Shown here: positions 1 through 62,288 of the stretch, piece after piece
Numbering within the stretch: position 1 is the stretch's first letter
How the letters are laid out: every line of letters begins with the position of its first letter
DNA from: a virus
Lineage: Duplodnaviria; Caudoviricetes
Length of the DNA stretch: 62,288 nt
Strand: one strand, 5' to 3'
IMG/VR virus record: IMGVR_UViG_3300032286_000962
Span: 1-62,288 of that record
Position numbers and translations under genes: made by a program
The notes under the pieces: model-generated
What the model saw: the letters and a program-made list of their open reading frames with translations, nothing else
What the model was told of the DNA's origin: nothing
Database searches by the model: none

Positions 1-273
1 GAGTACAAAAAGAAACTAGCCCGTCAAAAAAACGGATGCGCCATTTGCACCGAAGTATGCGGCTCAGGCAAGAGCCTTGCAGTCGATCACTGCCATGAAA
101 GCGGAAAGATTCGCGGTCTTTTGTGCAGCAAATGCAATTTAGGTCTTGGTCTCTTTAGAGATGACATTATCTTACTTGTTGCAGCCAAAAGATATTTAAC
201 GAAATACAAAAAATCGCCATGCAAAAAACCAAAAAGGTCTCCATCCAAATCTCAGGCAAGAAGTGGACGATAG
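1..273 (+). CDS. Endonuclease VII-family (His-Me finger) nuclease, 5'-partial
   Basis: Manual frame-1 translation gives ...QKNGCAICTEVC...LAVDHCHESGKIRGLLCSKCNLGLGLFRDD..., containing the CxxC, DHCH and RGLLCxxCNxxLG signature. Stop TAG at 271-273. Absent from the ORF track because the start is outside the window. Confidence 0.9.
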   Translation, partial: EYKKKLARQKNGCAICTEVCGSGKSLAVDHCHESGKIRGLLCSKCNLGLGLFRDDIILLVAAKRYLTKYKKSPCKKPKRSPSKSQARSGR

Positions 274-500
274 AGTTTGGGAATCCCGGCACGACAAACG
301 GAACCCCCGACGACGCGGTTTGTATCTACGACGAGCGCAGAATTGTGCTTCGTAGGAAGTCGAAAGGGAGTCTCCTGAACTGTACCGCACACGAAATCAT
401 CCACGCTCGGTGCCCAGACCTTGAGGAAAGCGCCGTCCACGACTGCGGAGACCTGATTGACGAAGCGATCAATAAAGTTTTAGAAAATCTGGTTGATTGA
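219..500 (+). CDS. Small zincin-like (HExxH) metallopeptidase-fold protein
   Basis: AHEIIH motif followed by LEE; 93 aa. Confidence 0.6.
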   Translation: MQKTKKVSIQISGKKWTIEFGNPGTTNGTPDDAVCIYDERRIVLRRKSKGSLLNCTAHEIIHARCPDLEESAVHDCGDLIDEAINKVLENLVD

Positions 501-547
501 CGTTTTTCATCTTTACACTTTGTCCTACTAACCTTATTTTCCAACTC

Positions 548-1771
548 ATGAGCTGCGACTGTAATTCTTCCAACGGCAACGTATATGGACATGTGTGCCG
601 TCAAGACATCCCATATCCAAATATTTCGCACGAGTCGGTACCATCGATGATGGACAACCTGATTACCTCGCTGTACGGGGTTTTCACGAAGTCTGTGGTG
701 AATGGTCGTATAGTTTGGAATATTCCTTGCGATCCAGTGACCTCACCGGGTGAAATTTCGTGGCTTCCACGTGAAGAGGGCGAAGGATTTCTGTGCTACA
801 TGCTGCGAGCATTCAACGCCGTATTCCCTGCAGCAGTCACTCTGGATGGGGTTCAAACACTCACCAACAAGACTCTTATCGCTCCAGTTCTTACTCTACC
901 TACTGGCATCGTTGCTTCTGACATCGGTGCAGGAGCATTTGGTGGGTCAGTAACTCTTGCTGCTACCCAATTAACTGGCATTGTTCCAAACGCAAATACC
1001 ACATCAACTAATCTGGCGTCCCCATTGTCCATTGTTGAGCGTGACGCTTCTGGAGACTTTGCTGCTGGAACAATTTCTGCAGATCTCATTGGAGATGTCA
1101 CGGGAACCATTACTGGAAATGTGATCGGAAATGTCACGGGCAACGTGACAGGAAATCTTACTGGAAATGCTTCTACCACAACTCTTGCAACACGAGCTGC
1201 TGGATTGACAGAAGGCACTACTGGAGCGATTCCTTACCAGTCTTCAGTTGGAAACACTACATTCCTTACCGCAGGAACTACTGGACAGATTTTAACTCAG
1301 GGAGCTGGTGTTCCTGCATGGTCAAACTCATACAAGGGCACTATCACGAACGACTCCGCTCCCGCTGGATATGTCGGAGAATTTGTGACTAGCACCTTGG
1401 CCTCTGGAAGCGCTGTCACACTCACCACAGCGACCTCGGCCAACATAACCAGCATCTCTCTTACTGCTGGAGATTGGGACGTGTTTGGAAGCACAGCCTT
1501 TATACTTACTGCAGCCACTTCTACCTTTGGAAATCTTGGGTATATCGGAGGTATTAGCACGACTTCAAACACTTTGGGAACTCAGGATACATATTTCAAT
1601 TATCCAGTAGATTTGACTACCAAGACTGGGTCATTCAATTTTTCTAATCCACAAGTGAGAATATCGATCGCTTCTACAACCACTGTTTATCTTGTTGGAC
1701 AAGCCACTTTCTCAACAGGGGGCACTTCTGTTAAAGCATTTGGAACTATCTCAGCCCGTCGCGTCCGTTAA
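548..1771 (+). CDS. Tail fibre-like virion protein
   Basis: Likely start is ATG 548 (MSCDCNSS). Contains GNVT/GNLT repeats, TLTNKTL and GAIPYQS...GQILT fibre motifs and a beta-rich C-terminal domain. Confidence 0.75.
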   Translation: MSCDCNSSNGNVYGHVCRQDIPYPNISHESVPSMMDNLITSLYGVFTKSVVNGRIVWNIPCDPVTSPGEISWLPREEGEGFLCYMLRAFNAVFPAAVTLDGVQTLTNKTLIAPVLTLPTGIVASDIGAGAFGGSVTLAATQLTGIVPNANTTSTNLASPLSIVERDASGDFAAGTISADLIGDVTGTITGNVIGNVTGNVTGNLTGNASTTTLATRAAGLTEGTTGAIPYQSSVGNTTFLTAGTTGQILTQGAGVPAWSNSYKGTITNDSAPAGYVGEFVTSTLASGSAVTLTTATSANITSISLTAGDWDVFGSTAFILTAATSTFGNLGYIGGISTTSNTLGTQDTYFNYPVDLTTKTGSFNFSNPQVRISIASTTTVYLVGQATFSTGGTSVKAFGTISARRVR

Positions 1772-1783
1772 TCTACACAAATT

Positions 1784-2194
1784 ATGTCCTACTCATCCGC
1801 ACCAGTTGTCCTTCCTGAAGGTTTTTATGACCTGAGCGAGAAGATTGTCGCCCACCCATTGATTGAATCCGCAGAAAAAGCGGAAGAGACCGAGATGGCA
1901 GAGAACAATCTCCACTATCCTTGCTTGTACTTCTCCAACGCGCCTGAAGGTCTCAAAGATCTTCCGAAGGAAGGAACTGCAGTCATTCATTACAAAAAAG
2001 TAATGGAGCGCACCGAAAAGGTAGAACGGTCAGGAAAGACTCTTACGAACTACTGCATCGAGCTTGAGATCCATGGGATTAAACCTTCCAAGGACTCCGC
2101 CACTTACGAGACCAAGGAAGTTGAACCCGACGATGAGGACGCCATCGAGAAGGGCTTAGAAGAAGCGTCAGAAGAAACCTCAACCGAAGATTAA
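1784..2194 (+). CDS. Hypothetical acidic protein
   Basis: ORF tightly packed in the structural operon. Confidence 0.6.
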   Translation: MSYSSAPVVLPEGFYDLSEKIVAHPLIESAEKAEETEMAENNLHYPCLYFSNAPEGLKDLPKEGTAVIHYKKVMERTEKVERSGKTLTNYCIELEIHGIKPSKDSATYETKEVEPDDEDAIEKGLEEASEETSTED

Positions 2195-2198
2195 TACC

Positions 2199-2528
2199 AT
2201 GCCCTCAGACCCATCCATGCCCCCTACGGAGGCTCCTACCCCATCTCCTGTTCCTGCTGGTGTACCAGAGGGCATCGCCGCTCCCATGGGCGGAGGATCC
2301 GTGATGATGCAGATGCCGAAGAGCGCTTTTGATGAGCTCGCAGATATTGCTGCGATGCTTGCAGACGCTTTGCAACGTGCTCGTGGCCAAGTTGATTCTG
2401 AAGCGGCTGTAGCTCAAGCTCCCGCTCCTGAAGGAATGGTTCCAGAAGAGATTCCTGCTGAGATGGCTTCTGCAGATGAGCAGGATCTTGCTATGTTTGC
2501 TCAAGAGCTCAACAATCGCGGAAAGTAA
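2199..2528 (+). CDS. Hypothetical Pro/Ala/Met-rich protein
   Basis: ORF tightly packed in the operon. Confidence 0.6.
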   Translation: MPSDPSMPPTEAPTPSPVPAGVPEGIAAPMGGGSVMMQMPKSAFDELADIAAMLADALQRARGQVDSEAAVAQAPAPEGMVPEEIPAEMASADEQDLAMFAQELNNRGK

Positions 2529-2540
2529 AAATTAAAAATT

Positions 2541-5500
2541 ATGTTCGTCTCAGAAATCTTTAGCGAGGCGGCTGAGATTTTAGGAACAACCGACGAAAGC
2601 AGGGTATTCCGAAAGCTCACTCAGGCCGTGCAGGCTCTCATGGAGAGTGGACACTGGTTCCACACTACCCGTGAGGTCGATGTCTGCACTGGTTGGGATG
2701 GGTTTACAGTCACGCTACCGAAAGACATTGAAGTTCCATTGGCTATTAATATGGACGGATCTCCGTCGTATTTTCGCGGAAAACTTTTTCAGTATCACGT
2801 AAATCAAGGCGGAAGATTCGAGTCGGTAAATTGGGCGTGGGACGATCGGGGATTCGTTGCTACTCAGATGGATATTCGCCAGCCAGCGCAGGTCATTGCG
2901 GTAGCCGAGAGCGACGCAGATGTTGGTGCAACTTTAAGACTTGTCGGAACCAACCAATGGAATCGCGATCTGCGATCTCAAACTGCGGATGGGACTGGAG
3001 TTGATGGAATCATCATCCCAGTTCACAGTCTCAGTGATTTTACTCGCGGAACTATCATTCCTGATGGCAATACAATTGTAACTCGTGAAGTAGCAGTCAC
3101 TCCGATTACTAAGTTTGAGTCCACGACTCCTCATCAACTTGCATCTGGTCAGGGTATGATTCTTTCTACCGTTACTGGAACAACTCCGACTGGGATCACT
3201 GATTCCAATCAGTACTACGTTGGAGTAGTTAATCCAACTACGATTCAGCTTTATAGCGACCCTCTTTACGCAAAAAGCGGAACCTATCCGATTGCTTTGT
3301 CCAATATTACTGATGCTGGAACATTAAGACTTACTGATCAGAGGACTGCAAACTTGGTGACTTCCATAGAATTGTCCTCTCCGCCAACGATTTCATTGAG
3401 TGTAGGGAACCCTGTAACTTTTGAGGGAGCAATTTTACCAAGCCCCTTGGTAGAAGGAGTCACGTACTACATAAATTCGTTGGACTCTACAAATTTCCAA
3501 GTCTTCCTAAGTCTTTCAGACGCACAAACTCAAACGCGTCCAATTTATCTTACTGGAACTTCTCTGACATTTTCCATGTACATCAGGAAGCCAATTGCTC
3601 CGATTACGAAACTTACTTTTTCAGTTCCTCACTACTATTCAACTGGTGATTTGGTACAAGCTAGTACAAACGGTGGAACTCTCCCAGAACCTCTTGTATT
3701 GTCTCAGAATTATTACGTCTACGTGATCGATGACTTGACGGTAACTCTGCACGTATCGAACTCGGATGCTTTGTCTGGAATTAATCCAATTGTGTTAACT
3801 ACTGCAGGAACTGGTCAAAACTCTTTGGCAAAACTAATCCCTGCAACAGTTGCAATTGGAACTACAAGTAACGTGCTAGCTACTGGAGTTGGACTATCTC
3901 CAGCAACTGGATCAGGAGCAACGGTGAGAGCAAATTTAACAGGCCCTGTTACAAATATAACAGTTACTGCTGGAGGATCTAGTTATGGAAGTGTTCCGTT
4001 AGTTACTTTTGATAGCACAGGAGGAACTGGGTACGTATCAACACCAAGTGTTCAACTTGTCGGTAGTACTGGAGTTGGAGCGGTTTTTACTGCAAATATT
4101 GCGGGAGGTAAAATTACATCATTCACTAGAGTGTCTGGCGGAAGTGGATATACATTTGCTCCAACCGTAGTCATTAGTAATGGCGGAGGATACGGAGCCG
4201 CAGCACATGCTGTAGTAGTTGCTGGAGCTGTCGATTCTATCGTACTTGACCCAGTTGGATCTGGAGTTACCGCACATGCGTTGATCAATTCAATTACCAA
4301 TGTGGTCACAAACATAATTATTGATGACCCCGGTCAAGGCTACCAATTTCCACCACGAGTAACTATCTCAGGAGGAGGTGGAGCAGGTGCAACCGCCACA
4401 TCCACATTGACAACTTCATTTATTGAGAGCTACACAGTGCTCACTAGAGGATCAGGATACTTGTACCCACCAGCAGTATCCATCGTTGGTGGCGGAGGAA
4501 CTGGAGCAGCAGCAACCGCAGTAGTCCAAGGTGGTGAAGTAGTTTCAATATCTGTAATCTCTGAAGGTACAGGATACTCTGCTGCTCCATCGGTCAATCT
4601 TGTGTCTTCTACTGGAGCTTTTGTTCAATTTACAAGTACTGGAACTCTTCCAACACCACTAGTTCAAGGAACTACTTACAGAGCTGATGCTCCGTTGTCT
4701 GCTAATGGGTTTACAGTTGTTAACGCTGACTTTAGCCCCGTGAATATTACTTCTCTAGGAGCAGGAACCTTGTATGTGGTTATTTCAAGAACTTTTGGAG
4801 TTACGTTTACAAACGACTGGACTGGAGATTTCTCAGCTACTCCAACTGGAACTGCAATCTACTTCGGAACTGATTACTTGCTGCCAGTTACGTCTCCACC
4901 AATTGATTCAAGTACTGAATTTTGGTTGAGAAGGTTGACTAATGATACGGCTCAAGTTTTTGACACAGAAGCTCATGCTAATGGAACTGGTGCTACTGGA
5001 AAAGTGATCATTACCCAATTTGGAACTGGTCAATCGTATTATGCAATTAAGCAAACTGCTCAAGCAGTTCCTTACAACAATCAGTTAGCTGTTAGCAATA
5101 TTCAATATCTTTCAGACGGACAACGAGTTAAAGTTTCTACAACTGGGACTCTTCCAGCACCTTTGGAAGACGATATCGAGTATACTATAAAAATTGTAGA
5201 CTCAAACATTGAGCTTTATGAAAACAATCTACTAGTAGATTACACAACTCTTGGAGTGGGAGAGTTAAAAATTAATATCGTCAGAGATTTCACAGTAGTT
5301 CCAGCGACTACACTTACTTTGAACAATGCTTTTTACAATACTGGAACTGAGGTTATTGCTAGGGCGTCTGAAAATGACGTACTACCAACCCCCCTTCTTC
5401 CAGATACTTCGTACTTCGTCAGGTTCTTTGATAACAATGAAATTGAACTGTACGACACTTTTGCACACGCTTCTGGAACTGGAACTACTGGTCGCATATC

Positions 5501-5996
5501 GTATACAAAAACTGGCAATTCACTTGAGAGCAGTTTCTTTGTTGATGCCATAGAAGACATAACACTTGTAAAAGCTATATATCACGTCGAAAAGCCAGTC
5601 ACTCAAGGATATGTCAGCTTGTACGCTTACGATTACGGACGCAGCAACGACATGACTCTTATTGGTCAGTACCATCCGACCGAAGTTAATCCTAAGTATC
5701 GTCGAGTACGTCTTGGATCCGCCTGCTCTTGGGCTAGAATCATTTATCGAGTCAAGGCACCTAAAATAACAAGCATGTTCGATTACATTCCCGTTGAGCA
5801 AGAACGCGCCCTGATCGCTGCGGTTCACGCGGTTGATCTTGAGGATAAAGATTTTATGGATCAGGCCACCAAGTACTGGGCAATGGCTCTCAACTATCTC
5901 AAGAACCAACAGAATAGCATGGACGGACACGCCTTTGTTCCTCCGCAAATCAACAACATCACGTACGGAGATGGAACAGATCCCGTGATGTTCTAG
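2541..5996 (+). CDS. Putative head-tail adaptor (tail tubular A-like) with a large insertion of repeated beta domains
   Basis: Helical N-terminus (EIFSEAAEILG...LTQAVQAL) and helical C-terminus flank seven LPxPLxxxxxY-type repeats and several GxGAxAxA...GSGYxxxPxV repeats. Lies immediately before the nozzle-like gene. Confidence 0.6.
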   Translation: MFVSEIFSEAAEILGTTDESRVFRKLTQAVQALMESGHWFHTTREVDVCTGWDGFTVTLPKDIEVPLAINMDGSPSYFRGKLFQYHVNQGGRFESVNWAWDDRGFVATQMDIRQPAQVIAVAESDADVGATLRLVGTNQWNRDLRSQTADGTGVDGIIIPVHSLSDFTRGTIIPDGNTIVTREVAVTPITKFESTTPHQLASGQGMILSTVTGTTPTGITDSNQYYVGVVNPTTIQLYSDPLYAKSGTYPIALSNITDAGTLRLTDQRTANLVTSIELSSPPTISLSVGNPVTFEGAILPSPLVEGVTYYINSLDSTNFQVFLSLSDAQTQTRPIYLTGTSLTFSMYIRKPIAPITKLTFSVPHYYSTGDLVQASTNGGTLPEPLVLSQNYYVYVIDDLTVTLHVSNSDALSGINPIVLTTAGTGQNSLAKLIPATVAIGTTSNVLATGVGLSPATGSGATVRANLTGPVTNITVTAGGSSYGSVPLVTFDSTGGTGYVSTPSVQLVGSTGVGAVFTANIAGGKITSFTRVSGGSGYTFAPTVVISNGGGYGAAAHAVVVAGAVDSIVLDPVGSGVTAHALINSITNVVTNIIIDDPGQGYQFPPRVTISGGGGAGATATSTLTTSFIESYTVLTRGSGYLYPPAVSIVGGGGTGAAATAVVQGGEVVSISVISEGTGYSAAPSVNLVSSTGAFVQFTSTGTLPTPLVQGTTYRADAPLSANGFTVVNADFSPVNITSLGAGTLYVVISRTFGVTFTNDWTGDFSATPTGTAIYFGTDYLLPVTSPPIDSSTEFWLRRLTNDTAQVFDTEAHANGTGATGKVIITQFGTGQSYYAIKQTAQAVPYNNQLAVSNIQYLSDGQRVKVSTTGTLPAPLEDDIEYTIKIVDSNIELYENNLLVDYTTLGVGELKINIVRDFTVVPATTLTLNNAFYNTGTEVIARASENDVLPTPLLPDTSYFVRFFDNNEIELYDTFAHASGTGTTGRISYTKTGNSLESSFFVDAIEDITLVKAIYHVEKPVTQGYVSLYAYDYGRSNDMTLIGQYHPTEVNPKYRRVRLGSACSWARIIYRVKAPKITSMFDYIPVEQERALIAAVHAVDLEDKDFMDQATKYWAMALNYLKNQQNSMDGHAFVPPQINNITYGDGTDPVMF

Positions 5997-6000
5997 TCCT

Positions 6001-8130
6001 ATGAAATCACCGAATGTTACATCGGGTAGAGTTGAGAAGGTTACCGCTGGGTGGACTAAGGGAATAAATAGCGTTAGAAACCCATGGAACCTTTCAGCTG
6101 ATCAATTAAAATGGGGCGTTAACGTAACCGTTCGTGGAGGGATTGCACAGACTCGTCCCGGTCAAGGGATGAAGTTGTCACTCCCGCCGGGCAACCTCCA
6201 AGGAGGCTGTTTCTTCGCCTCAAACAAGCAAGCCAAGGCCGCTAGCACGTCAATCTCTAGCGGAAGAACTTCTACCGTTAGTGCAACCATCTACAACTAC
6301 GATGGCACTACTTCTTTTGAAGAAGAGTTGCCCTATATTGTATTTGCAGTTGGAGGATCCGTTTACTTTGCTCCATTTCCACTTGTTCAGCCTAAAGATT
6401 GGAACGACTACAAGTTGAAGAATATTTCTCTTAGCCCAGACGTTAAGGAATTTGTTTTTACTGTAGCTACTCAGACCGCAACCCTTAGTGCTGGTGGAGA
6501 CGTAACCGTCACTCCTTCTAACCGCGTTGTGATCATACAGGACGGAATAAGTGCTCCAGCGTATTGGGACGGATCCGACAAGAATGGCGGACAGGAGAGC
6601 AAGATTCCCGTTGGGTACTGGATGTCGTTTTCAGGAAACAGACTCTGGGTTGCAGCTAAGAATATCGTATTTGCTTCCGACATTGGAAATCCATTTTCTT
6701 GGACTGAAAGAACCGAAGGAGCTGGCAGGGGAGACTTTTCGTTCCCGCGCACAGTCACTGCACTTGTCGATTATATCGGTCAGGACAATGATACCAAGTT
6801 AATCGTATTTACAGATAGAGCTACATACTCGCTGTCTAGTGGAATTCTCGATAGATCTCAGTGGGCAACTACTGCAAATTTCCAAAAGACTCTTTTTGCT
6901 ACAATCGGCTGCATAGCTGGTAAGTCGATAGCATTTCAGGCTGGTCTCATGTGGTGGTACTCACGTGGCGGGCTAATAAATACAAACGTAGCTGCTGGCG
7001 TGTATGTTTCTTCTCAGGCGCTATACAAGGACGTTGAGATGGCCCGCGTGAAAAGATACATGCCATCCAACATGTCGAGTATCTGTGCGACTTCATTTGA
7101 GAATTACCTTCTTTACTCCATCCCTTACCTAGAAGCACTTCCTAGCGCGACTATGGTTCTCGACTACGCTGCGGCAAGTGAATTGACCCAGAGTGAGATT
7201 CCAGCTTGGGCTGGAGTGTGGAATGGAACGCGTCCTATTGAGTGGGTGTCGGGAACTATTGGACAACAGCCACGCTTGTTCCATTTTTCAGTCGACTACG
7301 TACCTACAAACGATGGTTCGTACAACCACCTTTGGGAATCCTTCCTTCCAGAGCGAGTCGATAGTTATTTACAGATTAATCCTGATGGATCCACTACGAC
7401 GAAGTACTCAAGGATCTATTCTCAGGCCGAGACAGCGCTTATGGGCGACGGCATGGATCTCAAGCAGATCAAGTACGGAGAACTAGACTGCTCTCAGATC
7501 GGTGGAACGGTTGACCTTCGCGTGTCGTACCGAGGAAGCAAAGGCGCGTACCAACCCATTCTTAATACTCGTTTCCTAGCGGTTACCGACGACTATCAGT
7601 TCGACAAGACTCCGCAGGCCGAGAAGATTGCTGAGTACGGAATTCTAAGGACGCAGCATCGACGTGTATCGACCGAGTCGGTGCAACGCTTAGACGTAAG
7701 TTCTTGCGAAACGAGATACTCTTCCGACGTGGACAAGGCGTTTAGTCTACTCGTCGAGTGGTGCGGAGAGCTGGGACTAGAAGCTGTTCGTGTGTTCATG
7801 GATCCATGGCAGGAGATGTCTGTTGGAATTCCGCAGTCCGACGAAAAAGAATCCTGCATCATCCACGAGGATGGGACTTACTCCCTCGTTGAACTTGAGG
7901 AGAGTCCTTATGAGGTTGCAAATTACAACGCTCAGTCGTGGTTTGCCACTCAGACACAAACAATCACATTACCCTGCACAAGTGGCCTTGGATTCGATGT
8001 TTCAGCAACTGCCACCGCGTCTGCGGAATCGTTTGTCTCATTGGCGGACGCAACTCAGAAAGCAATAACTCTGGCAGCACAAGCAGCATCTGCAGCAGCA
8101 CAAAAGTATAGGCAACAGAACCCCTGCTAA
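6001..8130 (+). CDS. Putative tail nozzle / tail tubular B (P22 gp10-like beta-propeller)
   Basis: 709 aa. Motifs NRLWVA..NIVFASDIGNPFSW and IGCIAGKSI are typical of this class; located upstream of the ejection proteins. Confidence 0.7.
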   Translation: MKSPNVTSGRVEKVTAGWTKGINSVRNPWNLSADQLKWGVNVTVRGGIAQTRPGQGMKLSLPPGNLQGGCFFASNKQAKAASTSISSGRTSTVSATIYNYDGTTSFEEELPYIVFAVGGSVYFAPFPLVQPKDWNDYKLKNISLSPDVKEFVFTVATQTATLSAGGDVTVTPSNRVVIIQDGISAPAYWDGSDKNGGQESKIPVGYWMSFSGNRLWVAAKNIVFASDIGNPFSWTERTEGAGRGDFSFPRTVTALVDYIGQDNDTKLIVFTDRATYSLSSGILDRSQWATTANFQKTLFATIGCIAGKSIAFQAGLMWWYSRGGLINTNVAAGVYVSSQALYKDVEMARVKRYMPSNMSSICATSFENYLLYSIPYLEALPSATMVLDYAAASELTQSEIPAWAGVWNGTRPIEWVSGTIGQQPRLFHFSVDYVPTNDGSYNHLWESFLPERVDSYLQINPDGSTTTKYSRIYSQAETALMGDGMDLKQIKYGELDCSQIGGTVDLRVSYRGSKGAYQPILNTRFLAVTDDYQFDKTPQAEKIAEYGILRTQHRRVSTESVQRLDVSSCETRYSSDVDKAFSLLVEWCGELGLEAVRVFMDPWQEMSVGIPQSDEKESCIIHEDGTYSLVELEESPYEVANYNAQSWFATQTQTITLPCTSGLGFDVSATATASAESFVSLADATQKAITLAAQAASAAAQKYRQQNPC

Positions 8131-8132
8131 TC

Positions 8133-8906
8133 ATGCCAACGATTCAGGATGCCAATACCAAGATCACAAGTTTCCCAAACAAATTTGTGAGTCCATGGGG
8201 AAATGATGCGATCACTCCATTTTACTCGTCCATGCCTCTAAAGACGCCAGTAGAGGGATGCTTGGAGTGCATCGTTTGTGGAACTTCAGTGGACAGGACT
8301 CAGATTGTGGCGGACGAAAACTTATCTAGAGTTCAAATTACCAACACGTATGTTCCGTCTGAAATTTTTACTGGATCAGAGGGAGACCAAGATTGGGGCA
8401 ATATTTTAAATTGGACTGATAATAATGGAGCTCAATCCACACTACTTCCCAACGATCTTTCAGAAGTAGAAATTCAGTCTAGTATTTCCACTAATTCAAG
8501 TGGGACTACTGGATATTGTTACTCTTTGACAACCTCAAATAATGCTTCTATTTCAGGCACATCTATTAACTGCATACAAGAAGCAACATTCAATGGAAGC
8601 TCAACTTGCATGGGATTTGACCCAGAGTTTACTTTAACTTCTCCAATAACTTATTTTAAAGATGAGTCGTTTTGTAATGGGAATGTTTTTGGAGACGTTG
8701 TTTTCAGTGATACTGCTGTGATGAATGGATTCATTGGAGACCCCGGCGAAGAAATCTATGTTGAGATCCACGGAGACGTAATTTTTACAGAGAACTCTGA
8801 AGCCAACTACGGAAAAGTTTTTGGAAACGTAGACGTGTACTCACCAGCTCAAAATCCAATTTGGCTTACTGAAGTTACTGGTACAATAACCTACCACGGG
8901 TATTAA
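8133..8906 (+). CDS. Virion appendage protein, paralog A
   Basis: Shares a ~50-aa N-terminus with the next gene; the C-terminal part has beta-helix-like GxVxGxVxF repeats. Confidence 0.6.
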   Translation: MPTIQDANTKITSFPNKFVSPWGNDAITPFYSSMPLKTPVEGCLECIVCGTSVDRTQIVADENLSRVQITNTYVPSEIFTGSEGDQDWGNILNWTDNNGAQSTLLPNDLSEVEIQSSISTNSSGTTGYCYSLTTSNNASISGTSINCIQEATFNGSSTCMGFDPEFTLTSPITYFKDESFCNGNVFGDVVFSDTAVMNGFIGDPGEEIYVEIHGDVIFTENSEANYGKVFGNVDVYSPAQNPIWLTEVTGTITYHGY

Positions 8907-8912
8907 AATATC

Positions 8913-9554
8913 ATGCCATCCATCCAGACAGCATCGATTCCAGTGACGTCATTCCCCAATGAGTTTGTGTCGCCTTGGGGCAATGACGAGGTAATTCCCT
9001 TGTACTCGTCTGTTCCTCTTAAAACTCCTGTTGTAGGTTGTTTGCCTTGTGTGGTTTGCGGAAATTCTAATACTCGGTATCAGATTATTTCTGGAGCTGA
9101 TCAAAACCAATCAGGATTCCTAGCAGGATCCCAATCAGGATCCCAACCTATATTAACTATCTCACAGCCGGGAATTTGGTTTTCTGGATTTATAACCCCA
9201 TCCAACAAATATCAGACCGCTGTTTTATTCGATTGGGACACGTGTTTATTTAGTGCTGGAATTTTAGACTATTCGGAAACTCCACTTTTAGCTGATGGAA
9301 ACTCTCTCAATTCAGTTCCATGGTTGGTTGATGGACATGTAAAATTAAAAGCAGTTGGGGAAGATGTCGGAGAAATTATAGAATCTACTGGAGGATATGC
9401 ATCTTTGTATCCAGTAGGAACGACTTTGCCAATTTCCAGTATTTTTAACGAAAATAATTATCCACAGATAATCGACGACACTCATAGGTCTCTTGAGGGA
9501 GGCCCATTTTGTGGTAATCCAACTGGTGCTTATGTGCAGTGTGCCCTCTACTAA
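8913..9554 (+). CDS. Virion appendage protein, paralog B
   Basis: N-terminus SFPNEFVSPWGND...YSSVPLKTPVVGCLPCVVCG is homologous to the 8133 gene. Confidence 0.6.
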   Translation: MPSIQTASIPVTSFPNEFVSPWGNDEVIPLYSSVPLKTPVVGCLPCVVCGNSNTRYQIISGADQNQSGFLAGSQSGSQPILTISQPGIWFSGFITPSNKYQTAVLFDWDTCLFSAGILDYSETPLLADGNSLNSVPWLVDGHVKLKAVGEDVGEIIESTGGYASLYPVGTTLPISSIFNENNYPQIIDDTHRSLEGGPFCGNPTGAYVQCALY

Positions 9555-9571
9555 ATTTTTATAAAAAATCT

Positions 9572-9955
9572 ATGAAATCCCAAGTCACCTACAAACTCGT
9601 ACCGCACGGCACTCAGGAGTTCCAACAGCTCCAGACCTTTGCAAAATCCTTCGACCATAAAATTGTCTTACATCCTCAGATAAATGTTTACGCACACTAC
9701 AGAGATGATGTATGTTTTGGATATTCTGACCACGTTTATATACCGACCGTGTACCCCGCTTTCCATCCAGCACTGACCAAGGCCAAGGACGTCATCCAAG
9801 TGATGTCCGACTGGCGTGCTCACGTGCAGCTCTCAGGATCCACGGGTTTTATTGGAGTTCCATCTCCTGATCACAGCGGTCGTGCAAACTTCCCTCAAAC
9901 CATCATGGAAAAACTAGGGCTCACGCGCTTGGAGCGTGAAGTCTACAGCCTCTAA
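9572..9955 (+). CDS. Hypothetical protein, possibly GNAT-fold
   Basis: 127 aa from ATG 9572; ends IMEKLGLTR, resembling the GNAT C-terminal motif; sits between tail and ejection genes. Confidence 0.4.
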   Translation: MKSQVTYKLVPHGTQEFQQLQTFAKSFDHKIVLHPQINVYAHYRDDVCFGYSDHVYIPTVYPAFHPALTKAKDVIQVMSDWRAHVQLSGSTGFIGVPSPDHSGRANFPQTIMEKLGLTRLEREVYSL

Positions 9956-9960
9956 ACATC

Positions 9961-10848
9961 ATGGGCGGAACACCAGAAATTCAAGCGCCAGACACCAAGC
10001 CCATGTGGGCGTCTCTGCAGATGCAGCAGAGCGGTCAGAATCAAGCGATGCAGAATCGTGCTGACCTGCTCAAGTACATGTCTCAAATTTCTCCTGCAGT
10101 TTCCTACACCGACATTTGGGGTCAGAAGGGTGCAGCGAATGTGGCGAAGGACGCTGCGGAAATCAATTATCGAAATCAACAGGCAATGCAGAAGGCGCTC
10201 GATCCTCAAGGATTTCAGATCGCTGAGGATACCCGCAACCGCGTTGCTCAAATGGTTAGCCCAGCAGGTCAGAAGGCGCTGGCGAACCAGCAGTTTGCAC
10301 AGCGCACGTTGCCGGGCATGTACGGCACTGGTCTCGACCCGCGCAGCACGATTTATGGAAGCGGATTGTTCGATTCAAACACGCTTCAGGGGCTACAACT
10401 CCAGCAGCAATTGGCCAATCTTGGTCAAGGATACAGCGCGGCCAATCCAGCTCCGAAAGTTGGCCTTGATCCCGGCATGGTCGCCTCCGTCGCCTCTCAG
10501 GAGGGAGCACGAGCTGCGGATCGTGCGAATGCATTCACACAGAATATCCTCCAAGGCGCTGGCAACCTTCAACAGGGCTACGAGGCTGGAATGAACAACC
10601 TCTACAGCAATATTGGACAAGCGGTGCAGACCAGTATGGCCAATCAACTTGCCGCACAACAAGCAAGCCTAGCTGGACAGTCTCAAACTACAGGATCGAT
10701 GTATCAGGGTCTTGGTGCTCTTGGTGGCGGGATTCTTGGATCCTTCGCAGGCCCACTAGGAACTGCTGCTGGGAGTTATATTGGGAAATCACTTGGTGGA
10801 ATGGCGGGTGGACAAAGTGCAGGACAAGCTACTGGATTTGGAAGATAA
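9961..10848 (+). CDS. Ejection / internal virion protein (pilot-like)
   Basis: MGG start, Q/A/G-rich, with a C-terminal GxxxG glycine zipper (GLGALGGGILGSFAGPLGTAAG). Confidence 0.7.
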   Translation: MGGTPEIQAPDTKPMWASLQMQQSGQNQAMQNRADLLKYMSQISPAVSYTDIWGQKGAANVAKDAAEINYRNQQAMQKALDPQGFQIAEDTRNRVAQMVSPAGQKALANQQFAQRTLPGMYGTGLDPRSTIYGSGLFDSNTLQGLQLQQQLANLGQGYSAANPAPKVGLDPGMVASVASQEGARAADRANAFTQNILQGAGNLQQGYEAGMNNLYSNIGQAVQTSMANQLAAQQASLAGQSQTTGSMYQGLGALGGGILGSFAGPLGTAAGSYIGKSLGGMAGGQSAGQATGFGR

Positions 10849-10924
10849 TTTAATTGCGTCTGCACTCTGTTTGTCTTACAAATTACCACAAATTTAACCA
10901 CAACCTCTAACCAACTAAAATATC

Positions 10925-11422
10925 ATGGGCGGCGCACCTAAAATTGTTCAGCAAAAAGACAACTCAATGGAAATGATGGCGATGATGCAGCGCCAGCAAG
11001 AAGCAGCTGCAGCCGCTGCCCGTGAGGCACAACGTCAAGCTGCAATTCAAGCTCAGAATCAAGCTAACCAACAGATGGCCAACCAAAGTCAGCAGGCTGT
11101 TGGTCAATACTTGAGCCAGCAGAATCAACTTCAAAAGGGGCAAGATCTTGCCGCAATTCAGGCCGCTTCCTCCGCAGCACTTGGTGCTGGTGGAGCTGCT
11201 ACTGGTGGTGGTTTCGACATCAACAAATCCAAGGAGCAGGCTCTCTCCAATCTAGGAGCAGCTTCTAGTCAACTTTCCCCAACGGCTTACAACCAAGCTG
11301 GAGGTGGTGGATCCACGATGAATCCAGCACTTGCTGGTCAAGCCGCGACGGTAAATCAGACGTCTCAAGCCAATCAATTCACCATGCCTTCGATGGCGGG
11401 GATCACTTTCGGAGGATCCTAG
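10925..11422 (+). CDS. Ejection / internal virion protein
   Basis: MGG start, Q/A-rich, in the ejection gene cluster. Confidence 0.6.
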   Translation: MGGAPKIVQQKDNSMEMMAMMQRQQEAAAAAAREAQRQAAIQAQNQANQQMANQSQQAVGQYLSQQNQLQKGQDLAAIQAASSAALGAGGAATGGGFDINKSKEQALSNLGAASSQLSPTAYNQAGGGGSTMNPALAGQAATVNQTSQANQFTMPSMAGITFGGS

Positions 11423-11434
11423 TCTCCTCCGTTA

Positions 11435-13108
11435 ATGGCTTACGACACCTCTGGTTTTAATTTGAATTTGGGTCAGGAGCAGGCAATTGTGCCTTCTCTT
11501 GCGAACCTCGCTCCGTACGCTCCCAACTTCCAAGGGATGGCGTGGAAGCCCGCCAATATTCAAGCTCCAGACGTTTCGGAGGCCAAGGGAATCGGCGCTG
11601 CGTTAAGCTCGATCGGAGAAGGAATCAAAGTTGCCTACAAGTCTGCACAAGACGACAAGAAGGAACTACGAAAGTACGCTATAGAGAGCGCCAAACTTGC
11701 TGCTGCTGAAAACAAAGAAGCCATCAGGGAGGCGAGAGCTCAACAGAACCACGCCGATTCCATGGCCATGCAAGCGGCGAACCTCGCTGTCTCTCAGGGG
11801 CAATTGAGCCTAGCACAACAAAAGCAAGCTGATAAGACGAGTGGAGCTGGTAATTACGACGAGTATCTCACTCCTGAAAATGTTGAAGCTAACGCAACTG
11901 GAGACAGGATTGAAGGTGTGATGCAGGGCATTAAGAAAAAAGAAACTCCTCAGTACTTTCCAGAATCGAAACTTGAACTCGGTGCTCCTGCGCCTCCAGT
12001 CGATGAGTCTGGCGGTTTGTCTTTTGACAGCGGAAATAATCTTGGATCTTTGACCGCTCCAGTAGCCATGCCCGCAGATCAGCGGTACGCTGCACTTCAG
12101 GACATCGGATCAAGCAGTTCGCCATTTAACGTAGCCAGTGCTGATGGTGCGGGGATGAATGCTCCAACGCCTGATCTCCCGTACTCGCTTCAGGGAGGAG
12201 TGCCTAAGCCACTCGCAGACGTTCAAGTTCCTAGCACGAGGGAGCTTTATTCTAGCTCTGGATTTACCCCCACTCCTATCCCAACCTATGGAACTACTAC
12301 GCAGGAAACTCCTGCAGTTGCAGCTACCCAGCCTTCGCGGTCTCCGATCGTGGCGTTCCCTATCGCTGATCCCAAGGGCGGCGTGCTCGGTTACGCGTAC
12401 TACGATAGGGCTTCCAGAAAGCTGATACCGGGTTCCTACGTAGCTGAGACAAAGGCTTCAAACATTTCTCCCGCTGGCTTCCAAGTTCCAGAGGGACAAG
12501 TATTAAAGGGTATGACAATTTCTTCGGAAGGCAAGCCCAGCTACACCTATGGACTAGAGAAGGAAGGAAAAGCTGAAGCTCCGCTCCTGCAGGATCAGAT
12601 GAAGATCTTGACCAACATCGAGGGTGCCAACTCCACCTTGAACAATATCGAGACGAAACTCAAAGAGATCGGTAGTTCTACTGGCCCGATTGTTGGAACT
12701 GCACGTGGGTACAATCCCTACGACGTCGTTGCCCAGTCGGTCGAGAACATGGTCAATAGTCTGGTACCGGGTCTCGCACGCGGTGTCTTCGGCGAGGTCG
12801 GCGTGCTAACCGATAGCGACGTGAAGCGTTACAAAGCGCTTATCCCCAACATGAGGACTGACCCAAAAGTCGCGCAGCAGATCATGAAGGATCTTCGTGA
12901 GAAACTAAACAGCACCAAGAAAGCCAACTTGGGAGTCTGGGAAAAAGCTGGCTACAACACGAAGGGGTTCCAAGAAACTGAACCGCCTGCAAAAAACGAG
13001 CTTCAGAAATTGGTGAAAGAAATTGATTCTGCCAAAGATCAAAACTCGCCAGAGATTCTCGCAAAAAAGAAACGAGCAACTGAACTTTACCTCTTGCAAC
13101 GCAAATAA
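11435..13108 (+). CDS. Ejection / internal virion protein
   Basis: Coiled-coil plus low-complexity regions, C-terminal GVLTDSDVKRY motif, directly upstream of the giant gene. Confidence 0.65.
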   Translation: MAYDTSGFNLNLGQEQAIVPSLANLAPYAPNFQGMAWKPANIQAPDVSEAKGIGAALSSIGEGIKVAYKSAQDDKKELRKYAIESAKLAAAENKEAIREARAQQNHADSMAMQAANLAVSQGQLSLAQQKQADKTSGAGNYDEYLTPENVEANATGDRIEGVMQGIKKKETPQYFPESKLELGAPAPPVDESGGLSFDSGNNLGSLTAPVAMPADQRYAALQDIGSSSSPFNVASADGAGMNAPTPDLPYSLQGGVPKPLADVQVPSTRELYSSSGFTPTPIPTYGTTTQETPAVAATQPSRSPIVAFPIADPKGGVLGYAYYDRASRKLIPGSYVAETKASNISPAGFQVPEGQVLKGMTISSEGKPSYTYGLEKEGKAEAPLLQDQMKILTNIEGANSTLNNIETKLKEIGSSTGPIVGTARGYNPYDVVAQSVENMVNSLVPGLARGVFGEVGVLTDSDVKRYKALIPNMRTDPKVAQQIMKDLREKLNSTKKANLGVWEKAGYNTKGFQETEPPAKNELQKLVKEIDSAKDQNSPEILAKKKRATELYLLQRK

Positions 13109-13114
13109 TTTATT

Positions 13115-16100
13115 ATGGGATTCCTTGAAGAACTGGATCAAAAATACCCTCAAGAGACCCCAAAGGAGGAACCCACTAAGCCTAGTGGTTTCCTTGGGGA
13201 GCTAGAGAGTAAGTACAAGGATGCTCCCGTGGAGCAGCCGAAGTCGTTCTTGAGTGATTTGGAGCAGAAGTACGACGTAAATCCAGACTCTCTACGCAGC
13301 AGGAAAGAGCGCGGCGAGCCGCTTTCCGAGGATCAGGAGCGAGTTATCTTCGACGCAGACCGAGCCCGCAGCCTTGGAGAACAAGCAGCTGCAACTGGCA
13401 AGGGAGTCTTTACTAGTCTCAGTGAGATGGTTCCCCAAGCATTTGAGGGATCGAAAAGAATCATAGGCGCTAACAAGGATCTTCTTAAAGAAATTGGAAT
13501 CAAATACCTAGACGTCAATCCACTTGTTCCAGAGATTGCGGTCAACTACATCGCGGGCAACACGGCTGAAGACAGAAAAGATGCTCTGGAGAAGGCCGCT
13601 AAGAAAGAGTCGGAAACCGTCAGGTCATTGGCGTCTGGCGCAGTTCAGGCTGGTGAAGAAGTAATCAACGAGGCCGCACGTGGTGCGTTCTTCGGCACTC
13701 CCCTCACAGATCTCGTTCAGGAGTACCCCACTGGCAAATTGGCAGTCGAAGCCATGAAGGCTGGTGGCCCTGTAGGATTCGCCAGTGAACTACTGAGTCA
13801 AAAGATTTTTGGAGAACCGCTAGTTGACCTGAAGCCGATCACGAAGGACGAGTCGTTTTTGAGATCTAGACAGCGTGAAAGTATGCGCCAGCAGGAGCAG
13901 CAGGAGTACAAAGATCTGCCAGAACGAACCACAGCGGCGTTGGTGAAGCTAGCCGAAAGCTCCGTCGGTTCTGCGCTTGGCAAGTCTTTGGGAGTTCCTT
14001 CCGACGAGCAGTTCCAAAAGGACTTGGTTCAGGAGCTGAAAAACAACGCCATCGTCCCAGACAAGGACATTGCCATGATCGGCAATATGTTGAGTCCGCT
14101 CGACCCTACTTTTATCTTGGCTGGGCCGCTGGCTAGGGCGTCGTCAAAGGCGTTTGACATAGCATCGGGAGCTGGTCTGCGAGCTATTACCAAGCCGACG
14201 ATTGCTGGAATGAATCCCCTCGAAGCGACTGGACGTGTGATACGATTCGGCGGAGAGGGCGCACAAAATGTTGCTAGAAAGTTCAGCGACTTCCTAACTG
14301 GGTCAGAAGACAGCTTCATCGGCAAGCTGGCGGATCCACTTGTAGCGGTTACCAAACGCCCCGGCATGATGGTCGAGGGCGCTGGACGTGCTCTCAGGGA
14401 CATCGGACGTCAGATCGACGACGTCGGAGTACGCTCTCGTACGGGAATCATCGAGCGTGCTGGACAGGACGCACGTTCTGGAGACTTTATGCGTACGGTC
14501 TTCGGATCTGGCACCGAGAAGGCTCAGGCCAGAGCACTTAAAGCAGCCGAGAAGCTCGCTGGTGAGGGCGGAGAGGCTGGCGTTCCAACGTCAACACTAA
14601 GCTCAAAGCGACTAGCAGCCGCTAGAACTGCGGACTGGGTATTCAGACAGGCCGAAGCCATAGCGCGTTACGGAACGAGTGGTGCTGCCATCGGAACCGC
14701 TCTTGGACTGCCAGACATCGAGAACGCGGAGCAGCTTGGACAGGTGGCCACCACTGGAGCCATGGTCGGTGCTATCGGCGGTATGAGACTTGGGGAGAAA
14801 GGCGCAAAGATAATCGATCCTAGGGTTTCGCTGAAAGGAAAGATCGACGCTATCCTAGCGGATGATCCTGTCTCAAGACGCGCCGACGAGGACGCCGACA
14901 TCGAGCGTTTCCGCAATACTGCATCTCCAGACATCATCAACAAGGCCGACGAATTGGGAAATATCAATTCCGTTCTGCAATCTTTTGATGGGCATATCCA
15001 GAATCTGACCGCACAACGCGACCAAGCAATTGCTCGTGGAGAAGGCGACGTCGCCGCTGGCATAGAGCTAGAGATTCAGAAGACCATTGCCAGCAAGGAC
15101 GCGGTCTCCAAGATGACTCCAGACGCCGCGAAGGAGTACCAGCGTCGAGTTGATCTCACGCTCTCGGACGCGCTAGACCAAGCCAAAACCACTGGCGAGG
15201 CGGTGGGTCTCAACAACATCGAGATCAAGCTGCTCTCTCCAGTCGAGATGCTGGGTCACCTTCGAGACAAGTGGGGATCGACCCTGACAAACGCGGAGTA
15301 CGTTCTCCAGTCTCTGGCAGGCAACAACGACCTGAGCGACGCGGATCAGCAGAAACTCAATCAGGCGCAGGAGACTGTCAATCAGTTCAACGCGATGTAT
15401 CAGACCGCCATGGGACAGCGGGGATATGCCATGTCTGAGAACACGTATTCGGACAGCCCCATGCATCTGCGTCCAGCGAATCTCAAGACTCCATCGGTCG
15501 TCATCAACTCCGAACTGGTGAAGAGCCAACTCGGAAACAATTTGTACGGAACCCTGCGCCACGAGATCGATCACGCGCTTAGAAACTTCAAAGAAGTAAG
15601 GGCGATGATGGGCCCGCTTGAGGAGTACTTGTTTGGCAAGAAGGTTCAGAACGCTGATGGAAGCATCACCGAAATATCGAAAGGAATTTACGACGACGCG
15701 GCGATCGATCGCATGGGCGATTACTACGCGGATCTTTTGGGCGGAGACAAGTGGAAGGCTGGATTTGCTACAGAAGGTCAGTACAGGGACTACATCAAGG
15801 AAGAGATCCTAGCTGAGGCCGCTGGCCTGTCCTCCAACACGGCCAACCTTCGCGCTGACTTGGACTCGCCCGGTCAAGCCTTCGTCGATTGGGCCGCTAC
15901 CGCCAACAAGAATACTTTGATCGGAAGGATCCGCGACGCGCTCGGTCTCAAGGGCGTGCTGTTAGACGAGTCGGGAGGAATCTCCGACATCCTCGGAGAG
16001 ACGCTCTCTCCAGAGGTTCTCGCACTTACTCGTCAGTACCAGCGCCAGCTTCGAGACTACAACGGATCCTTGTCGCAGATCACTTCTGCCAGTGGGCCAG

Positions 16101-19100
16101 AAGTTACGATCTCAGCTCCTGAGCTGCTATCGAGCAAGATTCTGCAGAACAAGTATCGCGGACTCGACATCTGGCAAAAGGAGCAGGTGCTCACGATCAA
16201 GGACGACGAAGGAAACGTGGTGCGAGAAGTCGTAGTGCCTCAGTCCGCGTCTCTAAACACGCTTGTCGGACAATACCGACTAGAAGGTGGAATGCTTGTG
16301 GACGAGAACGGAAACAAGATGCAGATCGCTCCTGAGATCGCTGCAGCCAATCTTCCAGACAACACCAACCTCTCTGTTGACCAAAGAATCGCAAGAAATC
16401 CAGACGGTTCTCCGAAGATCCTATCGAATCGAGAGATTCAGGCGCGTGCTAGGAAGCGTGGACAAGTCCTTAGAAACGCCATCGAGGGCGCTGTGGAGGA
16501 CGGATCGACAAACCGAGTCCGACCAGTCGGAGAGGACGAGTACGCTGGGATTCTGAGTCCGAGTCAGATGCAGGCGATCTTGGAACTTCCCAACGACATC
16601 GTGTCTCCAGAGTTGAAGCGCAAGATTGTAGCTTTCAACGAGGTGTGTCTCCGCAAGGACGGAACACGAATGATCGTCGAGTACCAAGCGGCCCTGAAGG
16701 GTGGCAAGTACAAGGCACTGGCTCCAAAGATCCGCGATGTTGTTCCTTTTGGATTCCGTATCACCAAGGACGGAAACTTCTTAGCGACCACAATTTCCGT
16801 AAGTAGAATTTTCGACAAGATCAACGCGTGGGCGAAGCCCAACAGGAACAGGTTGAACCTTTGGAACGGAGACACCAACGCGTTGTGGGAAGACATCATT
16901 CACGTTCTCAAGAATCACCAGAAGGGCGAGCGCGGAGAAGTCGGACTCGACGTTGATCCCGACATGGCGAAGCTCAAGAAGGATCGAATCAACGACATCT
17001 TCAATCTCTTCGACAAGGCCACCGAGGCCAACAATCCCGATCGTTCCGTAAGCAAGACTCGCAAGGGTCAAGACTCAATCGACCGAGTGATCATGGGCAT
17101 GAGGATGGATCGTGTGAATGATTTCGCTGTCTCCAACGCTCAGAAGCTGCCAGTAGATTACGGCAAGATCAAAGAGAACTACATGCCGTACGTGCCTGTA
17201 GATCCAGTCGAGGAAGCAGGTTTCAACTGGCCACCAGAGGTCGAGGACGCAATCGTTCGAGTTAGGTCGGTGCTGGAGAACCCAGAGAACATGCCTACTG
17301 AGGCCAAGCCCGAAGCACCGCTTCCAGTCAACCTCTACGAGTCGGGAACTAGCTTGGAGTCCTTTGGATCTGATTCGCTGAAAGAGATTGCCAAGTACTA
17401 CGGCGTACCTGTCCCAGAGAAAGCTGGCAGAGGCGAGATCATCGACCTCGTTCAAAACCAAAAGTCTGGAGTACAATTCAAGCCAGTGGTGCCCGAAGAC
17501 GGCAAGGAGTCTAAGTTCGCGTTCACGACTTCAACAACTCGCAACGACGAGATAAAGAGGTTGATAGCTAATGGTGACGAAGACGGTATCAGGAACCTGA
17601 ACAGGACTACCATTCTCCACGTTCTCTCGGACTTGAAGAACGTCAACGTGTCGATAGAAGACGCCAAGGGCGTGTATCAGGGCGACAAGGAAATCTCTTC
17701 CATAGTTAAAGTAAGAACCAAGAACGACGAGGACTTGAACAAAGTCAGAAGCAGGCTCGCGGATGCCGCGAAGCTCTTCCAGCAAATGGAATTTTTGGAA
17801 GAGAAATTAAATGGTGGAGACCGAGAGTTGCTCGGTCAGGTCGACGATGAGGGGTACAAGCACATCGGAAGCGCCACATTGTTTACGGACGGCGTTACGG
17901 AGCAGCAGATTGAAACGGCTAGGAAATTGGCTGGCATCGACGGATTAACGCTTGCAGATGGAAGAGTTGAGCTGTATGACAGAGGTGATGATCCAGAATT
18001 CTTCAACAGAGTTGCAGCCTTTGACAGAGCAATCCGACAAGCTGGAGGTATGGTCGCATCGTCTGAAACAGGCGTTGCAGCAGTCAAATCCTACAGTGAG
18101 GATCCGCAACAATACCAAGGCACCATCGGATACGACGACGAGTCGCTTTCTATTCATTCCGCAAAAGGCGAGCGAGACCGACTCAGCACGCCCCTCGTAA
18201 CAAAATTGCTCGGCCTGCTGGGGAGGCCGCTGGACGCCCTAGAAAACGGAAAGAGGTCGTACTTCGAGGCGGTAGACCTGACGCCAAGACAGGTCAAGAA
18301 GCAGGTAGACATAGCGGATAGGTTCAACGACCTGCCAGTCAACGACCTCGACAATCCTCTCGTACAGAAAGCGTACCAACGACTCAGCGAGGAGATTCTC
18401 AAGCAGTACGATAGTCTTGTGGCTGGGCCTGATGGCACGAGATTTACGAGCCAGCTATGGTCTGAGGGCGGAGAGCCCTACAAGTCTTCCGCAGAAGCGG
18501 TCAAGGACATCCAAACGAACAACTCGCTGAAGTTCCTGAAGACAGATCCCACTGTTTTCGGGCCAGAGGGAGTTGACTTCAGCTTCCATCCGCTGCTCGA
18601 AGATAGCGGAAGGAGAGACGCAAACGGAGTTCCCTTGGTCTACAACGATTTGTTCAGGGCCGTCCACGACGCGATCGCACACGGTTTATTCGGCGCTGAG
18701 TTTGGGCCGATCGGAGAGGAGTCCGCTTGGCAGACTCACCTGCGAACCATCGACGATCCTTGGGCTCGCTGGGCATTGACTAGTGAGACGAGGGGTCAGA
18801 ATTCGTACGTAAATTATCGTCGTGAGATGCTCAATGAAAACGGCATGCCGATCAAGAAGGGGGAGGAAGGATACATCCCACTTGAGAAGCGCGGATTCGC
18901 CGATCAGAAAGCTGCGTTGCTCCCTCTCACCGATTCGATGACTGGCAACGCGAAGGTCGACGAGCCCGTCAAAAAGCTGATGGAAGAACTTGGGCCTGAA
19001 GAGTCCATGGGAAGCTACGCTGGGCCAGCGTTCAAGCCAGCAAACATCACTCGTAAAGTCGGAGCTAACGAAGACTTCATCACGATACCCGAAGAGAACG

Positions 19101-21622
19101 CCGCTAGGTCTGCGCTGAACAGCAGCAAGCAGCCAAAATTCGGAGCCGCCAGAGAGCTTAAAGCTGGATATCCAGTGGCACTGCGAATTGATATTCCTGC
19201 GTTCAAGTCAACTGGCAACTACGTGGTGACCGTTCACGAGAAGGGAACTCCCAGCAAGGTCGGTGAAGTCATCGGGTACGACACAATCGCACGCATCGAC
19301 AATCCCCAGTTCATGTCCAACGAGACTGGAGCGGAGAAGATTAAGAAGGGCGAGAGCAACAAGTTCCCGATCGCCACGGTGGCTGGTGAATTCAATCCAT
19401 CTCGCGAGATGCCTGCAGACATCAACGACTGGACACCAGTCGGATTTGATCCTAGCGAACATTCGTACTTCTACGACAAGGCGACCGACGAGCTTGTGCT
19501 GGGCGGAGACGAGGCCGTGAGTGTTGGGAATACGGTCTTCGTTAAGAATCCAGTCTACGGCGACAAGGCCACGGCTAGGTTCATGCCTGCAGCACGCAAG
19601 GGCGACTCGCCAGCCTCCACTCTCTCAAAGGACGAGCGCGACGCCGCAGTCAAATTCCTCGAACGCGGAACACTCACCGCAGCCAACGTCTTGGACTCGC
19701 TCGCAAAGCTATCCAACGGCGACATGCAGTCCATCACCGAGAAGCTCTCCACGGGACGTCTATTCGAGCTCGCACACCGAGCCACTGGCACTCCTATCCT
19801 GAACCGCGTCGATGCGATCTCCGCCATCCGCAGGGAGATCAACAATCGCAAGGAAGCAATGCCTCAGAGCAACATTGCAGCACCCATGGCCGACGACATC
19901 GTCCGCACTCCTGTCAATCGTCAGGCCGCTCAGGGCGTGTCCTACCAGCCAGCCACGAATGTCTCTACAACCGAGATCGCTCCTGATCCCAAGGACAAGG
20001 CCGCGACCGCAGCTTGGAGCAAGTTTGACGAGGAGTCTCGCAAGCGAGTTGAGGAACAAGTCGGTAAAAACGCAACCGCCCAATCAATCAGAAAAGCAAT
20101 CGCCCAAGAGCGAGACAGGATTCGACGCTACTCCAGCACCCCCGACGCCGCAGGCATGAAGACGTTGATGGCGGACGCGACCGCCGAGGGCGAGGTCGCT
20201 GGCGAGGAGTTCAAATCGGAGCCGCTGCTGGTACGGAGCGACTACGTGACGAGGGCGGACGGCTCCAAGAAGTACAAGGACGTGGTCGAGAAGTCTCTCA
20301 CCGACCAGCCTCTCGTCGTTCCTCCAATGCCCAATACGCTGATCACAAAGGAAAACAATCCCTTGGCGCTCAAGAGCAAGAACGTGGCGGGGCTCAAGGC
20401 TGGTCGCTACCAGAAAGAGATCGGAGACCGCATCGACGCTGGCGCTGCACGCATCGCTGATGACCCAGAGATCCTAACCAACACGACTGGGTACGCGGAG
20501 TACATGCGCGACATGGGCGTGACGGGAGACATCCTGACTCCGCCGTCCGCACTCAAGATGATGCTGACAAATCCCGACCAGACGCTCGCGCTTCTGAAGG
20601 GCGGATACCACGGCAACAAGACCGTCGCTGGCACCAAGGAAGCTGCAATTCAGGGGCTCGATGGAGTCGCCGAAATGCGTAGGATTCTCAACGGCCAAGG
20701 CCCGACGCCGCTCGTTACCGCGCTTCACCATTTCTGGGGCACGCTGTCCAAGCAACTTCCTCCGATACAGCAGGAGGCTCTCTGGATGCGTTTAATTTCC
20801 AACCCGCTTGTCATGGAGCAGATCCAAAATTCGATCGACGGAAAGTACACGCTTACGCTAGCTCAATGGAAAGCGGTCGTGCAGAAGGCCAAGACCCAGA
20901 ATCAGGGCAACTACGGAAAGTTTGGAAACAACGCGACGGCCAACGCCAACTCGTTCCATCTGATGCTTGCAAATCACAATGGAAAGTGGGATCAGGTCGC
21001 AAACGTCTACAAGAACGACGACTCGGTAGCCATGAGAAACGAGTTCTGGGGGCTCGGACATGGCCCGACGGGAATCAAGAACAAGGTGCAGAGCTTCATT
21101 GGTCTGACCTTTGGAATTCCATCGAACATCCTCGACCGCTGGAGATTCGTAAGCCTCAACCTTCCCATGCTCATGAACATGAAGAAGTCGCCAGCCGCGC
21201 CTGAGTTCTTCGAGTACAGCGGTCGCAACAAGACGGTTCCAACCGATCCGATCGGAGTCTACAAGAACTACGGAACGGTCGAGAACGACAACGTGCCTCT
21301 CAGCATCGCGCTTTACTCAGGACTCGATCGCGCTGTTCAGGCGGGCATCGACAACAGCCCAGCGCTGAAGGAGTACCTTGGGGCGCATGCGAACCCCGGT
21401 GGCTTCCACTGGATCGACTGGAACGCGATCAAGAACGAAGCGGTGGGGCATTCCTCACTCGACATCACCAAGTCGTTCCTGACGCAGTATGGCCGCGATG
21501 CGACCGCCTCCGACTTCCTCGACCACGTCAAGAAAACCTCGATCTACACCGAGGGCGAAAACAAGGGCAAGATTATCCGATTGAAGATGGACGGCGGAGT
21601 CTTTAGCATGGAAGAACAATGA
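13115..21622 (+). CDS. Large polyvalent internal virion (ejection) protein, 2835 aa
   Basis: Zincin motif LRHEIDH...EEILAE, a second FRAVHDAIAHG domain, glycine-zipper segments and multiple appended domains; last gene of the ejection cluster. Confidence 0.8.
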   Translation: MGFLEELDQKYPQETPKEEPTKPSGFLGELESKYKDAPVEQPKSFLSDLEQKYDVNPDSLRSRKERGEPLSEDQERVIFDADRARSLGEQAAATGKGVFTSLSEMVPQAFEGSKRIIGANKDLLKEIGIKYLDVNPLVPEIAVNYIAGNTAEDRKDALEKAAKKESETVRSLASGAVQAGEEVINEAARGAFFGTPLTDLVQEYPTGKLAVEAMKAGGPVGFASELLSQKIFGEPLVDLKPITKDESFLRSRQRESMRQQEQQEYKDLPERTTAALVKLAESSVGSALGKSLGVPSDEQFQKDLVQELKNNAIVPDKDIAMIGNMLSPLDPTFILAGPLARASSKAFDIASGAGLRAITKPTIAGMNPLEATGRVIRFGGEGAQNVARKFSDFLTGSEDSFIGKLADPLVAVTKRPGMMVEGAGRALRDIGRQIDDVGVRSRTGIIERAGQDARSGDFMRTVFGSGTEKAQARALKAAEKLAGEGGEAGVPTSTLSSKRLAAARTADWVFRQAEAIARYGTSGAAIGTALGLPDIENAEQLGQVATTGAMVGAIGGMRLGEKGAKIIDPRVSLKGKIDAILADDPVSRRADEDADIERFRNTASPDIINKADELGNINSVLQSFDGHIQNLTAQRDQAIARGEGDVAAGIELEIQKTIASKDAVSKMTPDAAKEYQRRVDLTLSDALDQAKTTGEAVGLNNIEIKLLSPVEMLGHLRDKWGSTLTNAEYVLQSLAGNNDLSDADQQKLNQAQETVNQFNAMYQTAMGQRGYAMSENTYSDSPMHLRPANLKTPSVVINSELVKSQLGNNLYGTLRHEIDHALRNFKEVRAMMGPLEEYLFGKKVQNADGSITEISKGIYDDAAIDRMGDYYADLLGGDKWKAGFATEGQYRDYIKEEILAEAAGLSSNTANLRADLDSPGQAFVDWAATANKNTLIGRIRDALGLKGVLLDESGGISDILGETLSPEVLALTRQYQRQLRDYNGSLSQITSASGPEVTISAPELLSSKILQNKYRGLDIWQKEQVLTIKDDEGNVVREVVVPQSASLNTLVGQYRLEGGMLVDENGNKMQIAPEIAAANLPDNTNLSVDQRIARNPDGSPKILSNREIQARARKRGQVLRNAIEGAVEDGSTNRVRPVGEDEYAGILSPSQMQAILELPNDIVSPELKRKIVAFNEVCLRKDGTRMIVEYQAALKGGKYKALAPKIRDVVPFGFRITKDGNFLATTISVSRIFDKINAWAKPNRNRLNLWNGDTNALWEDIIHVLKNHQKGERGEVGLDVDPDMAKLKKDRINDIFNLFDKATEANNPDRSVSKTRKGQDSIDRVIMGMRMDRVNDFAVSNAQKLPVDYGKIKENYMPYVPVDPVEEAGFNWPPEVEDAIVRVRSVLENPENMPTEAKPEAPLPVNLYESGTSLESFGSDSLKEIAKYYGVPVPEKAGRGEIIDLVQNQKSGVQFKPVVPEDGKESKFAFTTSTTRNDEIKRLIANGDEDGIRNLNRTTILHVLSDLKNVNVSIEDAKGVYQGDKEISSIVKVRTKNDEDLNKVRSRLADAAKLFQQMEFLEEKLNGGDRELLGQVDDEGYKHIGSATLFTDGVTEQQIETARKLAGIDGLTLADGRVELYDRGDDPEFFNRVAAFDRAIRQAGGMVASSETGVAAVKSYSEDPQQYQGTIGYDDESLSIHSAKGERDRLSTPLVTKLLGLLGRPLDALENGKRSYFEAVDLTPRQVKKQVDIADRFNDLPVNDLDNPLVQKAYQRLSEEILKQYDSLVAGPDGTRFTSQLWSEGGEPYKSSAEAVKDIQTNNSLKFLKTDPTVFGPEGVDFSFHPLLEDSGRRDANGVPLVYNDLFRAVHDAIAHGLFGAEFGPIGEESAWQTHLRTIDDPWARWALTSETRGQNSYVNYRREMLNENGMPIKKGEEGYIPLEKRGFADQKAALLPLTDSMTGNAKVDEPVKKLMEELGPEESMGSYAGPAFKPANITRKVGANEDFITIPEENAARSALNSSKQPKFGAARELKAGYPVALRIDIPAFKSTGNYVVTVHEKGTPSKVGEVIGYDTIARIDNPQFMSNETGAEKIKKGESNKFPIATVAGEFNPSREMPADINDWTPVGFDPSEHSYFYDKATDELVLGGDEAVSVGNTVFVKNPVYGDKATARFMPAARKGDSPASTLSKDERDAAVKFLERGTLTAANVLDSLAKLSNGDMQSITEKLSTGRLFELAHRATGTPILNRVDAISAIRREINNRKEAMPQSNIAAPMADDIVRTPVNRQAAQGVSYQPATNVSTTEIAPDPKDKAATAAWSKFDEESRKRVEEQVGKNATAQSIRKAIAQERDRIRRYSSTPDAAGMKTLMADATAEGEVAGEEFKSEPLLVRSDYVTRADGSKKYKDVVEKSLTDQPLVVPPMPNTLITKENNPLALKSKNVAGLKAGRYQKEIGDRIDAGAARIADDPEILTNTTGYAEYMRDMGVTGDILTPPSALKMMLTNPDQTLALLKGGYHGNKTVAGTKEAAIQGLDGVAEMRRILNGQGPTPLVTALHHFWGTLSKQLPPIQQEALWMRLISNPLVMEQIQNSIDGKYTLTLAQWKAVVQKAKTQNQGNYGKFGNNATANANSFHLMLANHNGKWDQVANVYKNDDSVAMRNEFWGLGHGPTGIKNKVQSFIGLTFGIPSNILDRWRFVSLNLPMLMNMKKSPAAPEFFEYSGRNKTVPTDPIGVYKNYGTVENDNVPLSIALYSGLDRAVQAGIDNSPALKEYLGAHANPGGFHWIDWNAIKNEAVGHSSLDITKSFLTQYGRDATASDFLDHVKKTSIYTEGENKGKIIRLKMDGGVFSMEEQ

Positions 21623-21819
21623 GTGCCTTTCCATCAGACAACGTAGAAGACGTCGGAGAAATCGACGACACGATCGCCGCTATGATCGAGCTCGAAGAGA
21701 CGCGACTGAAACGAAAGCTGACCAAGAAGGAGCTCAAGGAAATCGTGTCCAGCTTGACTCCAGAGGATCAGGACGACTACGAGGGCGACGGTGGATATTT
21801 TCCTGAAACCGAAGCCTGA
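21619..21819 (+). CDS. Hypothetical small acidic protein
   Basis: ATGA overlap with the upstream gene. Confidence 0.6.
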   Translation: MSAFPSDNVEDVGEIDDTIAAMIELEETRLKRKLTKKELKEIVSSLTPEDQDDYEGDGGYFPETEA

Positions 21820-21864
21820 AACGACTTTACGCAAACCAACCAACCAACCAACCACCTATTAACC

Positions 21865-22008
21865 ATGCCACTTAAACAATGCGCCTCCCAGAATTGCTTT
21901 GAACGCAACATCGCCTCAGAAGTTCGTTCTGGAAAACCTGTAAAACAAGCTGTTGCCATCGCTTATAGCGTCAAACGTCGGGCTCAAGCAAAGGCTAGGA
22001 AAAAATAG
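21865..22008 (+). CDS. Small basic phage protein (47 aa)
   Basis: Manual translation MPLKQCASQNCFERNIASEVRSGKPVKQAVAIAYSVKRRAQAKARKK; the MPLK...GKPxKQAVAIA pattern is common in phages. Confidence 0.75.
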   Translation: MPLKQCASQNCFERNIASEVRSGKPVKQAVAIAYSVKRRAQAKARKK

Positions 22009-22018
22009 TCGCGTCTAA

Positions 22019-22642
22019 ATGCGGATAGAAATCAAGGCAGTCGATCCGATCGCGATACGCGAAAAATCCGTCTGGATGAAGGACGGATCGCTGCAGGTTC
22101 TTGTTCCCGATTACGGAAGAAATCGGGACGGCGCTTTTCTTTTGGCAATTCGAGAAGTTGTCGATGCGTGGAGACGTCGCAAGTTGCACCTGAAAAAGGA
22201 GCACCAGTTCCACGAGACGAACGCAGCCGACGAGATCGAAAAAGAAGTCGCAAGTGCGATCGAGGTCGATTGGTCGCAGCACGAAAAGTGGGTCGAGAAT
22301 TCGTACGACGAAGTCGCTCGCAATAGTGCGATAGAAGCTCCAAGAATTTTACTTCAAGGCCCACGCGCTTGGGCCGAATTGCATCTCTTCGCACTGCGAC
22401 ATGAAGCAACGCGTCAGGGCGTCAGTGCAGCAGCATGGTTTGCAGATTGGGTCGCGGATCTTCCATTCGATGGTTGTCCATGCAAGGGGCACCTGCACGA
22501 ATTTCTAGCGCACAATCCACCAGACTGGGATCGGTTTTTTTCGTGGTCAGTCAACCTGCACAACGCGGTGAATGCGCGTACTGGAAAACTCACGATCGGC
22601 CTCGATGAGGCGCGTGAGCTTTGGTCTTCGCGGTTGTTCTAG
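22019..22642 (+). CDS. Erv1/Alr-like FAD-linked sulfhydryl oxidase domain fused to an N-terminal domain
   Basis: GPRAWAELH...GCPCKGH...FFSWSVNLHNAVNARTGK matches the Erv/Alr pattern GxxxWxxxH / C..C / WxxxxHNxVN, with CxC in place of CxxC. Confidence 0.8.
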   Translation: MRIEIKAVDPIAIREKSVWMKDGSLQVLVPDYGRNRDGAFLLAIREVVDAWRRRKLHLKKEHQFHETNAADEIEKEVASAIEVDWSQHEKWVENSYDEVARNSAIEAPRILLQGPRAWAELHLFALRHEATRQGVSAAAWFADWVADLPFDGCPCKGHLHEFLAHNPPDWDRFFSWSVNLHNAVNARTGKLTIGLDEARELWSSRLF

Positions 22643-22669
22643 CCTCTAGAGCTAGTGTTTATGCGGGTC

Positions 22670-22738
22670 AAAAATAATTAAAACTTTTTGTTGCGTACCG
22701 AAGCGGAATAGGCAATACTCACTCCAGTCAGTAACAAC
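22670..22738 (+). promoter_or_regulatory. Early sigma70-like promoter with UP element and spacer operator
   Basis: AAAAATAATT UP tract, then TTGCGT-17-AATACT; near-identical copy at 39728-39796. Confidence 0.7.
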
Positions 22739-22771
22739 ACAACCAACCAACCAACCAAAGGAACCAACAAA

Positions 22772-23173
22772 GTGAACACACAACTACCAGTCCTCAATCA
22801 GCTCGTCATCAAGGCGCTCGAAGTCATCGGCCACCCAGCCTCGATCGCCGAGATCTGCAACGAGATCGAACGTCAGGGAACCCGCTTCACGCAGAAGCAC
22901 CCACGTCAGGAGGTCTACACCCGCATCGGAAAGTTCCGTGGGATCCGCAAGATCGAAGCGGCCCTCTACGCTCTCGAAGAGCAGCCAGAGGTCTACGTCG
23001 AGTACGTCGGACAGCGTGAGGGCGAGGAGCCCTTCGAGATCAACGGTCAGCGCTGGCAGTACGTCAACGTCCTCGACGGACAGGGCAAGCGCGACATCGG
23101 CGTCTACAGCTTCGGCGAAGACCGCTGCTACAACTACAGCGTCTGGCGCAGCCGCGAGCTCGCCATCAACTAA
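22772..23173 (+). CDS. Early protein with N-terminal winged HTH (HARE-HTH-like)
   Basis: IKALEVIGHPASIAEICNEI...PRQEVYTRI pattern; GTG start. Confidence 0.5.
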   Translation: MNTQLPVLNQLVIKALEVIGHPASIAEICNEIERQGTRFTQKHPRQEVYTRIGKFRGIRKIEAALYALEEQPEVYVEYVGQREGEEPFEINGQRWQYVNVLDGQGKRDIGVYSFGEDRCYNYSVWRSRELAIN

Positions 23174-23200
23174 TCAACCTCAACCAAGGAGACCAAACCA

Positions 23201-23923
23201 GTGAACCACATCATCAACACAACAGCAGTCACACGCGTCTACAGCGACGCAGGACGCAGTGCAGCGGACAAGCTGCACAACGACACCAACTCCTGCACCG
23301 TCAACGCTCTCGCCAACACCACGGGCTGGGAGTGGAACCTCTGCCACGACATCGCAGCCGAGTCAGGGCGTAAGCGTGGCAAGGGCCACGATCCTGTCAA
23401 GCTGCTCAAGCACGCGGGGCACTACGGCGTCAAGAGCCGACGCCTCACGCGGATCAAATCGAGCAACTCGTGGACGGTGCAGAAGTTCATCAAGAAAAAT
23501 CCCACTGGAAAATTCTACGTGTGCTCATCGCGGCACGCGTTCGCAATCGTTGACGGCGTCGTCAAGGACTGGCTGCACAACGGCGACCTCGTGCGAATCG
23601 TGCAGGCGTGGCGCATCCTCGACTCGGTCTACAACAACCGCAAGATCGAGGTGCCAGTGCACAAACCGAAGCCACGTCCTGCAGCACGCGTCAAGCGCGT
23701 CGAGTTCGCGCTCCGCCTCAAGGACGTGAACGGCGATTGCTACGACGTGGATTACTTCGAGTCACGTGCGGCTGCGTTGAAGGCGGCTAGGGCTTATCAG
23801 CTCGACGCCGAAACTCCGAGCGTCGAGGTCGAACGCGTGACCATCGGACAATACGATCACACCACCATCTTCGAGAAAACATTGATAGATGGTGTCGTAC
23901 ATGTCGACTGCGGAGCCGCATAA
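23201..23923 (+). CDS. Early protein, possible papain-like Cys/His fold
   Basis: NDTNSCTVNALA...HAFAIVDG motif order. Confidence 0.45.
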   Translation: MNHIINTTAVTRVYSDAGRSAADKLHNDTNSCTVNALANTTGWEWNLCHDIAAESGRKRGKGHDPVKLLKHAGHYGVKSRRLTRIKSSNSWTVQKFIKKNPTGKFYVCSSRHAFAIVDGVVKDWLHNGDLVRIVQAWRILDSVYNNRKIEVPVHKPKPRPAARVKRVEFALRLKDVNGDCYDVDYFESRAAALKAARAYQLDAETPSVEVERVTIGQYDHTTIFEKTLIDGVVHVDCGAA

Positions 23924-23933
23924 TTACAGGCTC

Positions 23934-23997
23934 AAAAATAATTTAAAATTTTTCTATACAACCGAACCAGATTCGCTATTCTCACTCTTGTCAGTAA
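23934..23997 (+). promoter_or_regulatory. Early promoter copy
   Basis: AAAAATAATT...TATACA ACCGAACCAGATT...TATTCT...GTCAGTAA. Confidence 0.65.
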
Positions 23998-24027
23998 ATA
24001 CTAACCCTAACCAAAGGAACCAACACA

Positions 24028-24537
24028 GTGAACGACATCATCATCCCAGCAGCCTTCTACGACCTCGCTCTTGAGAGCAACGTCGCGGTGCCAGTCGAGC
24101 AGGAGATCCGCTCCAAGGGCAAAGGACGCCAGTACGTCATCGATCGCAACGACTCGTGCCTACCGTACCTCATCCAGCACGCGGACACCTGCCTCGTAAG
24201 CGATCCGAAGACTGCAGCCGCAGCACGCAACCTCCTGCTCTCTCTCAGGAAGCAGGGCGTCAAGTTCGAGCTGCAGCACGCCGCTGATTTCAAGATCAGC
24301 GCAGCCAAGCCAGTCACACGCCGCACCGCAGCCAAGGCCACTGGCCGCGACTTCAACCGCGAGCTGATCGTCACGATCACACCACGCGGCAACCTGATCC
24401 TTCGTCCAGTCGGACGCCGTCAGGCCGAGGAGGTCGCTCTCAGCGACGTCTACGCTTGGGTGCAGCGCAACCGCTGCCTCAAGATCGCCCGCGACAAGGC
24501 CGCGCTCAAAGCATCCAAGCGCAAGAGCCGCCGATAA
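24028..24537 (+). CDS. Hypothetical early protein
   Basis: ORF following a repeated promoter; GTG start. Confidence 0.65.
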   Translation: MNDIIIPAAFYDLALESNVAVPVEQEIRSKGKGRQYVIDRNDSCLPYLIQHADTCLVSDPKTAAAARNLLLSLRKQGVKFELQHAADFKISAAKPVTRRTAAKATGRDFNRELIVTITPRGNLILRPVGRRQAEEVALSDVYAWVQRNRCLKIARDKAALKASKRKSRR

Positions 24538-24591
24538 CAATCACCAGCCCCGACGTTCGATCCGAAGGGGCACCACCAACACACCACTACA

Positions 24592-24819
24592 ATGAACGCC
24601 AAACGCCGTACAGAAATCGCAGCAGCCATTAGCACGCTCGAAGAGCTCATCTCCCGCATCGAAGACCTACAGAGCGAGGAGCAGGACGCCTACGACAACC
24701 TGCCAGAGGGTCTGCAGAACAGCGAGCGCGGGGAACAGTCCTCCGCAGCCGCCGACGCACTCCAGAACGCTGCGAGCGAGCTGGAGTCAGCTCTCTCATC
24801 GCTGCAGGACATCGAGTAA
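24592..24819 (+). CDS. Hypothetical coiled-coil phage protein
   Basis: MNAKRR...EEQDAYDNLPEGLQNSERGE, a pattern common in phages. Confidence 0.75.
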   Translation: MNAKRRTEIAAAISTLEELISRIEDLQSEEQDAYDNLPEGLQNSERGEQSSAAADALQNAASELESALSSLQDIE

Positions 24820-24830
24820 TCGCAAGGCTT

Positions 24831-24884
24831 AAAAATAATCCTGTACAACCGAAGCCGATTAGATAGTATCTCTCTCGTCAGTAA
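24831..24884 (+). promoter_or_regulatory. Early promoter copy
   Basis: AAAAATAAT..TGTACA ACCGAAGCCGATT..TAGTAT..GTCAGTAA. Confidence 0.6.
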
Positions 24885-24924
24885 ACACAACACAACACAA
24901 CACAACACAACACAACACAACACA
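24885..24924 (+). repeat. (ACACA)8 tandem repeat in a 5' leader
   Basis: Read directly; ends two bases before ATG 24927. Confidence 0.95.
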
Positions 24925-24926
24925 CC

Positions 24927-25748
24927 ATGAACAACACCAACACGCTCCGCCCTCAGTTCGACACCGCAACCCGCTACGTCGACACCACCACCGAGAAGTT
25001 CGCCCCGATCCGCACTGCGGACGCGGTGGACGCGCTCCTCGACAACGGCTGGCAGATCCAGACCTCAAGCGTCGCCAAGACGCGCACGCTGGCTCGTCAA
25101 CCATTCGCCCGCCACGCAGCCACGCTCTCGTTCCCAGACGACCAGTCGTCCGCTGAGTTCCGCCCGCAGATCCTGATCGTCAACAGCAACGACGGCGGAT
25201 CGGCGTTCAAGCTCTTCGCTGGCATCTACCGCTTCGTCTGCGCCAACGGCATCGTTGTCGGCTCGACCTTCGAGGGCATCTCGATCCGCCATATCGGCGA
25301 CGTCGATACCATCAAGGCTCGCATCGTCGATGGCGCTGACCGCGTCCGCCGTGGGGCTCCCGTACTGGGAACCTTGGCCGAGACGTTCCGCAACACCGAG
25401 CTGAACCCATCGCAGATCCTGCAGTTCAACACGATCGCCGCTGGCCTTCGATTCCCCAAGCTCGGAGACCGCGACAAGCTCGCCAACCTCGCGCTGCAGT
25501 TCGACGTGGTTCGTCGCCCCGAAGATCTCAACAACGATCTCTGGTCAACCTTCAACCGCGTTCAGGAGACCGCCATTCGTGGAGGCATCCAGAACGGAAG
25601 CCGACGCGTCAGGGGGCTCTCCAGCATCGGTCGCAACGTCTCGCTCAACCGCTCCCTCTGGGATCTCGCGGTGGACACTCAGGAGGGTCGACTAGCCGAG
25701 CGCTACGACGCCTTCCAGAGCAGCATTCAGAACGCCGTTCTCATCTAA
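24927..25748 (+). CDS. DUF932/DUF945-family protein
   Basis: ILIVNSNDGGSAFKLFAGIYRFVCANG and DLWSTFNRVQE motifs. Confidence 0.85.
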   Translation: MNNTNTLRPQFDTATRYVDTTTEKFAPIRTADAVDALLDNGWQIQTSSVAKTRTLARQPFARHAATLSFPDDQSSAEFRPQILIVNSNDGGSAFKLFAGIYRFVCANGIVVGSTFEGISIRHIGDVDTIKARIVDGADRVRRGAPVLGTLAETFRNTELNPSQILQFNTIAAGLRFPKLGDRDKLANLALQFDVVRRPEDLNNDLWSTFNRVQETAIRGGIQNGSRRVRGLSSIGRNVSLNRSLWDLAVDTQEGRLAERYDAFQSSIQNAVLI

Positions 25749-25755
25749 GGTTTAA

Positions 25756-25785
25756 TTTGGGGGCTCCCTTCGGGGAGCCTCCAAA
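25756..25785 (+). terminator. Hairpin with UUCG tetraloop closing early island 1
   Basis: TTTGGGGGCTCCC-TTCG-GGGAGCCTCCAAA; there is no U-tract on the + strand, so termination is uncertain. Confidence 0.55.
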
Positions 25786-25800
25786 ACCATCATCAATTCG

Positions 25801-26100
25801 ATGAGTGAAGAATTTATCCAAGCCATCCACGACGCGATCGAAGAGCTCACTGGTAGCACCGCTATCGAGTTCCCTGCATCAGTGGATCAGGGCGACCCCG
25901 CGACAAGGCGTCAGATCGCAAAGCTAATCTGCAGCAATCCTGAGCGCTACAAGGTCTGCTGCGGCTGCGAGGCAATCGTCCGAGAGTCTGCACCAATCTG
26001 TCCCCAGTGCGACGCGTACCGCTTCGAGACCGACGCCGATATTATCCGAGAACAGGCAAACATCTTGGCGGAGCGTTTGCCAGCAACATGGCTAGACTGA
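25801..26100 (+). CDS. Zn-ribbon protein
   Basis: CCGC...CPQC. Confidence 0.65.
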   Translation: MSEEFIQAIHDAIEELTGSTAIEFPASVDQGDPATRRQIAKLICSNPERYKVCCGCEAIVRESAPICPQCDAYRFETDADIIREQANILAERLPATWLD

Positions 26101-26288
26101 TGAACTGGATTATTAGAAAACCTATTTGGGGATCTTTGGAAGATCCGCAACTTGACCCACTAAAAATAGACTTGGGTCTTGGGCTGCACAACGGACGCCC
26201 GATCTTAACAACTGGACGGGACGCGGAGTCGATTGACTACCTCGTCGAAACCCGCAGAAACATACGCGAAAATGAGCAATCGAATTGA
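26100..26288 (+). CDS. Hypothetical protein
   Basis: TGATG overlap with the upstream stop; MNWIIRKP.... Confidence 0.45.
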   Translation: MNWIIRKPIWGSLEDPQLDPLKIDLGLGLHNGRPILTTGRDAESIDYLVETRRNIRENEQSN

Positions 26289-26544
26289 CGACATCCTGAA
26301 GGAGCTTGGACTCCCAGTAGACAAGACGTACCGTCCGCCTGAGCCTGAGCGTGAGAAGCGCGAGCGCGGCCCATGCGGAAAGGTGGCCTTTCCGTCCGAG
26401 GGATCGGCCAAGAAGGGAGCACGTTCGCTGCTGCGTAGTGGCAGGACAAATACTTCTTTCCTGCGAACCTACTTCTGCGATACATGCAAGGCTTGGCACA
26501 TGTCATCGTCCTACTTCGGCGAGTTTGCCAAACCAACAAAATAA
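26272..26544 (+). CDS. Zn-binding phage protein
   Basis: CGKVAF...RTYFCDTCKAWHMSS. Confidence 0.65.
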   Translation: MSNRIDDILKELGLPVDKTYRPPEPEREKRERGPCGKVAFPSEGSAKKGARSLLRSGRTNTSFLRTYFCDTCKAWHMSSSYFGEFAKPTK

Positions 26545-26548
26545 AATT

Positions 26549-26812
26549 ATGACCCAAGACGAACTGAACGATTACGTGGACGAAAGCGAAGAGCCATTCC
26601 TGCAGCCCGACGGCTTCGAGGATTGCTTGGTCGGCATCGCCGAGGGATTTGGCGGAGACGAGGCGCTCGTGTACGACAAGGACAAGGTGCTGCAGAAGCT
26701 GCAGGACGAGGGAATGTCCTTCGAGGAAGCGATCGAGTACTTCGAGTTCAACATCATCGGCGCGTACGTCGGCCCGAAGACGCCGCTGTACATAACCCTA
26801 GTCACAAAATGA
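26549..26812 (+). CDS. Conserved hypothetical phage protein
   Basis: DGFEDCLVG...EAIEYFEFNIIGAYVGPKTP, a common phage motif; start ATG 26549. Confidence 0.75.
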   Translation: MTQDELNDYVDESEEPFLQPDGFEDCLVGIAEGFGGDEALVYDKDKVLQKLQDEGMSFEEAIEYFEFNIIGAYVGPKTPLYITLVTK

Positions 26813-27162
26813 TTACTCCATCGCAGCAGACCAAGATCGAGGAGATCTTGGACGAGTTCAACTTTCACCGCGTCTACCTCGTGATGGAACACCTCGAATG
26901 GAAATGGTTCGATACGGGTGGCGTGCCTTCGGTCGGAGACCTCCGAAGAGCTGCTAGGAGGCATTTAAACGAGCTTGCATTGCGTCCCACTAAGTCTGGG
27001 CCATGGGAGCACAACAAGACGATTGGGGGGTTCTCAGCGACGCGCTGGGGGGATGCTGACGAGTACGGCTCGTGGGAAAACTTTTCCTTGGAGTTTGTGC
27101 TGGAAAGTTGGAGGACTGAGGAGCCAGAGGGAAAAAGTAAAAATCTTAATAAACTCTATTGA
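26809..27162 (+). CDS. Hypothetical protein
   Basis: ILDEFNFHRVYLVMEHLEWKW pattern; ATGA overlap. Confidence 0.65.
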   Translation: MITPSQQTKIEEILDEFNFHRVYLVMEHLEWKWFDTGGVPSVGDLRRAARRHLNELALRPTKSGPWEHNKTIGGFSATRWGDADEYGSWENFSLEFVLESWRTEEPEGKSKNLNKLY

Positions 27163-27196
27163 CTCCCAAAAGGGATTAGCTTTAGTGTCGCTGCTT

Positions 27197-27319
27197 GTGA
27201 AAAAGATACTAACTATCCTTGACGAGAATTTAGTCTTCATGTCCCTGACGCTGCTCGCGGTAGTATGCGTTCTCCAACTCCTTAAATACGGATGCGCCGT
27301 CCTAGAAGCTCACGCATGA
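27197..27319 (+). CDS. Small membrane protein
   Basis: GTG start just after a TTGACT-18-TAGTGT promoter; one hydrophobic helix. Confidence 0.4.
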   Translation: MKKILTILDENLVFMSLTLLAVVCVLQLLKYGCAVLEAHA

Positions 27320-27795
27320 TTTACGGAATTGACCCCGGTAAGGGCGGAGCAATCGTGATGCTGAATCACGACGGCACGCTCAAGGCCGTTGACGAGATGC
27401 CGCAGGAAGACGCCGATCTCGGCGCGTACCTGTCCATGATCGTGGACGACTCGAAGATCGCAGACGTGTGGATCGAGCGCGTGCCCAAGTACGCGGGCAA
27501 GAATCAGTCAGGATCGTCCGTAGCGACTTTGTTTGCCAACTACCGATACATCGTGGGGTATCTCGAAGGGCGTGGAGTGACTGTCAATCAGGTCATTCCG
27601 CAAGTCTGGATGAAGCCCTACCGACTAATTACACCTACGTGGCAGGTTCTCACGTACCCCCAGAGGAAAAAGACTCTGCACGAGCTCGCTCTCGCTGAGT
27701 TTTTTACCGACAAGAAAACTCTGCCACGCTGGGCTGCAGACGCAGCTCTAATCGCTTTGCACGGGCATACCGCCTGCGCTCTAACCACAAAATAA
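27316..27795 (+). CDS. RuvC-like Holliday junction resolvase
   Basis: IYGIDPGKGG, VWIE, PQVW and ADAALIA motifs. Confidence 0.85.
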   Translation: MIYGIDPGKGGAIVMLNHDGTLKAVDEMPQEDADLGAYLSMIVDDSKIADVWIERVPKYAGKNQSGSSVATLFANYRYIVGYLEGRGVTVNQVIPQVWMKPYRLITPTWQVLTYPQRKKTLHELALAEFFTDKKTLPRWAADAALIALHGHTACALTTK

Positions 27796-27803
27796 AAAAC
27801 ACC

Positions 27804-27986
27804 ATGGCGAAAACAACCGCTACCCTGAAAATCGGATCTCCCGAAATCCGCGTCCCTCTCGACGCCAAGAAGCCCAAGTCCTCGATGACGAAGGTCACGG
27901 GCACAAAGAAAAAGCCAGTCTTCACGAACGAGGCTTCGATGCCCAAGAACAAGAAGATGAAACTGCCCAAGCGGGCTAAATGCTAA
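27804..27986 (+). CDS. Small Lys-rich protein
   Basis: ORF with an A/C-rich leader. Confidence 0.55.
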   Translation: MAKTTATLKIGSPEIRVPLDAKKPKSSMTKVTGTKKKPVFTNEASMPKNKKMKLPKRAKC

Positions 27987-28082
27987 TGGGCTCGACCTCA
28001 AATTTGGCGGACGCGCTAATGCTGGTATCAATATTATCGTTCTCCGCGTATTTCCTTTGGCTAACCAATCGCTATTAATTCT

Positions 28083-28433
28083 ATGTCAGACACAACAACA
28101 CCAGAAAACGTGGTGCCCATTACCGAGGCACCAGAAACCCCGAACACGGCCCCTTTGTCTTCGGACTGCGACCAGACCCAACAGCCTGCGTCGGATGTTT
28201 CAGAGACCCCTGTTGCCGCACCAACCGACGTGCCAGCCCCGAACGAGGCCAACACGATCGACCTCAACACGATCACCCATGAGGACGTTATCCAGCGCCT
28301 CATCGACGTTAACAAGCGCCTCACCTACGAGCTGCTCCTGAGCCTCAAGCTCCACGAGCACATCAGCGTGCGTGATAATCCTGAGCTCGCTGCTCAGGCC
28401 GAAGCCAATGCCGCTGGCACGAGCGAGGGATAG
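28083..28433 (+). CDS. Hypothetical protein
   Basis: Disordered N-terminus and helical C-terminus. Confidence 0.55.
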   Translation: MSDTTTPENVVPITEAPETPNTAPLSSDCDQTQQPASDVSETPVAAPTDVPAPNEANTIDLNTITHEDVIQRLIDVNKRLTYELLLSLKLHEHISVRDNPELAAQAEANAAGTSEG

Positions 28434-28556
28434 TTTCTTGCCAGTATTTGAGACTCTCTCCCGCCGCAAGCGGGAGGGAGTTCCTCTGCCAGCGAACAAA
28501 GTTTTAAAAGCTCCAGAGACTTACAAAACCCCACCCAAACTGAAGGCAAAAAAATT

Positions 28557-29186
28557 ATGAATGGATTAGAATTCAATCCCGACGCAGAGATTCAACGCTT
28601 GAAGGAAAAAGTACTTCTACTAGAGCGTCAAATCAGGAAGCCAAAGCTAGTTGGACTCATCGGAGTCGCAGGAGCTGGCAAGTCAACCGTCGCAAATATC
28701 GTCGAGCGCGATTACGGATTCTCGAAGATCCGATTCGCTGGAGGCATAAAGAGCATGCTCCGCGCTTTGCTTCACGAGGCTGGAGTCGAGCGTGGACGGA
28801 TTCAAGAGATGATCGACGGGTCGCTCAAAGAAGTCGCGTGCGACGAGCTCGCTGGAAGGAGCCCTAGGTACTGCTTGCAGACTCTGGGAACGGAATGGGG
28901 TCGTGAGTTCGTATCCCAAAATTTCTGGGTAGACCTCACGATGCACTCGGTGGACAACCTGCTGGCGGTCTCGAAGTCGGTCGTCATCGACGACGTTCGT
29001 TTCCCAAACGAGGTAAAAGCTGTCAAGGACTCAGGAGGTAGAATCTTCCGAGTAATGCGCGATCACAACTCGATTCCAGAAGCTGGGCACAAAAGCGAAG
29101 GACAAATACTTGAATTCGACGCGTGCATCCTTAATACTGGTAGTCTATCGGATCTCGAAGATCAGATAAAACAACTAATACAATGA
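28557..29186 (+). CDS. Deoxynucleoside monophosphate kinase
   Basis: GLIGVAGAGKST, LQTLGTEWGR, VVIDDVRFPNE and HKSE. Confidence 0.9.
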   Translation: MNGLEFNPDAEIQRLKEKVLLLERQIRKPKLVGLIGVAGAGKSTVANIVERDYGFSKIRFAGGIKSMLRALLHEAGVERGRIQEMIDGSLKEVACDELAGRSPRYCLQTLGTEWGREFVSQNFWVDLTMHSVDNLLAVSKSVVIDDVRFPNEVKAVKDSGGRIFRVMRDHNSIPEAGHKSEGQILEFDACILNTGSLSDLEDQIKQLIQ

Positions 29187-29479
29187 GCTTAGAGGCACAA
29201 TGTCGGGCGTTCACCACTCCAAGATGGCTAGCATGCATCTACGAGCGCCTGTCTGCGCCCTTTGCCGTGACGGTCGAGGGATCTCTCCCAGTGACGGGAG
29301 AGGTCTCTGTCCTGAACTTTCCAAACTACAAACTCCCGCCATACACTGGCCGCACATTCACAACTACCGAGGGAAACATCACTCGGATCGTTTACTTCGA
29401 TGGATCGACTCAGGTGGCTACCCGCGTGTTAGTTTACGATGCAGGCGCTATCGTCTCCGACACTCTCTCACTCCCCTAA
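29183..29479 (+). CDS. Small beta-rich virion protein (paralog of 59537)
   Basis: LPPY...ITRIVYFDGSTQVATRVLVYD resembles LPSY...QTIVLKQDGVTVATLTLAYD. Confidence 0.55.
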   Translation: MSLEAQCRAFTTPRWLACIYERLSAPFAVTVEGSLPVTGEVSVLNFPNYKLPPYTGRTFTTTEGNITRIVYFDGSTQVATRVLVYDAGAIVSDTLSLP

Positions 29480-29483
29480 TGCC

Positions 29484-29696
29484 ATGGAACAATTCTCACT
29501 ATCCCTCACCATCCTTCCTGATGGAACCCTCACATCCTGCGTATCGAGCATTCCTTTCATCGACGGAGAGCTAAGACCAGATGGAGTGAAGTCTGCCATC
29601 ATCGGCGGACATAACTCGTCGGAAGAGGCCGAATCAAGGTTTCTAGTAGCAGTGCGGACAGCACTCGCCGAGTACCGACTAGCTAAGGGAATCTAA
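29484..29696 (+). CDS. Hypothetical protein
   Basis: MEQFSLSL...; TAATG coupling to the next gene. Confidence 0.55.
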   Translation: MEQFSLSLTILPDGTLTSCVSSIPFIDGELRPDGVKSAIIGGHNSSEEAESRFLVAVRTALAEYRLAKGI

Positions 29697-31327
29697 TGGC
29701 GAATATCAAGGCACAGGCGAACGGCAACTGGAGTGCTACTGGAACGTGGGCTGGAGGCGTTGTGCCTGTTGCTGGAGATGCGGTTTGGGCAAACGGATTC
29801 ACCGTTACGTTGAATCAAGACATTTCTGTAGCCTCTCTAAATACAGCTGCTGTTTCTGGTATTAGTTTTAATGGAGGAAGCACGTCTGCGTTAACTGGAG
29901 GAACTTTTAATGCTGGCAATCTTGTAGCAAACATAACCGCAACCGACATAACGGCTGGTGGAAATAATTGCATTTCTGTTCTGAACACCAATCTCGCTTT
30001 GACCATTACTTCTACAAACATTAATGGAAGCTCTACTGGTAACAATGTTTCAGGAATTTCTTACGGAGGAAATGGAACTTGTTCTATTAATGCGGTAAAT
30101 ATAAATAGCGGAATTGTTGCAAACCTTTCAGGCAACGGAATAAACGCAGGAGGAACGGCAACAAGCAATTTAACAATAACTGGAAATGCGTATTCGCGTA
30201 ATGCTGTTGCATTGAATTTTGGCGGTGCTGGAATAACCACATTCACAGGAACACTAAATTTTGTTTCTGGCGCAACAACTGGCCCTCTTTCTATATCCAG
30301 CACAGGAACTACTAACATAAACGCCGATCTTATTACACCGTCAGCATTCGGTTTCACAATGGCATCAGTCAGTTCAACTATAGGGACTATAAACTTTGTA
30401 GGAAATGTCCAAGCAAATACAAGCGTTTCATTCGTATCTTGTCTCAACCATAGTTCAACAGCTACTGTAAATGTCACGGGGAATTGCACAGGAGGGGCGG
30501 TATCTAGTAATGCTGTTAGCAATAATAGCACAGGAACCATAAATATTTATGGAACAGCTATAGCAGGAGCTAATGGCGGGGCAGGGGCTAACAATAACTC
30601 TACTGGTATACTTTATGTAATCAGAGCAAAAGGTAACGGATACGGATTAGGATCAGTTGGAATTGTTTCCGCTGTAGGATTAAGCTCTAACAACCAAGCA
30701 GCCATAAACATAGTTCGTGAATTGGAGTATGGGCCGCTTGGGATGAGTCCGATTGGGCAAATTCCAGTTCGACTTTTGCCATCGTCTTCCAACGTAGCGA
30801 TTTTCTACACCAGCACAGGAGGAACAAAAACGCTTACAGATTCAGGCGCATCGGCAGACTTCCCCGCAACATCAAATGTGCGTCTTGGAACTACCTACAA
30901 TCTTGGAAACTTGACAGGCACTCTTGCTGTTCCTGCTGCCGGAAGCGTTGCGCTAGGAGTTCCAGTAGACAACACCACAGGAACCGCTGTGCTGACTGCA
31001 GCCAACGTACAAACTGCGTTGACGTCTCAGGGATTGACTACGACAAGAGCCGCGAACCTAGACAACCTAGACGCCACGATAACAAGCCGCATGGCATCTT
31101 TTACTTATACAGCACCCGACAATGCCTCAATCACAGCAATCAAAGCTAAGACTGATAACCTTCCAGCTGCACCAGCTGCGGTTTCGGACATCCCTACAGC
31201 CGTTACAAATGCTTCCGCCGTACGTGCGAACCTAGCTGCAGAACTAGCTAGGATCGACGTGGCAACTTCTACACGATCAACCCTAACCGCAGCACAGGTG
31301 CAGGCCGCTGTGATTCCTATTTTATGA
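29696..31327 (+). CDS. Beta-helix fibre/spike-like protein
   Basis: GNWSATGTW..GVVP N-terminus, G/N/T/S-rich solenoid repeats, NVRLGTTY..LTGTLAVP and IKAKTDNLP motifs. Confidence 0.7.
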   Translation: MANIKAQANGNWSATGTWAGGVVPVAGDAVWANGFTVTLNQDISVASLNTAAVSGISFNGGSTSALTGGTFNAGNLVANITATDITAGGNNCISVLNTNLALTITSTNINGSSTGNNVSGISYGGNGTCSINAVNINSGIVANLSGNGINAGGTATSNLTITGNAYSRNAVALNFGGAGITTFTGTLNFVSGATTGPLSISSTGTTNINADLITPSAFGFTMASVSSTIGTINFVGNVQANTSVSFVSCLNHSSTATVNVTGNCTGGAVSSNAVSNNSTGTINIYGTAIAGANGGAGANNNSTGILYVIRAKGNGYGLGSVGIVSAVGLSSNNQAAINIVRELEYGPLGMSPIGQIPVRLLPSSSNVAIFYTSTGGTKTLTDSGASADFPATSNVRLGTTYNLGNLTGTLAVPAAGSVALGVPVDNTTGTAVLTAANVQTALTSQGLTTTRAANLDNLDATITSRMASFTYTAPDNASITAIKAKTDNLPAAPAAVSDIPTAVTNASAVRANLAAELARIDVATSTRSTLTAAQVQAAVIPIL

Positions 31328-31494
31328 GCCAACCTATCAAATCAAATCAATTCTCCCATGGAGCAGGTAAGGGCGACGATGAGCGCCCCGTAGATCGCAT
31401 CAAGTACCGACAAAATTACGACGCTATCAAAAAATTGGGACTCAAAGGTACGCCAGCCAAAACTAAGGTCGGAAAGACCACGTACAAGTACTAG
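31324..31494 (+). CDS. Small conserved phage protein (56 aa)
   Basis: Manual translation ...GAGKGDDERPVDRIKYRQNYDAI.... Confidence 0.65.
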   Translation: MSQPIKSNQFSHGAGKGDDERPVDRIKYRQNYDAIKKLGLKGTPAKTKVGKTTYKY

Positions 31495-31495
31495 C

Positions 31496-32842
31496 GTGAT
31501 CACTCTTCGTGAGTATCAGGTAAAGGCCGTCGATGTACTTTCCAAGTCGATAGCCGACAATGGCGTCGCGGTAGACCTGTCCGATACGGGTCTCGGAAAG
31601 ACGATGCACTCGCTGGGAACTGTCCAGCGTTTTGGATCCGAGATTCAGTTCATCGTGATCTGCAGGGCCGTGTCTCGGCACAAGTGGGAAAAGGCCGTTC
31701 GTGACTTCGGCCTGCAGGATCGCTGCATCGCGGTGGACAGCTACCAGAAATTCACAAGCGGTCGTCACTACAAGGATCACGTCACCAAGATCAAGACACG
31801 CGGCGTCAAGTACGTGTGGGCCGATCGTGAGGTTCCCATGATCGTGATCTTCGACGAGTGTCAGGACGCGGGCGGACTCACCAGCCTTAACAGCCAGCTG
31901 CTTATTGGCTGCGGAGAGTGCAGCGGCACGTTTCCCCTGTGCCTTAGTGCGACGGTCGCTGACAGTCCGCTGAAGCTCAAGGCGCTTGGATTCCTCACTG
32001 GCATGCACGACTTGCGGAACTACTACCAGTGGTGCCTTCAGAACGGATGCGGAAAGAGCCCCTTCGGCTTCAACAATCTTTACTTCCGCAACTCCGATCG
32101 CAAGGCGGTCGTGGGCAAGCTGCACCAGCACCTGAAGCGTTACGGCGTGCGCGTCAAGCGCGAGGAGGTGCTTGAGTTCATGCCAGAAGAAACGATCGAG
32201 GTGGAGCTCTGGGACGTTGGCAGCAGGCCCAAGTCGGGAGTCGTGGCCGACGCGCTGGAGATGCTGGAGCGTACGCGTGACGAGGACATCGTTCGCCACG
32301 AGGAGGCGGTGCCCGGTGCCGTGGAGACCATGCGTAATCGCCAAGAGGCGGAGCTGCTCAAACTACCCTCACTCGCACGTGAGATCGCTGCAGCCGTCGA
32401 GGATGGACTCTACGTGCCTGTGTTCCTCAACTTCGTAAACTCGATCGACGCGCTCGTCTCGCTGCTCGCTGGAGACGGCATCACCGCAGGCGTCTTCGAT
32501 GGTCGTGATACAAAGAACCGAGACCAGACGCTTCAGGACTTCATGGACGCAAAGCTGCAGTGCATCATCCTGCAGTCTCAAGCTGGATCAGCTGCGATCG
32601 ACTTGCACGACACCGTGGGAGGACGTCCACGCTGCACGTTCATCTGTCCAACCTATCACGCGGAGACCATGCTGCAGATGCTCGGACGCGCCACGCGTTT
32701 CGGTGCCAAGTCTCCAGTGCTTCAGCGCATCTGCTTCGCGGAGGGAACGATCGAGGAGCGCGTGTACCGCGTCGCGGAAACGAAGTGCGAGAACATACGC
32801 GCCATGAACGACGGCGAGTGGGCGAATGCTTTTGGCAATTGA
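31496..32842 (+). CDS. Superfamily 2 helicase
   Basis: LREYQ Q-motif, DTGLGKT, IFDECQ, LSAT and QMLGRATR. Confidence 0.9.
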   Translation: MITLREYQVKAVDVLSKSIADNGVAVDLSDTGLGKTMHSLGTVQRFGSEIQFIVICRAVSRHKWEKAVRDFGLQDRCIAVDSYQKFTSGRHYKDHVTKIKTRGVKYVWADREVPMIVIFDECQDAGGLTSLNSQLLIGCGECSGTFPLCLSATVADSPLKLKALGFLTGMHDLRNYYQWCLQNGCGKSPFGFNNLYFRNSDRKAVVGKLHQHLKRYGVRVKREEVLEFMPEETIEVELWDVGSRPKSGVVADALEMLERTRDEDIVRHEEAVPGAVETMRNRQEAELLKLPSLAREIAAAVEDGLYVPVFLNFVNSIDALVSLLAGDGITAGVFDGRDTKNRDQTLQDFMDAKLQCIILQSQAGSAAIDLHDTVGGRPRCTFICPTYHAETMLQMLGRATRFGAKSPVLQRICFAEGTIEERVYRVAETKCENIRAMNDGEWANAFGN

Positions 32843-32876
32843 CTTCCCAATCCTTTTCGGTTCATCCTCGAAACTT

Positions 32877-33065
32877 ATGGCAAATCTTAATTTCCCTAAA
32901 ATGAAAAACAAAAAAGAAATCCCCGAATGCGTTCGCGAGTACCTGAGTGCTCTTGGAAAGAAGGGCGGAAGCGTGAGCAGCGAAGCGAAGCGCCAGTCCT
33001 GCATCCTCAACGGCCTGAAGGGCGTCGAGGCACGCAGAAAGAAAAAAGAAAATTCTGCAGAATAA
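32877..33065 (+). CDS. Small basic KGG-motif protein, candidate DNA-binding regulator
   Basis: LGKKGGSVSSEAKRQSCILNGLKG; flanked by operator-containing promoters; start is 32877 or 32901. Confidence 0.55.
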   Translation: MANLNFPKMKNKKEIPECVREYLSALGKKGGSVSSEAKRQSCILNGLKGVEARRKKKENSAE

Positions 33066-33068
33066 GGA

Positions 33069-33097
33069 TTGACCCAATCTGGTTCGCTCTTTAATCT
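33069..33097 (+). promoter_or_regulatory. Sigma70-like promoter with inverted operator
   Basis: TTGACC-17-TAATCT; the spacer holds AATCTGGTTCG. Confidence 0.7.
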
Positions 33098-33103
33098 TCG
33101 ATC

Positions 33104-34246
33104 ATGCCAACAAAACAGACGCTCAAACCCAAACCAATCGTTACCCATGCCGACTCCGAAACGCGCCCTCATCATCCCTTCGGCCCATCGTCCCTCAAGA
33201 ACTTTGAAGCCTGTCCCAGCTACAAAGGCAAAGGCGGATCAAACCCAATCGCCGAAGCGGGCACAAGGATCCACAACGCGATCGAAAAAGGAAACCCAAG
33301 CCTCCTCATCGACGGAGAAGAGCAGTCACTTGCCGAAACATGCTTGGACTTTCTTGATAACGTACGAGGAGCTCGCGCTGTGTCTGCAAATCTTGTGGCT
33401 AGCCATCAGGAGATCTTTTTTGAAATTGACCTTGGCGAGCATTCAACTTACGGGACATGTGATTTGTTGGATATATACTCTGACAACTCTGCTACGCTAT
33501 TCGACTGGAAGACGGGCTTCGGATCTGTGGACGATGCTGAGTTTAACTCTCAAGGTATCGCCTATTGTCTGGGGGCATTTGGAGCATTTCCACAACTGGA
33601 AACAATCCAGCTCTACTTCGTGCTCCCAAGAAGACACGAGGTTTCCATGGCTGAGTTCACGCGAGCAGACATTCCTAGACTCAGTCTCAGAATATCAACT
33701 ATCATTGCTCGCGCAAAAGAGCTCGCAGGAAAAGAGTTCAACCCGACGGAAGGCGTGTGCCAGTACTGCGCCTTCCAAGGCTCGTGCAAAGCACTCGCGG
33801 GACGTGCGCTCGTAGTCGGCAAGAAAGCTGGCTTCGAGGTTCCAGCCGACATCAGCGGCGACGGATCTCCAGAGGACAAGGCCAAGCTGCTCAAGCTGGC
33901 CAACATCCTAGCTGACTGGTGCGACGCCACGAAAAAAGAGATGCTGCGTCAGGCGCTGGAGGAGGGAGTGGAGATACCGGGCTACCGCCTCGATCACCGC
34001 AAGACCCCACGCACCGTGGAGTCTCCCCTGCTAGGCTTCGCAGCCGTAAGCGACATGATGACTTTCGACGAATTTCTCGGAGCCTGTACCCGCGTAAGCG
34101 TGGTCGAGCTTGAGAAGATAGTCGCGGACAAAGCAGACCGAGGTCAGAAGGGCAACGCCCGTCAGACCTTGGAGTGCCGACTACGCGACAAGGGAGCGCT
34201 CAAAGACGAGGGAGTAATCCACGTCCTGAAGGCGATCCGTAACTAA
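33104..34246 (+). CDS. DUF2800-like PD-(D/E)xK (Cas4-like) nuclease
   Basis: HHPFGPSS...CP, AEAGTRIH, GTCD...DWKTG and CQYC...C. Confidence 0.85.
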   Translation: MPTKQTLKPKPIVTHADSETRPHHPFGPSSLKNFEACPSYKGKGGSNPIAEAGTRIHNAIEKGNPSLLIDGEEQSLAETCLDFLDNVRGARAVSANLVASHQEIFFEIDLGEHSTYGTCDLLDIYSDNSATLFDWKTGFGSVDDAEFNSQGIAYCLGAFGAFPQLETIQLYFVLPRRHEVSMAEFTRADIPRLSLRISTIIARAKELAGKEFNPTEGVCQYCAFQGSCKALAGRALVVGKKAGFEVPADISGDGSPEDKAKLLKLANILADWCDATKKEMLRQALEEGVEIPGYRLDHRKTPRTVESPLLGFAAVSDMMTFDEFLGACTRVSVVELEKIVADKADRGQKGNARQTLECRLRDKGALKDEGVIHVLKAIRN

Positions 34247-34275
34247 ACAACAAACCCAAAATAACCATCCATACC

Positions 34276-35010
34276 ATGGCTACACTAACACTAACGCCGA
34301 AAGGCTCCACCAAGCCCGCAGCTCCCGTCGAGATCATCGACGAGTCCAGCGAGCTCGTCACCACGCAGCCTGCAGTCCTTGCAGCTCCAGTCAAACTCTC
34401 CGCTTCGGGAATCGAAGGAGAGATCACCACGGCGGACGTCAATACTCCCCGCGTCAACCTCGTCCAGAAGTCTGGTCAGTTGGTCGATAACTTCAGCCCG
34501 GGTTCGTTCCTCCTCGTCAAGGAGGTCGTTCTCGCCAAGCCGAACGAGTCGTTCAAGTTCACTCCGCTTCGCCTGAAGAAGTACTACCAGCTCAAGGTCG
34601 AGTTTGGTACGTCTCAGGACATGCCCCCCAAGTTCAACACCATGCAGGAAGTCATCGACTTCGGCGGTTCGTTGCAATACGGCGACGACAAGTACTGCGT
34701 GGAGATGGCCGACATCCTCATGGCCGTCGAACAGCCAGAGGGCGCTGACGATCAGCTCTTCCCCTACAGCGACGGGAAGAACAACTACGCGCTCGCCATG
34801 TACACCGTGGGCAGCAGCTCGTACACGTCCCTCGCAAAGCGTCTCATCACCGACTCGGTTGGTCTCCTTCGCAACGGCCTCTACACGGGCTGCTACGAGA
34901 TCCACAGCGAGCTCCGTAAGAACGCGATGAACAGCTGGTACGTGCCAGTCGCCAAGTTCATTGGCAAGCATCAGGATCCAGACTTCTTCAAGTCGATCGC
35001 TGGTCTGTAG
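34276..35010 (+). CDS. Probable ssDNA-binding protein
   Basis: Located between the nuclease and PolA; PRVNLVQ and NSWYVP motifs. Confidence 0.55.
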   Translation: MATLTLTPKGSTKPAAPVEIIDESSELVTTQPAVLAAPVKLSASGIEGEITTADVNTPRVNLVQKSGQLVDNFSPGSFLLVKEVVLAKPNESFKFTPLRLKKYYQLKVEFGTSQDMPPKFNTMQEVIDFGGSLQYGDDKYCVEMADILMAVEQPEGADDQLFPYSDGKNNYALAMYTVGSSSYTSLAKRLITDSVGLLRNGLYTGCYEIHSELRKNAMNSWYVPVAKFIGKHQDPDFFKSIAGL

Positions 35011-35018
35011 GTAAATTA

Positions 35019-35091
35019 GAGACCGGGGAATAGAGTCTGGGGAGATCCCAGAACGGGTCAATGTTTGGGCTCCATTTATCACCCCGGTCTC
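35019..35091 (+). other. Structured intergenic element before polA
   Basis: A perfect 10-bp stem GAGACCGGGG/CCCCGGTCTC encloses a TCTGGG/CCCAGA hairpin. Confidence 0.6.
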
Positions 35092-35108
35092 ACTACCAAT
35101 CTCTTTAC

Positions 35109-36860
35109 ATGATCGTTGCATTAGACACTGAAACTTTTTACGACGACGAGGTCTCCATCAAGACACTCGGAACGTGGCACTATCTGCGCCACCCCAAGGC
35201 CGACCTGTACCTGCTCTCGGTAGCAGCCGACAACGGGCTCAGGTGGGCTGGCCACCCAAAGGACTTCGACTGGTCGCAGATCGTCGGGCCTGACGTGACG
35301 TGGCTCTCTCACAACGTCTCCTTCGACTCCATGGTCATCGAGCGGCTGCAGGAGCTCGGACACGCTCCAGAGAGCATCGAGATCGCGGAGTGGGTATGCA
35401 CAGCCGACATGGCCGCGTACCTAGGCCACAATAGAAGCCTCAAGGAAAGCGCCAACAGCCTGCTGGGCGTCGAGATGACGAAGACAGTACGAGACAACAT
35501 GAAGGGACAGCGCTGGGAGGACATGGACGTGTTCTTTCGTGACGACGTGCTCAAGTACGCTCTGGACGACGCGGTTCACTGCCTCAACCTTTACCTGCAG
35601 CACGGCGACAAGTTCGTGGAGCACGAGCGCGAGATCAGCGCCATGACGCGCACGATGTGCTCACGCGGAGTTCCGCTCGACGTTCCAGCTCTCGACAAGG
35701 CGATTACCAAGTTGCAGACGGCTATCTGGCAGGCCAAGCTCGACATCCCATGGGCCGACCGCGAGGCGATCCTATCGCCGCTGGCAGTACGTGCCGAGTG
35801 CGAGAAGGTGGGAATCTGGGCTCCAGCGTCCTTCGCCAAGGGCGACGACGAGGCGGAGCGTTGGGAGGACGAGTTCTCTCACCTGCACCCATGGATCAAG
35901 GCTGTACGTAACTTCAGGCGCGGCAACAAGCACCTGAGCACGCTTGAGACCATGCGGAGTCGCTGCAGGGAGGATGGGACTATGCCATACGGATTGAAGT
36001 TTTTCGGAGCCCACACTGGGCGTGACAGCGGCGACGGCTCGTGGAACGCGCAGAACCTTCCCAAGGGCGAGGTCTTCGACGTCGATGTCCGCAGCATGAT
36101 CAAAGCGCCCGAAGGCTACACCTTCGCGATCGTTGACCTTAGTCAGATCGAGCCACGCGTGCTTCACTGGCTCGCAGGAGATACCAAGATGCTCGAACAC
36201 ATCCGCCAGTGCCCAGACTTCTACGAGGCTCAGGCGCGTGCCATGGGCCTCTGGAGCGGAGACGAGCCGCTGCGTACCGACCCCAAGAAACGCCACCTGA
36301 TCAAGGGATTGAACCTTGGGCTCGGCTACGGCATGGGCGCGAAGAAATTTGCTTCGGTCGCGAATATCCCCACCGACGAGGCGGAGCGACTAACGCGCCT
36401 GTACCGCGTCAAGAACCCGCTCGTGACTAAGCTCTGGAAAGACTTGGAGGAGGTACTACGCAGCACCGCTACGAGCAAGGAGGACAAGAACGCGGAGATC
36501 GAGATGCCTTCGGGTCGCAAGATGACATACCGAAACGTGTCAGTGGATCACGGCGGACTCACCGCTCAGATACCGCGCCAAGGCAAGTTCATGCGTCTAG
36601 GATTTTGGGGCGGCGTCGTTACGGAAAACCTTGTGCAGGCGACCGCCCGCGACGTCTTCATGGACTGCTGTCTTCGCATCGAGGCGCAGGGATTCCCAGT
36701 GCTCATGAGGATCCACGACGAGGTCGTGTGTCAGGTGCCAGTATCTGAGGCCGACGCTAGGCTGCAGCAGATCATCGAAATTATGTCCACGGCTCCAGAA
36801 TGGGCCGAGGGGCTTCCGCTATCCGCCGAGGGATCACTCTCCGACGTCTACAAAAAATAA
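35109..36860 (+). CDS. polA: Family A DNA polymerase with 3'-5' exonuclease
   Basis: LDTET, HNVSFD and YALDD exonuclease motifs; motif A DLSQIEPR, motif B KGLNLGLGYGMG, motif C IHDE. Confidence 0.95.
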   Translation: MIVALDTETFYDDEVSIKTLGTWHYLRHPKADLYLLSVAADNGLRWAGHPKDFDWSQIVGPDVTWLSHNVSFDSMVIERLQELGHAPESIEIAEWVCTADMAAYLGHNRSLKESANSLLGVEMTKTVRDNMKGQRWEDMDVFFRDDVLKYALDDAVHCLNLYLQHGDKFVEHEREISAMTRTMCSRGVPLDVPALDKAITKLQTAIWQAKLDIPWADREAILSPLAVRAECEKVGIWAPASFAKGDDEAERWEDEFSHLHPWIKAVRNFRRGNKHLSTLETMRSRCREDGTMPYGLKFFGAHTGRDSGDGSWNAQNLPKGEVFDVDVRSMIKAPEGYTFAIVDLSQIEPRVLHWLAGDTKMLEHIRQCPDFYEAQARAMGLWSGDEPLRTDPKKRHLIKGLNLGLGYGMGAKKFASVANIPTDEAERLTRLYRVKNPLVTKLWKDLEEVLRSTATSKEDKNAEIEMPSGRKMTYRNVSVDHGGLTAQIPRQGKFMRLGFWGGVVTENLVQATARDVFMDCCLRIEAQGFPVLMRIHDEVVCQVPVSEADARLQQIIEIMSTAPEWAEGLPLSAEGSLSDVYKK

Positions 36861-36862
36861 TT

Positions 36863-37128
36863 ATGAAAACAGAACACAAACCCGTCTACATGGTCTTCCG
36901 CGTTGGCGGAGGATCTCCATCAGAAATGCACGCAACGCGTGAGGATGCTAGCGAAGAGGCTGTCAGGCTGTGCCACAAACACCCCAGCAACACGTTCTAC
37001 GTGCTGGAAGCTGTGTCCGCCTACTCGTCTGTAGTGAAAGTAGAAAACACTCATTTTAAACCCATTCACGAAAGAAATCGGTGGTGCAGCTGCAACGACT
37101 GCACTTCTTACTACAGCCAGAAACTTTC

Positions 37129-37132
<4 letters not shown>
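36863..37132 (+). CDS. Hypothetical protein
   Basis: H...A..EAVRL...HP..TFYVLEA pattern. Confidence 0.6.
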
Positions 37133-37452
<320 letters not shown>

Positions 37453-37459
37453 GACCCAT

Positions 37460-39640
37460 ATGAAGTTATTCTCACTGAAGAACCTCGTCACTCACGAGAT
37501 CCTCGAAACGGACGACCAGTACCTAGCTGGCACCGAGAACCCACGCAACCTGCTCGACACGCCACTCAAGACCAAGGAGGAGTACGCGAGCTGGTGCGCC
37601 GACGCCACGACCAGCGGCGTCTTCCTCTCAGCCGCTGAGGGCGTCAATCCTCACGATCGAGTGAAGGACAGTAACCCCGCGAAACGGCTGCACGGCATCA
37701 TCGGCGACTACGACGCGGAGACCGCGATGGACAACATCGACAAGCTCTCGAAGAGCACCGCGTACATGCCAGCCTACGTGATCAGCACGTTCACGCCGGG
37801 CAAGGTGCGCCTCATCTGGGCCTTCGAGGCTCCAGTCAACGTGCTCAACGAGGCGATCACCGAGAAGTTCCTGCTGGAGCTGAACAAGGCGGTGCGTATC
37901 TCGTCGGCGTTGCCCGGCTTCGACAAGAAGTCTTTCGAGCTCAACCAGTACTTCGAGATGGGCACTCAGTGGAGCGCCGTGTCGATCGACGGCAAGATTC
38001 CCTTCCTACCATCCACTCTGCTTGAGACTTGCCTGCTGCAGGGCGCTGAGAAGGCCAAGATACAGCCCACCGACGCTCCACTGATCCCCATCGAGATCGT
38101 CGCAGCCGAGGTCGAGCAGCAGTTCCCCAACCGCATTCAGGGCACCTTCGAGATCGGCAAGAAGCAGCCCCTGTTCTGGATCAACGACGGCATCGAGCGA
38201 CTCGCATCAGTCATCTCGGAAAACGGCATGGTCATCTTCTCAGACCGCGAAGGAACCAACTTTAAGACTTGGCGTCAGATCCTAGGCGGAAAGTTCGTCG
38301 AGCGTTTCGAGCAGGAGCAGACTGGCAAGGCGGCTCAGATGTTCTGGTTCGACGGCAAGACGTACTGGACGAAGCACCACGCCGACAACTTCGTGTACCT
38401 CGCCAAGGAGGACGCCAAGCTGCACCTGCGGGGCGCGGGAGTCAACGATCGACCACAGCGGGGACAGCAGGTCAGCGACGTGGAGCGCGTGCTCATTCAC
38501 GTGCAGACTCAGCGCCGAGTAACCGCAGCCGTTCCCATCCTGTTCTCTCCAGACGAGACCGTGGACTTCGGAGGCGAGCGTTACCTCAACATCAGCAACA
38601 AGCGCGTCACGCAGCCCGCTAGCAGCGCGTCAGTGGATCAGTTCCCATGGCTGCACGACTTCATCACCAACGCGTTTGACGGCGAGATGGACGGCATCCC
38701 AGCGTACGAGTACTTCCTTGGATGGTTCAGGCGGTTCTACGAGTCGGCGCTGAACTGCAGGCCACTGCCGGGTCAGGTGATCATCATCGCTGGCGACGCG
38801 CATACTGGAAAGTCGTTCATCAACAAGTGGGTCATCGGCGAGGCGCTGGGCGGATCCGTAGACGCGGAGCCTCTCCTGATGAAGGAAACCAGCTTCAACA
38901 AGCAGGGCGCTGAGTGCGCTCTCTGGCGCTGCGACGACGCCGCTACAGACGGCAACTGGAAGACACGCGAGATGTTCACCAAGAGCCTCAAGCAGATGGC
39001 CGCAAATCCTAGCCAGCTCTACCAGCCCAAGTTCCGAGACAGCGTCGAGCTACCATTCCTTGGGCGCGTAGTCGTCACCTGCAACACCGATCCCGAGTCG
39101 CTGCGAATCCTGCCAACTCTCGACGGAACGATCCGAGACAAGATCATGCTCTTCAAGCTGCGAGAGGGATACCGCCCGCACTTCCATGGCACCAACTACG
39201 ACAACGAGCAGCGAGTGTGCAAGGAGCTCCCGTTCTTCCTGCGCTGGATGCTAGATCGTGAGATGCCAGAGGGCATCATAGATCCAGTGTATAAGCGCTT
39301 CGGTGTGAAATCGTTTCACCACGCGGAGCTCGTGACGTCGGCTCAGACCACGCAGAGCGAGTACGTGTTCTCGGAGATCTTGGACGCTTGGCTCAACGCG
39401 AAGCGCGAGGAGAAGGTCAAGCAGGTCGAGGTGACTGCCACCGAGCTCAGGACTCAGCTCGCAGCGGTGCTGGGTCAGGGCGCTGATCTCTCGAACTTCA
39501 AGACGGTGAGCATCGGCAAGCAGCTCTCCAAGCTCATGCAGCAGGACATGGTGCGAGAGCTCAAGGGAAAGCGGATGCTCGACGGCAAGGTCAAGTACCA
39601 GTTCGTCTTTACGGACGATCCAGTCGAACAGCCGTTCTAA
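37460..39640 (+). CDS. Primase-helicase (primase-like N-terminus plus SF3-like helicase)
   Basis: IIGDYD in the N-terminal domain; Walker A GDAHTGKS, Walker B CDD and motif C VTCN. Confidence 0.8.
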   Translation: MKLFSLKNLVTHEILETDDQYLAGTENPRNLLDTPLKTKEEYASWCADATTSGVFLSAAEGVNPHDRVKDSNPAKRLHGIIGDYDAETAMDNIDKLSKSTAYMPAYVISTFTPGKVRLIWAFEAPVNVLNEAITEKFLLELNKAVRISSALPGFDKKSFELNQYFEMGTQWSAVSIDGKIPFLPSTLLETCLLQGAEKAKIQPTDAPLIPIEIVAAEVEQQFPNRIQGTFEIGKKQPLFWINDGIERLASVISENGMVIFSDREGTNFKTWRQILGGKFVERFEQEQTGKAAQMFWFDGKTYWTKHHADNFVYLAKEDAKLHLRGAGVNDRPQRGQQVSDVERVLIHVQTQRRVTAAVPILFSPDETVDFGGERYLNISNKRVTQPASSASVDQFPWLHDFITNAFDGEMDGIPAYEYFLGWFRRFYESALNCRPLPGQVIIIAGDAHTGKSFINKWVIGEALGGSVDAEPLLMKETSFNKQGAECALWRCDDAATDGNWKTREMFTKSLKQMAANPSQLYQPKFRDSVELPFLGRVVVTCNTDPESLRILPTLDGTIRDKIMLFKLREGYRPHFHGTNYDNEQRVCKELPFFLRWMLDREMPEGIIDPVYKRFGVKSFHHAELVTSAQTTQSEYVFSEILDAWLNAKREEKVKQVEVTATELRTQLAAVLGQGADLSNFKTVSIGKQLSKLMQQDMVRELKGKRMLDGKVKYQFVFTDDPVEQPF

Positions 39641-39666
39641 AATTTGCGGTCGGTAGTAGTGTGTGA

Positions 39667-39707
39667 GGGGCTCCAGTCGTCTTCGGATGGCTGGAGCTCC
39701 TTTGTTT
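39667..39707 (+). terminator. Rho-independent terminator
   Basis: GGGGCTCCAGTCGTC-TTCG-GATGGCTGGAGCTCC followed by TTTGTTT. Confidence 0.85.
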
Positions 39708-39727
39708 ATGCGGGTCTAGAGGGCATT

Positions 39728-39796
39728 AAAAATAATTAAAACTTTTTGTTGCAACCAAAGCGGATTTGGACAATGATCACTCCAGTCAGTAACAAC
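39728..39796 (+). promoter_or_regulatory. Early promoter copy (island 2)
   Basis: 25-bp identity with 22670-22694 and 20-bp identity with 22719-22738. Confidence 0.7.
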
Positions 39797-39822
39797 CAAC
39801 CCGAACCAAAGGAACCACCACA

Positions 39823-40257
39823 ATGAGCATCAAGTACACCGCAACCTACAACGGACAGAAGTTTGTTCGCCGCTCCAAGCGCGACGCTTCACGGCCCTAC
39901 ACCCACTGCATCATCGCCCGCAAGAGCGAGTCATACTACAATCCGTTTGACCTGTCCCGTGAGATTGAGAGCCTCGAATACGCTCTGAGCAACGTCTGGA
40001 AGAAGTACTACCCTGACAACAGCCCTGACAGAAATCTGTCCATCCAGAACGCCCGCTACACCAAGCTGGCCAACACCCCAGCCGACGAGTACCTGCAGGA
40101 GTGTCTTGACCGACGTCTGGAAAATTACTCGGAGATCGACTTCCAGAAGTACCACATCATCGCTTGGGCGGGACGCCCCGACCTCGCCATCAAGCAAGTC
40201 GCTGAAATCAGCACGCACTCCGAATGGAGCGACGTCCGCGCCGTAGCTGCAGAATAA
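39823..40257 (+). CDS. Hypothetical early protein
   Basis: ORF following the repeated promoter. Confidence 0.65.
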   Translation: MSIKYTATYNGQKFVRRSKRDASRPYTHCIIARKSESYYNPFDLSREIESLEYALSNVWKKYYPDNSPDRNLSIQNARYTKLANTPADEYLQECLDRRLENYSEIDFQKYHIIAWAGRPDLAIKQVAEISTHSEWSDVRAVAAE

Positions 40258-40282
40258 CCCATCAACCCAAGGAACCACTCCA

Positions 40283-40507
40283 GTGAAGCTCAACAAACGC
40301 ATCATCGACCGCGCTGTACGCCCTTTGGGCGTGCAGATCCAGCACGAGCGCGGCTCAGGCTACTTCTACTTCACCACGCTCGGCGAGGACGCCCACCAAG
40401 TCGGCGAGTCGGTCTACGTCTGCTACTACGATCAACTGACTCTGCAGCAGTGGGAGAGCGAGGCCGAGCTGGCTGTACGCTTTGAAACTGAAAACCCAAA
40501 TTTTTAA
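40283..40507 (+). CDS. Hypothetical early protein
   Basis: GTG start after an AAGGAACCA leader. Confidence 0.6.
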   Translation: MKLNKRIIDRAVRPLGVQIQHERGSGYFYFTTLGEDAHQVGESVYVCYYDQLTLQQWESEAELAVRFETENPNF

Positions 40508-40577
40508 AATTAATTGTTTACAACCGAACCCGATTCGCTATTTTAAAACTCGAAAGTCAACATCAACACCCAACACC

Positions 40578-40784
40578 ATGACCAACAACACACAATCGAT
40601 CGTCGTCACGATCAACACCATCAACGACGCGTTCCTCTTCCCATCTCCAGACTTGGAGGTGGCAAGGATCCTACGGGATCTAGCGGATCGCATCGACGAC
40701 GGGCACACTCCATCGTTCCTGTACGACGCCAACGGAAACGTCACTGGTAACGTCGCACTCTTCAACCAACCATCCAACATCTAA
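40578..40784 (+). CDS. Hypothetical early protein
   Basis: NDAF...EVARILRDLADRI...D.NGN pattern; upstream promoter copy at ~40505-40545. Confidence 0.65.
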   Translation: MTNNTQSIVVTINTINDAFLFPSPDLEVARILRDLADRIDDGHTPSFLYDANGNVTGNVALFNQPSNI

Positions 40785-40795
40785 CACACACGACC

Positions 40796-41248
40796 ATGGG
40801 CTACACGCACTACTACAAACTAAACAGGGCCGCGATTACGCCAGAGGAACGCGCCACGGGCTTCAAGCTCGCCGCCGAAGAGATCAACCGCATGAAGCTG
40901 TACCTGCCAAAGGACATCAAGATCAGGGGAGGACTCGGCCACGGCGACGCCGTTATCAACGAGGAAGAGATCTGGTTCAACGGCGACGACAAGTACGACC
41001 TCGACCACGAGACGTTCCACGTCAAGCGAGACAACGACGCTCTGGAGTCGATCGGCTTCTGCAAGACCGCACGCAAGCCATACGACGTGCTCGTGTGCTG
41101 CGCCCTGATCAGTCTCAAGCGCCACCTGCGTGGAGCATTCGACTTCACGAGCGACGGAACGCGCAGCGACTGGGCCAGCGCCATCGCGTTCTACAACGCC
41201 AACACGAACGGACACCACGGCACCAACAACACGACTCACCTCTCATGA
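40796..41248 (+). CDS. Conserved hypothetical phage protein
   Basis: MGYTHY...FNG...HETF...FCKTARKPYD...SDG. Confidence 0.75.
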   Translation: MGYTHYYKLNRAAITPEERATGFKLAAEEINRMKLYLPKDIKIRGGLGHGDAVINEEEIWFNGDDKYDLDHETFHVKRDNDALESIGFCKTARKPYDVLVCCALISLKRHLRGAFDFTSDGTRSDWASAIAFYNANTNGHHGTNNTTHLS

Positions 41249-41520
41249 ACGCACCAACACGACACAAGCGCGGCGAACTCAGTCCCTGCGGAACGCTGCG
41301 ATTCTGGCAGTACCAAAAGTACGTGCCCAAGAAGACTGGCAAGCCCTGCGAGCGCTGGATACCAGTCGAGAACTACGAGCGGTACTCGAAGCAAGTCGCG
41401 TTCAACAACACGCTTGGATCCGCACGATCCGATTTCATCAAGTCGCAGCAGGCTAAGATCAAGGCGAAGCGAAGCGCCAAGAATACGATTGACCCAGTCG
41501 GCTCGACTGAGATCAAATGA
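41245..41520 (+). CDS. Hypothetical protein
   Basis: ATGA overlap; KRG...FWQY...ERW. Confidence 0.55.
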   Translation: MNAPTRHKRGELSPCGTLRFWQYQKYVPKKTGKPCERWIPVENYERYSKQVAFNNTLGSARSDFIKSQQAKIKAKRSAKNTIDPVGSTEIK

Positions 41521-41599
41521 CGTTTTCGCCTTCGGCTAGGTTCTAACGAAACAAACGTCTCGTGGATCTGACTCCCTAGCCGAGGGCAAAACTTTATCA

Positions 41600-41707
41600 A
41601 TGAAACCCAAGATCAAAGCGTGCCTACCCACATGCGCCAAGTGCGGACGTCTCGCACCAGTCGCCGTGAAGACGAACAGGTGCATCAACTGCGACAAGAC
41701 GAAATGA
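41600..41707 (+). CDS. 35-aa Zn-finger peptide
   Basis: Manual translation MKPKIKACLPTCAKCGRLAPVAVKTNRCINCDKTK; ATGA coupling to the next ORF. Confidence 0.5.
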   Translation: MKPKIKACLPTCAKCGRLAPVAVKTNRCINCDKTK

Positions 41708-41820
41708 ACTGGATCCCACTATTACAATGCTTCGGCGCTGGAGCCTTCGGCATGCTCGCCATGTTCGTGGCCATTTGCTTGATCCCGGAGATCGAGGACT
41801 TTTTTAAGAAAAAGAAATGA
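41704..41820 (+). CDS. Small membrane peptide
   Basis: MNWIPLLQCFGAGAFGMLAMFVAICLIP...; ATGA overlaps at both ends. Confidence 0.5.
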   Translation: MNWIPLLQCFGAGAFGMLAMFVAICLIPEIEDFFKKKK

Positions 41821-41999
41821 ACCACCCACAGACACCCAACAACGAGGTCGCAAGGCTCCGTGAGCTTCTGAACCGAGCGATAAAGATCCAAGAAGAGAAG
41901 TGCACCTCATGCCGTTGCTACCATTGCGACGCGCTAGAGATGGAGCTTGAAATCATCAAAAGAGAAACCAACCAACTTAACAGCATACCTAATACTTAA
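41817..41999 (+). CDS. Hypothetical EVARL-module protein
   Basis: ORF track; Cys cluster. Confidence 0.55.
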   Translation: MNHPQTPNNEVARLRELLNRAIKIQEEKCTSCRCYHCDALEMELEIIKRETNQLNSIPNT

Positions 42000-42003
42000 T
42001 AAA

Positions 42004-42369
42004 ATGAATACAGATAAAGGAATTAACCTTGGAATTGCTCTACGACGGATATTTGAAATCGCAGAATGGCTAGATCTCCGAGCGATAGTGCTTGATAAAA
42101 GCGACGCTGAAACGCTTCCAAAATTGAGAGCTGAACTTGCACAACTGAAAACCCGACTCGCCCCCGCGCCAGAGGAACCCTGCAAGCACGAAACCAAAAA
42201 CCTCATGCTCCTTGGCTCCCATTGGCATTGGTGTAATCGGTGTGGGTCGGCTCAACGATTGGTTGACGGGAAGCCTTTTGGAAGCTGGAAAGTGCCAGAG
42301 GAAACCCAAGACGGGGCAATGATGGACGAGTGGTACGGAGGCTTCTCAAAGATCGAAAAAACCAACTAA
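42004..42369 (+). CDS. Hypothetical modular protein
   Basis: RLAPAPEEP followed by CKH...WCNRCG. Confidence 0.55.
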   Translation: MNTDKGINLGIALRRIFEIAEWLDLRAIVLDKSDAETLPKLRAELAQLKTRLAPAPEEPCKHETKNLMLLGSHWHWCNRCGSAQRLVDGKPFGSWKVPEETQDGAMMDEWYGGFSKIEKTN

Positions 42370-42376
42370 TAGAACT

Positions 42377-42721
42377 ATGAAACGAAAAGAAGTCAGGAAT
42401 GCAATTCGGATTCGCACAACCCCCCGCAATGTCGATGGTCACCAAACTGTAATCGGGGAAGTCACGTTTGGAGTCTCCGTTATTGCTGATGTGCGAGCCT
42501 CGGGGGCTATGGCTATCGCCACGGAAGAAATCAAGAGAAGGATTGAGGAAAGGCTCTTTAATGAAACAGGCGAGGAGATCATGGAACTCATCTGGGAGCT
42601 CAAAGGGGATATTGCCTTGGAATGCAGGGCCATGCGTAAAATTATTTTCAAAAAGCTGGATCGGATCGTGGATCTTATCGCTGGCCGCGAGGAGGAGACT
42701 GAAATGGAGGACGGGGAATGA
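42377..42721 (+). CDS. Hypothetical protein
   Basis: ORF track. Confidence 0.5.
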   Translation: MKRKEVRNAIRIRTTPRNVDGHQTVIGEVTFGVSVIADVRASGAMAIATEEIKRRIEERLFNETGEEIMELIWELKGDIALECRAMRKIIFKKLDRIVDLIAGREEETEMEDGE

Positions 42722-42962
42722 AGATAACATTCTGGAATCCACTACCATTGATCTTTATTGGATTTATCCTAGGAGCTTTAACCTCACACTTATTCTGGAA
42801 ATGAACCCCAACGAAATCCGTTCGCAGATTCGCAAACAATTAGACCTACTAAACCACAACCCGAACAATAAACCCTCCTAGTTTACTGAAACACCGCAAG
42901 TTTACTCACCAGTAAAAAGCTACACAACCAATAAAAACATCAACCCCGCATTCAATAAGAAT

Positions 42963-43610
42963 ATGAACACCGAACAAATATACCAAATGAACCACGGCAC
43001 CTCACCAACGCAAGGCTTCTATGTTTCAAAATCGGAGTTTCTTGATCTCAAACGATCACTCTCCGAACAAACCAGCGAGGTCGCAAGGCTCAAAGAGCAA
43101 AACCAAAAACTCCGAGAGATTGCGGATTTTGCTGTCGATGCACATCAACACTCTGGAATGCGCTACAAACTTAAAACAGAACTAGCCCGACTCGCCCCTG
43201 CGACAGAAGAATCAGATCATATCGAGCAAGACCTCGAAATGGTTCACCCAATCATGAACTGCCAAGTCTGCGGAGAGTTCCAAGGACATGGGCATGAGTG
43301 CGCCCCCGCGCCAGAGGAACCAGTTATCCAAGATTCTCGGATAACTGAACCCTGTAAATGCGGATATGGGCCGCATTGGAATGAGTGGAATGGAGTTTGT
43401 TCTGATTGCGGACGCACCCGACGCCCGTTGCCAAAGCAGGAGGAGATGCCGCTGGAGAAAGATCAAGTGATTGATTACTGCCGCAAGTGGTCAGACAAAC
43501 ACCTTGCAGATCACGGCAAGGAGACATTTTACTCCCGCCTTGGGCTTCTGGTGGACTTTGCCACCGACCTATACCGCGACGAGATCCAGAAGCTCAAGGA
43601 GGCCAAATGA
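42963..43610 (+). CDS. Hypothetical mosaic protein with Zn ribbons
   Basis: EVARL, RLAPATEE, APAPEEP and several CxxC motifs. Confidence 0.6.
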   Translation: MNTEQIYQMNHGTSPTQGFYVSKSEFLDLKRSLSEQTSEVARLKEQNQKLREIADFAVDAHQHSGMRYKLKTELARLAPATEESDHIEQDLEMVHPIMNCQVCGEFQGHGHECAPAPEEPVIQDSRITEPCKCGYGPHWNEWNGVCSDCGRTRRPLPKQEEMPLEKDQVIDYCRKWSDKHLADHGKETFYSRLGLLVDFATDLYRDEIQKLKEAK

Positions 43611-43792
43611 GCACCAACACGACGAGCTCCGACAAGTGCCCCACGTGCGGCGCTGTTTGGTCAGGCGGAATTGGAAGACATAATTGGCTCGATCGGGCCC
43701 CAAAAGCTGAGGCCGAGCTTCAAGCGCTGCGCCTCGAACTTGCTGAGACGCGTCGGCTTCTCGACGAAATAAGATCGTCGTTGGAGAGCTAA
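43607..43792 (+). CDS. Small Zn-ribbon / coiled-coil protein
   Basis: CPTCG; ATGA overlap. Confidence 0.55.
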   Translation: MSTNTTSSDKCPTCGAVWSGGIGRHNWLDRAPKAEAELQALRLELAETRRLLDEIRSSLES

Positions 43793-43793
43793 C

Positions 43794-43946
43794 ATGACGC
43801 TGATTCAGCGCATCAGGCTGCAGAAATCCTTCGCCGACTGGTGCCGATTGCACCGAGTTCCAGCCAAAAAGTACCCAGCCTACGCCGCTCGTGTCTTCGC
43901 CATCTACAGCGCCGTGATGCTGCGCGGCGGTTGTCGCAGCAAGTAA
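43794..43946 (+). CDS. Hypothetical 50-aa basic protein
   Basis: Manual translation MTLIQRIRLQKSFADWCRLHRVP.... Confidence 0.45.
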   Translation: MTLIQRIRLQKSFADWCRLHRVPAKKYPAYAARVFAIYSAVMLRGGCRSK

Positions 43947-43949
43947 CGT

Positions 43950-45030
43950 GCAATTAATTCAAAGGATAGTGATTCACTGATTCAGTGCATCAGTGCCGCA
44001 AAGTAACATTGTATTATCGGAAGAGTTAAGTGGGAGTGGAGTGAAAATGGAGATGGAAAAGTCATCTCCCCTACAGCTAAGTGTTTAAACAGCAGACAAT
44101 TACGAACAAAGAAGTGGAGAAGTGGAGAAGTTGGGGAAATTGTCATGGCTGCGGCGGCGCGGCGCGGCGGCGGCGGCGGCGTCTATCTATATATATTTTC
44201 CCTACAATATTTTATATTATTACTCCACTTCTCCACTTCCACTGGCCGTTGGCCCTGTGTTTAAGCGGCTGCGCGGCGGAGTGGAGATGAAAAAATCAAG
44301 TCCACTTTACCCCACTTCCCTCTGTACAACTCCACTTCTCGGTCTCGTAACTTCTGCAGCGTTCTCCTTTGTATCAGTGTACCATGGTTTAGTGCTTCAG
44401 GGTAACAGAGTAGAATCTCGACTTCGTCTCTGTTCAGGCGTCTCGATCCTGCGTCGAACGCTTTCTCTGATCGCGCCGCTCCCTTCTGTGCCGCTTTGCC
44501 GCGCCGCTAAGGCACCCTGCGCTCATCTTCAGTGTCGAGCTGATACATTGTCGCCAAAGCGCTGGGCAAACTCGATGGCGGGGCTTTAAACGAGTCGGCG
44601 TTTGTCGGCGTAATGTTAAATTAATTAAATGCCGCATTGTCGCAGTGCATCGGTGACGCATTGTTGCTGCTTCTAACATGATGTTAATGAATTATCGATG
44701 TTATGATAGCGAGCTGAAGTCTTGAATTACTCTGTTCTAACCTGATAATAATCCATAACTTCAGATAACCTTTGTCATGGATACTTCTCGCATATTCGTA
44801 TCACTATTGCACTACTTACTACCTAAGTGCATCATCTACACAGGGTTACATATATTAATGCACCATGCCTCTCGACGACTCGGCGACGGGGTGCCTCTCG
44901 ATCGGACGGGGGGTGGGGGGAGGAGGAGGAGGGTGGGTGGGTAGGGGGAGGAGGAGACGCGGCCCGCCCGCCGCCGCCGCCCCCCTCAAAAGGGAGGTGG
45001 CCAATTTTTTAGAAATAATTTTTTTTGAAT
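43950..45030. other. Large non-coding region: candidate origin / genome terminus / packaging site
   Basis: GTGGAG iterons in both orientations, a 17-bp inverted repeat, an AT-rich tract and G-runs, immediately upstream of terS. Confidence 0.6.
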
Positions 45031-45076
45031 TGCGTTGTCCTACCGATTCGACATAGGTTCTCCAACTGCTATCATC

Positions 45077-45637
45077 ATGCCAGTTTTAGAAAACCTCACA
45101 CACGAACGATTCTGCTCCCTCATCGCCGAGACTGGCGATACGGCGGCTGTTGCATACGGAAAGGTCAATCCGACGGCCAAGGCTCCAAAGGTCTACGCGA
45201 GCAATCTGATGAAGCGTACGGATATCATTTCGCGCATCGCGGAGATCCGTACCGAGGTGGCCACCCGTAGCGTCGCCGTCATTGGCCGCAAGCGGGAGCT
45301 CCTGCGTCTCATGATCGAGGGGGCGGTGCCCACCAAGGTCGTCAACCGCGCCAACGGCGTGGAGGAGACCTACGACAAGCTCGCAGCCATCGCGCTCGAC
45401 GCAAAATTGGCCGGGGAGCTCTCGGACAACATCCACCTCACTGCGAACAGCGAACTGAAGCTGAACTTCACGGTTCGAGACCGCGATAGCAAGACCCTTG
45501 ATGGATCAGGCGTCATGGACGCAGTACTCATTCCAGACGCAAACGACGAGCCGCTAGCGCTTCCTGAGCCAGAGTCAGACGTTCAGTTTGCCCACCTTGT
45601 AGATGACGAACCCACAGCCGAAGACACCAGCGCGTAA
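45077..45637 (+). CDS. terS: Terminase small subunit
   Basis: MPVLENLTHERFC...AY...ASNL...I..RIAEI HTH pattern, directly upstream of TerL. Confidence 0.8.
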   Translation: MPVLENLTHERFCSLIAETGDTAAVAYGKVNPTAKAPKVYASNLMKRTDIISRIAEIRTEVATRSVAVIGRKRELLRLMIEGAVPTKVVNRANGVEETYDKLAAIALDAKLAGELSDNIHLTANSELKLNFTVRDRDSKTLDGSGVMDAVLIPDANDEPLALPEPESDVQFAHLVDDEPTAEDTSA

Positions 45638-47489
45638 CGTAAGCCACGCCCTCAAGCTCGCGGAGGAGATCCGCAAGCAGGTTGATAGGGACGAGGAGAG
45701 GGGGATCCTCTACGGCGCTAGCCACATCCTGCGCCACGCTACGGCCAACGCCAACAACGTCGTCCTCGATATTCCCAAGGCCAAGGCTATTGTACTGCAA
45801 TTTGTACAACACCTGCTCGACAAGAATCAGTTCGAGGCTGCGGCCACGATCCTATGGGGGTCGGAGGTGTACGACTGGAGGCCAGCGTCCGCTCAGGACA
45901 CGTGGCGCTGCCTGTTCAAGTACGACAAGCTGCTCATTCAGGGCGCAGGTGCCATGGGCAAGTCGTTCAACGGCGCGGCGTGGTTCTACCTAGATTGGCT
46001 CAGAGATCCTTTCTACACCTGTATCAAGGTAATATCGCTCACCCGTGAGCACGCGGAGCGAAACATCTACGCGCACATCAAAAATTTCCATCGATCGGCG
46101 CTGGTCAAACCAGAGTTCCCGAAGGGGGAGGCGCTAGTCACATCGATTCAGGCCAACGAGGATTCAAAACAGGGAATTCACCTAGTCGCAATTCCTCGTG
46201 GAGACAGCGGAGCGGGAACGCTGCGCGGATTCCATCCTGCACCACGTTTTGGAAAGGCGCATCCAAAGTACGGACGGCTGTCTCGGATCAGGGTTGTACT
46301 GGACGAGGCGGAGGAGATACCGGGCGGGGTGTGGGAAGGCGTCAACAACATCGCATCGTCCATGGACGACGAGCACTTTGCGGGGCACATCAAGATTCTC
46401 GGCGCGTCGAACCCGAAGGACAGGACTAGCGACTTCGGCGCACGCTGCGAGCCCAAGAGCGGTTGGGCCAGCGTAGACTGCGAGGACGACTTCGAGTGGA
46501 CAAGTCGCGACGGCTTCAGGGTACTTCGCGTCGATGCATCAAAGTGCGAGAACGTCATCGAGAAGAAGATCGTCTACGCTGGTCTTCAGACGTACGACGG
46601 CTACATGAACTACGCGAATCGGGGTCACACGGCGGAATACTTCACGATGGCACGCGGGTGGTTCCCAGAGGAGGGCATCGCCATGGCCGTCATGACTCCC
46701 TCGATGCTCGACAACGCCCTAGGAACCGTTCGTTTTATCGGGCCAGTGGTTCCCCTAGCCGCGTTCGATCTAGCGCTTGAGGGCAACGATAGCGTCGTCT
46801 GCAGCTACGGACGCTTCGGGCTATCCGACGGCTATACTCCGCAGTCTGGAAAGTTTATTCCGTACGATAGCCCCAAGACTGTCCTGCAGCTGGATTCTCA
46901 GATCACGTTCCCCAAACGCGCCACGCTCGAACAGACGACCGCGATCATCAAGTTCTGTCAGCAGATGAAGATCAGTCCCAACTGGCTGTGCGTCGATCGA
47001 ACTGGCAACGGATCAGGAATCCACGATGGCCTCTGCACGCTCTTCGGGGAGGAGGTGCTGGGGGTGAACTATTCGTGGGCCGCGACCGACTCGCGCATCT
47101 TGGGAGACGACTCGCAGTTGGCGAACGAGCTCTACAGCGGAGTGGTCACCGAGCTGCTCTTCGGACTCGCGAAGTACATCGAGTTTGGATACCTGAAGAT
47201 CTCACCCGGCTTCCGAACCGAGGATCTCATCCGTCAGGCCACGGGTAGGAGGTACAAGCAGAAGGGCAAGGGACTCGTGCGCGTGGAGGCCAAGGCGGAG
47301 TACGTCAAGCGTACACGCAGCAAGTCGCCAGACGCACTCGACTCACTATCGCTGCTGGTCTTCCTCATGCGTCAACGCTCAGGCGTCGCAGCCGAGATGG
47401 TCGTCGATAAGCCAAAAGGAAAAGTCATCCGCGAACGCCGATTGGAAAGTTTGGTGGACGCCATGTCCTATGTTGACATGTCGGAATGA
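45603..47489 (+). CDS. terL: Terminase large subunit
   Basis: Walker A GAGAMGKS, Walker B VVLDEAEE, coupling motif GASNP, nuclease motifs FDLALEGND, VDRTGNG and SPDALD. Confidence 0.92.
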   Translation: MTNPQPKTPARNVSHALKLAEEIRKQVDRDEERGILYGASHILRHATANANNVVLDIPKAKAIVLQFVQHLLDKNQFEAAATILWGSEVYDWRPASAQDTWRCLFKYDKLLIQGAGAMGKSFNGAAWFYLDWLRDPFYTCIKVISLTREHAERNIYAHIKNFHRSALVKPEFPKGEALVTSIQANEDSKQGIHLVAIPRGDSGAGTLRGFHPAPRFGKAHPKYGRLSRIRVVLDEAEEIPGGVWEGVNNIASSMDDEHFAGHIKILGASNPKDRTSDFGARCEPKSGWASVDCEDDFEWTSRDGFRVLRVDASKCENVIEKKIVYAGLQTYDGYMNYANRGHTAEYFTMARGWFPEEGIAMAVMTPSMLDNALGTVRFIGPVVPLAAFDLALEGNDSVVCSYGRFGLSDGYTPQSGKFIPYDSPKTVLQLDSQITFPKRATLEQTTAIIKFCQQMKISPNWLCVDRTGNGSGIHDGLCTLFGEEVLGVNYSWAATDSRILGDDSQLANELYSGVVTELLFGLAKYIEFGYLKISPGFRTEDLIRQATGRRYKQKGKGLVRVEAKAEYVKRTRSKSPDALDSLSLLVFLMRQRSGVAAEMVVDKPKGKVIRERRLESLVDAMSYVDMSE

Positions 47490-47501
47490 CGACAATACTT
47501 T
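47473..47501 (+). promoter_or_regulatory. Sigma70-like promoter for the tRNA locus
   Basis: TTGACA-17-TACTTT. Confidence 0.65.
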
Positions 47502-47517
47502 TATCAATCAATTTTAC

Positions 47518-47588
47518 CACGGGTTCGTCTAACGGTAGGATCCCAGCTTCATACGCTGGGGATGGGAGTTCGATTCTCTCACCCGTCA
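47518..47588 (+). tRNA. tRNA with CAT anticodon (Met or Ile2)
   Basis: Manual cloverleaf: acceptor ACGGGT/ACCCGT with C1:C72 mismatch, anticodon arm CCAGC-TTCATAC-GCTGG, T arm GGGAG-TTCGATT-CTCTC; no encoded CCA. Confidence 0.8.
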
Positions 47589-47592
47589 TTTT

Positions 47593-47670
47593 CCAACCTA
47601 CGAGTGTAGGAACTGGATACGAGGTCGCTGCTGGTGGGTGGGGAAGCCCAGACCAGCGGCGGCTTCATCC
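47593..47670 (+). ncRNA. Unidentified structured RNA between the tRNAs
   Basis: Hairpin CCTAC-GAGT-GTAGG, then a long hairpin GAGGTCGCTGCTGGT/ACCAGCGGCGGCTTC with G-U pairs. Confidence 0.5.
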
Positions 47671-47672
47671 GA

Positions 47673-47746
47673 TACCCTGTAGTGTAATGGTAACACTTCA
47701 GTTTTTGGCACTGACATTCATGGTTCGAGTCCATGCGGGGTAGCCA
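47673..47746 (+). tRNA. tRNA-Gln(TTG)
   Basis: Acceptor TACCCTG/CGGGGTA, anticodon arm TCAGT-TTTTGGC-ACTGA, T arm CATGG-TTCGAGT-CCATG, G73 and encoded CCA. Confidence 0.93.
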
Positions 47747-47794
47747 CACATTTCAACTTGCCACGTAACACGCGTTGCATTACAACGACATCTT

Positions 47795-47941
47795 ATGACA
47801 CGAGGACTATATTCCAACATCAACGCAAAGCGTGCACGCATCAAGGCTGGTAGCGGAGAGCGCATGAGGAAGGTCGGCTCCGCTGGAGCTCCAACCGCAA
47901 AGGCATTCAAGCAATCCGCCAAGACCGCCAAGAAACGGTAA
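47795..47941 (+). CDS. Small basic conserved phage protein (48 aa)
   Basis: Manual translation MTRGLYSNINAKRARIKAGSGERMRKVGSAGAPTAKAFKQSAKTAKKR. Confidence 0.8.
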   Translation: MTRGLYSNINAKRARIKAGSGERMRKVGSAGAPTAKAFKQSAKTAKKR

Positions 47942-48186
47942 TGGAAAAGCGATTCACCAAAGTCGTAAAGAACGAGAAGACTGGCAGGACTAAGACGATC
48001 AAGTTTGGTCAGGCTGGAAAAGCTGCGGATGGAAAGGATCGAATTCGACCCGGCACCGCAAAAGCGGACGCCTACTGCGCTCGCTCAAACAAGATCAAGG
48101 GAGACTGGAGAGACGATCCCAACTCACCGAACAACCTGAGTCGTCGCAAGTGGAAGTGCATCGGTGGCCGCAGCAAGCGCGGTTAA
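47941..48186 (+). CDS. Small basic phage protein (DUF6321-like)
   Basis: YCARS...DPNSPN...RRKWKC. Confidence 0.7.
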   Translation: MEKRFTKVVKNEKTGRTKTIKFGQAGKAADGKDRIRPGTAKADAYCARSNKIKGDWRDDPNSPNNLSRRKWKCIGGRSKRG

Positions 48187-48282
48187 TTTAGACTGCAGTC
48201 TAATTGGTAAAATTGCCGATTACTCTTATTCACAATATTCACTTGCGTTGTTTTACATGGTTGTATATTTACGCAGCTAGAT

Positions 48283-48864
48283 ATGGCCAAGCCCATCGAA
48301 GGAATGATCCCACCTAACGGGTGGCATTACTACCAAAGTGATGTCAAGCTAGTCGGAGATTCGCTCAACGATTTGTATAAAGTCGTTGAGAATTTTCGTG
48401 CCGACAACTCGTACCCAGCTGGGGATGTGAAAGGCGATGTGGATAACTACATCTGCGGAAACTATCCATCCTTCTGCCATGGGGTGGACAACGTCACGAT
48501 CAACATTCTGAGCAGGCAAGCTGCCACTCGCTCAGGAGAACTGCTGCAGGACGTCTCGACGTGGGCCAACAACATGCTCCGATCCAAGGAGCCGATCAAA
48601 CTTGTTCAAGACGACGAGGCGGAGCGACGCGCCAAGATTTGCCAAGCGTGTCCCCACAACGCTAGCTGGCGATCGGGATGCATTTCATGTATCGTCAATG
48701 CTGACCGCGTCAGTGCATCAGTGCGTCAGGCTAGGGATACGGACACCTCCAAGAAGCTGGGTGGGTGCCACTTGCTGAGGCACGACAACAGGTCTGCTGT
48801 ATTCTTTGAGAAAGAAAATCTTGCAACAACTGGCAATTTGCCTACTAATTGCTGGCTAACGTAA
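48283..48864 (+). CDS. Cys-rich protein upstream of the portal
   Basis: PPNGWHY, ERRAKICQACPHN, CISC and LPTNCW. Confidence 0.7.
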   Translation: MAKPIEGMIPPNGWHYYQSDVKLVGDSLNDLYKVVENFRADNSYPAGDVKGDVDNYICGNYPSFCHGVDNVTINILSRQAATRSGELLQDVSTWANNMLRSKEPIKLVQDDEAERRAKICQACPHNASWRSGCISCIVNADRVSASVRQARDTDTSKKLGGCHLLRHDNRSAVFFEKENLATTGNLPTNCWLT

Positions 48865-48868
48865 GACT

Positions 48869-51253
48869 ATGGCATCTGATATCAAACCACTTCCTCCGCG
48901 CATTACCGACGCCTTTGCAAACAAGTCGGCGCGTATCGACGACCAGTCGAAGCCCAGAGTACTTGGTTTGGATGTTGTTAATGCTGACAACAGCACCAAC
49001 GACACCGTCAATCCAGAGACGCTGCAAGTACGTCGCACGTTTAAGGATTCCCGTCAGGCGCACAGCGCCTACCGCAGGCTGAAGCAACAAAATTTAGAGC
49101 GCAATCGCAAGAATCAGCTCATCCAGAAGAAGCTCAACCTTGAGCCTCCCTACAACAACAAGAAGTTGGAGAGCATGGGTCAGAACTGGAGGAGCAATCG
49201 TCCTACTGGGTTTTTGTCCACCATGGTCAGCAGGATCCAGCCTCCTTTCCGAGAGGTAATCGAGTCAGCTCCGACACTTACTTACAGCAAGTATCCGCTT
49301 GAGTCTGTTGATTCTGAGAACAAGACGAAGGTTTTCCGCGAAGAGATCACCAAGTGCATTCGCGCATGGAAGGGTCACGACGATCTGTTGGCTCAGACCA
49401 CACACGAAAACACTTGCTTTGGATTTTGTGGATGGGTATGGGATGACATTCGTGATTGGAAGCCTGAATTCCTAAGACAGGATTACACGTTCTTCTCGAT
49501 CGAAACCCCACAAGTAACAGATGCAACACCTATTTGGGCTCGTAAACGTCGCTATCAAATCTCCGAGCTGCTTCCAGTGCTTGAGAAGCCTGAAATATCC
49601 GCGCTGGCGGGATGGCACATCAACAACCTCGTCACTTCTATCAACAACGCAATTCCTGCTGGACGAACTCTGGACTCAAATGACGATGCTCGCAGGTACG
49701 AAGACTGGATTCGTGAAGGGTCTTACGGCGCGGCTTACGAGAACGACGCGAAGTACGTAGAGCTAGGAGAGATCTTCGTCAAGGAGCCTCACGGCAAGAT
49801 CTCCAGATACTTGTTCGACGACAAGAGTGGAGACGAGATCTGTACGCAGGTCGATCGCTACAACAGCATGTCGGAGTGCTTGGCACTCTTCTCGGTAGAG
49901 ATCGGAAGTGGCAATTTGATGTCTAGCCGTGGAGCTGGACGCGATCTTTACAACACGCACGTCGCAATCGAGAAGGCACGTAATCTTGTCATCGACAACG
50001 TCTATCTCAAGGGTCTTCTGCTCCTCAAGAAAGGCCCGAATGCACGCCCCGATACCGCACCACTTTCTGTAGCACATCCTGTAGCGTATATCTCGGATGG
50101 ATATGAGGTGATACCGCAGCAGATGCCTGCGGATGTGGATGACTTTTTGAAACTCGATCAGTTCGTCAGCGGACTGGCGGAGATTCAGGTTGGGACGTTC
50201 CTACCCGGTGCGGCTACCGATTCTGGAGGTGGAGCAAGAACCGCCTCCGAGGTCAACCGAGTCGCCGCTATCGAGAACCAACTTCGTCAGGGAATTCTGA
50301 TGCGCTGGTCTCGCCAGTACTCCAAGGGTATCGAGCGCATGCAGCGTGGTATCTGTCACCCTGAACACGTGAAGGCCGCAGCAGATCTCCATGGAATGCT
50401 GCAGCAGGTGCGTATGGTGGATCCTTCTGCCATTTGGGCTCGCAAGGAGATTGTGGACGCCTTCGAGCGTTCAGGTGTAGAGATGCCGAGGTTCTTGGTC
50501 GGATTTGAAATTGACAAGCACCTCGACGAGGACGCTGTGGCGTGCTGCTTGGCGATGATGGATCGCAACCTTCCTCCTTCCGACATTCTGCTTATGGCTT
50601 ATAGTTCCGCTTCGGAGCTGCTGGTTGACGACACGCTTCAGATCAATCAGATGATCGACTTGGTCGTTCAGCGCTACATCGGAAACCAGAACATCAATCA
50701 AGACGAGCTCATGAAGCTCGATCTCGCTTCCAAGGTCGGAGCTGCCAAGGCCAACGCGCTTGTGCTTCCGAAGGATCACGTCGAGGCGGTCGGCATCGAG
50801 GCTACCCGTCAGCAGGTCATCGAGCTTCAGTCGATCATGGCTGGTCAGGAAATCGGAGTGTCTCCTCGCGACAACGACGTCGTTCACCTCGAAGCAATGA
50901 CGCAGAGACTCATGCCACTCATTCAGCAGGCTCCCGCTGGATCCCTGTCACCAGAGATCATGGGCCCGCTTCAGGCCGCTGTTCAGCACTACGCGAACCA
51001 CATCAAGCAGGCCGACGCCAAGGGCGTGCATGGTCAGGTCACTGGGCCGTTCAAGAAGGCGCTCAACGCTGCGGTCAATCACCTCAGTGCAGGAGCGATC
51101 AAGAATGTTCCGACGGATATCGAGCCAGCCGCCGCGATGCCAAGCATGGGTCGATCCCGTGGGCCATTGCCTGCAGAAATTGGAACAGAAGCATCTCAAA
51201 CTGGAGTCGTTGAAAGCATAGCGGCTCCCCCGAAACCACCAACTGCGGCCTAA
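48869..51253 (+). CDS. Portal protein
   Basis: 794 aa, located between TerL and scaffold/MCP; RTASEV motif and DNDVVH C-terminal region typical of podovirus-like portals. Confidence 0.75.
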   Translation: MASDIKPLPPRITDAFANKSARIDDQSKPRVLGLDVVNADNSTNDTVNPETLQVRRTFKDSRQAHSAYRRLKQQNLERNRKNQLIQKKLNLEPPYNNKKLESMGQNWRSNRPTGFLSTMVSRIQPPFREVIESAPTLTYSKYPLESVDSENKTKVFREEITKCIRAWKGHDDLLAQTTHENTCFGFCGWVWDDIRDWKPEFLRQDYTFFSIETPQVTDATPIWARKRRYQISELLPVLEKPEISALAGWHINNLVTSINNAIPAGRTLDSNDDARRYEDWIREGSYGAAYENDAKYVELGEIFVKEPHGKISRYLFDDKSGDEICTQVDRYNSMSECLALFSVEIGSGNLMSSRGAGRDLYNTHVAIEKARNLVIDNVYLKGLLLLKKGPNARPDTAPLSVAHPVAYISDGYEVIPQQMPADVDDFLKLDQFVSGLAEIQVGTFLPGAATDSGGGARTASEVNRVAAIENQLRQGILMRWSRQYSKGIERMQRGICHPEHVKAAADLHGMLQQVRMVDPSAIWARKEIVDAFERSGVEMPRFLVGFEIDKHLDEDAVACCLAMMDRNLPPSDILLMAYSSASELLVDDTLQINQMIDLVVQRYIGNQNINQDELMKLDLASKVGAAKANALVLPKDHVEAVGIEATRQQVIELQSIMAGQEIGVSPRDNDVVHLEAMTQRLMPLIQQAPAGSLSPEIMGPLQAAVQHYANHIKQADAKGVHGQVTGPFKKALNAAVNHLSAGAIKNVPTDIEPAAAMPSMGRSRGPLPAEIGTEASQTGVVESIAAPPKPPTAA

Positions 51254-51256
51254 GTT

Positions 51257-51706
51257 ATGGGCGGGGTGAATCCAAATTTTAGATATTCGCAGAGCGTGAT
51301 GCCTGCTGATATGCGACGCGAAGACGGATCAGTCAAAGGCACTGGATTTCTTGGAGAGTACGCAAACAGAGGGGCGCAGAAGGATTACGGCAAGACATCG
51401 ACCGAGATTTCTACTGGGGTGGAGCCTGAACGCCTTGGCAAGAATGCGCCGAAGCCAAACGCAGAAGGTTATGTCGATGTGCCGACTATGATTCCTACGC
51501 TGAATAGGAACGAGCTTGAGTATCTTCTAAATACACCGCTAGATAGCCTCAACCGAAACAATCCGAAACTTATGGGGCGCATTGCTGATAAGTCTGCGGA
51601 ATTTGCTAAAGCAAGGTTTGATCAGGGCGAGTCACAATGGGCATCGCCTAATGAGTCGCCCGTTGCGCCACCTCGCTTTATGGCTAGGCCAACATTGCAA
51701 CAATAA
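51257..51706 (+). CDS. Hypothetical MGG-start protein
   Basis: RREDGSVKGTGFLG...VPTMIPTL. Confidence 0.6.
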   Translation: MGGVNPNFRYSQSVMPADMRREDGSVKGTGFLGEYANRGAQKDYGKTSTEISTGVEPERLGKNAPKPNAEGYVDVPTMIPTLNRNELEYLLNTPLDSLNRNNPKLMGRIADKSAEFAKARFDQGESQWASPNESPVAPPRFMARPTLQQ

Positions 51707-51724
51707 AGCCAACCAACTACGACC

Positions 51725-52441
51725 ATGGGTGGCGCGAATACAAATACTGGGGTAAAGCAATATCCTGTAATTTCGTCGAAAGATGCTGGCGTTGATGAAT
51801 ATCTAAAAGCAAATCCAGAGGTATCTGGAATGGCGTGGGGCGCTGGTTTAAATGGAAGTCCGAAAGATTCCCCACGATCAGTTATAGTCAATCCGTACAA
51901 CATCTATTTAAAGACGCCTCAAGATACGAATAACCTGATTCAGAACGAAAGAATCAGGCATCAGATGGATGAGACCAAGTGGAGTTCTGACTTTGAGATT
52001 ACTCCAGAGCAACAGACTTGGAGCCAGAGTTTGGGTGAATACGCTACTAACCCACAGAAATTAAGAGAAACAATTGTTGCAAGATTAGCGTCAAACGAGT
52101 ATGTACCTAGTCCTACACAACAACAAAAACAACTAGCCAATACTTTCATGGGCGGCTCACCTACCAATTATCCTGTTCAAAACAATCCTGCACAAGAAGC
52201 GGCAACCTACGCACGTCTTGAGAAACAAGGGATGAGTGATCAGGGCATTGTTTCCCTACCAGAGCTCAAGAAAGAAGTTGTAGGTACCGCCAAGGATCTA
52301 GGAGCTGCCATTAACAAAAAGATCGTGCAGCCTATTGCAGAAGGAACTGCAAATTTCTTTGGACGCGACGCTAGCAAGCCTATGAGTGCTGACGATGAGA
52401 TCGAGATGGCACTTCGCAAGAGTGAACTTGGTACGAAGTAA
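51725..52441 (+). CDS. Hypothetical MGG-start protein
   Basis: YLKANPEVSGMA...IVNPY...NERIRH. Confidence 0.6.
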   Translation: MGGANTNTGVKQYPVISSKDAGVDEYLKANPEVSGMAWGAGLNGSPKDSPRSVIVNPYNIYLKTPQDTNNLIQNERIRHQMDETKWSSDFEITPEQQTWSQSLGEYATNPQKLRETIVARLASNEYVPSPTQQQKQLANTFMGGSPTNYPVQNNPAQEAATYARLEKQGMSDQGIVSLPELKKEVVGTAKDLGAAINKKIVQPIAEGTANFFGRDASKPMSADDEIEMALRKSELGTK

Positions 52442-52444
52442 TTT

Positions 52445-52690
52445 ATGTGGACACAAGCCGACGCGGTTAACCTGAAAGAATATCTTGGCCACTCTAGGGC
52501 CAATCTGATTCATCACCTCAAGGAAATTGTCCCCACATTTTCCGTAGAGATTGATTCCAAGGTGGAGGGCATCGCCCTTCGCGGAGCTTACAAGGAGGGA
52601 TTCCTCCTAGCTATCCAGCGCATCGAAGAGATGTCCATACCAACAAGCAAACAGGACGACGCTGCAACTAGCTCGTTCGTGTCCATGTAA
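52445..52690 (+). CDS. Hypothetical head-module protein
   Basis: Small helical ORF before the scaffold. Confidence 0.6.
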   Translation: MWTQADAVNLKEYLGHSRANLIHHLKEIVPTFSVEIDSKVEGIALRGAYKEGFLLAIQRIEEMSIPTSKQDDAATSSFVSM

Positions 52691-52693
52691 TTT

Positions 52694-53971
52694 ATGTCAA
52701 ACGATACAGAAAACGACAACGTAGTCCCAGAATCCAACGCCATCAATGGCATGCTTGGAGCACCATCACTCGATGCGGATCCCATCGAGGAGTCAACATC
52801 AGACCTCCTAGACTCGCTGCTAGATAGCGCAGAGGGACTTAATACCGAGAGTGCTCCTGAGACTATTGAGACTCTTGAAACGATCGAAGAGGAACTTCCT
52901 TTGGAAGACGTGGCTCCAGCTCCCGTGGAGGAAGTTGTTACAGAAGTAGCTACAGAACCAGTCGCGACACCAGAAGTTGAGATCGACCCAGAGATCTCAT
53001 CGATCCCTCAGCCTCGCAATCTGTCCGAGGCCAACCAGAACAACTGGAAGAAGCTGCAGGAGACCGCGACCAACTACAAGAAGCAGGCCGTGGAGGCCGA
53101 ACAGCTTCGTCAAAAGGTTCAGGAGCTTGAGCAACGCCCAAGCCAGACGCCTCCCGACTACGAGGAGCTCAAGAAGTTCCGCGCTATCTTCGATACCGAG
53201 AACGACCCAGAGTTCAAGAGCAAGTACGACGTGCCCATCGCGAACGCGAAGGAGAACATCTACAACATCCTCAAGAAGAATGGAGCTAGCGACGACGTCA
53301 TCAACTCGATCGAGTCCGCTGGTGGCCCTGACAAGATCAGTCAGGAGTGGTGGAAGAGCCAAGCCATCGACAAGCTACCCATGATCGATGCGGAGCGCCT
53401 GAAGAAGGATCTCTTCAACGTCATCGACCTCAAGGAGGGACGCACGAAGGAGATCGGAGAAACCGCTGAGAAGCGAGACGAGTTTCTTCAGTCCCGTCAA
53501 AACGAGCTCGTTGAAAACTTCAAGAAACAGAACGAGGAGATCTACAGCCACACCGATCAGATCACGAAGGAGATTCCATGGGCTCGGTACAAAGAGATCA
53601 ATCCAAACGATCCACCAGAGGTTCAAGCCGAGACGCAGAAGCACAACGCGACGGTTCAGGATCTTTCCAACAAGTTTGAAGCCGCCCTTTGGCCCAAGAC
53701 TCCGCAGGAACGCGCAGACGTCGCTGCTGCTGCATCTGGTTTCCACGTAGTTGTTGGACAGCTACGCTACGAGCAGGAAGCCAAGCAGGCGATGCAGGCA
53801 AAGGTGGACGCCCTTACCAAGGAGCTCACCGCGCTGAAGAATGCGGGAAGGATGCCGAAGGCCAATCCGACTCCAGCCAATGCCAAACCAAGCACAAACG
53901 TCCAAGACCGCATCAAGATGAACGCCAGCGACGCGATTGATCTTGGTCTAGACGAGGCTAGCGGTCTCTAA
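52694..53971 (+). CDS. Putative capsid scaffolding protein
   Basis: Acidic disordered N-terminus and long coiled coils, between portal and MCP. Confidence 0.65.
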   Translation: MSNDTENDNVVPESNAINGMLGAPSLDADPIEESTSDLLDSLLDSAEGLNTESAPETIETLETIEEELPLEDVAPAPVEEVVTEVATEPVATPEVEIDPEISSIPQPRNLSEANQNNWKKLQETATNYKKQAVEAEQLRQKVQELEQRPSQTPPDYEELKKFRAIFDTENDPEFKSKYDVPIANAKENIYNILKKNGASDDVINSIESAGGPDKISQEWWKSQAIDKLPMIDAERLKKDLFNVIDLKEGRTKEIGETAEKRDEFLQSRQNELVENFKKQNEEIYSHTDQITKEIPWARYKEINPNDPPEVQAETQKHNATVQDLSNKFEAALWPKTPQERADVAAAASGFHVVVGQLRYEQEAKQAMQAKVDALTKELTALKNAGRMPKANPTPANAKPSTNVQDRIKMNASDAIDLGLDEASGL

Positions 53972-53976
53972 AGCAT

Positions 53977-54960
53977 ATGCCCGATCCCATCATCACCCCC
54001 CTAGTCAACGTCACGGCTAGGGCGCTGGAGTCGTTCAACCCCATGGGCGGAACGATTGTCGATCAACCGCTTTCTGCACAGAGGCTAAAACTACCTCCCA
54101 AAGTAGAGACCCCAGAGGTTGTCGAGGAGAACGACTTCGAGTTCGATTCGATCGAAACAATAGTCGAAGAAGCTCCAGTGCAAGAGATCGTGGTGGAGAA
54201 GAAGAAGCCCACGAAGAGATCGAAGAATCCCATCATCGAGACACGCTCTCAGGAGGGATTGCCTTCGTACCGTTGCGAGTTTGAAGGTAGAGACATCTTC
54301 GTTGGTTTCCCCTGCTACAAGACGACTAATCCAGTCACCTGCTTCTCCCTGATTGCGATGGCGTTGGATTTTGGTCGAGACAAAATTCGTTTTGATATGG
54401 CTATCGGAGATAGCAAGATCGAACACGCACGCAATCGACTGGCGCACAAGTTTCTTGAGACCGACGCCAAGTGGATGCTGATGGTGGACGACGACATTAT
54501 CCCATGTATAGGAAGACCCGAATGGTCGAAGTACTGGGTTCAAAATTTAAGGAGCATTCCTGATCTACCCCTGAAACGTCATGTTCTCCATAGGCTAATG
54601 GGAGCAGGAAAAACACTTGTCGGTGCGTCTTACTTTGGTAGGCAAGAAGGCGGCGCACTTATGGCTAGCGATCAGTCACTAGCCCCTCGCGCACGTGCGT
54701 ACGAGGACGCTGTAGTCGAGGTGGATTGGGTGGCTACAGGCTGCATGCTCGTTCACCGAAAAGTTTTTGAAGACATTCGTGCGAAGTTTGGAGACGAGCT
54801 GAAGATCAAAGTTCCTGACTACGACTACGACTATTTCCGTCCCTTCGATAGCGCACACGGCGAGGACGTTTCTTTCTGCAAACGTGCGAAACAGGCTGGA
54901 CATCAACCGCACTTGGACTTGGGTCTTCCAGTTTCACACTTGGGATACAAGACGTATTAA
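53977..54960 (+). CDS. GT-A fold (GT2-like) glycosyltransferase with an acidic N-terminal extension
   Basis: ARNRLA...WMLMVDDD, ATGCMLVHRKVFE, GEDVSFCKRA and HLG. Confidence 0.85.
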   Translation: MPDPIITPLVNVTARALESFNPMGGTIVDQPLSAQRLKLPPKVETPEVVEENDFEFDSIETIVEEAPVQEIVVEKKKPTKRSKNPIIETRSQEGLPSYRCEFEGRDIFVGFPCYKTTNPVTCFSLIAMALDFGRDKIRFDMAIGDSKIEHARNRLAHKFLETDAKWMLMVDDDIIPCIGRPEWSKYWVQNLRSIPDLPLKRHVLHRLMGAGKTLVGASYFGRQEGGALMASDQSLAPRARAYEDAVVEVDWVATGCMLVHRKVFEDIRAKFGDELKIKVPDYDYDYFRPFDSAHGEDVSFCKRAKQAGHQPHLDLGLPVSHLGYKTY

Positions 54961-54961
54961 G

Positions 54962-55525
54962 ATGAAAAAGAAGATCTACGCTTACTACGAGTCGATCCCT
55001 TCCATACGTCAGGAGGAAGAGTTTGCCTGCTCTAATCTCTGGAAAGGATCGTGGGAGAGTAATGGATGGGAATGCAACATGCTGAACAAGACGCACGCCG
55101 CAGTGAGTCCGCTATTCAGGTCTTTGATGGGTAGATTTTTGAAGTACGAAGGAATCGCTCCATCCGCCATGGCTAGGTTTTCTAGGTGGTGCGCCCTACA
55201 GGCTGCAGGAGGCGGTTGGATGAGTGACTACGACGTTTTGAATTTAGGATTTACTCCTTCTCTGGCAACGGAGATTGAGTCTGTGCATCCATTGCACATG
55301 GTGGCGGGGAAGCGTTCGCATATTTTTTATGCGACACAGGAGAAGGCCGAGGAGGTGATTGGGAGTTTCATTGCAAAAGAAATACTTCGCAATGGAACTC
55401 CCATCCCCGAATCGGAGATAGTTGGTTGCGACATTTCTTTTCCGACGATTGATACTTTGTTTCATCCTGAGCGGGATGGAGAACTTACTCGATCGCAGCA
55501 GATGGTTCAGAAAATCTCTAACTAG
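54962..55525 (+). CDS. DXD (GT32-like) glycosyltransferase
   Basis: SWESNGWECNML...RW.AL...GGGWMSDYDV. Confidence 0.65.
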   Translation: MKKKIYAYYESIPSIRQEEEFACSNLWKGSWESNGWECNMLNKTHAAVSPLFRSLMGRFLKYEGIAPSAMARFSRWCALQAAGGGWMSDYDVLNLGFTPSLATEIESVHPLHMVAGKRSHIFYATQEKAEEVIGSFIAKEILRNGTPIPESEIVGCDISFPTIDTLFHPERDGELTRSQQMVQKISN

Positions 55526-55540
55526 TTCCACGTAGAACAG

Positions 55541-56278
55541 ATGGAATCTCCATTTACAAGACAGGTAGTGGTTCTGCACCAAGGTCACATCGGTGATATA
55601 ATCGCATTCATACCTATCTACAGGAAACTAGAAGCCACTAGGCTTTTAGTTACTGACGCGTCGTGGGGAGCTCCAATGACTGGGTACAAGTACGACTCGT
55701 TAAAGCCGCTGCTTGATAGCCAAGGAATCCCTTCTGATCTTAATGTCTGCAGATCGAGCATCGATTACGACACAACGAACTGGAGGGAGTGCTACAAGGA
55801 CGACATCTCTTTGATGGACGCTCAGGCAAGATACCTAAACTTGGTGGACAGGAAAAACGGGCACATGGAAATTACCGAGCCATGGCTAAAAGTCGAACCA
55901 AACGAAGATTTGCGTGGGAAAGTAGTGATGAATCGTTCTCACAGGTACAGGAACGATAAATTTCCATGGAAGAAAGTCGTGGAGCGGTACGGAAACGAGG
56001 CGGTATTCGTCGGAACAGATGAGGAGTACGACGATTTCGTGCAATCATTCGGAAAAGTGCCCCGCCACTTGACGAAAGACTGCTTGGAAGTGGCAAAAGC
56101 GATCGCTGCGAGCAAGTTGTACGTGGGAAATCAGTCGAGTGCCTACTGGATAGCCGCAGGACTGCGTGTTCCCCTGCTGCAAGAAGTCTACAAGACCGCT
56201 CCAAACAGCATTATACGATACTCAGGAGCGGTTTACTGCTTCGATGGCAACGTGGACTTTGAATCCTTGCCGCAATGA
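55541..56278 (+). CDS. GT-B fold (GT9 / heptosyltransferase-like) glycosyltransferase
   Basis: HQGHIGDII, FVGTDEE and AIAASKLYVGNQSS...AAGLRVP. Confidence 0.8.
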   Translation: MESPFTRQVVVLHQGHIGDIIAFIPIYRKLEATRLLVTDASWGAPMTGYKYDSLKPLLDSQGIPSDLNVCRSSIDYDTTNWRECYKDDISLMDAQARYLNLVDRKNGHMEITEPWLKVEPNEDLRGKVVMNRSHRYRNDKFPWKKVVERYGNEAVFVGTDEEYDDFVQSFGKVPRHLTKDCLEVAKAIAASKLYVGNQSSAYWIAAGLRVPLLQEVYKTAPNSIIRYSGAVYCFDGNVDFESLPQ

Positions 56279-56859
56279 AGCCCGTAATCGTTGCTGCAGA
56301 GCGTCAGGCCAAGGAAGTTGACAATCTCGTCAACTACATCAAGCGGCTGGATGGAACTGAGGTGCTTGTGATACCAGCGATCGACGAGACCCAAGAGTAT
56401 CCAGCTCGAAATAACTACGCGTTTCATCAGGCCGCGAAGATTATGGTTGGAAAACCTTTCTTTTGGCTGGAGCCCGACTCGATCCCACTTTGTGCAGGCT
56501 GGCTCGACCGCATAGAAGCTGAGTACGAGGGATCTTGTAAACAATTCATGCTGTCCTCCGATAAAAACTATCCTTTCGATGTTGTCGGAGGGATAGGAGT
56601 GTACGGCCCACGAACTCTTGAGATAATTCCCAAGGATATCGATGGCAATTTGAGAGGTCATGGTTGGGACATGTGGATGATACGCAACGTATTGAATCTC
56701 ATCCACAAGTCTCCACTGATACAGCATAGTTATGGGAGGTACGATAAACTCGGAAACGCTACTCCCCATAGGTTCCCATCTGAAAATAGCCTCATCAGGA
56801 AAGATTCTGTAATTTTTCACAGAGACAAGTACCAAGACATCATAAACCGCAAACCCTAA
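56275..56859 (+). CDS. Putative GT-A glycosyltransferase
   Basis: FFWLEPDSIP (ExD variant of DxD), GWDMW and VIFHRDK. Confidence 0.55.
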   Translation: MKPVIVAAERQAKEVDNLVNYIKRLDGTEVLVIPAIDETQEYPARNNYAFHQAAKIMVGKPFFWLEPDSIPLCAGWLDRIEAEYEGSCKQFMLSSDKNYPFDVVGGIGVYGPRTLEIIPKDIDGNLRGHGWDMWMIRNVLNLIHKSPLIQHSYGRYDKLGNATPHRFPSENSLIRKDSVIFHRDKYQDIINRKP

Positions 56860-56864
56860 AAACT

Positions 56865-57452
56865 ATGTGCCAAGAATCTTCCAAAGCGATGACGCGCAGA
56901 ATGTCTGGAACCGAAAAGCCCTTCTGGGAAAAAGTATTCACAGGAAGGGGCATCGATATCGGCGCTGGTGACGACCTGATCAACGTGGAGGGCGTGATTG
57001 GATTTGACGTCGAGGACGGGGATGCGAACAGGATCCACGAGTACTTCGCGCCAGATTCTTTCGACTACGTCCACGCGTCTCAATGCCTTGAGCACATGCA
57101 CGACCCAGTGGCGGCTCTCAAGTCGTGGATGACGATCCTGAAGCGTGGTGGGTACGCCGTCGTCACGATTCCTTCTTGGGAGCTTTACGAGGGAATGGTC
57201 TGGCCATCGCGCTACAATCCCGACCACAAGAGCACCTTTTCGATGTGGCAGAAAGGATCCCCAGCGCCGAACCACGTGCTATTGCCCGATTGGTTGAAGG
57301 ACAATTTCAGTGAGCACAAAGTGGAGATTTGCCGACTTGTGGACACCAACTACAACTACAAGCTCGGAACTTCAGTTGACCAGACGTTCGATCGAGAAAA
57401 TGCCGTCGAAGCATTTATTGAATTTATTTTGAAAAAAGATCTTGCGTTGTAA
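56865..57452 (+). CDS. Class I SAM-dependent methyltransferase
   Basis: GIDIGAG, FDYVHASQCLEH and LKRGG. Confidence 0.9.
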   Translation: MCQESSKAMTRRMSGTEKPFWEKVFTGRGIDIGAGDDLINVEGVIGFDVEDGDANRIHEYFAPDSFDYVHASQCLEHMHDPVAALKSWMTILKRGGYAVVTIPSWELYEGMVWPSRYNPDHKSTFSMWQKGSPAPNHVLLPDWLKDNFSEHKVEICRLVDTNYNYKLGTSVDQTFDRENAVEAFIEFILKKDLAL

Positions 57453-57683
57453 TACGACGACTAGTAAAAACAACTTAACTCGGCGTGCTTCCTCCGTATG
57501 GAAGTGACTCGGTAGGGGTCAAAAAAATCTACTAATCAGGCCGCAAACAAAAACTTCCAGCGTGCCGGGAAGTGACACAAAACCAAACTTCGTACCGAAA
57601 GCGCACGCGCCTTCCGTACAACTCTGTGGTTGTCACTTCCAAAATTGGACGAGATGGCTGCAGGGAAAACTAAACAAAATCCC

Positions 57684-58892
57684 ATGGCTAATAATTGCAT
57701 CGATCTGGCAACAGTCCAGAACTTCGCTTCCAAGGATACGAACCGTATCGTTGGACAAATCGCAAAGGTTCTTGCCCGCAAGAGCCCCTACATCAACTCC
57801 ATCGATGGTGGAACTCTCCCCAACGTCTCCGACGTTGTGCGTTCCGTCGTTGAGGAAATGGCAGTTCCCGCGTCCTCGCTGGCGTCCCCCACCTTCACCG
57901 CTGACATCAATCTTTGCGGTATCGGTGCGACTCCTGACCGCGTAGGTTCGACCGAGTATCAGTTCCAGCTCGCCACCCTCCGTGGTGCTGGCCCACGCGT
58001 CTGCGTCAAGCAAGCCCGTACCGCCTTCAAGGGTTCTTACCTTCAGGCTCAGGTCTCGCTTGAGAAGACGATCCTCCAGCTCATCAACGCTGATATCCGT
58101 TATCAGTTCTTGATCCAGTCTGGTATCAAGTACACCTGCTCCAGCACCAACACCTTCAACTCGAACTTGACTGGTGACATGCAGCAGATCAACACCCAGT
58201 TCTCTGCCAACGTCGTTGACAGCCCGCTGAACTTCAAGACCCTCTACAAGATCGGTAGCTTCCTCCGCGAGGAGATGCTTGCCGAGCCCTTCGCCTCGAA
58301 GGACGGAGAGTTCTTCCAAGTTCTTCTCGGCGCAGACGCCATCGAGAACATCCGCAACGACGCCGACGTTAAGGAGGATCTCCTCTATCTAACCGCTGGT
58401 TCGTTCAAGCTCGGTGAGGAGTCCATCTCTGGTTACCAGTTCATGGGCTATCGTGGGTTCGCCTTCGGTATCGACCAACAGCCTCTGCGTAGCACGGGTC
58501 TTGGGGTTGATGGCAACCTCGTCCTCGTCAATCCGATCATCGCTCAGGCCGTCACCAATGGTTTCGGACAGCGCCGTAACCCAGCTTGGGTGAACGCTCC
58601 CTACGAGGTCGGATTCGTCATCGCAGGCGAGAGCTTCAAGCGTCTCGTTCCTGAGCAGTACGTCGGTGAGGGCACCTTCCGCTTCGCTCCCCAACTTAGC
58701 ATGGGCGAGCTTGAGTGGACGTACTTCCGCGATAACGATTGCAACCTCTACGGAGATTTCGGTCAGCACATCTATCAGATCCAGCGTGCGATCCAGCCGA
58801 TCCGCCCACAGAACGTGTGCGCGATCCTGTTCAAGCGCTGCCCGTTTGATGGTCAGGCGCTGCCCTGCTCGACCTCCACGACTGGTCTGTAA
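57684..58892 (+). CDS. Major capsid protein
   Basis: 402 aa from ATG 57684, strongly biased codon usage, long leader, downstream hairpin and position after portal/scaffold. Confidence 0.8.
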   Translation: MANNCIDLATVQNFASKDTNRIVGQIAKVLARKSPYINSIDGGTLPNVSDVVRSVVEEMAVPASSLASPTFTADINLCGIGATPDRVGSTEYQFQLATLRGAGPRVCVKQARTAFKGSYLQAQVSLEKTILQLINADIRYQFLIQSGIKYTCSSTNTFNSNLTGDMQQINTQFSANVVDSPLNFKTLYKIGSFLREEMLAEPFASKDGEFFQVLLGADAIENIRNDADVKEDLLYLTAGSFKLGEESISGYQFMGYRGFAFGIDQQPLRSTGLGVDGNLVLVNPIIAQAVTNGFGQRRNPAWVNAPYEVGFVIAGESFKRLVPEQYVGEGTFRFAPQLSMGELEWTYFRDNDCNLYGDFGQHIYQIQRAIQPIRPQNVCAILFKRCPFDGQALPCSTSTTGL

Positions 58893-58908
58893 TAGTTAGG
58901 TAGTTATC

Positions 58909-58942
58909 GGTGGCTAGTGTAATTAACTTTATGCTAGCCACC
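58909..58942 (+). terminator. Hairpin after MCP (terminator / attenuator)
   Basis: GGTGGCTAGTGTAA...TTATGCTAGCCACC. Confidence 0.6.
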
Positions 58943-58965
58943 TCAACTGCTTAAATAATACTGCT

Positions 58966-59532
58966 ATGACTCCACAAGAATACACCCTCACTTGCCGTTT
59001 GGCGTCTGGAAGCGCAACCTTTCCAGCATATATTCGCAATCTGATCCAGAATCCTCAGATTGTGAATATCAACAACTTCGCCAATCTGATCAGCACGGTC
59101 ACGCAGGCGTCTGGTGGTATTACTGCTAAAAATCTTGTTCAACTTAATACCATTGTTCACGCGAGCGGTCTAGCCGTTGTGAATAACGCAGTAGTACCAT
59201 CGAACTCTGGAACCTATCACATCAACACGCTTGGCCAGTTCAAGTTTACTGGTGGCGGATCTGGTGGAAATATCACTTTCTGGTACGAGATTAATGATGT
59301 GGCTCCTGATAATGCCTCGTTCACATTCTTCCTGCCAACTTCAAACAACTATCAGCTACTGACAAATGTTGAGGCGGTATTGCCACTTAATGCTGGTGAT
59401 CGGATTAAATTCTACTGGTGGAGCGACATTAACCCTGCCGCAAATGTGGCCTTGCATTACACTCCAGCAGGAACAAATCCCTCCCGCCCAGCTTCGCCAA
59501 GCGTTAATGTAACAATCCTGCAACTTTCTTAA
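58966..59532 (+). CDS. Virion protein with a C1q/TNF-like beta-sandwich C-terminus
   Basis: SGTYHI...LNAGDRIKFYW...PASPSV. Confidence 0.55.
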   Translation: MTPQEYTLTCRLASGSATFPAYIRNLIQNPQIVNINNFANLISTVTQASGGITAKNLVQLNTIVHASGLAVVNNAVVPSNSGTYHINTLGQFKFTGGGSGGNITFWYEINDVAPDNASFTFFLPTSNNYQLLTNVEAVLPLNAGDRIKFYWWSDINPAANVALHYTPAGTNPSRPASPSVNVTILQLS

Positions 59533-59536
59533 AATT

Positions 59537-59770
59537 ATGTCCGATATCCCTTCCTTCCTAGATACAGCAAAATTCCGCCATCTTGTTCTTGAAAAGATTC
59601 AGGATTCAGCAGGTTTTGATCTTCCTTCATACAATGGTGTTCAATTAAGCAACTATGTTGCCGCAGACAAGCCGCAGACCATCGTCTTAAAGCAAGATGG
59701 CGTTACTGTTGCTACTTTGACACTTGCTTATGATGGGTCAAACAATCTGACTTCTATCGTTACTAGCTAA
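59537..59770 (+). CDS. Small beta-rich virion protein
   Basis: VATLTLAYDGSNNLTSI; paralog of 29183. Confidence 0.6.
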   Translation: MSDIPSFLDTAKFRHLVLEKIQDSAGFDLPSYNGVQLSNYVAADKPQTIVLKQDGVTVATLTLAYDGSNNLTSIVTS

Positions 59771-61473
59771 TGCCTTCTTTTGCCCATACAGCATACATCT
59801 CGCCTACAGGAGATGATGGAACAGCGGCTTTAGACAACCCAAGCCTTCCGTTTGCTACTGCACAAGCGGCGTTTGATATTGTTCAAGCGGATTGGTATAG
59901 CAATCAATCGGATTATTATCTCCTGTCTTTTGCCGATGGAGATGAAACAAACTATGGAGCGATTGGCGTTTTTGTTGATTGGCCTGAACAAATCTGGATT
60001 GAGGGAGCAGGAAGGAACACTACTTCTATTGGTGGAATTTCTGGATCTGCTGGTGGCGATCAATATGGAACTGGAGGTGCTGGAACAAGCCTAAACATCA
60101 ACTCCGATGGATCTATCAAGGTAGCTTATCTGCAAGGAGGGAGCGGCGGAACAGGAATAGGAGAAGGATATAATTGCTATGGTGGTGCTGGTGGAAATGT
60201 TATTGCCGCTAATTTGTATATCTCTGGCAACGTAACTGGTGGAAATGGCGGTGGAACTAACACTAGTCCATATGGTGATTGGACATACGGAGGTAACGGA
60301 GGTTCTGTAACTTTAACAAATTGCTATTGCACAAATGCATATGGTGGAACTGGCGCAGGAACTTCTAGCGATTATGAAGCGTTTTCTGGAATAGGAGGTT
60401 CAGTAACAATTTCTGGAGTTCTATCTGGAGAAACATATGCAAGTTCTATTTTCTATGGAGGAGATTCAGCATCTAGTTATGGCAACTTTGGTGGAAGTGC
60501 CGCAACGGGCGGAGGCATCGATATTTCCGATTGCACATTTAATTCTTGCGTCGCAGGGTCATCATCTGAAACTAGAGGGTTTAATGGAATTGGTGGGGCT
60601 TCAGTATCAATTACTAACTGCACATTGATTAACGCCGCAACAGCCGCAAGCGGAGGATTGGCTAGCGAGGTAAATTATGGTACAGGATCTGGAGGAAACA
60701 TTACTTTTACAAATTCAACTTGCCAAGGATGGCTATATGCAGGGAATGGTGCTGCTGCAAACATCTATGATGGTGGAAACACCGCAGGAAACGGCGGAAA
60801 CATAACAATTGTTAATTCAACAATTCCTGATGGTTTATATGGAGGAATTGCTGGCCCAAATACTTACAATGCTGACTACTACTACTCTGGTTTTGGATCA
60901 TTCGGGCAAGTGATTGTAGATGGCAATGCGTCTTTCTCTTATCCAGCAACTCAAGCAGTTACTTACAGGAATAACCTAGAATCTACTGCAAATTGGGATG
61001 TCTTTGTAAATTGGGAAGATGCAGATGGAAACTATGCATCCATTTTCCCGAGTTCAACAACCGACATTAACATATACGACAGCATTGGATTTGCATCCTC
61101 AACAAGCCTGCCAATTTCTGTAAAATCTGTATCTGTTCACGACTCTGCTTATGTCTCTATTGGTTTTTCTGCTGAATCAATCACAATGAGAGACAGCAGT
61201 ATGGTTAAATTTGGTGATTCTTTTAGATTTAGCTGTGATTGTCCTGTTGATTTTTATGATGATAGCGGCGTGGATTCAGGATATATTTTAAGCGGAGGAG
61301 TTGGGCCTTTAGCTAGATTGCACAGCAATAGTGCAATGTATAATGTCTTTTATGGAGCATTTTCTTCAGAAGCCGCTTTTGGTGCATACGAATATGTTTG
61401 CTCCTCTTCTGGCGGTGGCAACTCTGGACAGATTTCCCGCTTGCTCGGTCTTCCTTGGTTCATTAACATCTAA
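59770..61473 (+). CDS. Gly-rich beta-helix fibre/spike protein
   Basis: YISPTGDD...PFATAQAA N-terminal motif and GGxGGxVTI repeats. Confidence 0.7.
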   Translation: MPSFAHTAYISPTGDDGTAALDNPSLPFATAQAAFDIVQADWYSNQSDYYLLSFADGDETNYGAIGVFVDWPEQIWIEGAGRNTTSIGGISGSAGGDQYGTGGAGTSLNINSDGSIKVAYLQGGSGGTGIGEGYNCYGGAGGNVIAANLYISGNVTGGNGGGTNTSPYGDWTYGGNGGSVTLTNCYCTNAYGGTGAGTSSDYEAFSGIGGSVTISGVLSGETYASSIFYGGDSASSYGNFGGSAATGGGIDISDCTFNSCVAGSSSETRGFNGIGGASVSITNCTLINAATAASGGLASEVNYGTGSGGNITFTNSTCQGWLYAGNGAAANIYDGGNTAGNGGNITIVNSTIPDGLYGGIAGPNTYNADYYYSGFGSFGQVIVDGNASFSYPATQAVTYRNNLESTANWDVFVNWEDADGNYASIFPSSTTDINIYDSIGFASSTSLPISVKSVSVHDSAYVSIGFSAESITMRDSSMVKFGDSFRFSCDCPVDFYDDSGVDSGYILSGGVGPLARLHSNSAMYNVFYGAFSSEAAFGAYEYVCSSSGGGNSGQISRLLGLPWFINI

Positions 61474-61478
61474 CTACT

Positions 61479-61820
61479 ATGATTGCTCTACCTTCTTCCG
61501 TCACAATTAACTCCGTTGTTATTAACGGGGTGATTCAGCCATCTTTTGAGGTTGGCCCAGAGATTGAATACTCGGTCACATACTCCAACGCAAACAAGGT
61601 TGCTTTTGCAACTATCGCAAAACTCCCTCCTATCGCTCTTTGGCGGGGAGCAGAATACGATGCCGCTGGTCAGTTTACCGATTCCGATGTTAATGCACGA
61701 CTAACTGAAGTTATCGGAGCAGATGCATCCAAGTTCTTTAACGACCTTGTTTCCTCGCGGGTGCTGAAGAAGCAACCATCTTCTAACAAGTCTACGCCTA
61801 TACCCGCTCGTAGCGTCTAG
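61479..61820 (+). CDS. Hypothetical protein
   Basis: LWRGAEYDAAGQFTDSDV. Confidence 0.6.
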   Translation: MIALPSSVTINSVVINGVIQPSFEVGPEIEYSVTYSNANKVAFATIAKLPPIALWRGAEYDAAGQFTDSDVNARLTEVIGADASKFFNDLVSSRVLKKQPSSNKSTPIPARSV

Positions 61821-61822
61821 CC

Positions 61823-62011
61823 ATGATTAACCATCACGATACAACAATCTTCAACGGAATTATTGGCACAACGACATCGCTTGGGGCTACTGCTTTTAGC
61901 CTATTGCCACAAGTCGAGACTTGGTTGCGTATTTCATCTCTAGTTATAGGATTGGTTATTGCTATCCTGACTCTTGATAAGATTCTCAAAGAAAGAAAAA
62001 GGAACAAATGA
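61823..62011 (+). CDS. Putative holin
   Basis: 62 aa with hydrophobic segments and a basic C-terminus. Confidence 0.55.
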   Translation: MINHHDTTIFNGIIGTTTSLGATAFSLLPQVETWLRISSLVIGLVIAILTLDKILKERKRNK

Positions 62012-62288
62012 AGACTCTACAAATCATTGCACGAATCGTCATTTCGTGTGCAATGTTATGTGTAGTTGGATGCGCTCACCATGAAGACAATCATTACACA
62101 CCTCCATCAAGCGTGGAAGTCCAGCGTAATGTGGCTAGGGTTGCTCCTCATGTTCGTCCCGAAGGCAAAGCGGCCTACATCGACCTCCAGAAGTCGCTCG
62201 CGGATTATCAAGTCCAAGTGGAGAAGCAGACCGCACTACTCGCTAAAGCGGAAGCTGATGCAGTCTACTGGCATGAGAAACAAGTCAA
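62008..62288 (+). CDS. Lipoprotein, spanin-like, 3'-partial
   Basis: Manual translation MKTLQIIARIVISCAMLCVVGC|AHH..., with a lipobox and a coiled coil, directly after the holin. Confidence 0.6.
   Translation, partial: MKTLQIIARIVISCAMLCVVGCAHHEDNHYTPPSSVEVQRNVARVAPHVRPEGKAAYIDLQKSLADYQVQVEKQTALLAKAEADAVYWHEKQV

Follow-up and report, generated by a model that had tools for sequence, protein, structure and literature searches.

The window, by which we mean the whole stretch of 62,288 nucleotides analysed here (IMG/VR record IMGVR_UViG_3300032286_000962, a tailed phage of the Caudoviricetes), carries a gene for a protein of 207 aa in which a weakly zincin-like N-terminal domain is predicted to precede a domain of the Erv/ALR sulfhydryl oxidase type. 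The gene, the motifs within it and the other features discussed below are collected in Table 1.

Table 1. Features of the window around the two-domain gene and among the virion genes (nucleotide positions of the whole stretch)
Feature	Position	Strand	Basis
Two-domain gene (207 aa + stop): zincin-like N-terminal domain + Erv/ALR-fold domain, predicted	22019..22642	+	open ORF; AlphaFold2
N-terminal domain, residues 1-104; weakly zincin-like, decayed putative metal motif	22019..22330	+	VIA-align, motif comparison
Erv/ALR-fold FAD-binding domain, predicted, residues 105-207	22331..22639	+	PF04777, phmmer, Foldseek, VIA, dimer prediction
GPRAWAELH, from residue 114	22358..22384		
GCPCKGH, from residue 152	22472..22492		
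Putative active site C153-P154-C155, CxC for canonical CxxC	22475..22483	+	invariant in alignments
WSVNLHNAVN, from residue 176	22544..22573		
Giant protein, 2835 aa, 1 Cys, presumed internal virion protein	13115..21622	+	ORF; position
(CCAA)n tract, 5' of the 47-aa gene	21832..21853	+	one of only two sites in the window
Two-Cys protein (CASQNC) of 47 aa; its end lies 10 nt 5' of the Erv start codon	21865..22008	+	phrog_2423, E 4.4e-17
Second (CCAA)n tract, 3' of the Erv gene, 5' of gene 22772	22739..22756	+	motif scan
Tail fiber with MSCDC	497..1771		
Tail protein with terminal NPC	6001..8130		
Tail protein with CLECIVC	8133..8906		
Tail protein with CLPCVVC	8913..9554		
Pre-portal protein, 193 aa, 8 Cys including CQAC and CISC	48283..48864	+	ortholog alignment
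Probable scaffolding protein, 425 aa, 0 Cys; acidic, low-complexity, coiled-coil-like	52694..53971	+	composition, position
Major capsid protein (MCP), 402 aa, 8 Cys	57684..58892	+	HK97-fold structural matches

Upstream lies the giant protein, whose sole match is phrog_3170, a family annotated as of unknown function, and whose position points to a role in the virion. This gene order is a stable one, as in all 15 genomes of the lineage that carry the Erv gene it follows the counterpart of the giant protein and closes the structural block. An earlier note on this DNA had placed the gene last in the morphogenesis transcript. Its position at the end of the virion block agrees with that description, but the mention of a transcript goes too far: the scan of 21400-23400 gave no promoter-like sites, and its four terminator-like hairpins, compared with 3.1 in shuffled sequences, define no transcript end. 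Late expression of the Erv gene is suggested by the gene order. Among the sequencing runs listed for 20500-24000 there is no RNA run; the four DNA runs belong to a single study, and one of them is probably where this DNA came from. The (CCAA)n motif has five overlapping matches in the window, falling at the two sites of Table 1, where 0.03 would be expected.

The 47-aa protein encoded just before the Erv gene, with its two cysteines, was considered as an Erv-specific partner. This candidate was rejected because homologs are also present in relatives devoid of Erv (G011, G013, G020 and G022).

The N-terminal domain gave weak VIA-align matches (Z 4.0-4.9) to selecase, PprI/IrrE, CapP, YbeY and abylysin. 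Its putative metal motif reads R45, D49 and R53 in the window, compared with H45, E49 and C53 in relatives; thus the HExxH pattern is absent here (R45-E46-V-V-D49), and the version of the relatives (H45-E46-x-x-E49...C53) is itself not HExxH. The motif is intact in all nine relatives that have the gene fam2 upstream and broken in all six that do not. In each of 32 comparisons the Erv domain was better conserved than the N-terminal one. The N-terminal domain is probably a decayed zincin-like module, which in relatives may act as partner of the ATP-grasp-like product of fam2, a gene lost from this phage. The designation of fam2 as ATP-grasp is a lead from an atlas search; its product had no significant match to any Pfam, PHROG or PDB sequence family.

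An Erv/ALR-type domain with a CxC centre

The earlier note had recognised the Erv family from three motifs in the C-terminal half of the protein, all of which are present (Table 1), and had proposed a search with the Pfam profile Evr1_Alr (PF04777). The 207-aa protein passes this search narrowly, with 28.3 bits against a cut-off of 27.6 (a marginal +0.7 bits; E 2.3e-6), its residues 117-202 corresponding to profile positions 3-92 of 93. A six-frame search of the whole record scored 29.9 bits, and all 33 aligned family members matched the profile, with a best E of 1.9e-9. There were 50 homologs at E <= 0.001, 48 of them with a precomputed PF04777 label. When the Erv protein was compared by tblastn with 50,697 phage records, a single Mollyvirus record was the sole match.

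The claimed fold was recovered in the AlphaFold2 model (mean pLDDT 90.1). The best match in both sequence and structure was pB119L of African swine fever virus (ASFV; 3gwl_A), with E 7.6e-7 in phmmer against PDB sequences, a Foldseek TM of 0.76 at rmsd 2.2 Å and a VIA-align Z of 13.4 over 96 residues. Erv1 (12.5), Erv2 (12.1) and R596 (11.4) had lower Z; altogether six Erv structures fell at 11.3-13.4, then came QSOX at 5.7-5.9, and unrelated chains lay at about 5.5 and below. Eight residues (W118, H122, C153, C155, H158, H181, N185 and W202) are invariant in the 33 family sequences, as are their counterparts across two phage clades. In pB119L, AtErv1 and ALR they correspond to the W..LH, C..C..H and HNxVN motifs, and every residue opposite the conserved motifs W..LH, H, HNxVN..K and C-terminal W is invariant. 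The C-terminal half is a genuine Erv/ALR-type domain with conserved FAD-site residues. No signal peptide or membrane segment is evident in the sequence of the protein.

A homodimer was predicted with a score of 0.60, the best control reaching 0.01; the runs shared at least 90% of contacts and had pLDDT of at least 86. Of 30 proteins solved as pairs, 20 reach the mark used for this score, as does one of 23 solved as single chains. FAD was present in the prediction but left out of the scoring. As Erv dimers have been solved, the high score may reflect resemblance to these. The predicted interface is formed by helices 1-2 and the C-terminus.

In characterised Erv members the FAD-proximal cysteine pair has the canonical spacing CxxC. 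The phage protein has only two cysteines, spaced CxC, and no shuttle disulfide. The canonical spacing is found neither in it nor in any of its 33 relatives, which all have CPC, and CxC is likewise invariant in 18 of 18 sequences from the two phage clades; the atypical active site noticed earlier is no isolated case. In HMMER alignments C155 stands opposite the second cysteine of CxxC, and G152 is opposite the first cysteine in AtErv1. To our knowledge, this spacing departs from that of every characterised Erv active site.

Is the protein then a thiol oxidase at all? The CxC might bind metal or take part in other flavin chemistry, or the domain might have a structural or assembly role only, for the giant protein or for the tail. 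Such roles would suit the non-canonical spacing and the middle residue of CxC, which varies freely (S, D, P, A, G, K and others among the best 150 cluster representatives). However, neither of the two cysteines nor any FAD-site residue has changed across deep divergence. A CxC disulfide is known to be redox-active in the shuttle of Erv2, and Cys-X-Cys is among the shuttle motifs listed in PMC3509050. We consider a function other than thiol oxidation very unlikely, and the phage protein is probably a late-expressed FAD-dependent disulfide catalyst.

The CxC type is widespread. Among the same best 150 representatives it occurs in 120 and CxxC in 25, and nearly every locus is on a phage contig. 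Small single-domain proteins with CxC matched Evr1_Alr in 39 of 39 cases. Since a large clade of phage Erv proteins exists, the picture given in the earlier note, of a family found mainly in eukaryotes and giant viruses, needs revising. According to PMC3509050, Erv oxidases are present in all eukaryotes, and giant DNA viruses conserve them. Our search of open-access papers and bioRxiv, supplements aside, returned no description of an Erv-family enzyme in a bacteriophage. The Erv fold and family are known; what is new is a large tailed-phage clade with a conserved non-canonical CxC.

Cysteines and Erv presence in the lineage of the window

Which proteins of this phage could be substrates of such an enzyme? 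The MCP has eight cysteines in 402 aa, as the earlier note had counted, at positions 5, 78, 107, 152, 353, 379, 386 and 395. Its identification comes from structure: all 50 structural matches listed for it were HK97-type capsids or encapsulins (best Z 8.5), the AlphaFold2 model being poor (pLDDT 47) and used only for this coherent outcome. By sequence, phmmer against PDB gave chance-level rows only, and Pfam and PHROGs were empty; homologs of the MCP number 801, and identity is at least 83% throughout the best 120. The 425-aa protein was also tried as MCP and rejected for its acidic, coiled-coil-like sequence; composition and position make it the probable scaffolding protein. For this protein there were no sequence matches, and its atlas search was uninformative. 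Neither of the two MCP candidates had a tblastn match in the 50,697 phage records.

The cysteine motifs ascribed to tail and pre-portal proteins also exist (Table 1), but to call the virion proteins Cys-rich was an overstatement, as Cys makes up 1.09% of the phage proteome and 2.0% of the MCP. Metal binding would account equally well for the CxxCxxC and paired CxxC motifs, and the set of eight cysteines in the pre-portal protein may be compatible with a metal site.

The earlier note had proposed that the oxidase makes disulfides in this virion, and had named lack of co-occurrence with Cys-rich capsids as evidence against it. In its strongest form this would be an obligatory pathway, in which cysteines of MCP, tail and pre-portal proteins are oxidised and morphogenesis depends on it, as with E10R or pB119L. 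The true Erv fold, the place of the gene at the end of the structural block and the eight MCP cysteines, of which six hardly vary (five are present in 81 of 81 MCPs examined, and C5 in 80 of 81), are all in its favour.

The comparison was made on 24 informative near-complete genomes of relatives with MCPs at least 80% identical. The full gene is present in 11 of them, the N-terminal domain only in three, and neither in ten. A quick genome search that used the last 400 aa of the giant protein as query had found one of 14 records, while all but the truncated G001 encode such a protein; because divergent giant proteins had been missed in this way, absence of Erv was re-tested on whole records in six-frame translations by hmmsearch --max. 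G001 was left out of the Erv-negative set because its contig stops before the giant-protein region.

Cysteines of MCP, portal, pre-portal and tail proteins proved to be alike conserved across the informative relatives, with Erv or without it. For example, all eight pre-portal cysteines are kept in ten of ten Erv-positive and ten of ten Erv-negative orthologs, and those of portal, terminase and a 709-aa protein are kept equally well in both groups. In four of five sister pairs the Erv-less genome had as many lineage-specific cysteines or more, and these contrasts gave no sign that cysteines are lost along with Erv. Proteomes with Erv contained 1.04% Cys and those lacking it 0.95% (p = 0.06), a difference confounded by phylogeny. 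No hyper-Cys protein exists in this lineage, where the richest proteins have 4-6.5% Cys with and without Erv alike. Besides Erv itself none of 773 gene families tracked it, and no partner oxidoreductase co-occurred with it. The tail fiber of Table 1, with orthologs only in gene-carrying genomes, appeared linked to Erv, and shared ancestry explains this link.

The co-occurrence named in the earlier note thus fails in the ten relatives without the gene and the three without the Erv domain, which keep the same cysteines, and the proposal that Erv oxidises the capsid and tail cysteines of this phage is not supported. An obligatory capsid and tail pathway, which also has the four sister pairs, the confounded difference in Cys content and the lack of a co-occurring oxidoreductase against it, has very little probability. 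A gene with a full copy in 11 of 24 relatives is also no conserved core gene of its virus group of the poxvirus or ASFV kind. The Erv gene is accessory and dispensable in this lineage, not obligatory for morphogenesis, and is not needed to maintain the conserved capsid, portal or tail cysteines.

A second phage lineage and the known oxidases

The other phage lineage consists of tape-measure-bearing phages (loci L274-L353), and its Erv proteins are single-domain and about 100-170 aa long. Their Erv domains are 36-41% identical to that of the window. In 77 of 77 testable loci the small CxC-Erv gene is situated directly 3' of a gene for a protein of 426-523 aa with 25-48 cysteines, whose ORF ends at the Erv start or overlaps it. 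These hyper-Cys proteins contain 5.9-9.3% Cys, compared with a background median of 1.31%, and the pairing persists at a median identity of 32% between them. The CxC-Erv gene stands at the end of the tail module, and this synteny suggests a tail role for the hyper-Cys protein, which had no significant match to any Pfam, PHROG or PDB sequence family. At a further locus, L067, the Erv gene lies after another giant protein and before recombination genes. A tblastn search with the 77 hyper-Cys proteins found no match in the window.

This arrangement looks like a pair of enzyme and substrate. No co-occurring partner oxidoreductase or identifiable Cys-rich virion substrate was found in the lineage of the window, while a counterpart of this kind is present in the second lineage. 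The invariable pairing makes a phage-encoded disulfide pathway, the central idea of the earlier note, plausible in general; that part of the idea survives, and its application to the capsid and tail cysteines of the window does not.

The pairing also bears on a different reading, in which the protein of the window is a redox effector directed at the host. It would act on thioredoxin, low-molecular-weight thiols or a defence protein, or make H2O2, and could be delivered, or produced, together with the giant internal protein. Some features fit such an effector: the gene is accessory and lies in a variable region beside that of the giant presumed ejection protein, the enzyme has just two active-site cysteines and no shuttle disulfide, and no phage-encoded substrate was found in this lineage. 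Yet no packaging or early-expression signal was found, the gene comes after late genes and not among early ones, and the invariant neighbour in the second lineage, a phage structural protein with 25-48 Cys, argues for a phage substrate. We regard the effector reading as unlikely.

The best explanation overall, to which we give a probability of about one half, is an accessory CxC-Erv flavoenzyme that makes disulfides in phage structural proteins. It would be a cytoplasmic two-domain protein whose C-terminal half represents a phage-specific Erv/ALR subclass, in which the FAD-proximal cysteine is kept and its partner is one residue closer, giving CxC (here CPC). This homodimeric flavoenzyme, made together with the virion genes, may take two electrons from a substrate thiol pair through a strained, strongly oxidising CxC disulfide and hand them on to FAD, from which O2 or another acceptor would receive them. 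Disulfides would thereby be formed in phage structural proteins in the reducing host cytoplasm before lysis.

How does such an enzyme compare with the known ones? The phage protein shares with pB119L its compactness, the single cysteine pair and the lack of a shuttle disulfide, a lack that is common in viral Ervs according to PMC3509050. In contrast to pB119L, it has CPC in place of CxxC (the first cysteine being shifted by one residue), an extra N-terminal domain and a bacterial instead of a eukaryotic host. The predicted interface of its dimer also differs from the surface by which pB119L is reported to dimerise in the same paper.

Cellular Erv1/ALR and Erv2 (3w4y, 4e0i, 1jr8, 3u2l) have the same helical-bundle fold (Z 12.1-12.5) and share with the phage protein the W..LH and HNxVN..K motifs and, by prediction, the homodimer. 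PMC3509050 describes for the cellular enzymes an FAD-proximal CxxC and a second, shuttle pair of cysteines on a flexible arm. The phage protein differs from them in having two cysteines only, CxC-spaced, and a Pfam score that barely passes. The small CxC Ervs of the second lineage have the same domain, CxC position and place at the end of the virion block as the window gene, but they lack the N-terminal domain, and their neighbour with 25-48 Cys (77/77) is absent from the window.

In poxviruses, E10R, A2.5L and G4L constitute a cytoplasmic disulfide pathway. E10R is mentioned in PMC10598087. The resemblance is one of analogy only: in both cases an Erv-type oxidase is virus-encoded, the cytoplasm is reducing and the gene is linked with virion genes. 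Unlike in poxviruses, no partner thiol oxidoreductases were found here, and the gene is dispensable among close relatives. Tentatively, with the odds somewhat against it, the CxC-Ervs might be seen as phage-specific cytoplasmic disulfide catalysts, a counterpart of the poxvirus and ASFV oxidases working with neither shuttle nor partner, the enzyme of the window being a fused accessory member.

Bacteria are thought to form structural disulfides outside the cytoplasm. If the above is true, ordinary phages may come equipped for oxidative folding in this compartment. A Cys-x-Cys redox centre may also function within the Erv scaffold, a possibility relevant to the mechanism of flavin-thiol chemistry and to the production of disulfide proteins in the bacterial cytoplasm. 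For the window the value is more modest: its gene is a member of the clade, and the story of capsid disulfides is unsupported. The invariant pairing of Erv with a protein of 25-48 Cys offers a directly testable enzyme-substrate system, and if the reading is true, the CxC class, with its strained disulfide beside FAD, lets tailed phages fold disulfide-rich parts of the virion, for example these tail-module proteins.

An Erv-fold protein with a CxC active site

The window, 62,288 bases long, is a complete IMG/VR virus record (completeness estimated at 99%). The three motifs by which the earlier note had recognised an Erv/Alr-type sulfhydryl oxidase are indeed present in the product of the Erv gene, starting at residues 114, 152, and 176. 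The Pfam family Evr1_Alr covers residues 117–202 (model positions 3–92 of 93; E 2.3e-6), scoring 28.3 bits where the curated cut-off is 27.6, a marginal pass taken alone. The assignment is solid despite this, because phmmer, AlphaFold2, Foldseek, and VIA-align agree independently. Among PDB sequences, phmmer listed nine Erv/ALR chains headed by ASFV pB119L (3gwl, E 7.6e-7), followed in the tenth row by an antibody at E 0.85. The AlphaFold2 model, built with 33 relatives in the alignment, has a mean pLDDT of 90.1, and its top Foldseek match is again 3gwl_A (TM 0.76, rmsd 2.2 Å, 106 columns); among predicted viral structures the matches are giant-virus sulfhydryl oxidases. VIA-align, which is independent of Foldseek, gave pB119L at Z 13.4 (rmsd 2.4 Å, 96 residues), Erv1 at 12.5, Erv2 at 12.1, and mimivirus R596 at 11.4; below these came QSOX at Z 5.7–5.9, then unrelated chains at about 5.5 and lower. 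Among 5.8 billion proteins searched, 50 relatives reached E ≤ 0.001; they are all metagenomic, many sit on contigs of ~60 kb, and 48 have a precomputed PF04777 label.

The protein has the fold of the family and matches its sequence model, but does not have the canonical CxxC spacing. Its only two cysteines form the motif C153-P154-C155, which is invariant in the alignment of 33 relatives, as are W118, E120, L121, H122, H158, H181, V184, N185, R187, and W202. In HMMER alignments these residues match the W..LH, C..C..H, and HNxVN motifs of pB119L, AtErv1, and ALR, where C155 corresponds to the second cysteine of CxxC and G152 takes the place of the first cysteine of AtErv1. Therefore, the FAD-proximal cysteine is retained, and its partner has shifted one residue nearer. 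CxC is also the active motif of Mia40, in the form CPC. In the Erv2 shuttle, CxC disulfides are known to be redox-active. A passage of PMC3509050 lists Cys-X-Cys among shuttle motifs.

The predicted homodimer of residues 105–207, with FAD riding along, scored 0.60 versus 0.01 for the best control. Among proteins of solved structure, 20 of 30 pairs and one of 23 single chains reached this mark. Agreement between runs was at least 90% of contacts, with pLDDT of at least 86, and the interface is made by the first two helices and the C-terminus; since Erv dimers are already solved, this prediction shows likeness and is no proof of binding. The gene very probably codes a genuine Erv-fold flavoprotein that would bind FAD.

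Coordinates of features in the window and in related loci
Feature	Location	Strand	Remarks
Erv gene	22019-22642	+	ORF, 207 aa
Major capsid protein (MCP)	57684-58892		402 aa; structural matches of the model
Probable scaffold	52694-53971		425 aa, Cys-free; acidic, coiled-coil-like
Giant protein	13115-21622		2241-4269 aa among relatives
(CCAA)n tracts	21832-21853; 22739-22756		just upstream of start codons at 21865 and 22772
Adjacent tail-region proteins	8133-8906; 8913-9554		similar ~50-aa N-termini ending CxxCxxC (CLECIVC, CLPCVVC)
Non-structural-looking gene block	53977-57452		between scaffold-like gene and MCP
SAM methyltransferase in this block	56865-57452		Pfam Methyltransf_23, E 2.8e-9
tRNA-Met (CAT)	47518-47588		just after terminase gene
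tRNA-Gln (TTG)	47673-47746		just after terminase gene
ORF overlapping both tRNAs	47486-47743		85 aa, probably not a gene
fam2 example (relative record G005)	L234:3327-4598		eight other relatives; none in window
fam2-Erv pairs (relative record G006)	30-731 with 725-1993; 62561-63292 with 63258-64529		one per end of linear record
Hyper-Cys proteins (loci on other contigs)	L071:7453-8862; L074:8538-9929; L069:8475-9857; L080:8415-9869		73 more among loci L274-L353

Structural cysteines are independent of the Erv gene

The earlier note had proposed that this enzyme makes disulfides in Cys-rich capsid and tail proteins, and the other cysteine motifs that it named are all present in the window. The 402-aa protein is the MCP: its model is poor (pLDDT 47), yet all 50 structural matches listed are HK97-fold capsids or encapsulins, with a best Z of 8.5. 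With its acidic, coiled-coil-like character, the 425-aa protein is probably the scaffold. In the gene block between scaffold and MCP, a 327-aa protein matches phrog_1574 at its C-terminus.

How do these cysteines relate to the presence of the gene? The MCP has 801 homologs, the best 120 of which are all at least 83% identical, and from viral records of 57 kb or more we selected the 25 with an MCP at least 80% identical to that of the window. The Erv search covered whole records and then, because a control showed that a fast first-look search misses divergent genes, used hmmsearch --max on six-frame translations of all 25. The full gene was found in 11 records, an ORF of ~130–150 aa with the N-domain only in three, and neither in ten; the contig of the remaining record, G001, ends short of the Erv region and is uninformative. 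On a midpoint-rooted FastTree phylogeny of concatenated MCP, portal-sized protein, and terminase (26 rows, topology read without support values), one clade has the Erv gene in all 13 informative genomes, with the Erv domain lost three separate times, and the gene is missing from 10 of 12 genomes in the other. The gene is dispensable among the relatives of the window.

The cysteines do not follow this pattern. MCP residues C78, C107, C353, C386, and C395 are kept in 81/81 proteins and C5 in 80/81, and the variable C152 and C379 are unrelated to Erv presence. All eight cysteines of the pre-portal protein are kept in 10/10 orthologs with Erv and 10/10 without it; conservation is likewise similar with and without Erv for the 709-aa protein, the portal-sized protein, and terminase, and the percent Cys of structural-protein orthologs does not differ between the two groups. 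Counts of lineage-specific cysteines in sister pairs (Erv-bearing member first) were 38 vs 26, 18 vs 19, 18 vs 30, 19 vs 25, and 21 vs 26, control pairs with the full gene on both sides gave 18 vs 19 and 7 vs 10, and no loss of cysteines was seen in the Erv-lacking sisters. Proteome Cys in the lineage is 1.04% with Erv versus 0.95% without (p = 0.06). In the search for a partner or substrate among 773 gene families, none except Erv itself tracks the gene. Co-occurrence with Cys-rich capsids, whose lack the earlier note had named as evidence against its own proposal, therefore fails in this lineage. The structural cysteines are independent of the gene, and a specific capsid and tail pathway in the phage of the window is improbable.

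The two adjacent tail-region proteins have C-terminal parts unrelated to each other, and similarity to them in G001 is likewise limited to the N-terminal 59–67 aa. They resemble fibre or spike proteins that can be exchanged on a shared anchor, the CxxCxxC possibly being a metal site.

Gene position and the N-terminal module

The Erv gene closes the virion block: in all 15 gene-carrying genomes of the lineage it directly follows the giant protein on the same strand and adjoins early/replication genes. At L067, a locus on another contig, a different giant protein precedes it, and exonuclease, Sak4, SSB, and primosomal genes follow. The giant protein of the lineage has 0–2 cysteines, and its identity falls to ~25–59% where that of the MCP remains above 80%. 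Only two (CCAA)n sites exist in the window (0.03 expected by chance), and they bracket a unit of a 47-aa gene and the Erv gene; the tract may serve as a leader or translation element or as a site of recombination.

Residues 1–104 form a separate domain with weak structural matches (Z 4.0–4.9), mostly to zincin-like or related metal-dependent hydrolases: selecase, PprI/IrrE, CapP, YbeY, and abylysin. In nine of the 15 gene-carrying genomes, including all three with the N-domain only, a gene of another family (fam2; ~430 aa, 8 Cys) is directly upstream and overlaps the gene start; it is missing from every genome without the Erv/N-domain gene. This family has no significant match in Pfam, PHROGs, or PDB sequences, and a protein atlas puts it close to clusters labelled biotin carboxylase family, some with GARS_A, a lead that it may be ATP-grasp-like. 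The N-domain motif H45-E46-x-x-E49...C53 is whole in 9/9 genomes with fam2, and the H-E dyad is broken in 6/6 without it, the window included (R45, D49, R53). On the tree, these losses fall into at least three separate events. In all 32 comparisons with the window, the Erv domain shows higher conservation than the N-domain. We infer two separable modules, fam2 plus N-domain and Erv, of which the Erv module alone appears to be still under evident constraint in the window.

The record G006 (66,054 bases) has two non-identical fam2-Erv pairs, with fam2 copies 74% and 86% identical to that of G005. The assembly may be chimeric or concatemeric, or the duplication may be real.

CxC-Erv proteins in other phages

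According to PMC3509050, the Erv family occurs universally in eukaryotes and is conserved among the giant DNA viruses. In the open-access and bioRxiv literature searched, no paper was found to describe a bacteriophage enzyme of this family. A scan with the family alignment detected relatives on 212 viral contigs, the distant ones being short ORFs of 129–209 aa with CSC, CQC, CDC, or CPC at the CxC position. Both cysteines and the FAD-site residues are invariant in an Erv-domain alignment spanning both clades, and Evr1_Alr was matched by 39/39 aligned small CxC representatives (best E 1.3e-12). Against 1.84 billion cluster representatives, the cross-clade profile found 5130 clusters at E ≤ 0.001, 1010 of them at E ≤ 1e-10. 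The best 150 of the 5130 comprise 120 with CxC (CSC 36, CDC 16, CPC 13, CAC 12, CGC 9, and others), 25 with CxxC, and five with neither motif or no HNxVN landmark. A pattern scan of one genome per species (185,579 prokaryotic species) gave five loci only, all on MAG contigs: three of CGC type on Pirellula contigs and two CxxC proteins of other architectures. For this reason the CxC clade appears, as far as a pattern-based scan can show, to be essentially phage-borne. The three CGC loci (L354, L355, and L356) are the sole CxC-type Erv-like ORFs found in that collection. Their contigs were binned with two Pirellula MAGs, which hints weakly at a planctomycete host for some of these phages but may instead be a binning artefact.

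In another kind of phage, tail assembly chaperone (phrog_25875, E 2.8e-5) and tape measure (phrog_9959, E 5.7e-40) genes and ORFs of ~290 and 111 aa are followed by an ORF of 461–485 aa, the small CxC-Erv gene, and then exonuclease and RecT genes. At the four loci first looked at, the 461–485 aa ORF has 37–44 cysteines. A wider scan found 271 relatives, of which 80 loci were retained, three of them cut by contig ends. All 77 testable loci have an ORF of 426–523 aa with 25–48 Cys (5.9–9.3%) ending at or overlapping the Erv start; background ORFs of at least 150 aa at the same loci have a median of 1.31% Cys and a 95th percentile of 2.6%. These hyper-Cys proteins share a median identity of 32% (minimum 19%), and 22 Cys columns are kept in at least 90% of them; because they come from one broad lineage, the 77 loci are one association held over deep divergence, not 77 independent events. 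The family has no Pfam or PHROG match, and the two printed proteins (L071 and L074) start MGCFGKCGC. No homolog was found in the window, and no hyper-Cys protein in its lineage.

Of the contextual evidence, this pairing argues most strongly that CxC-Erv proteins act on Cys-rich phage structural proteins. For the phage of the window we propose, with a probability of about one half, an accessory, dimeric CxC flavoenzyme with an N-domain remnant. It would be expressed together with late genes and bind FAD in the Erv domain; its redox-active CxC disulfide would oxidise substrate thiols, presumably those of a phage structural protein, and then be re-oxidised via the flavin, so that disulfides may be formed in phage structural proteins.
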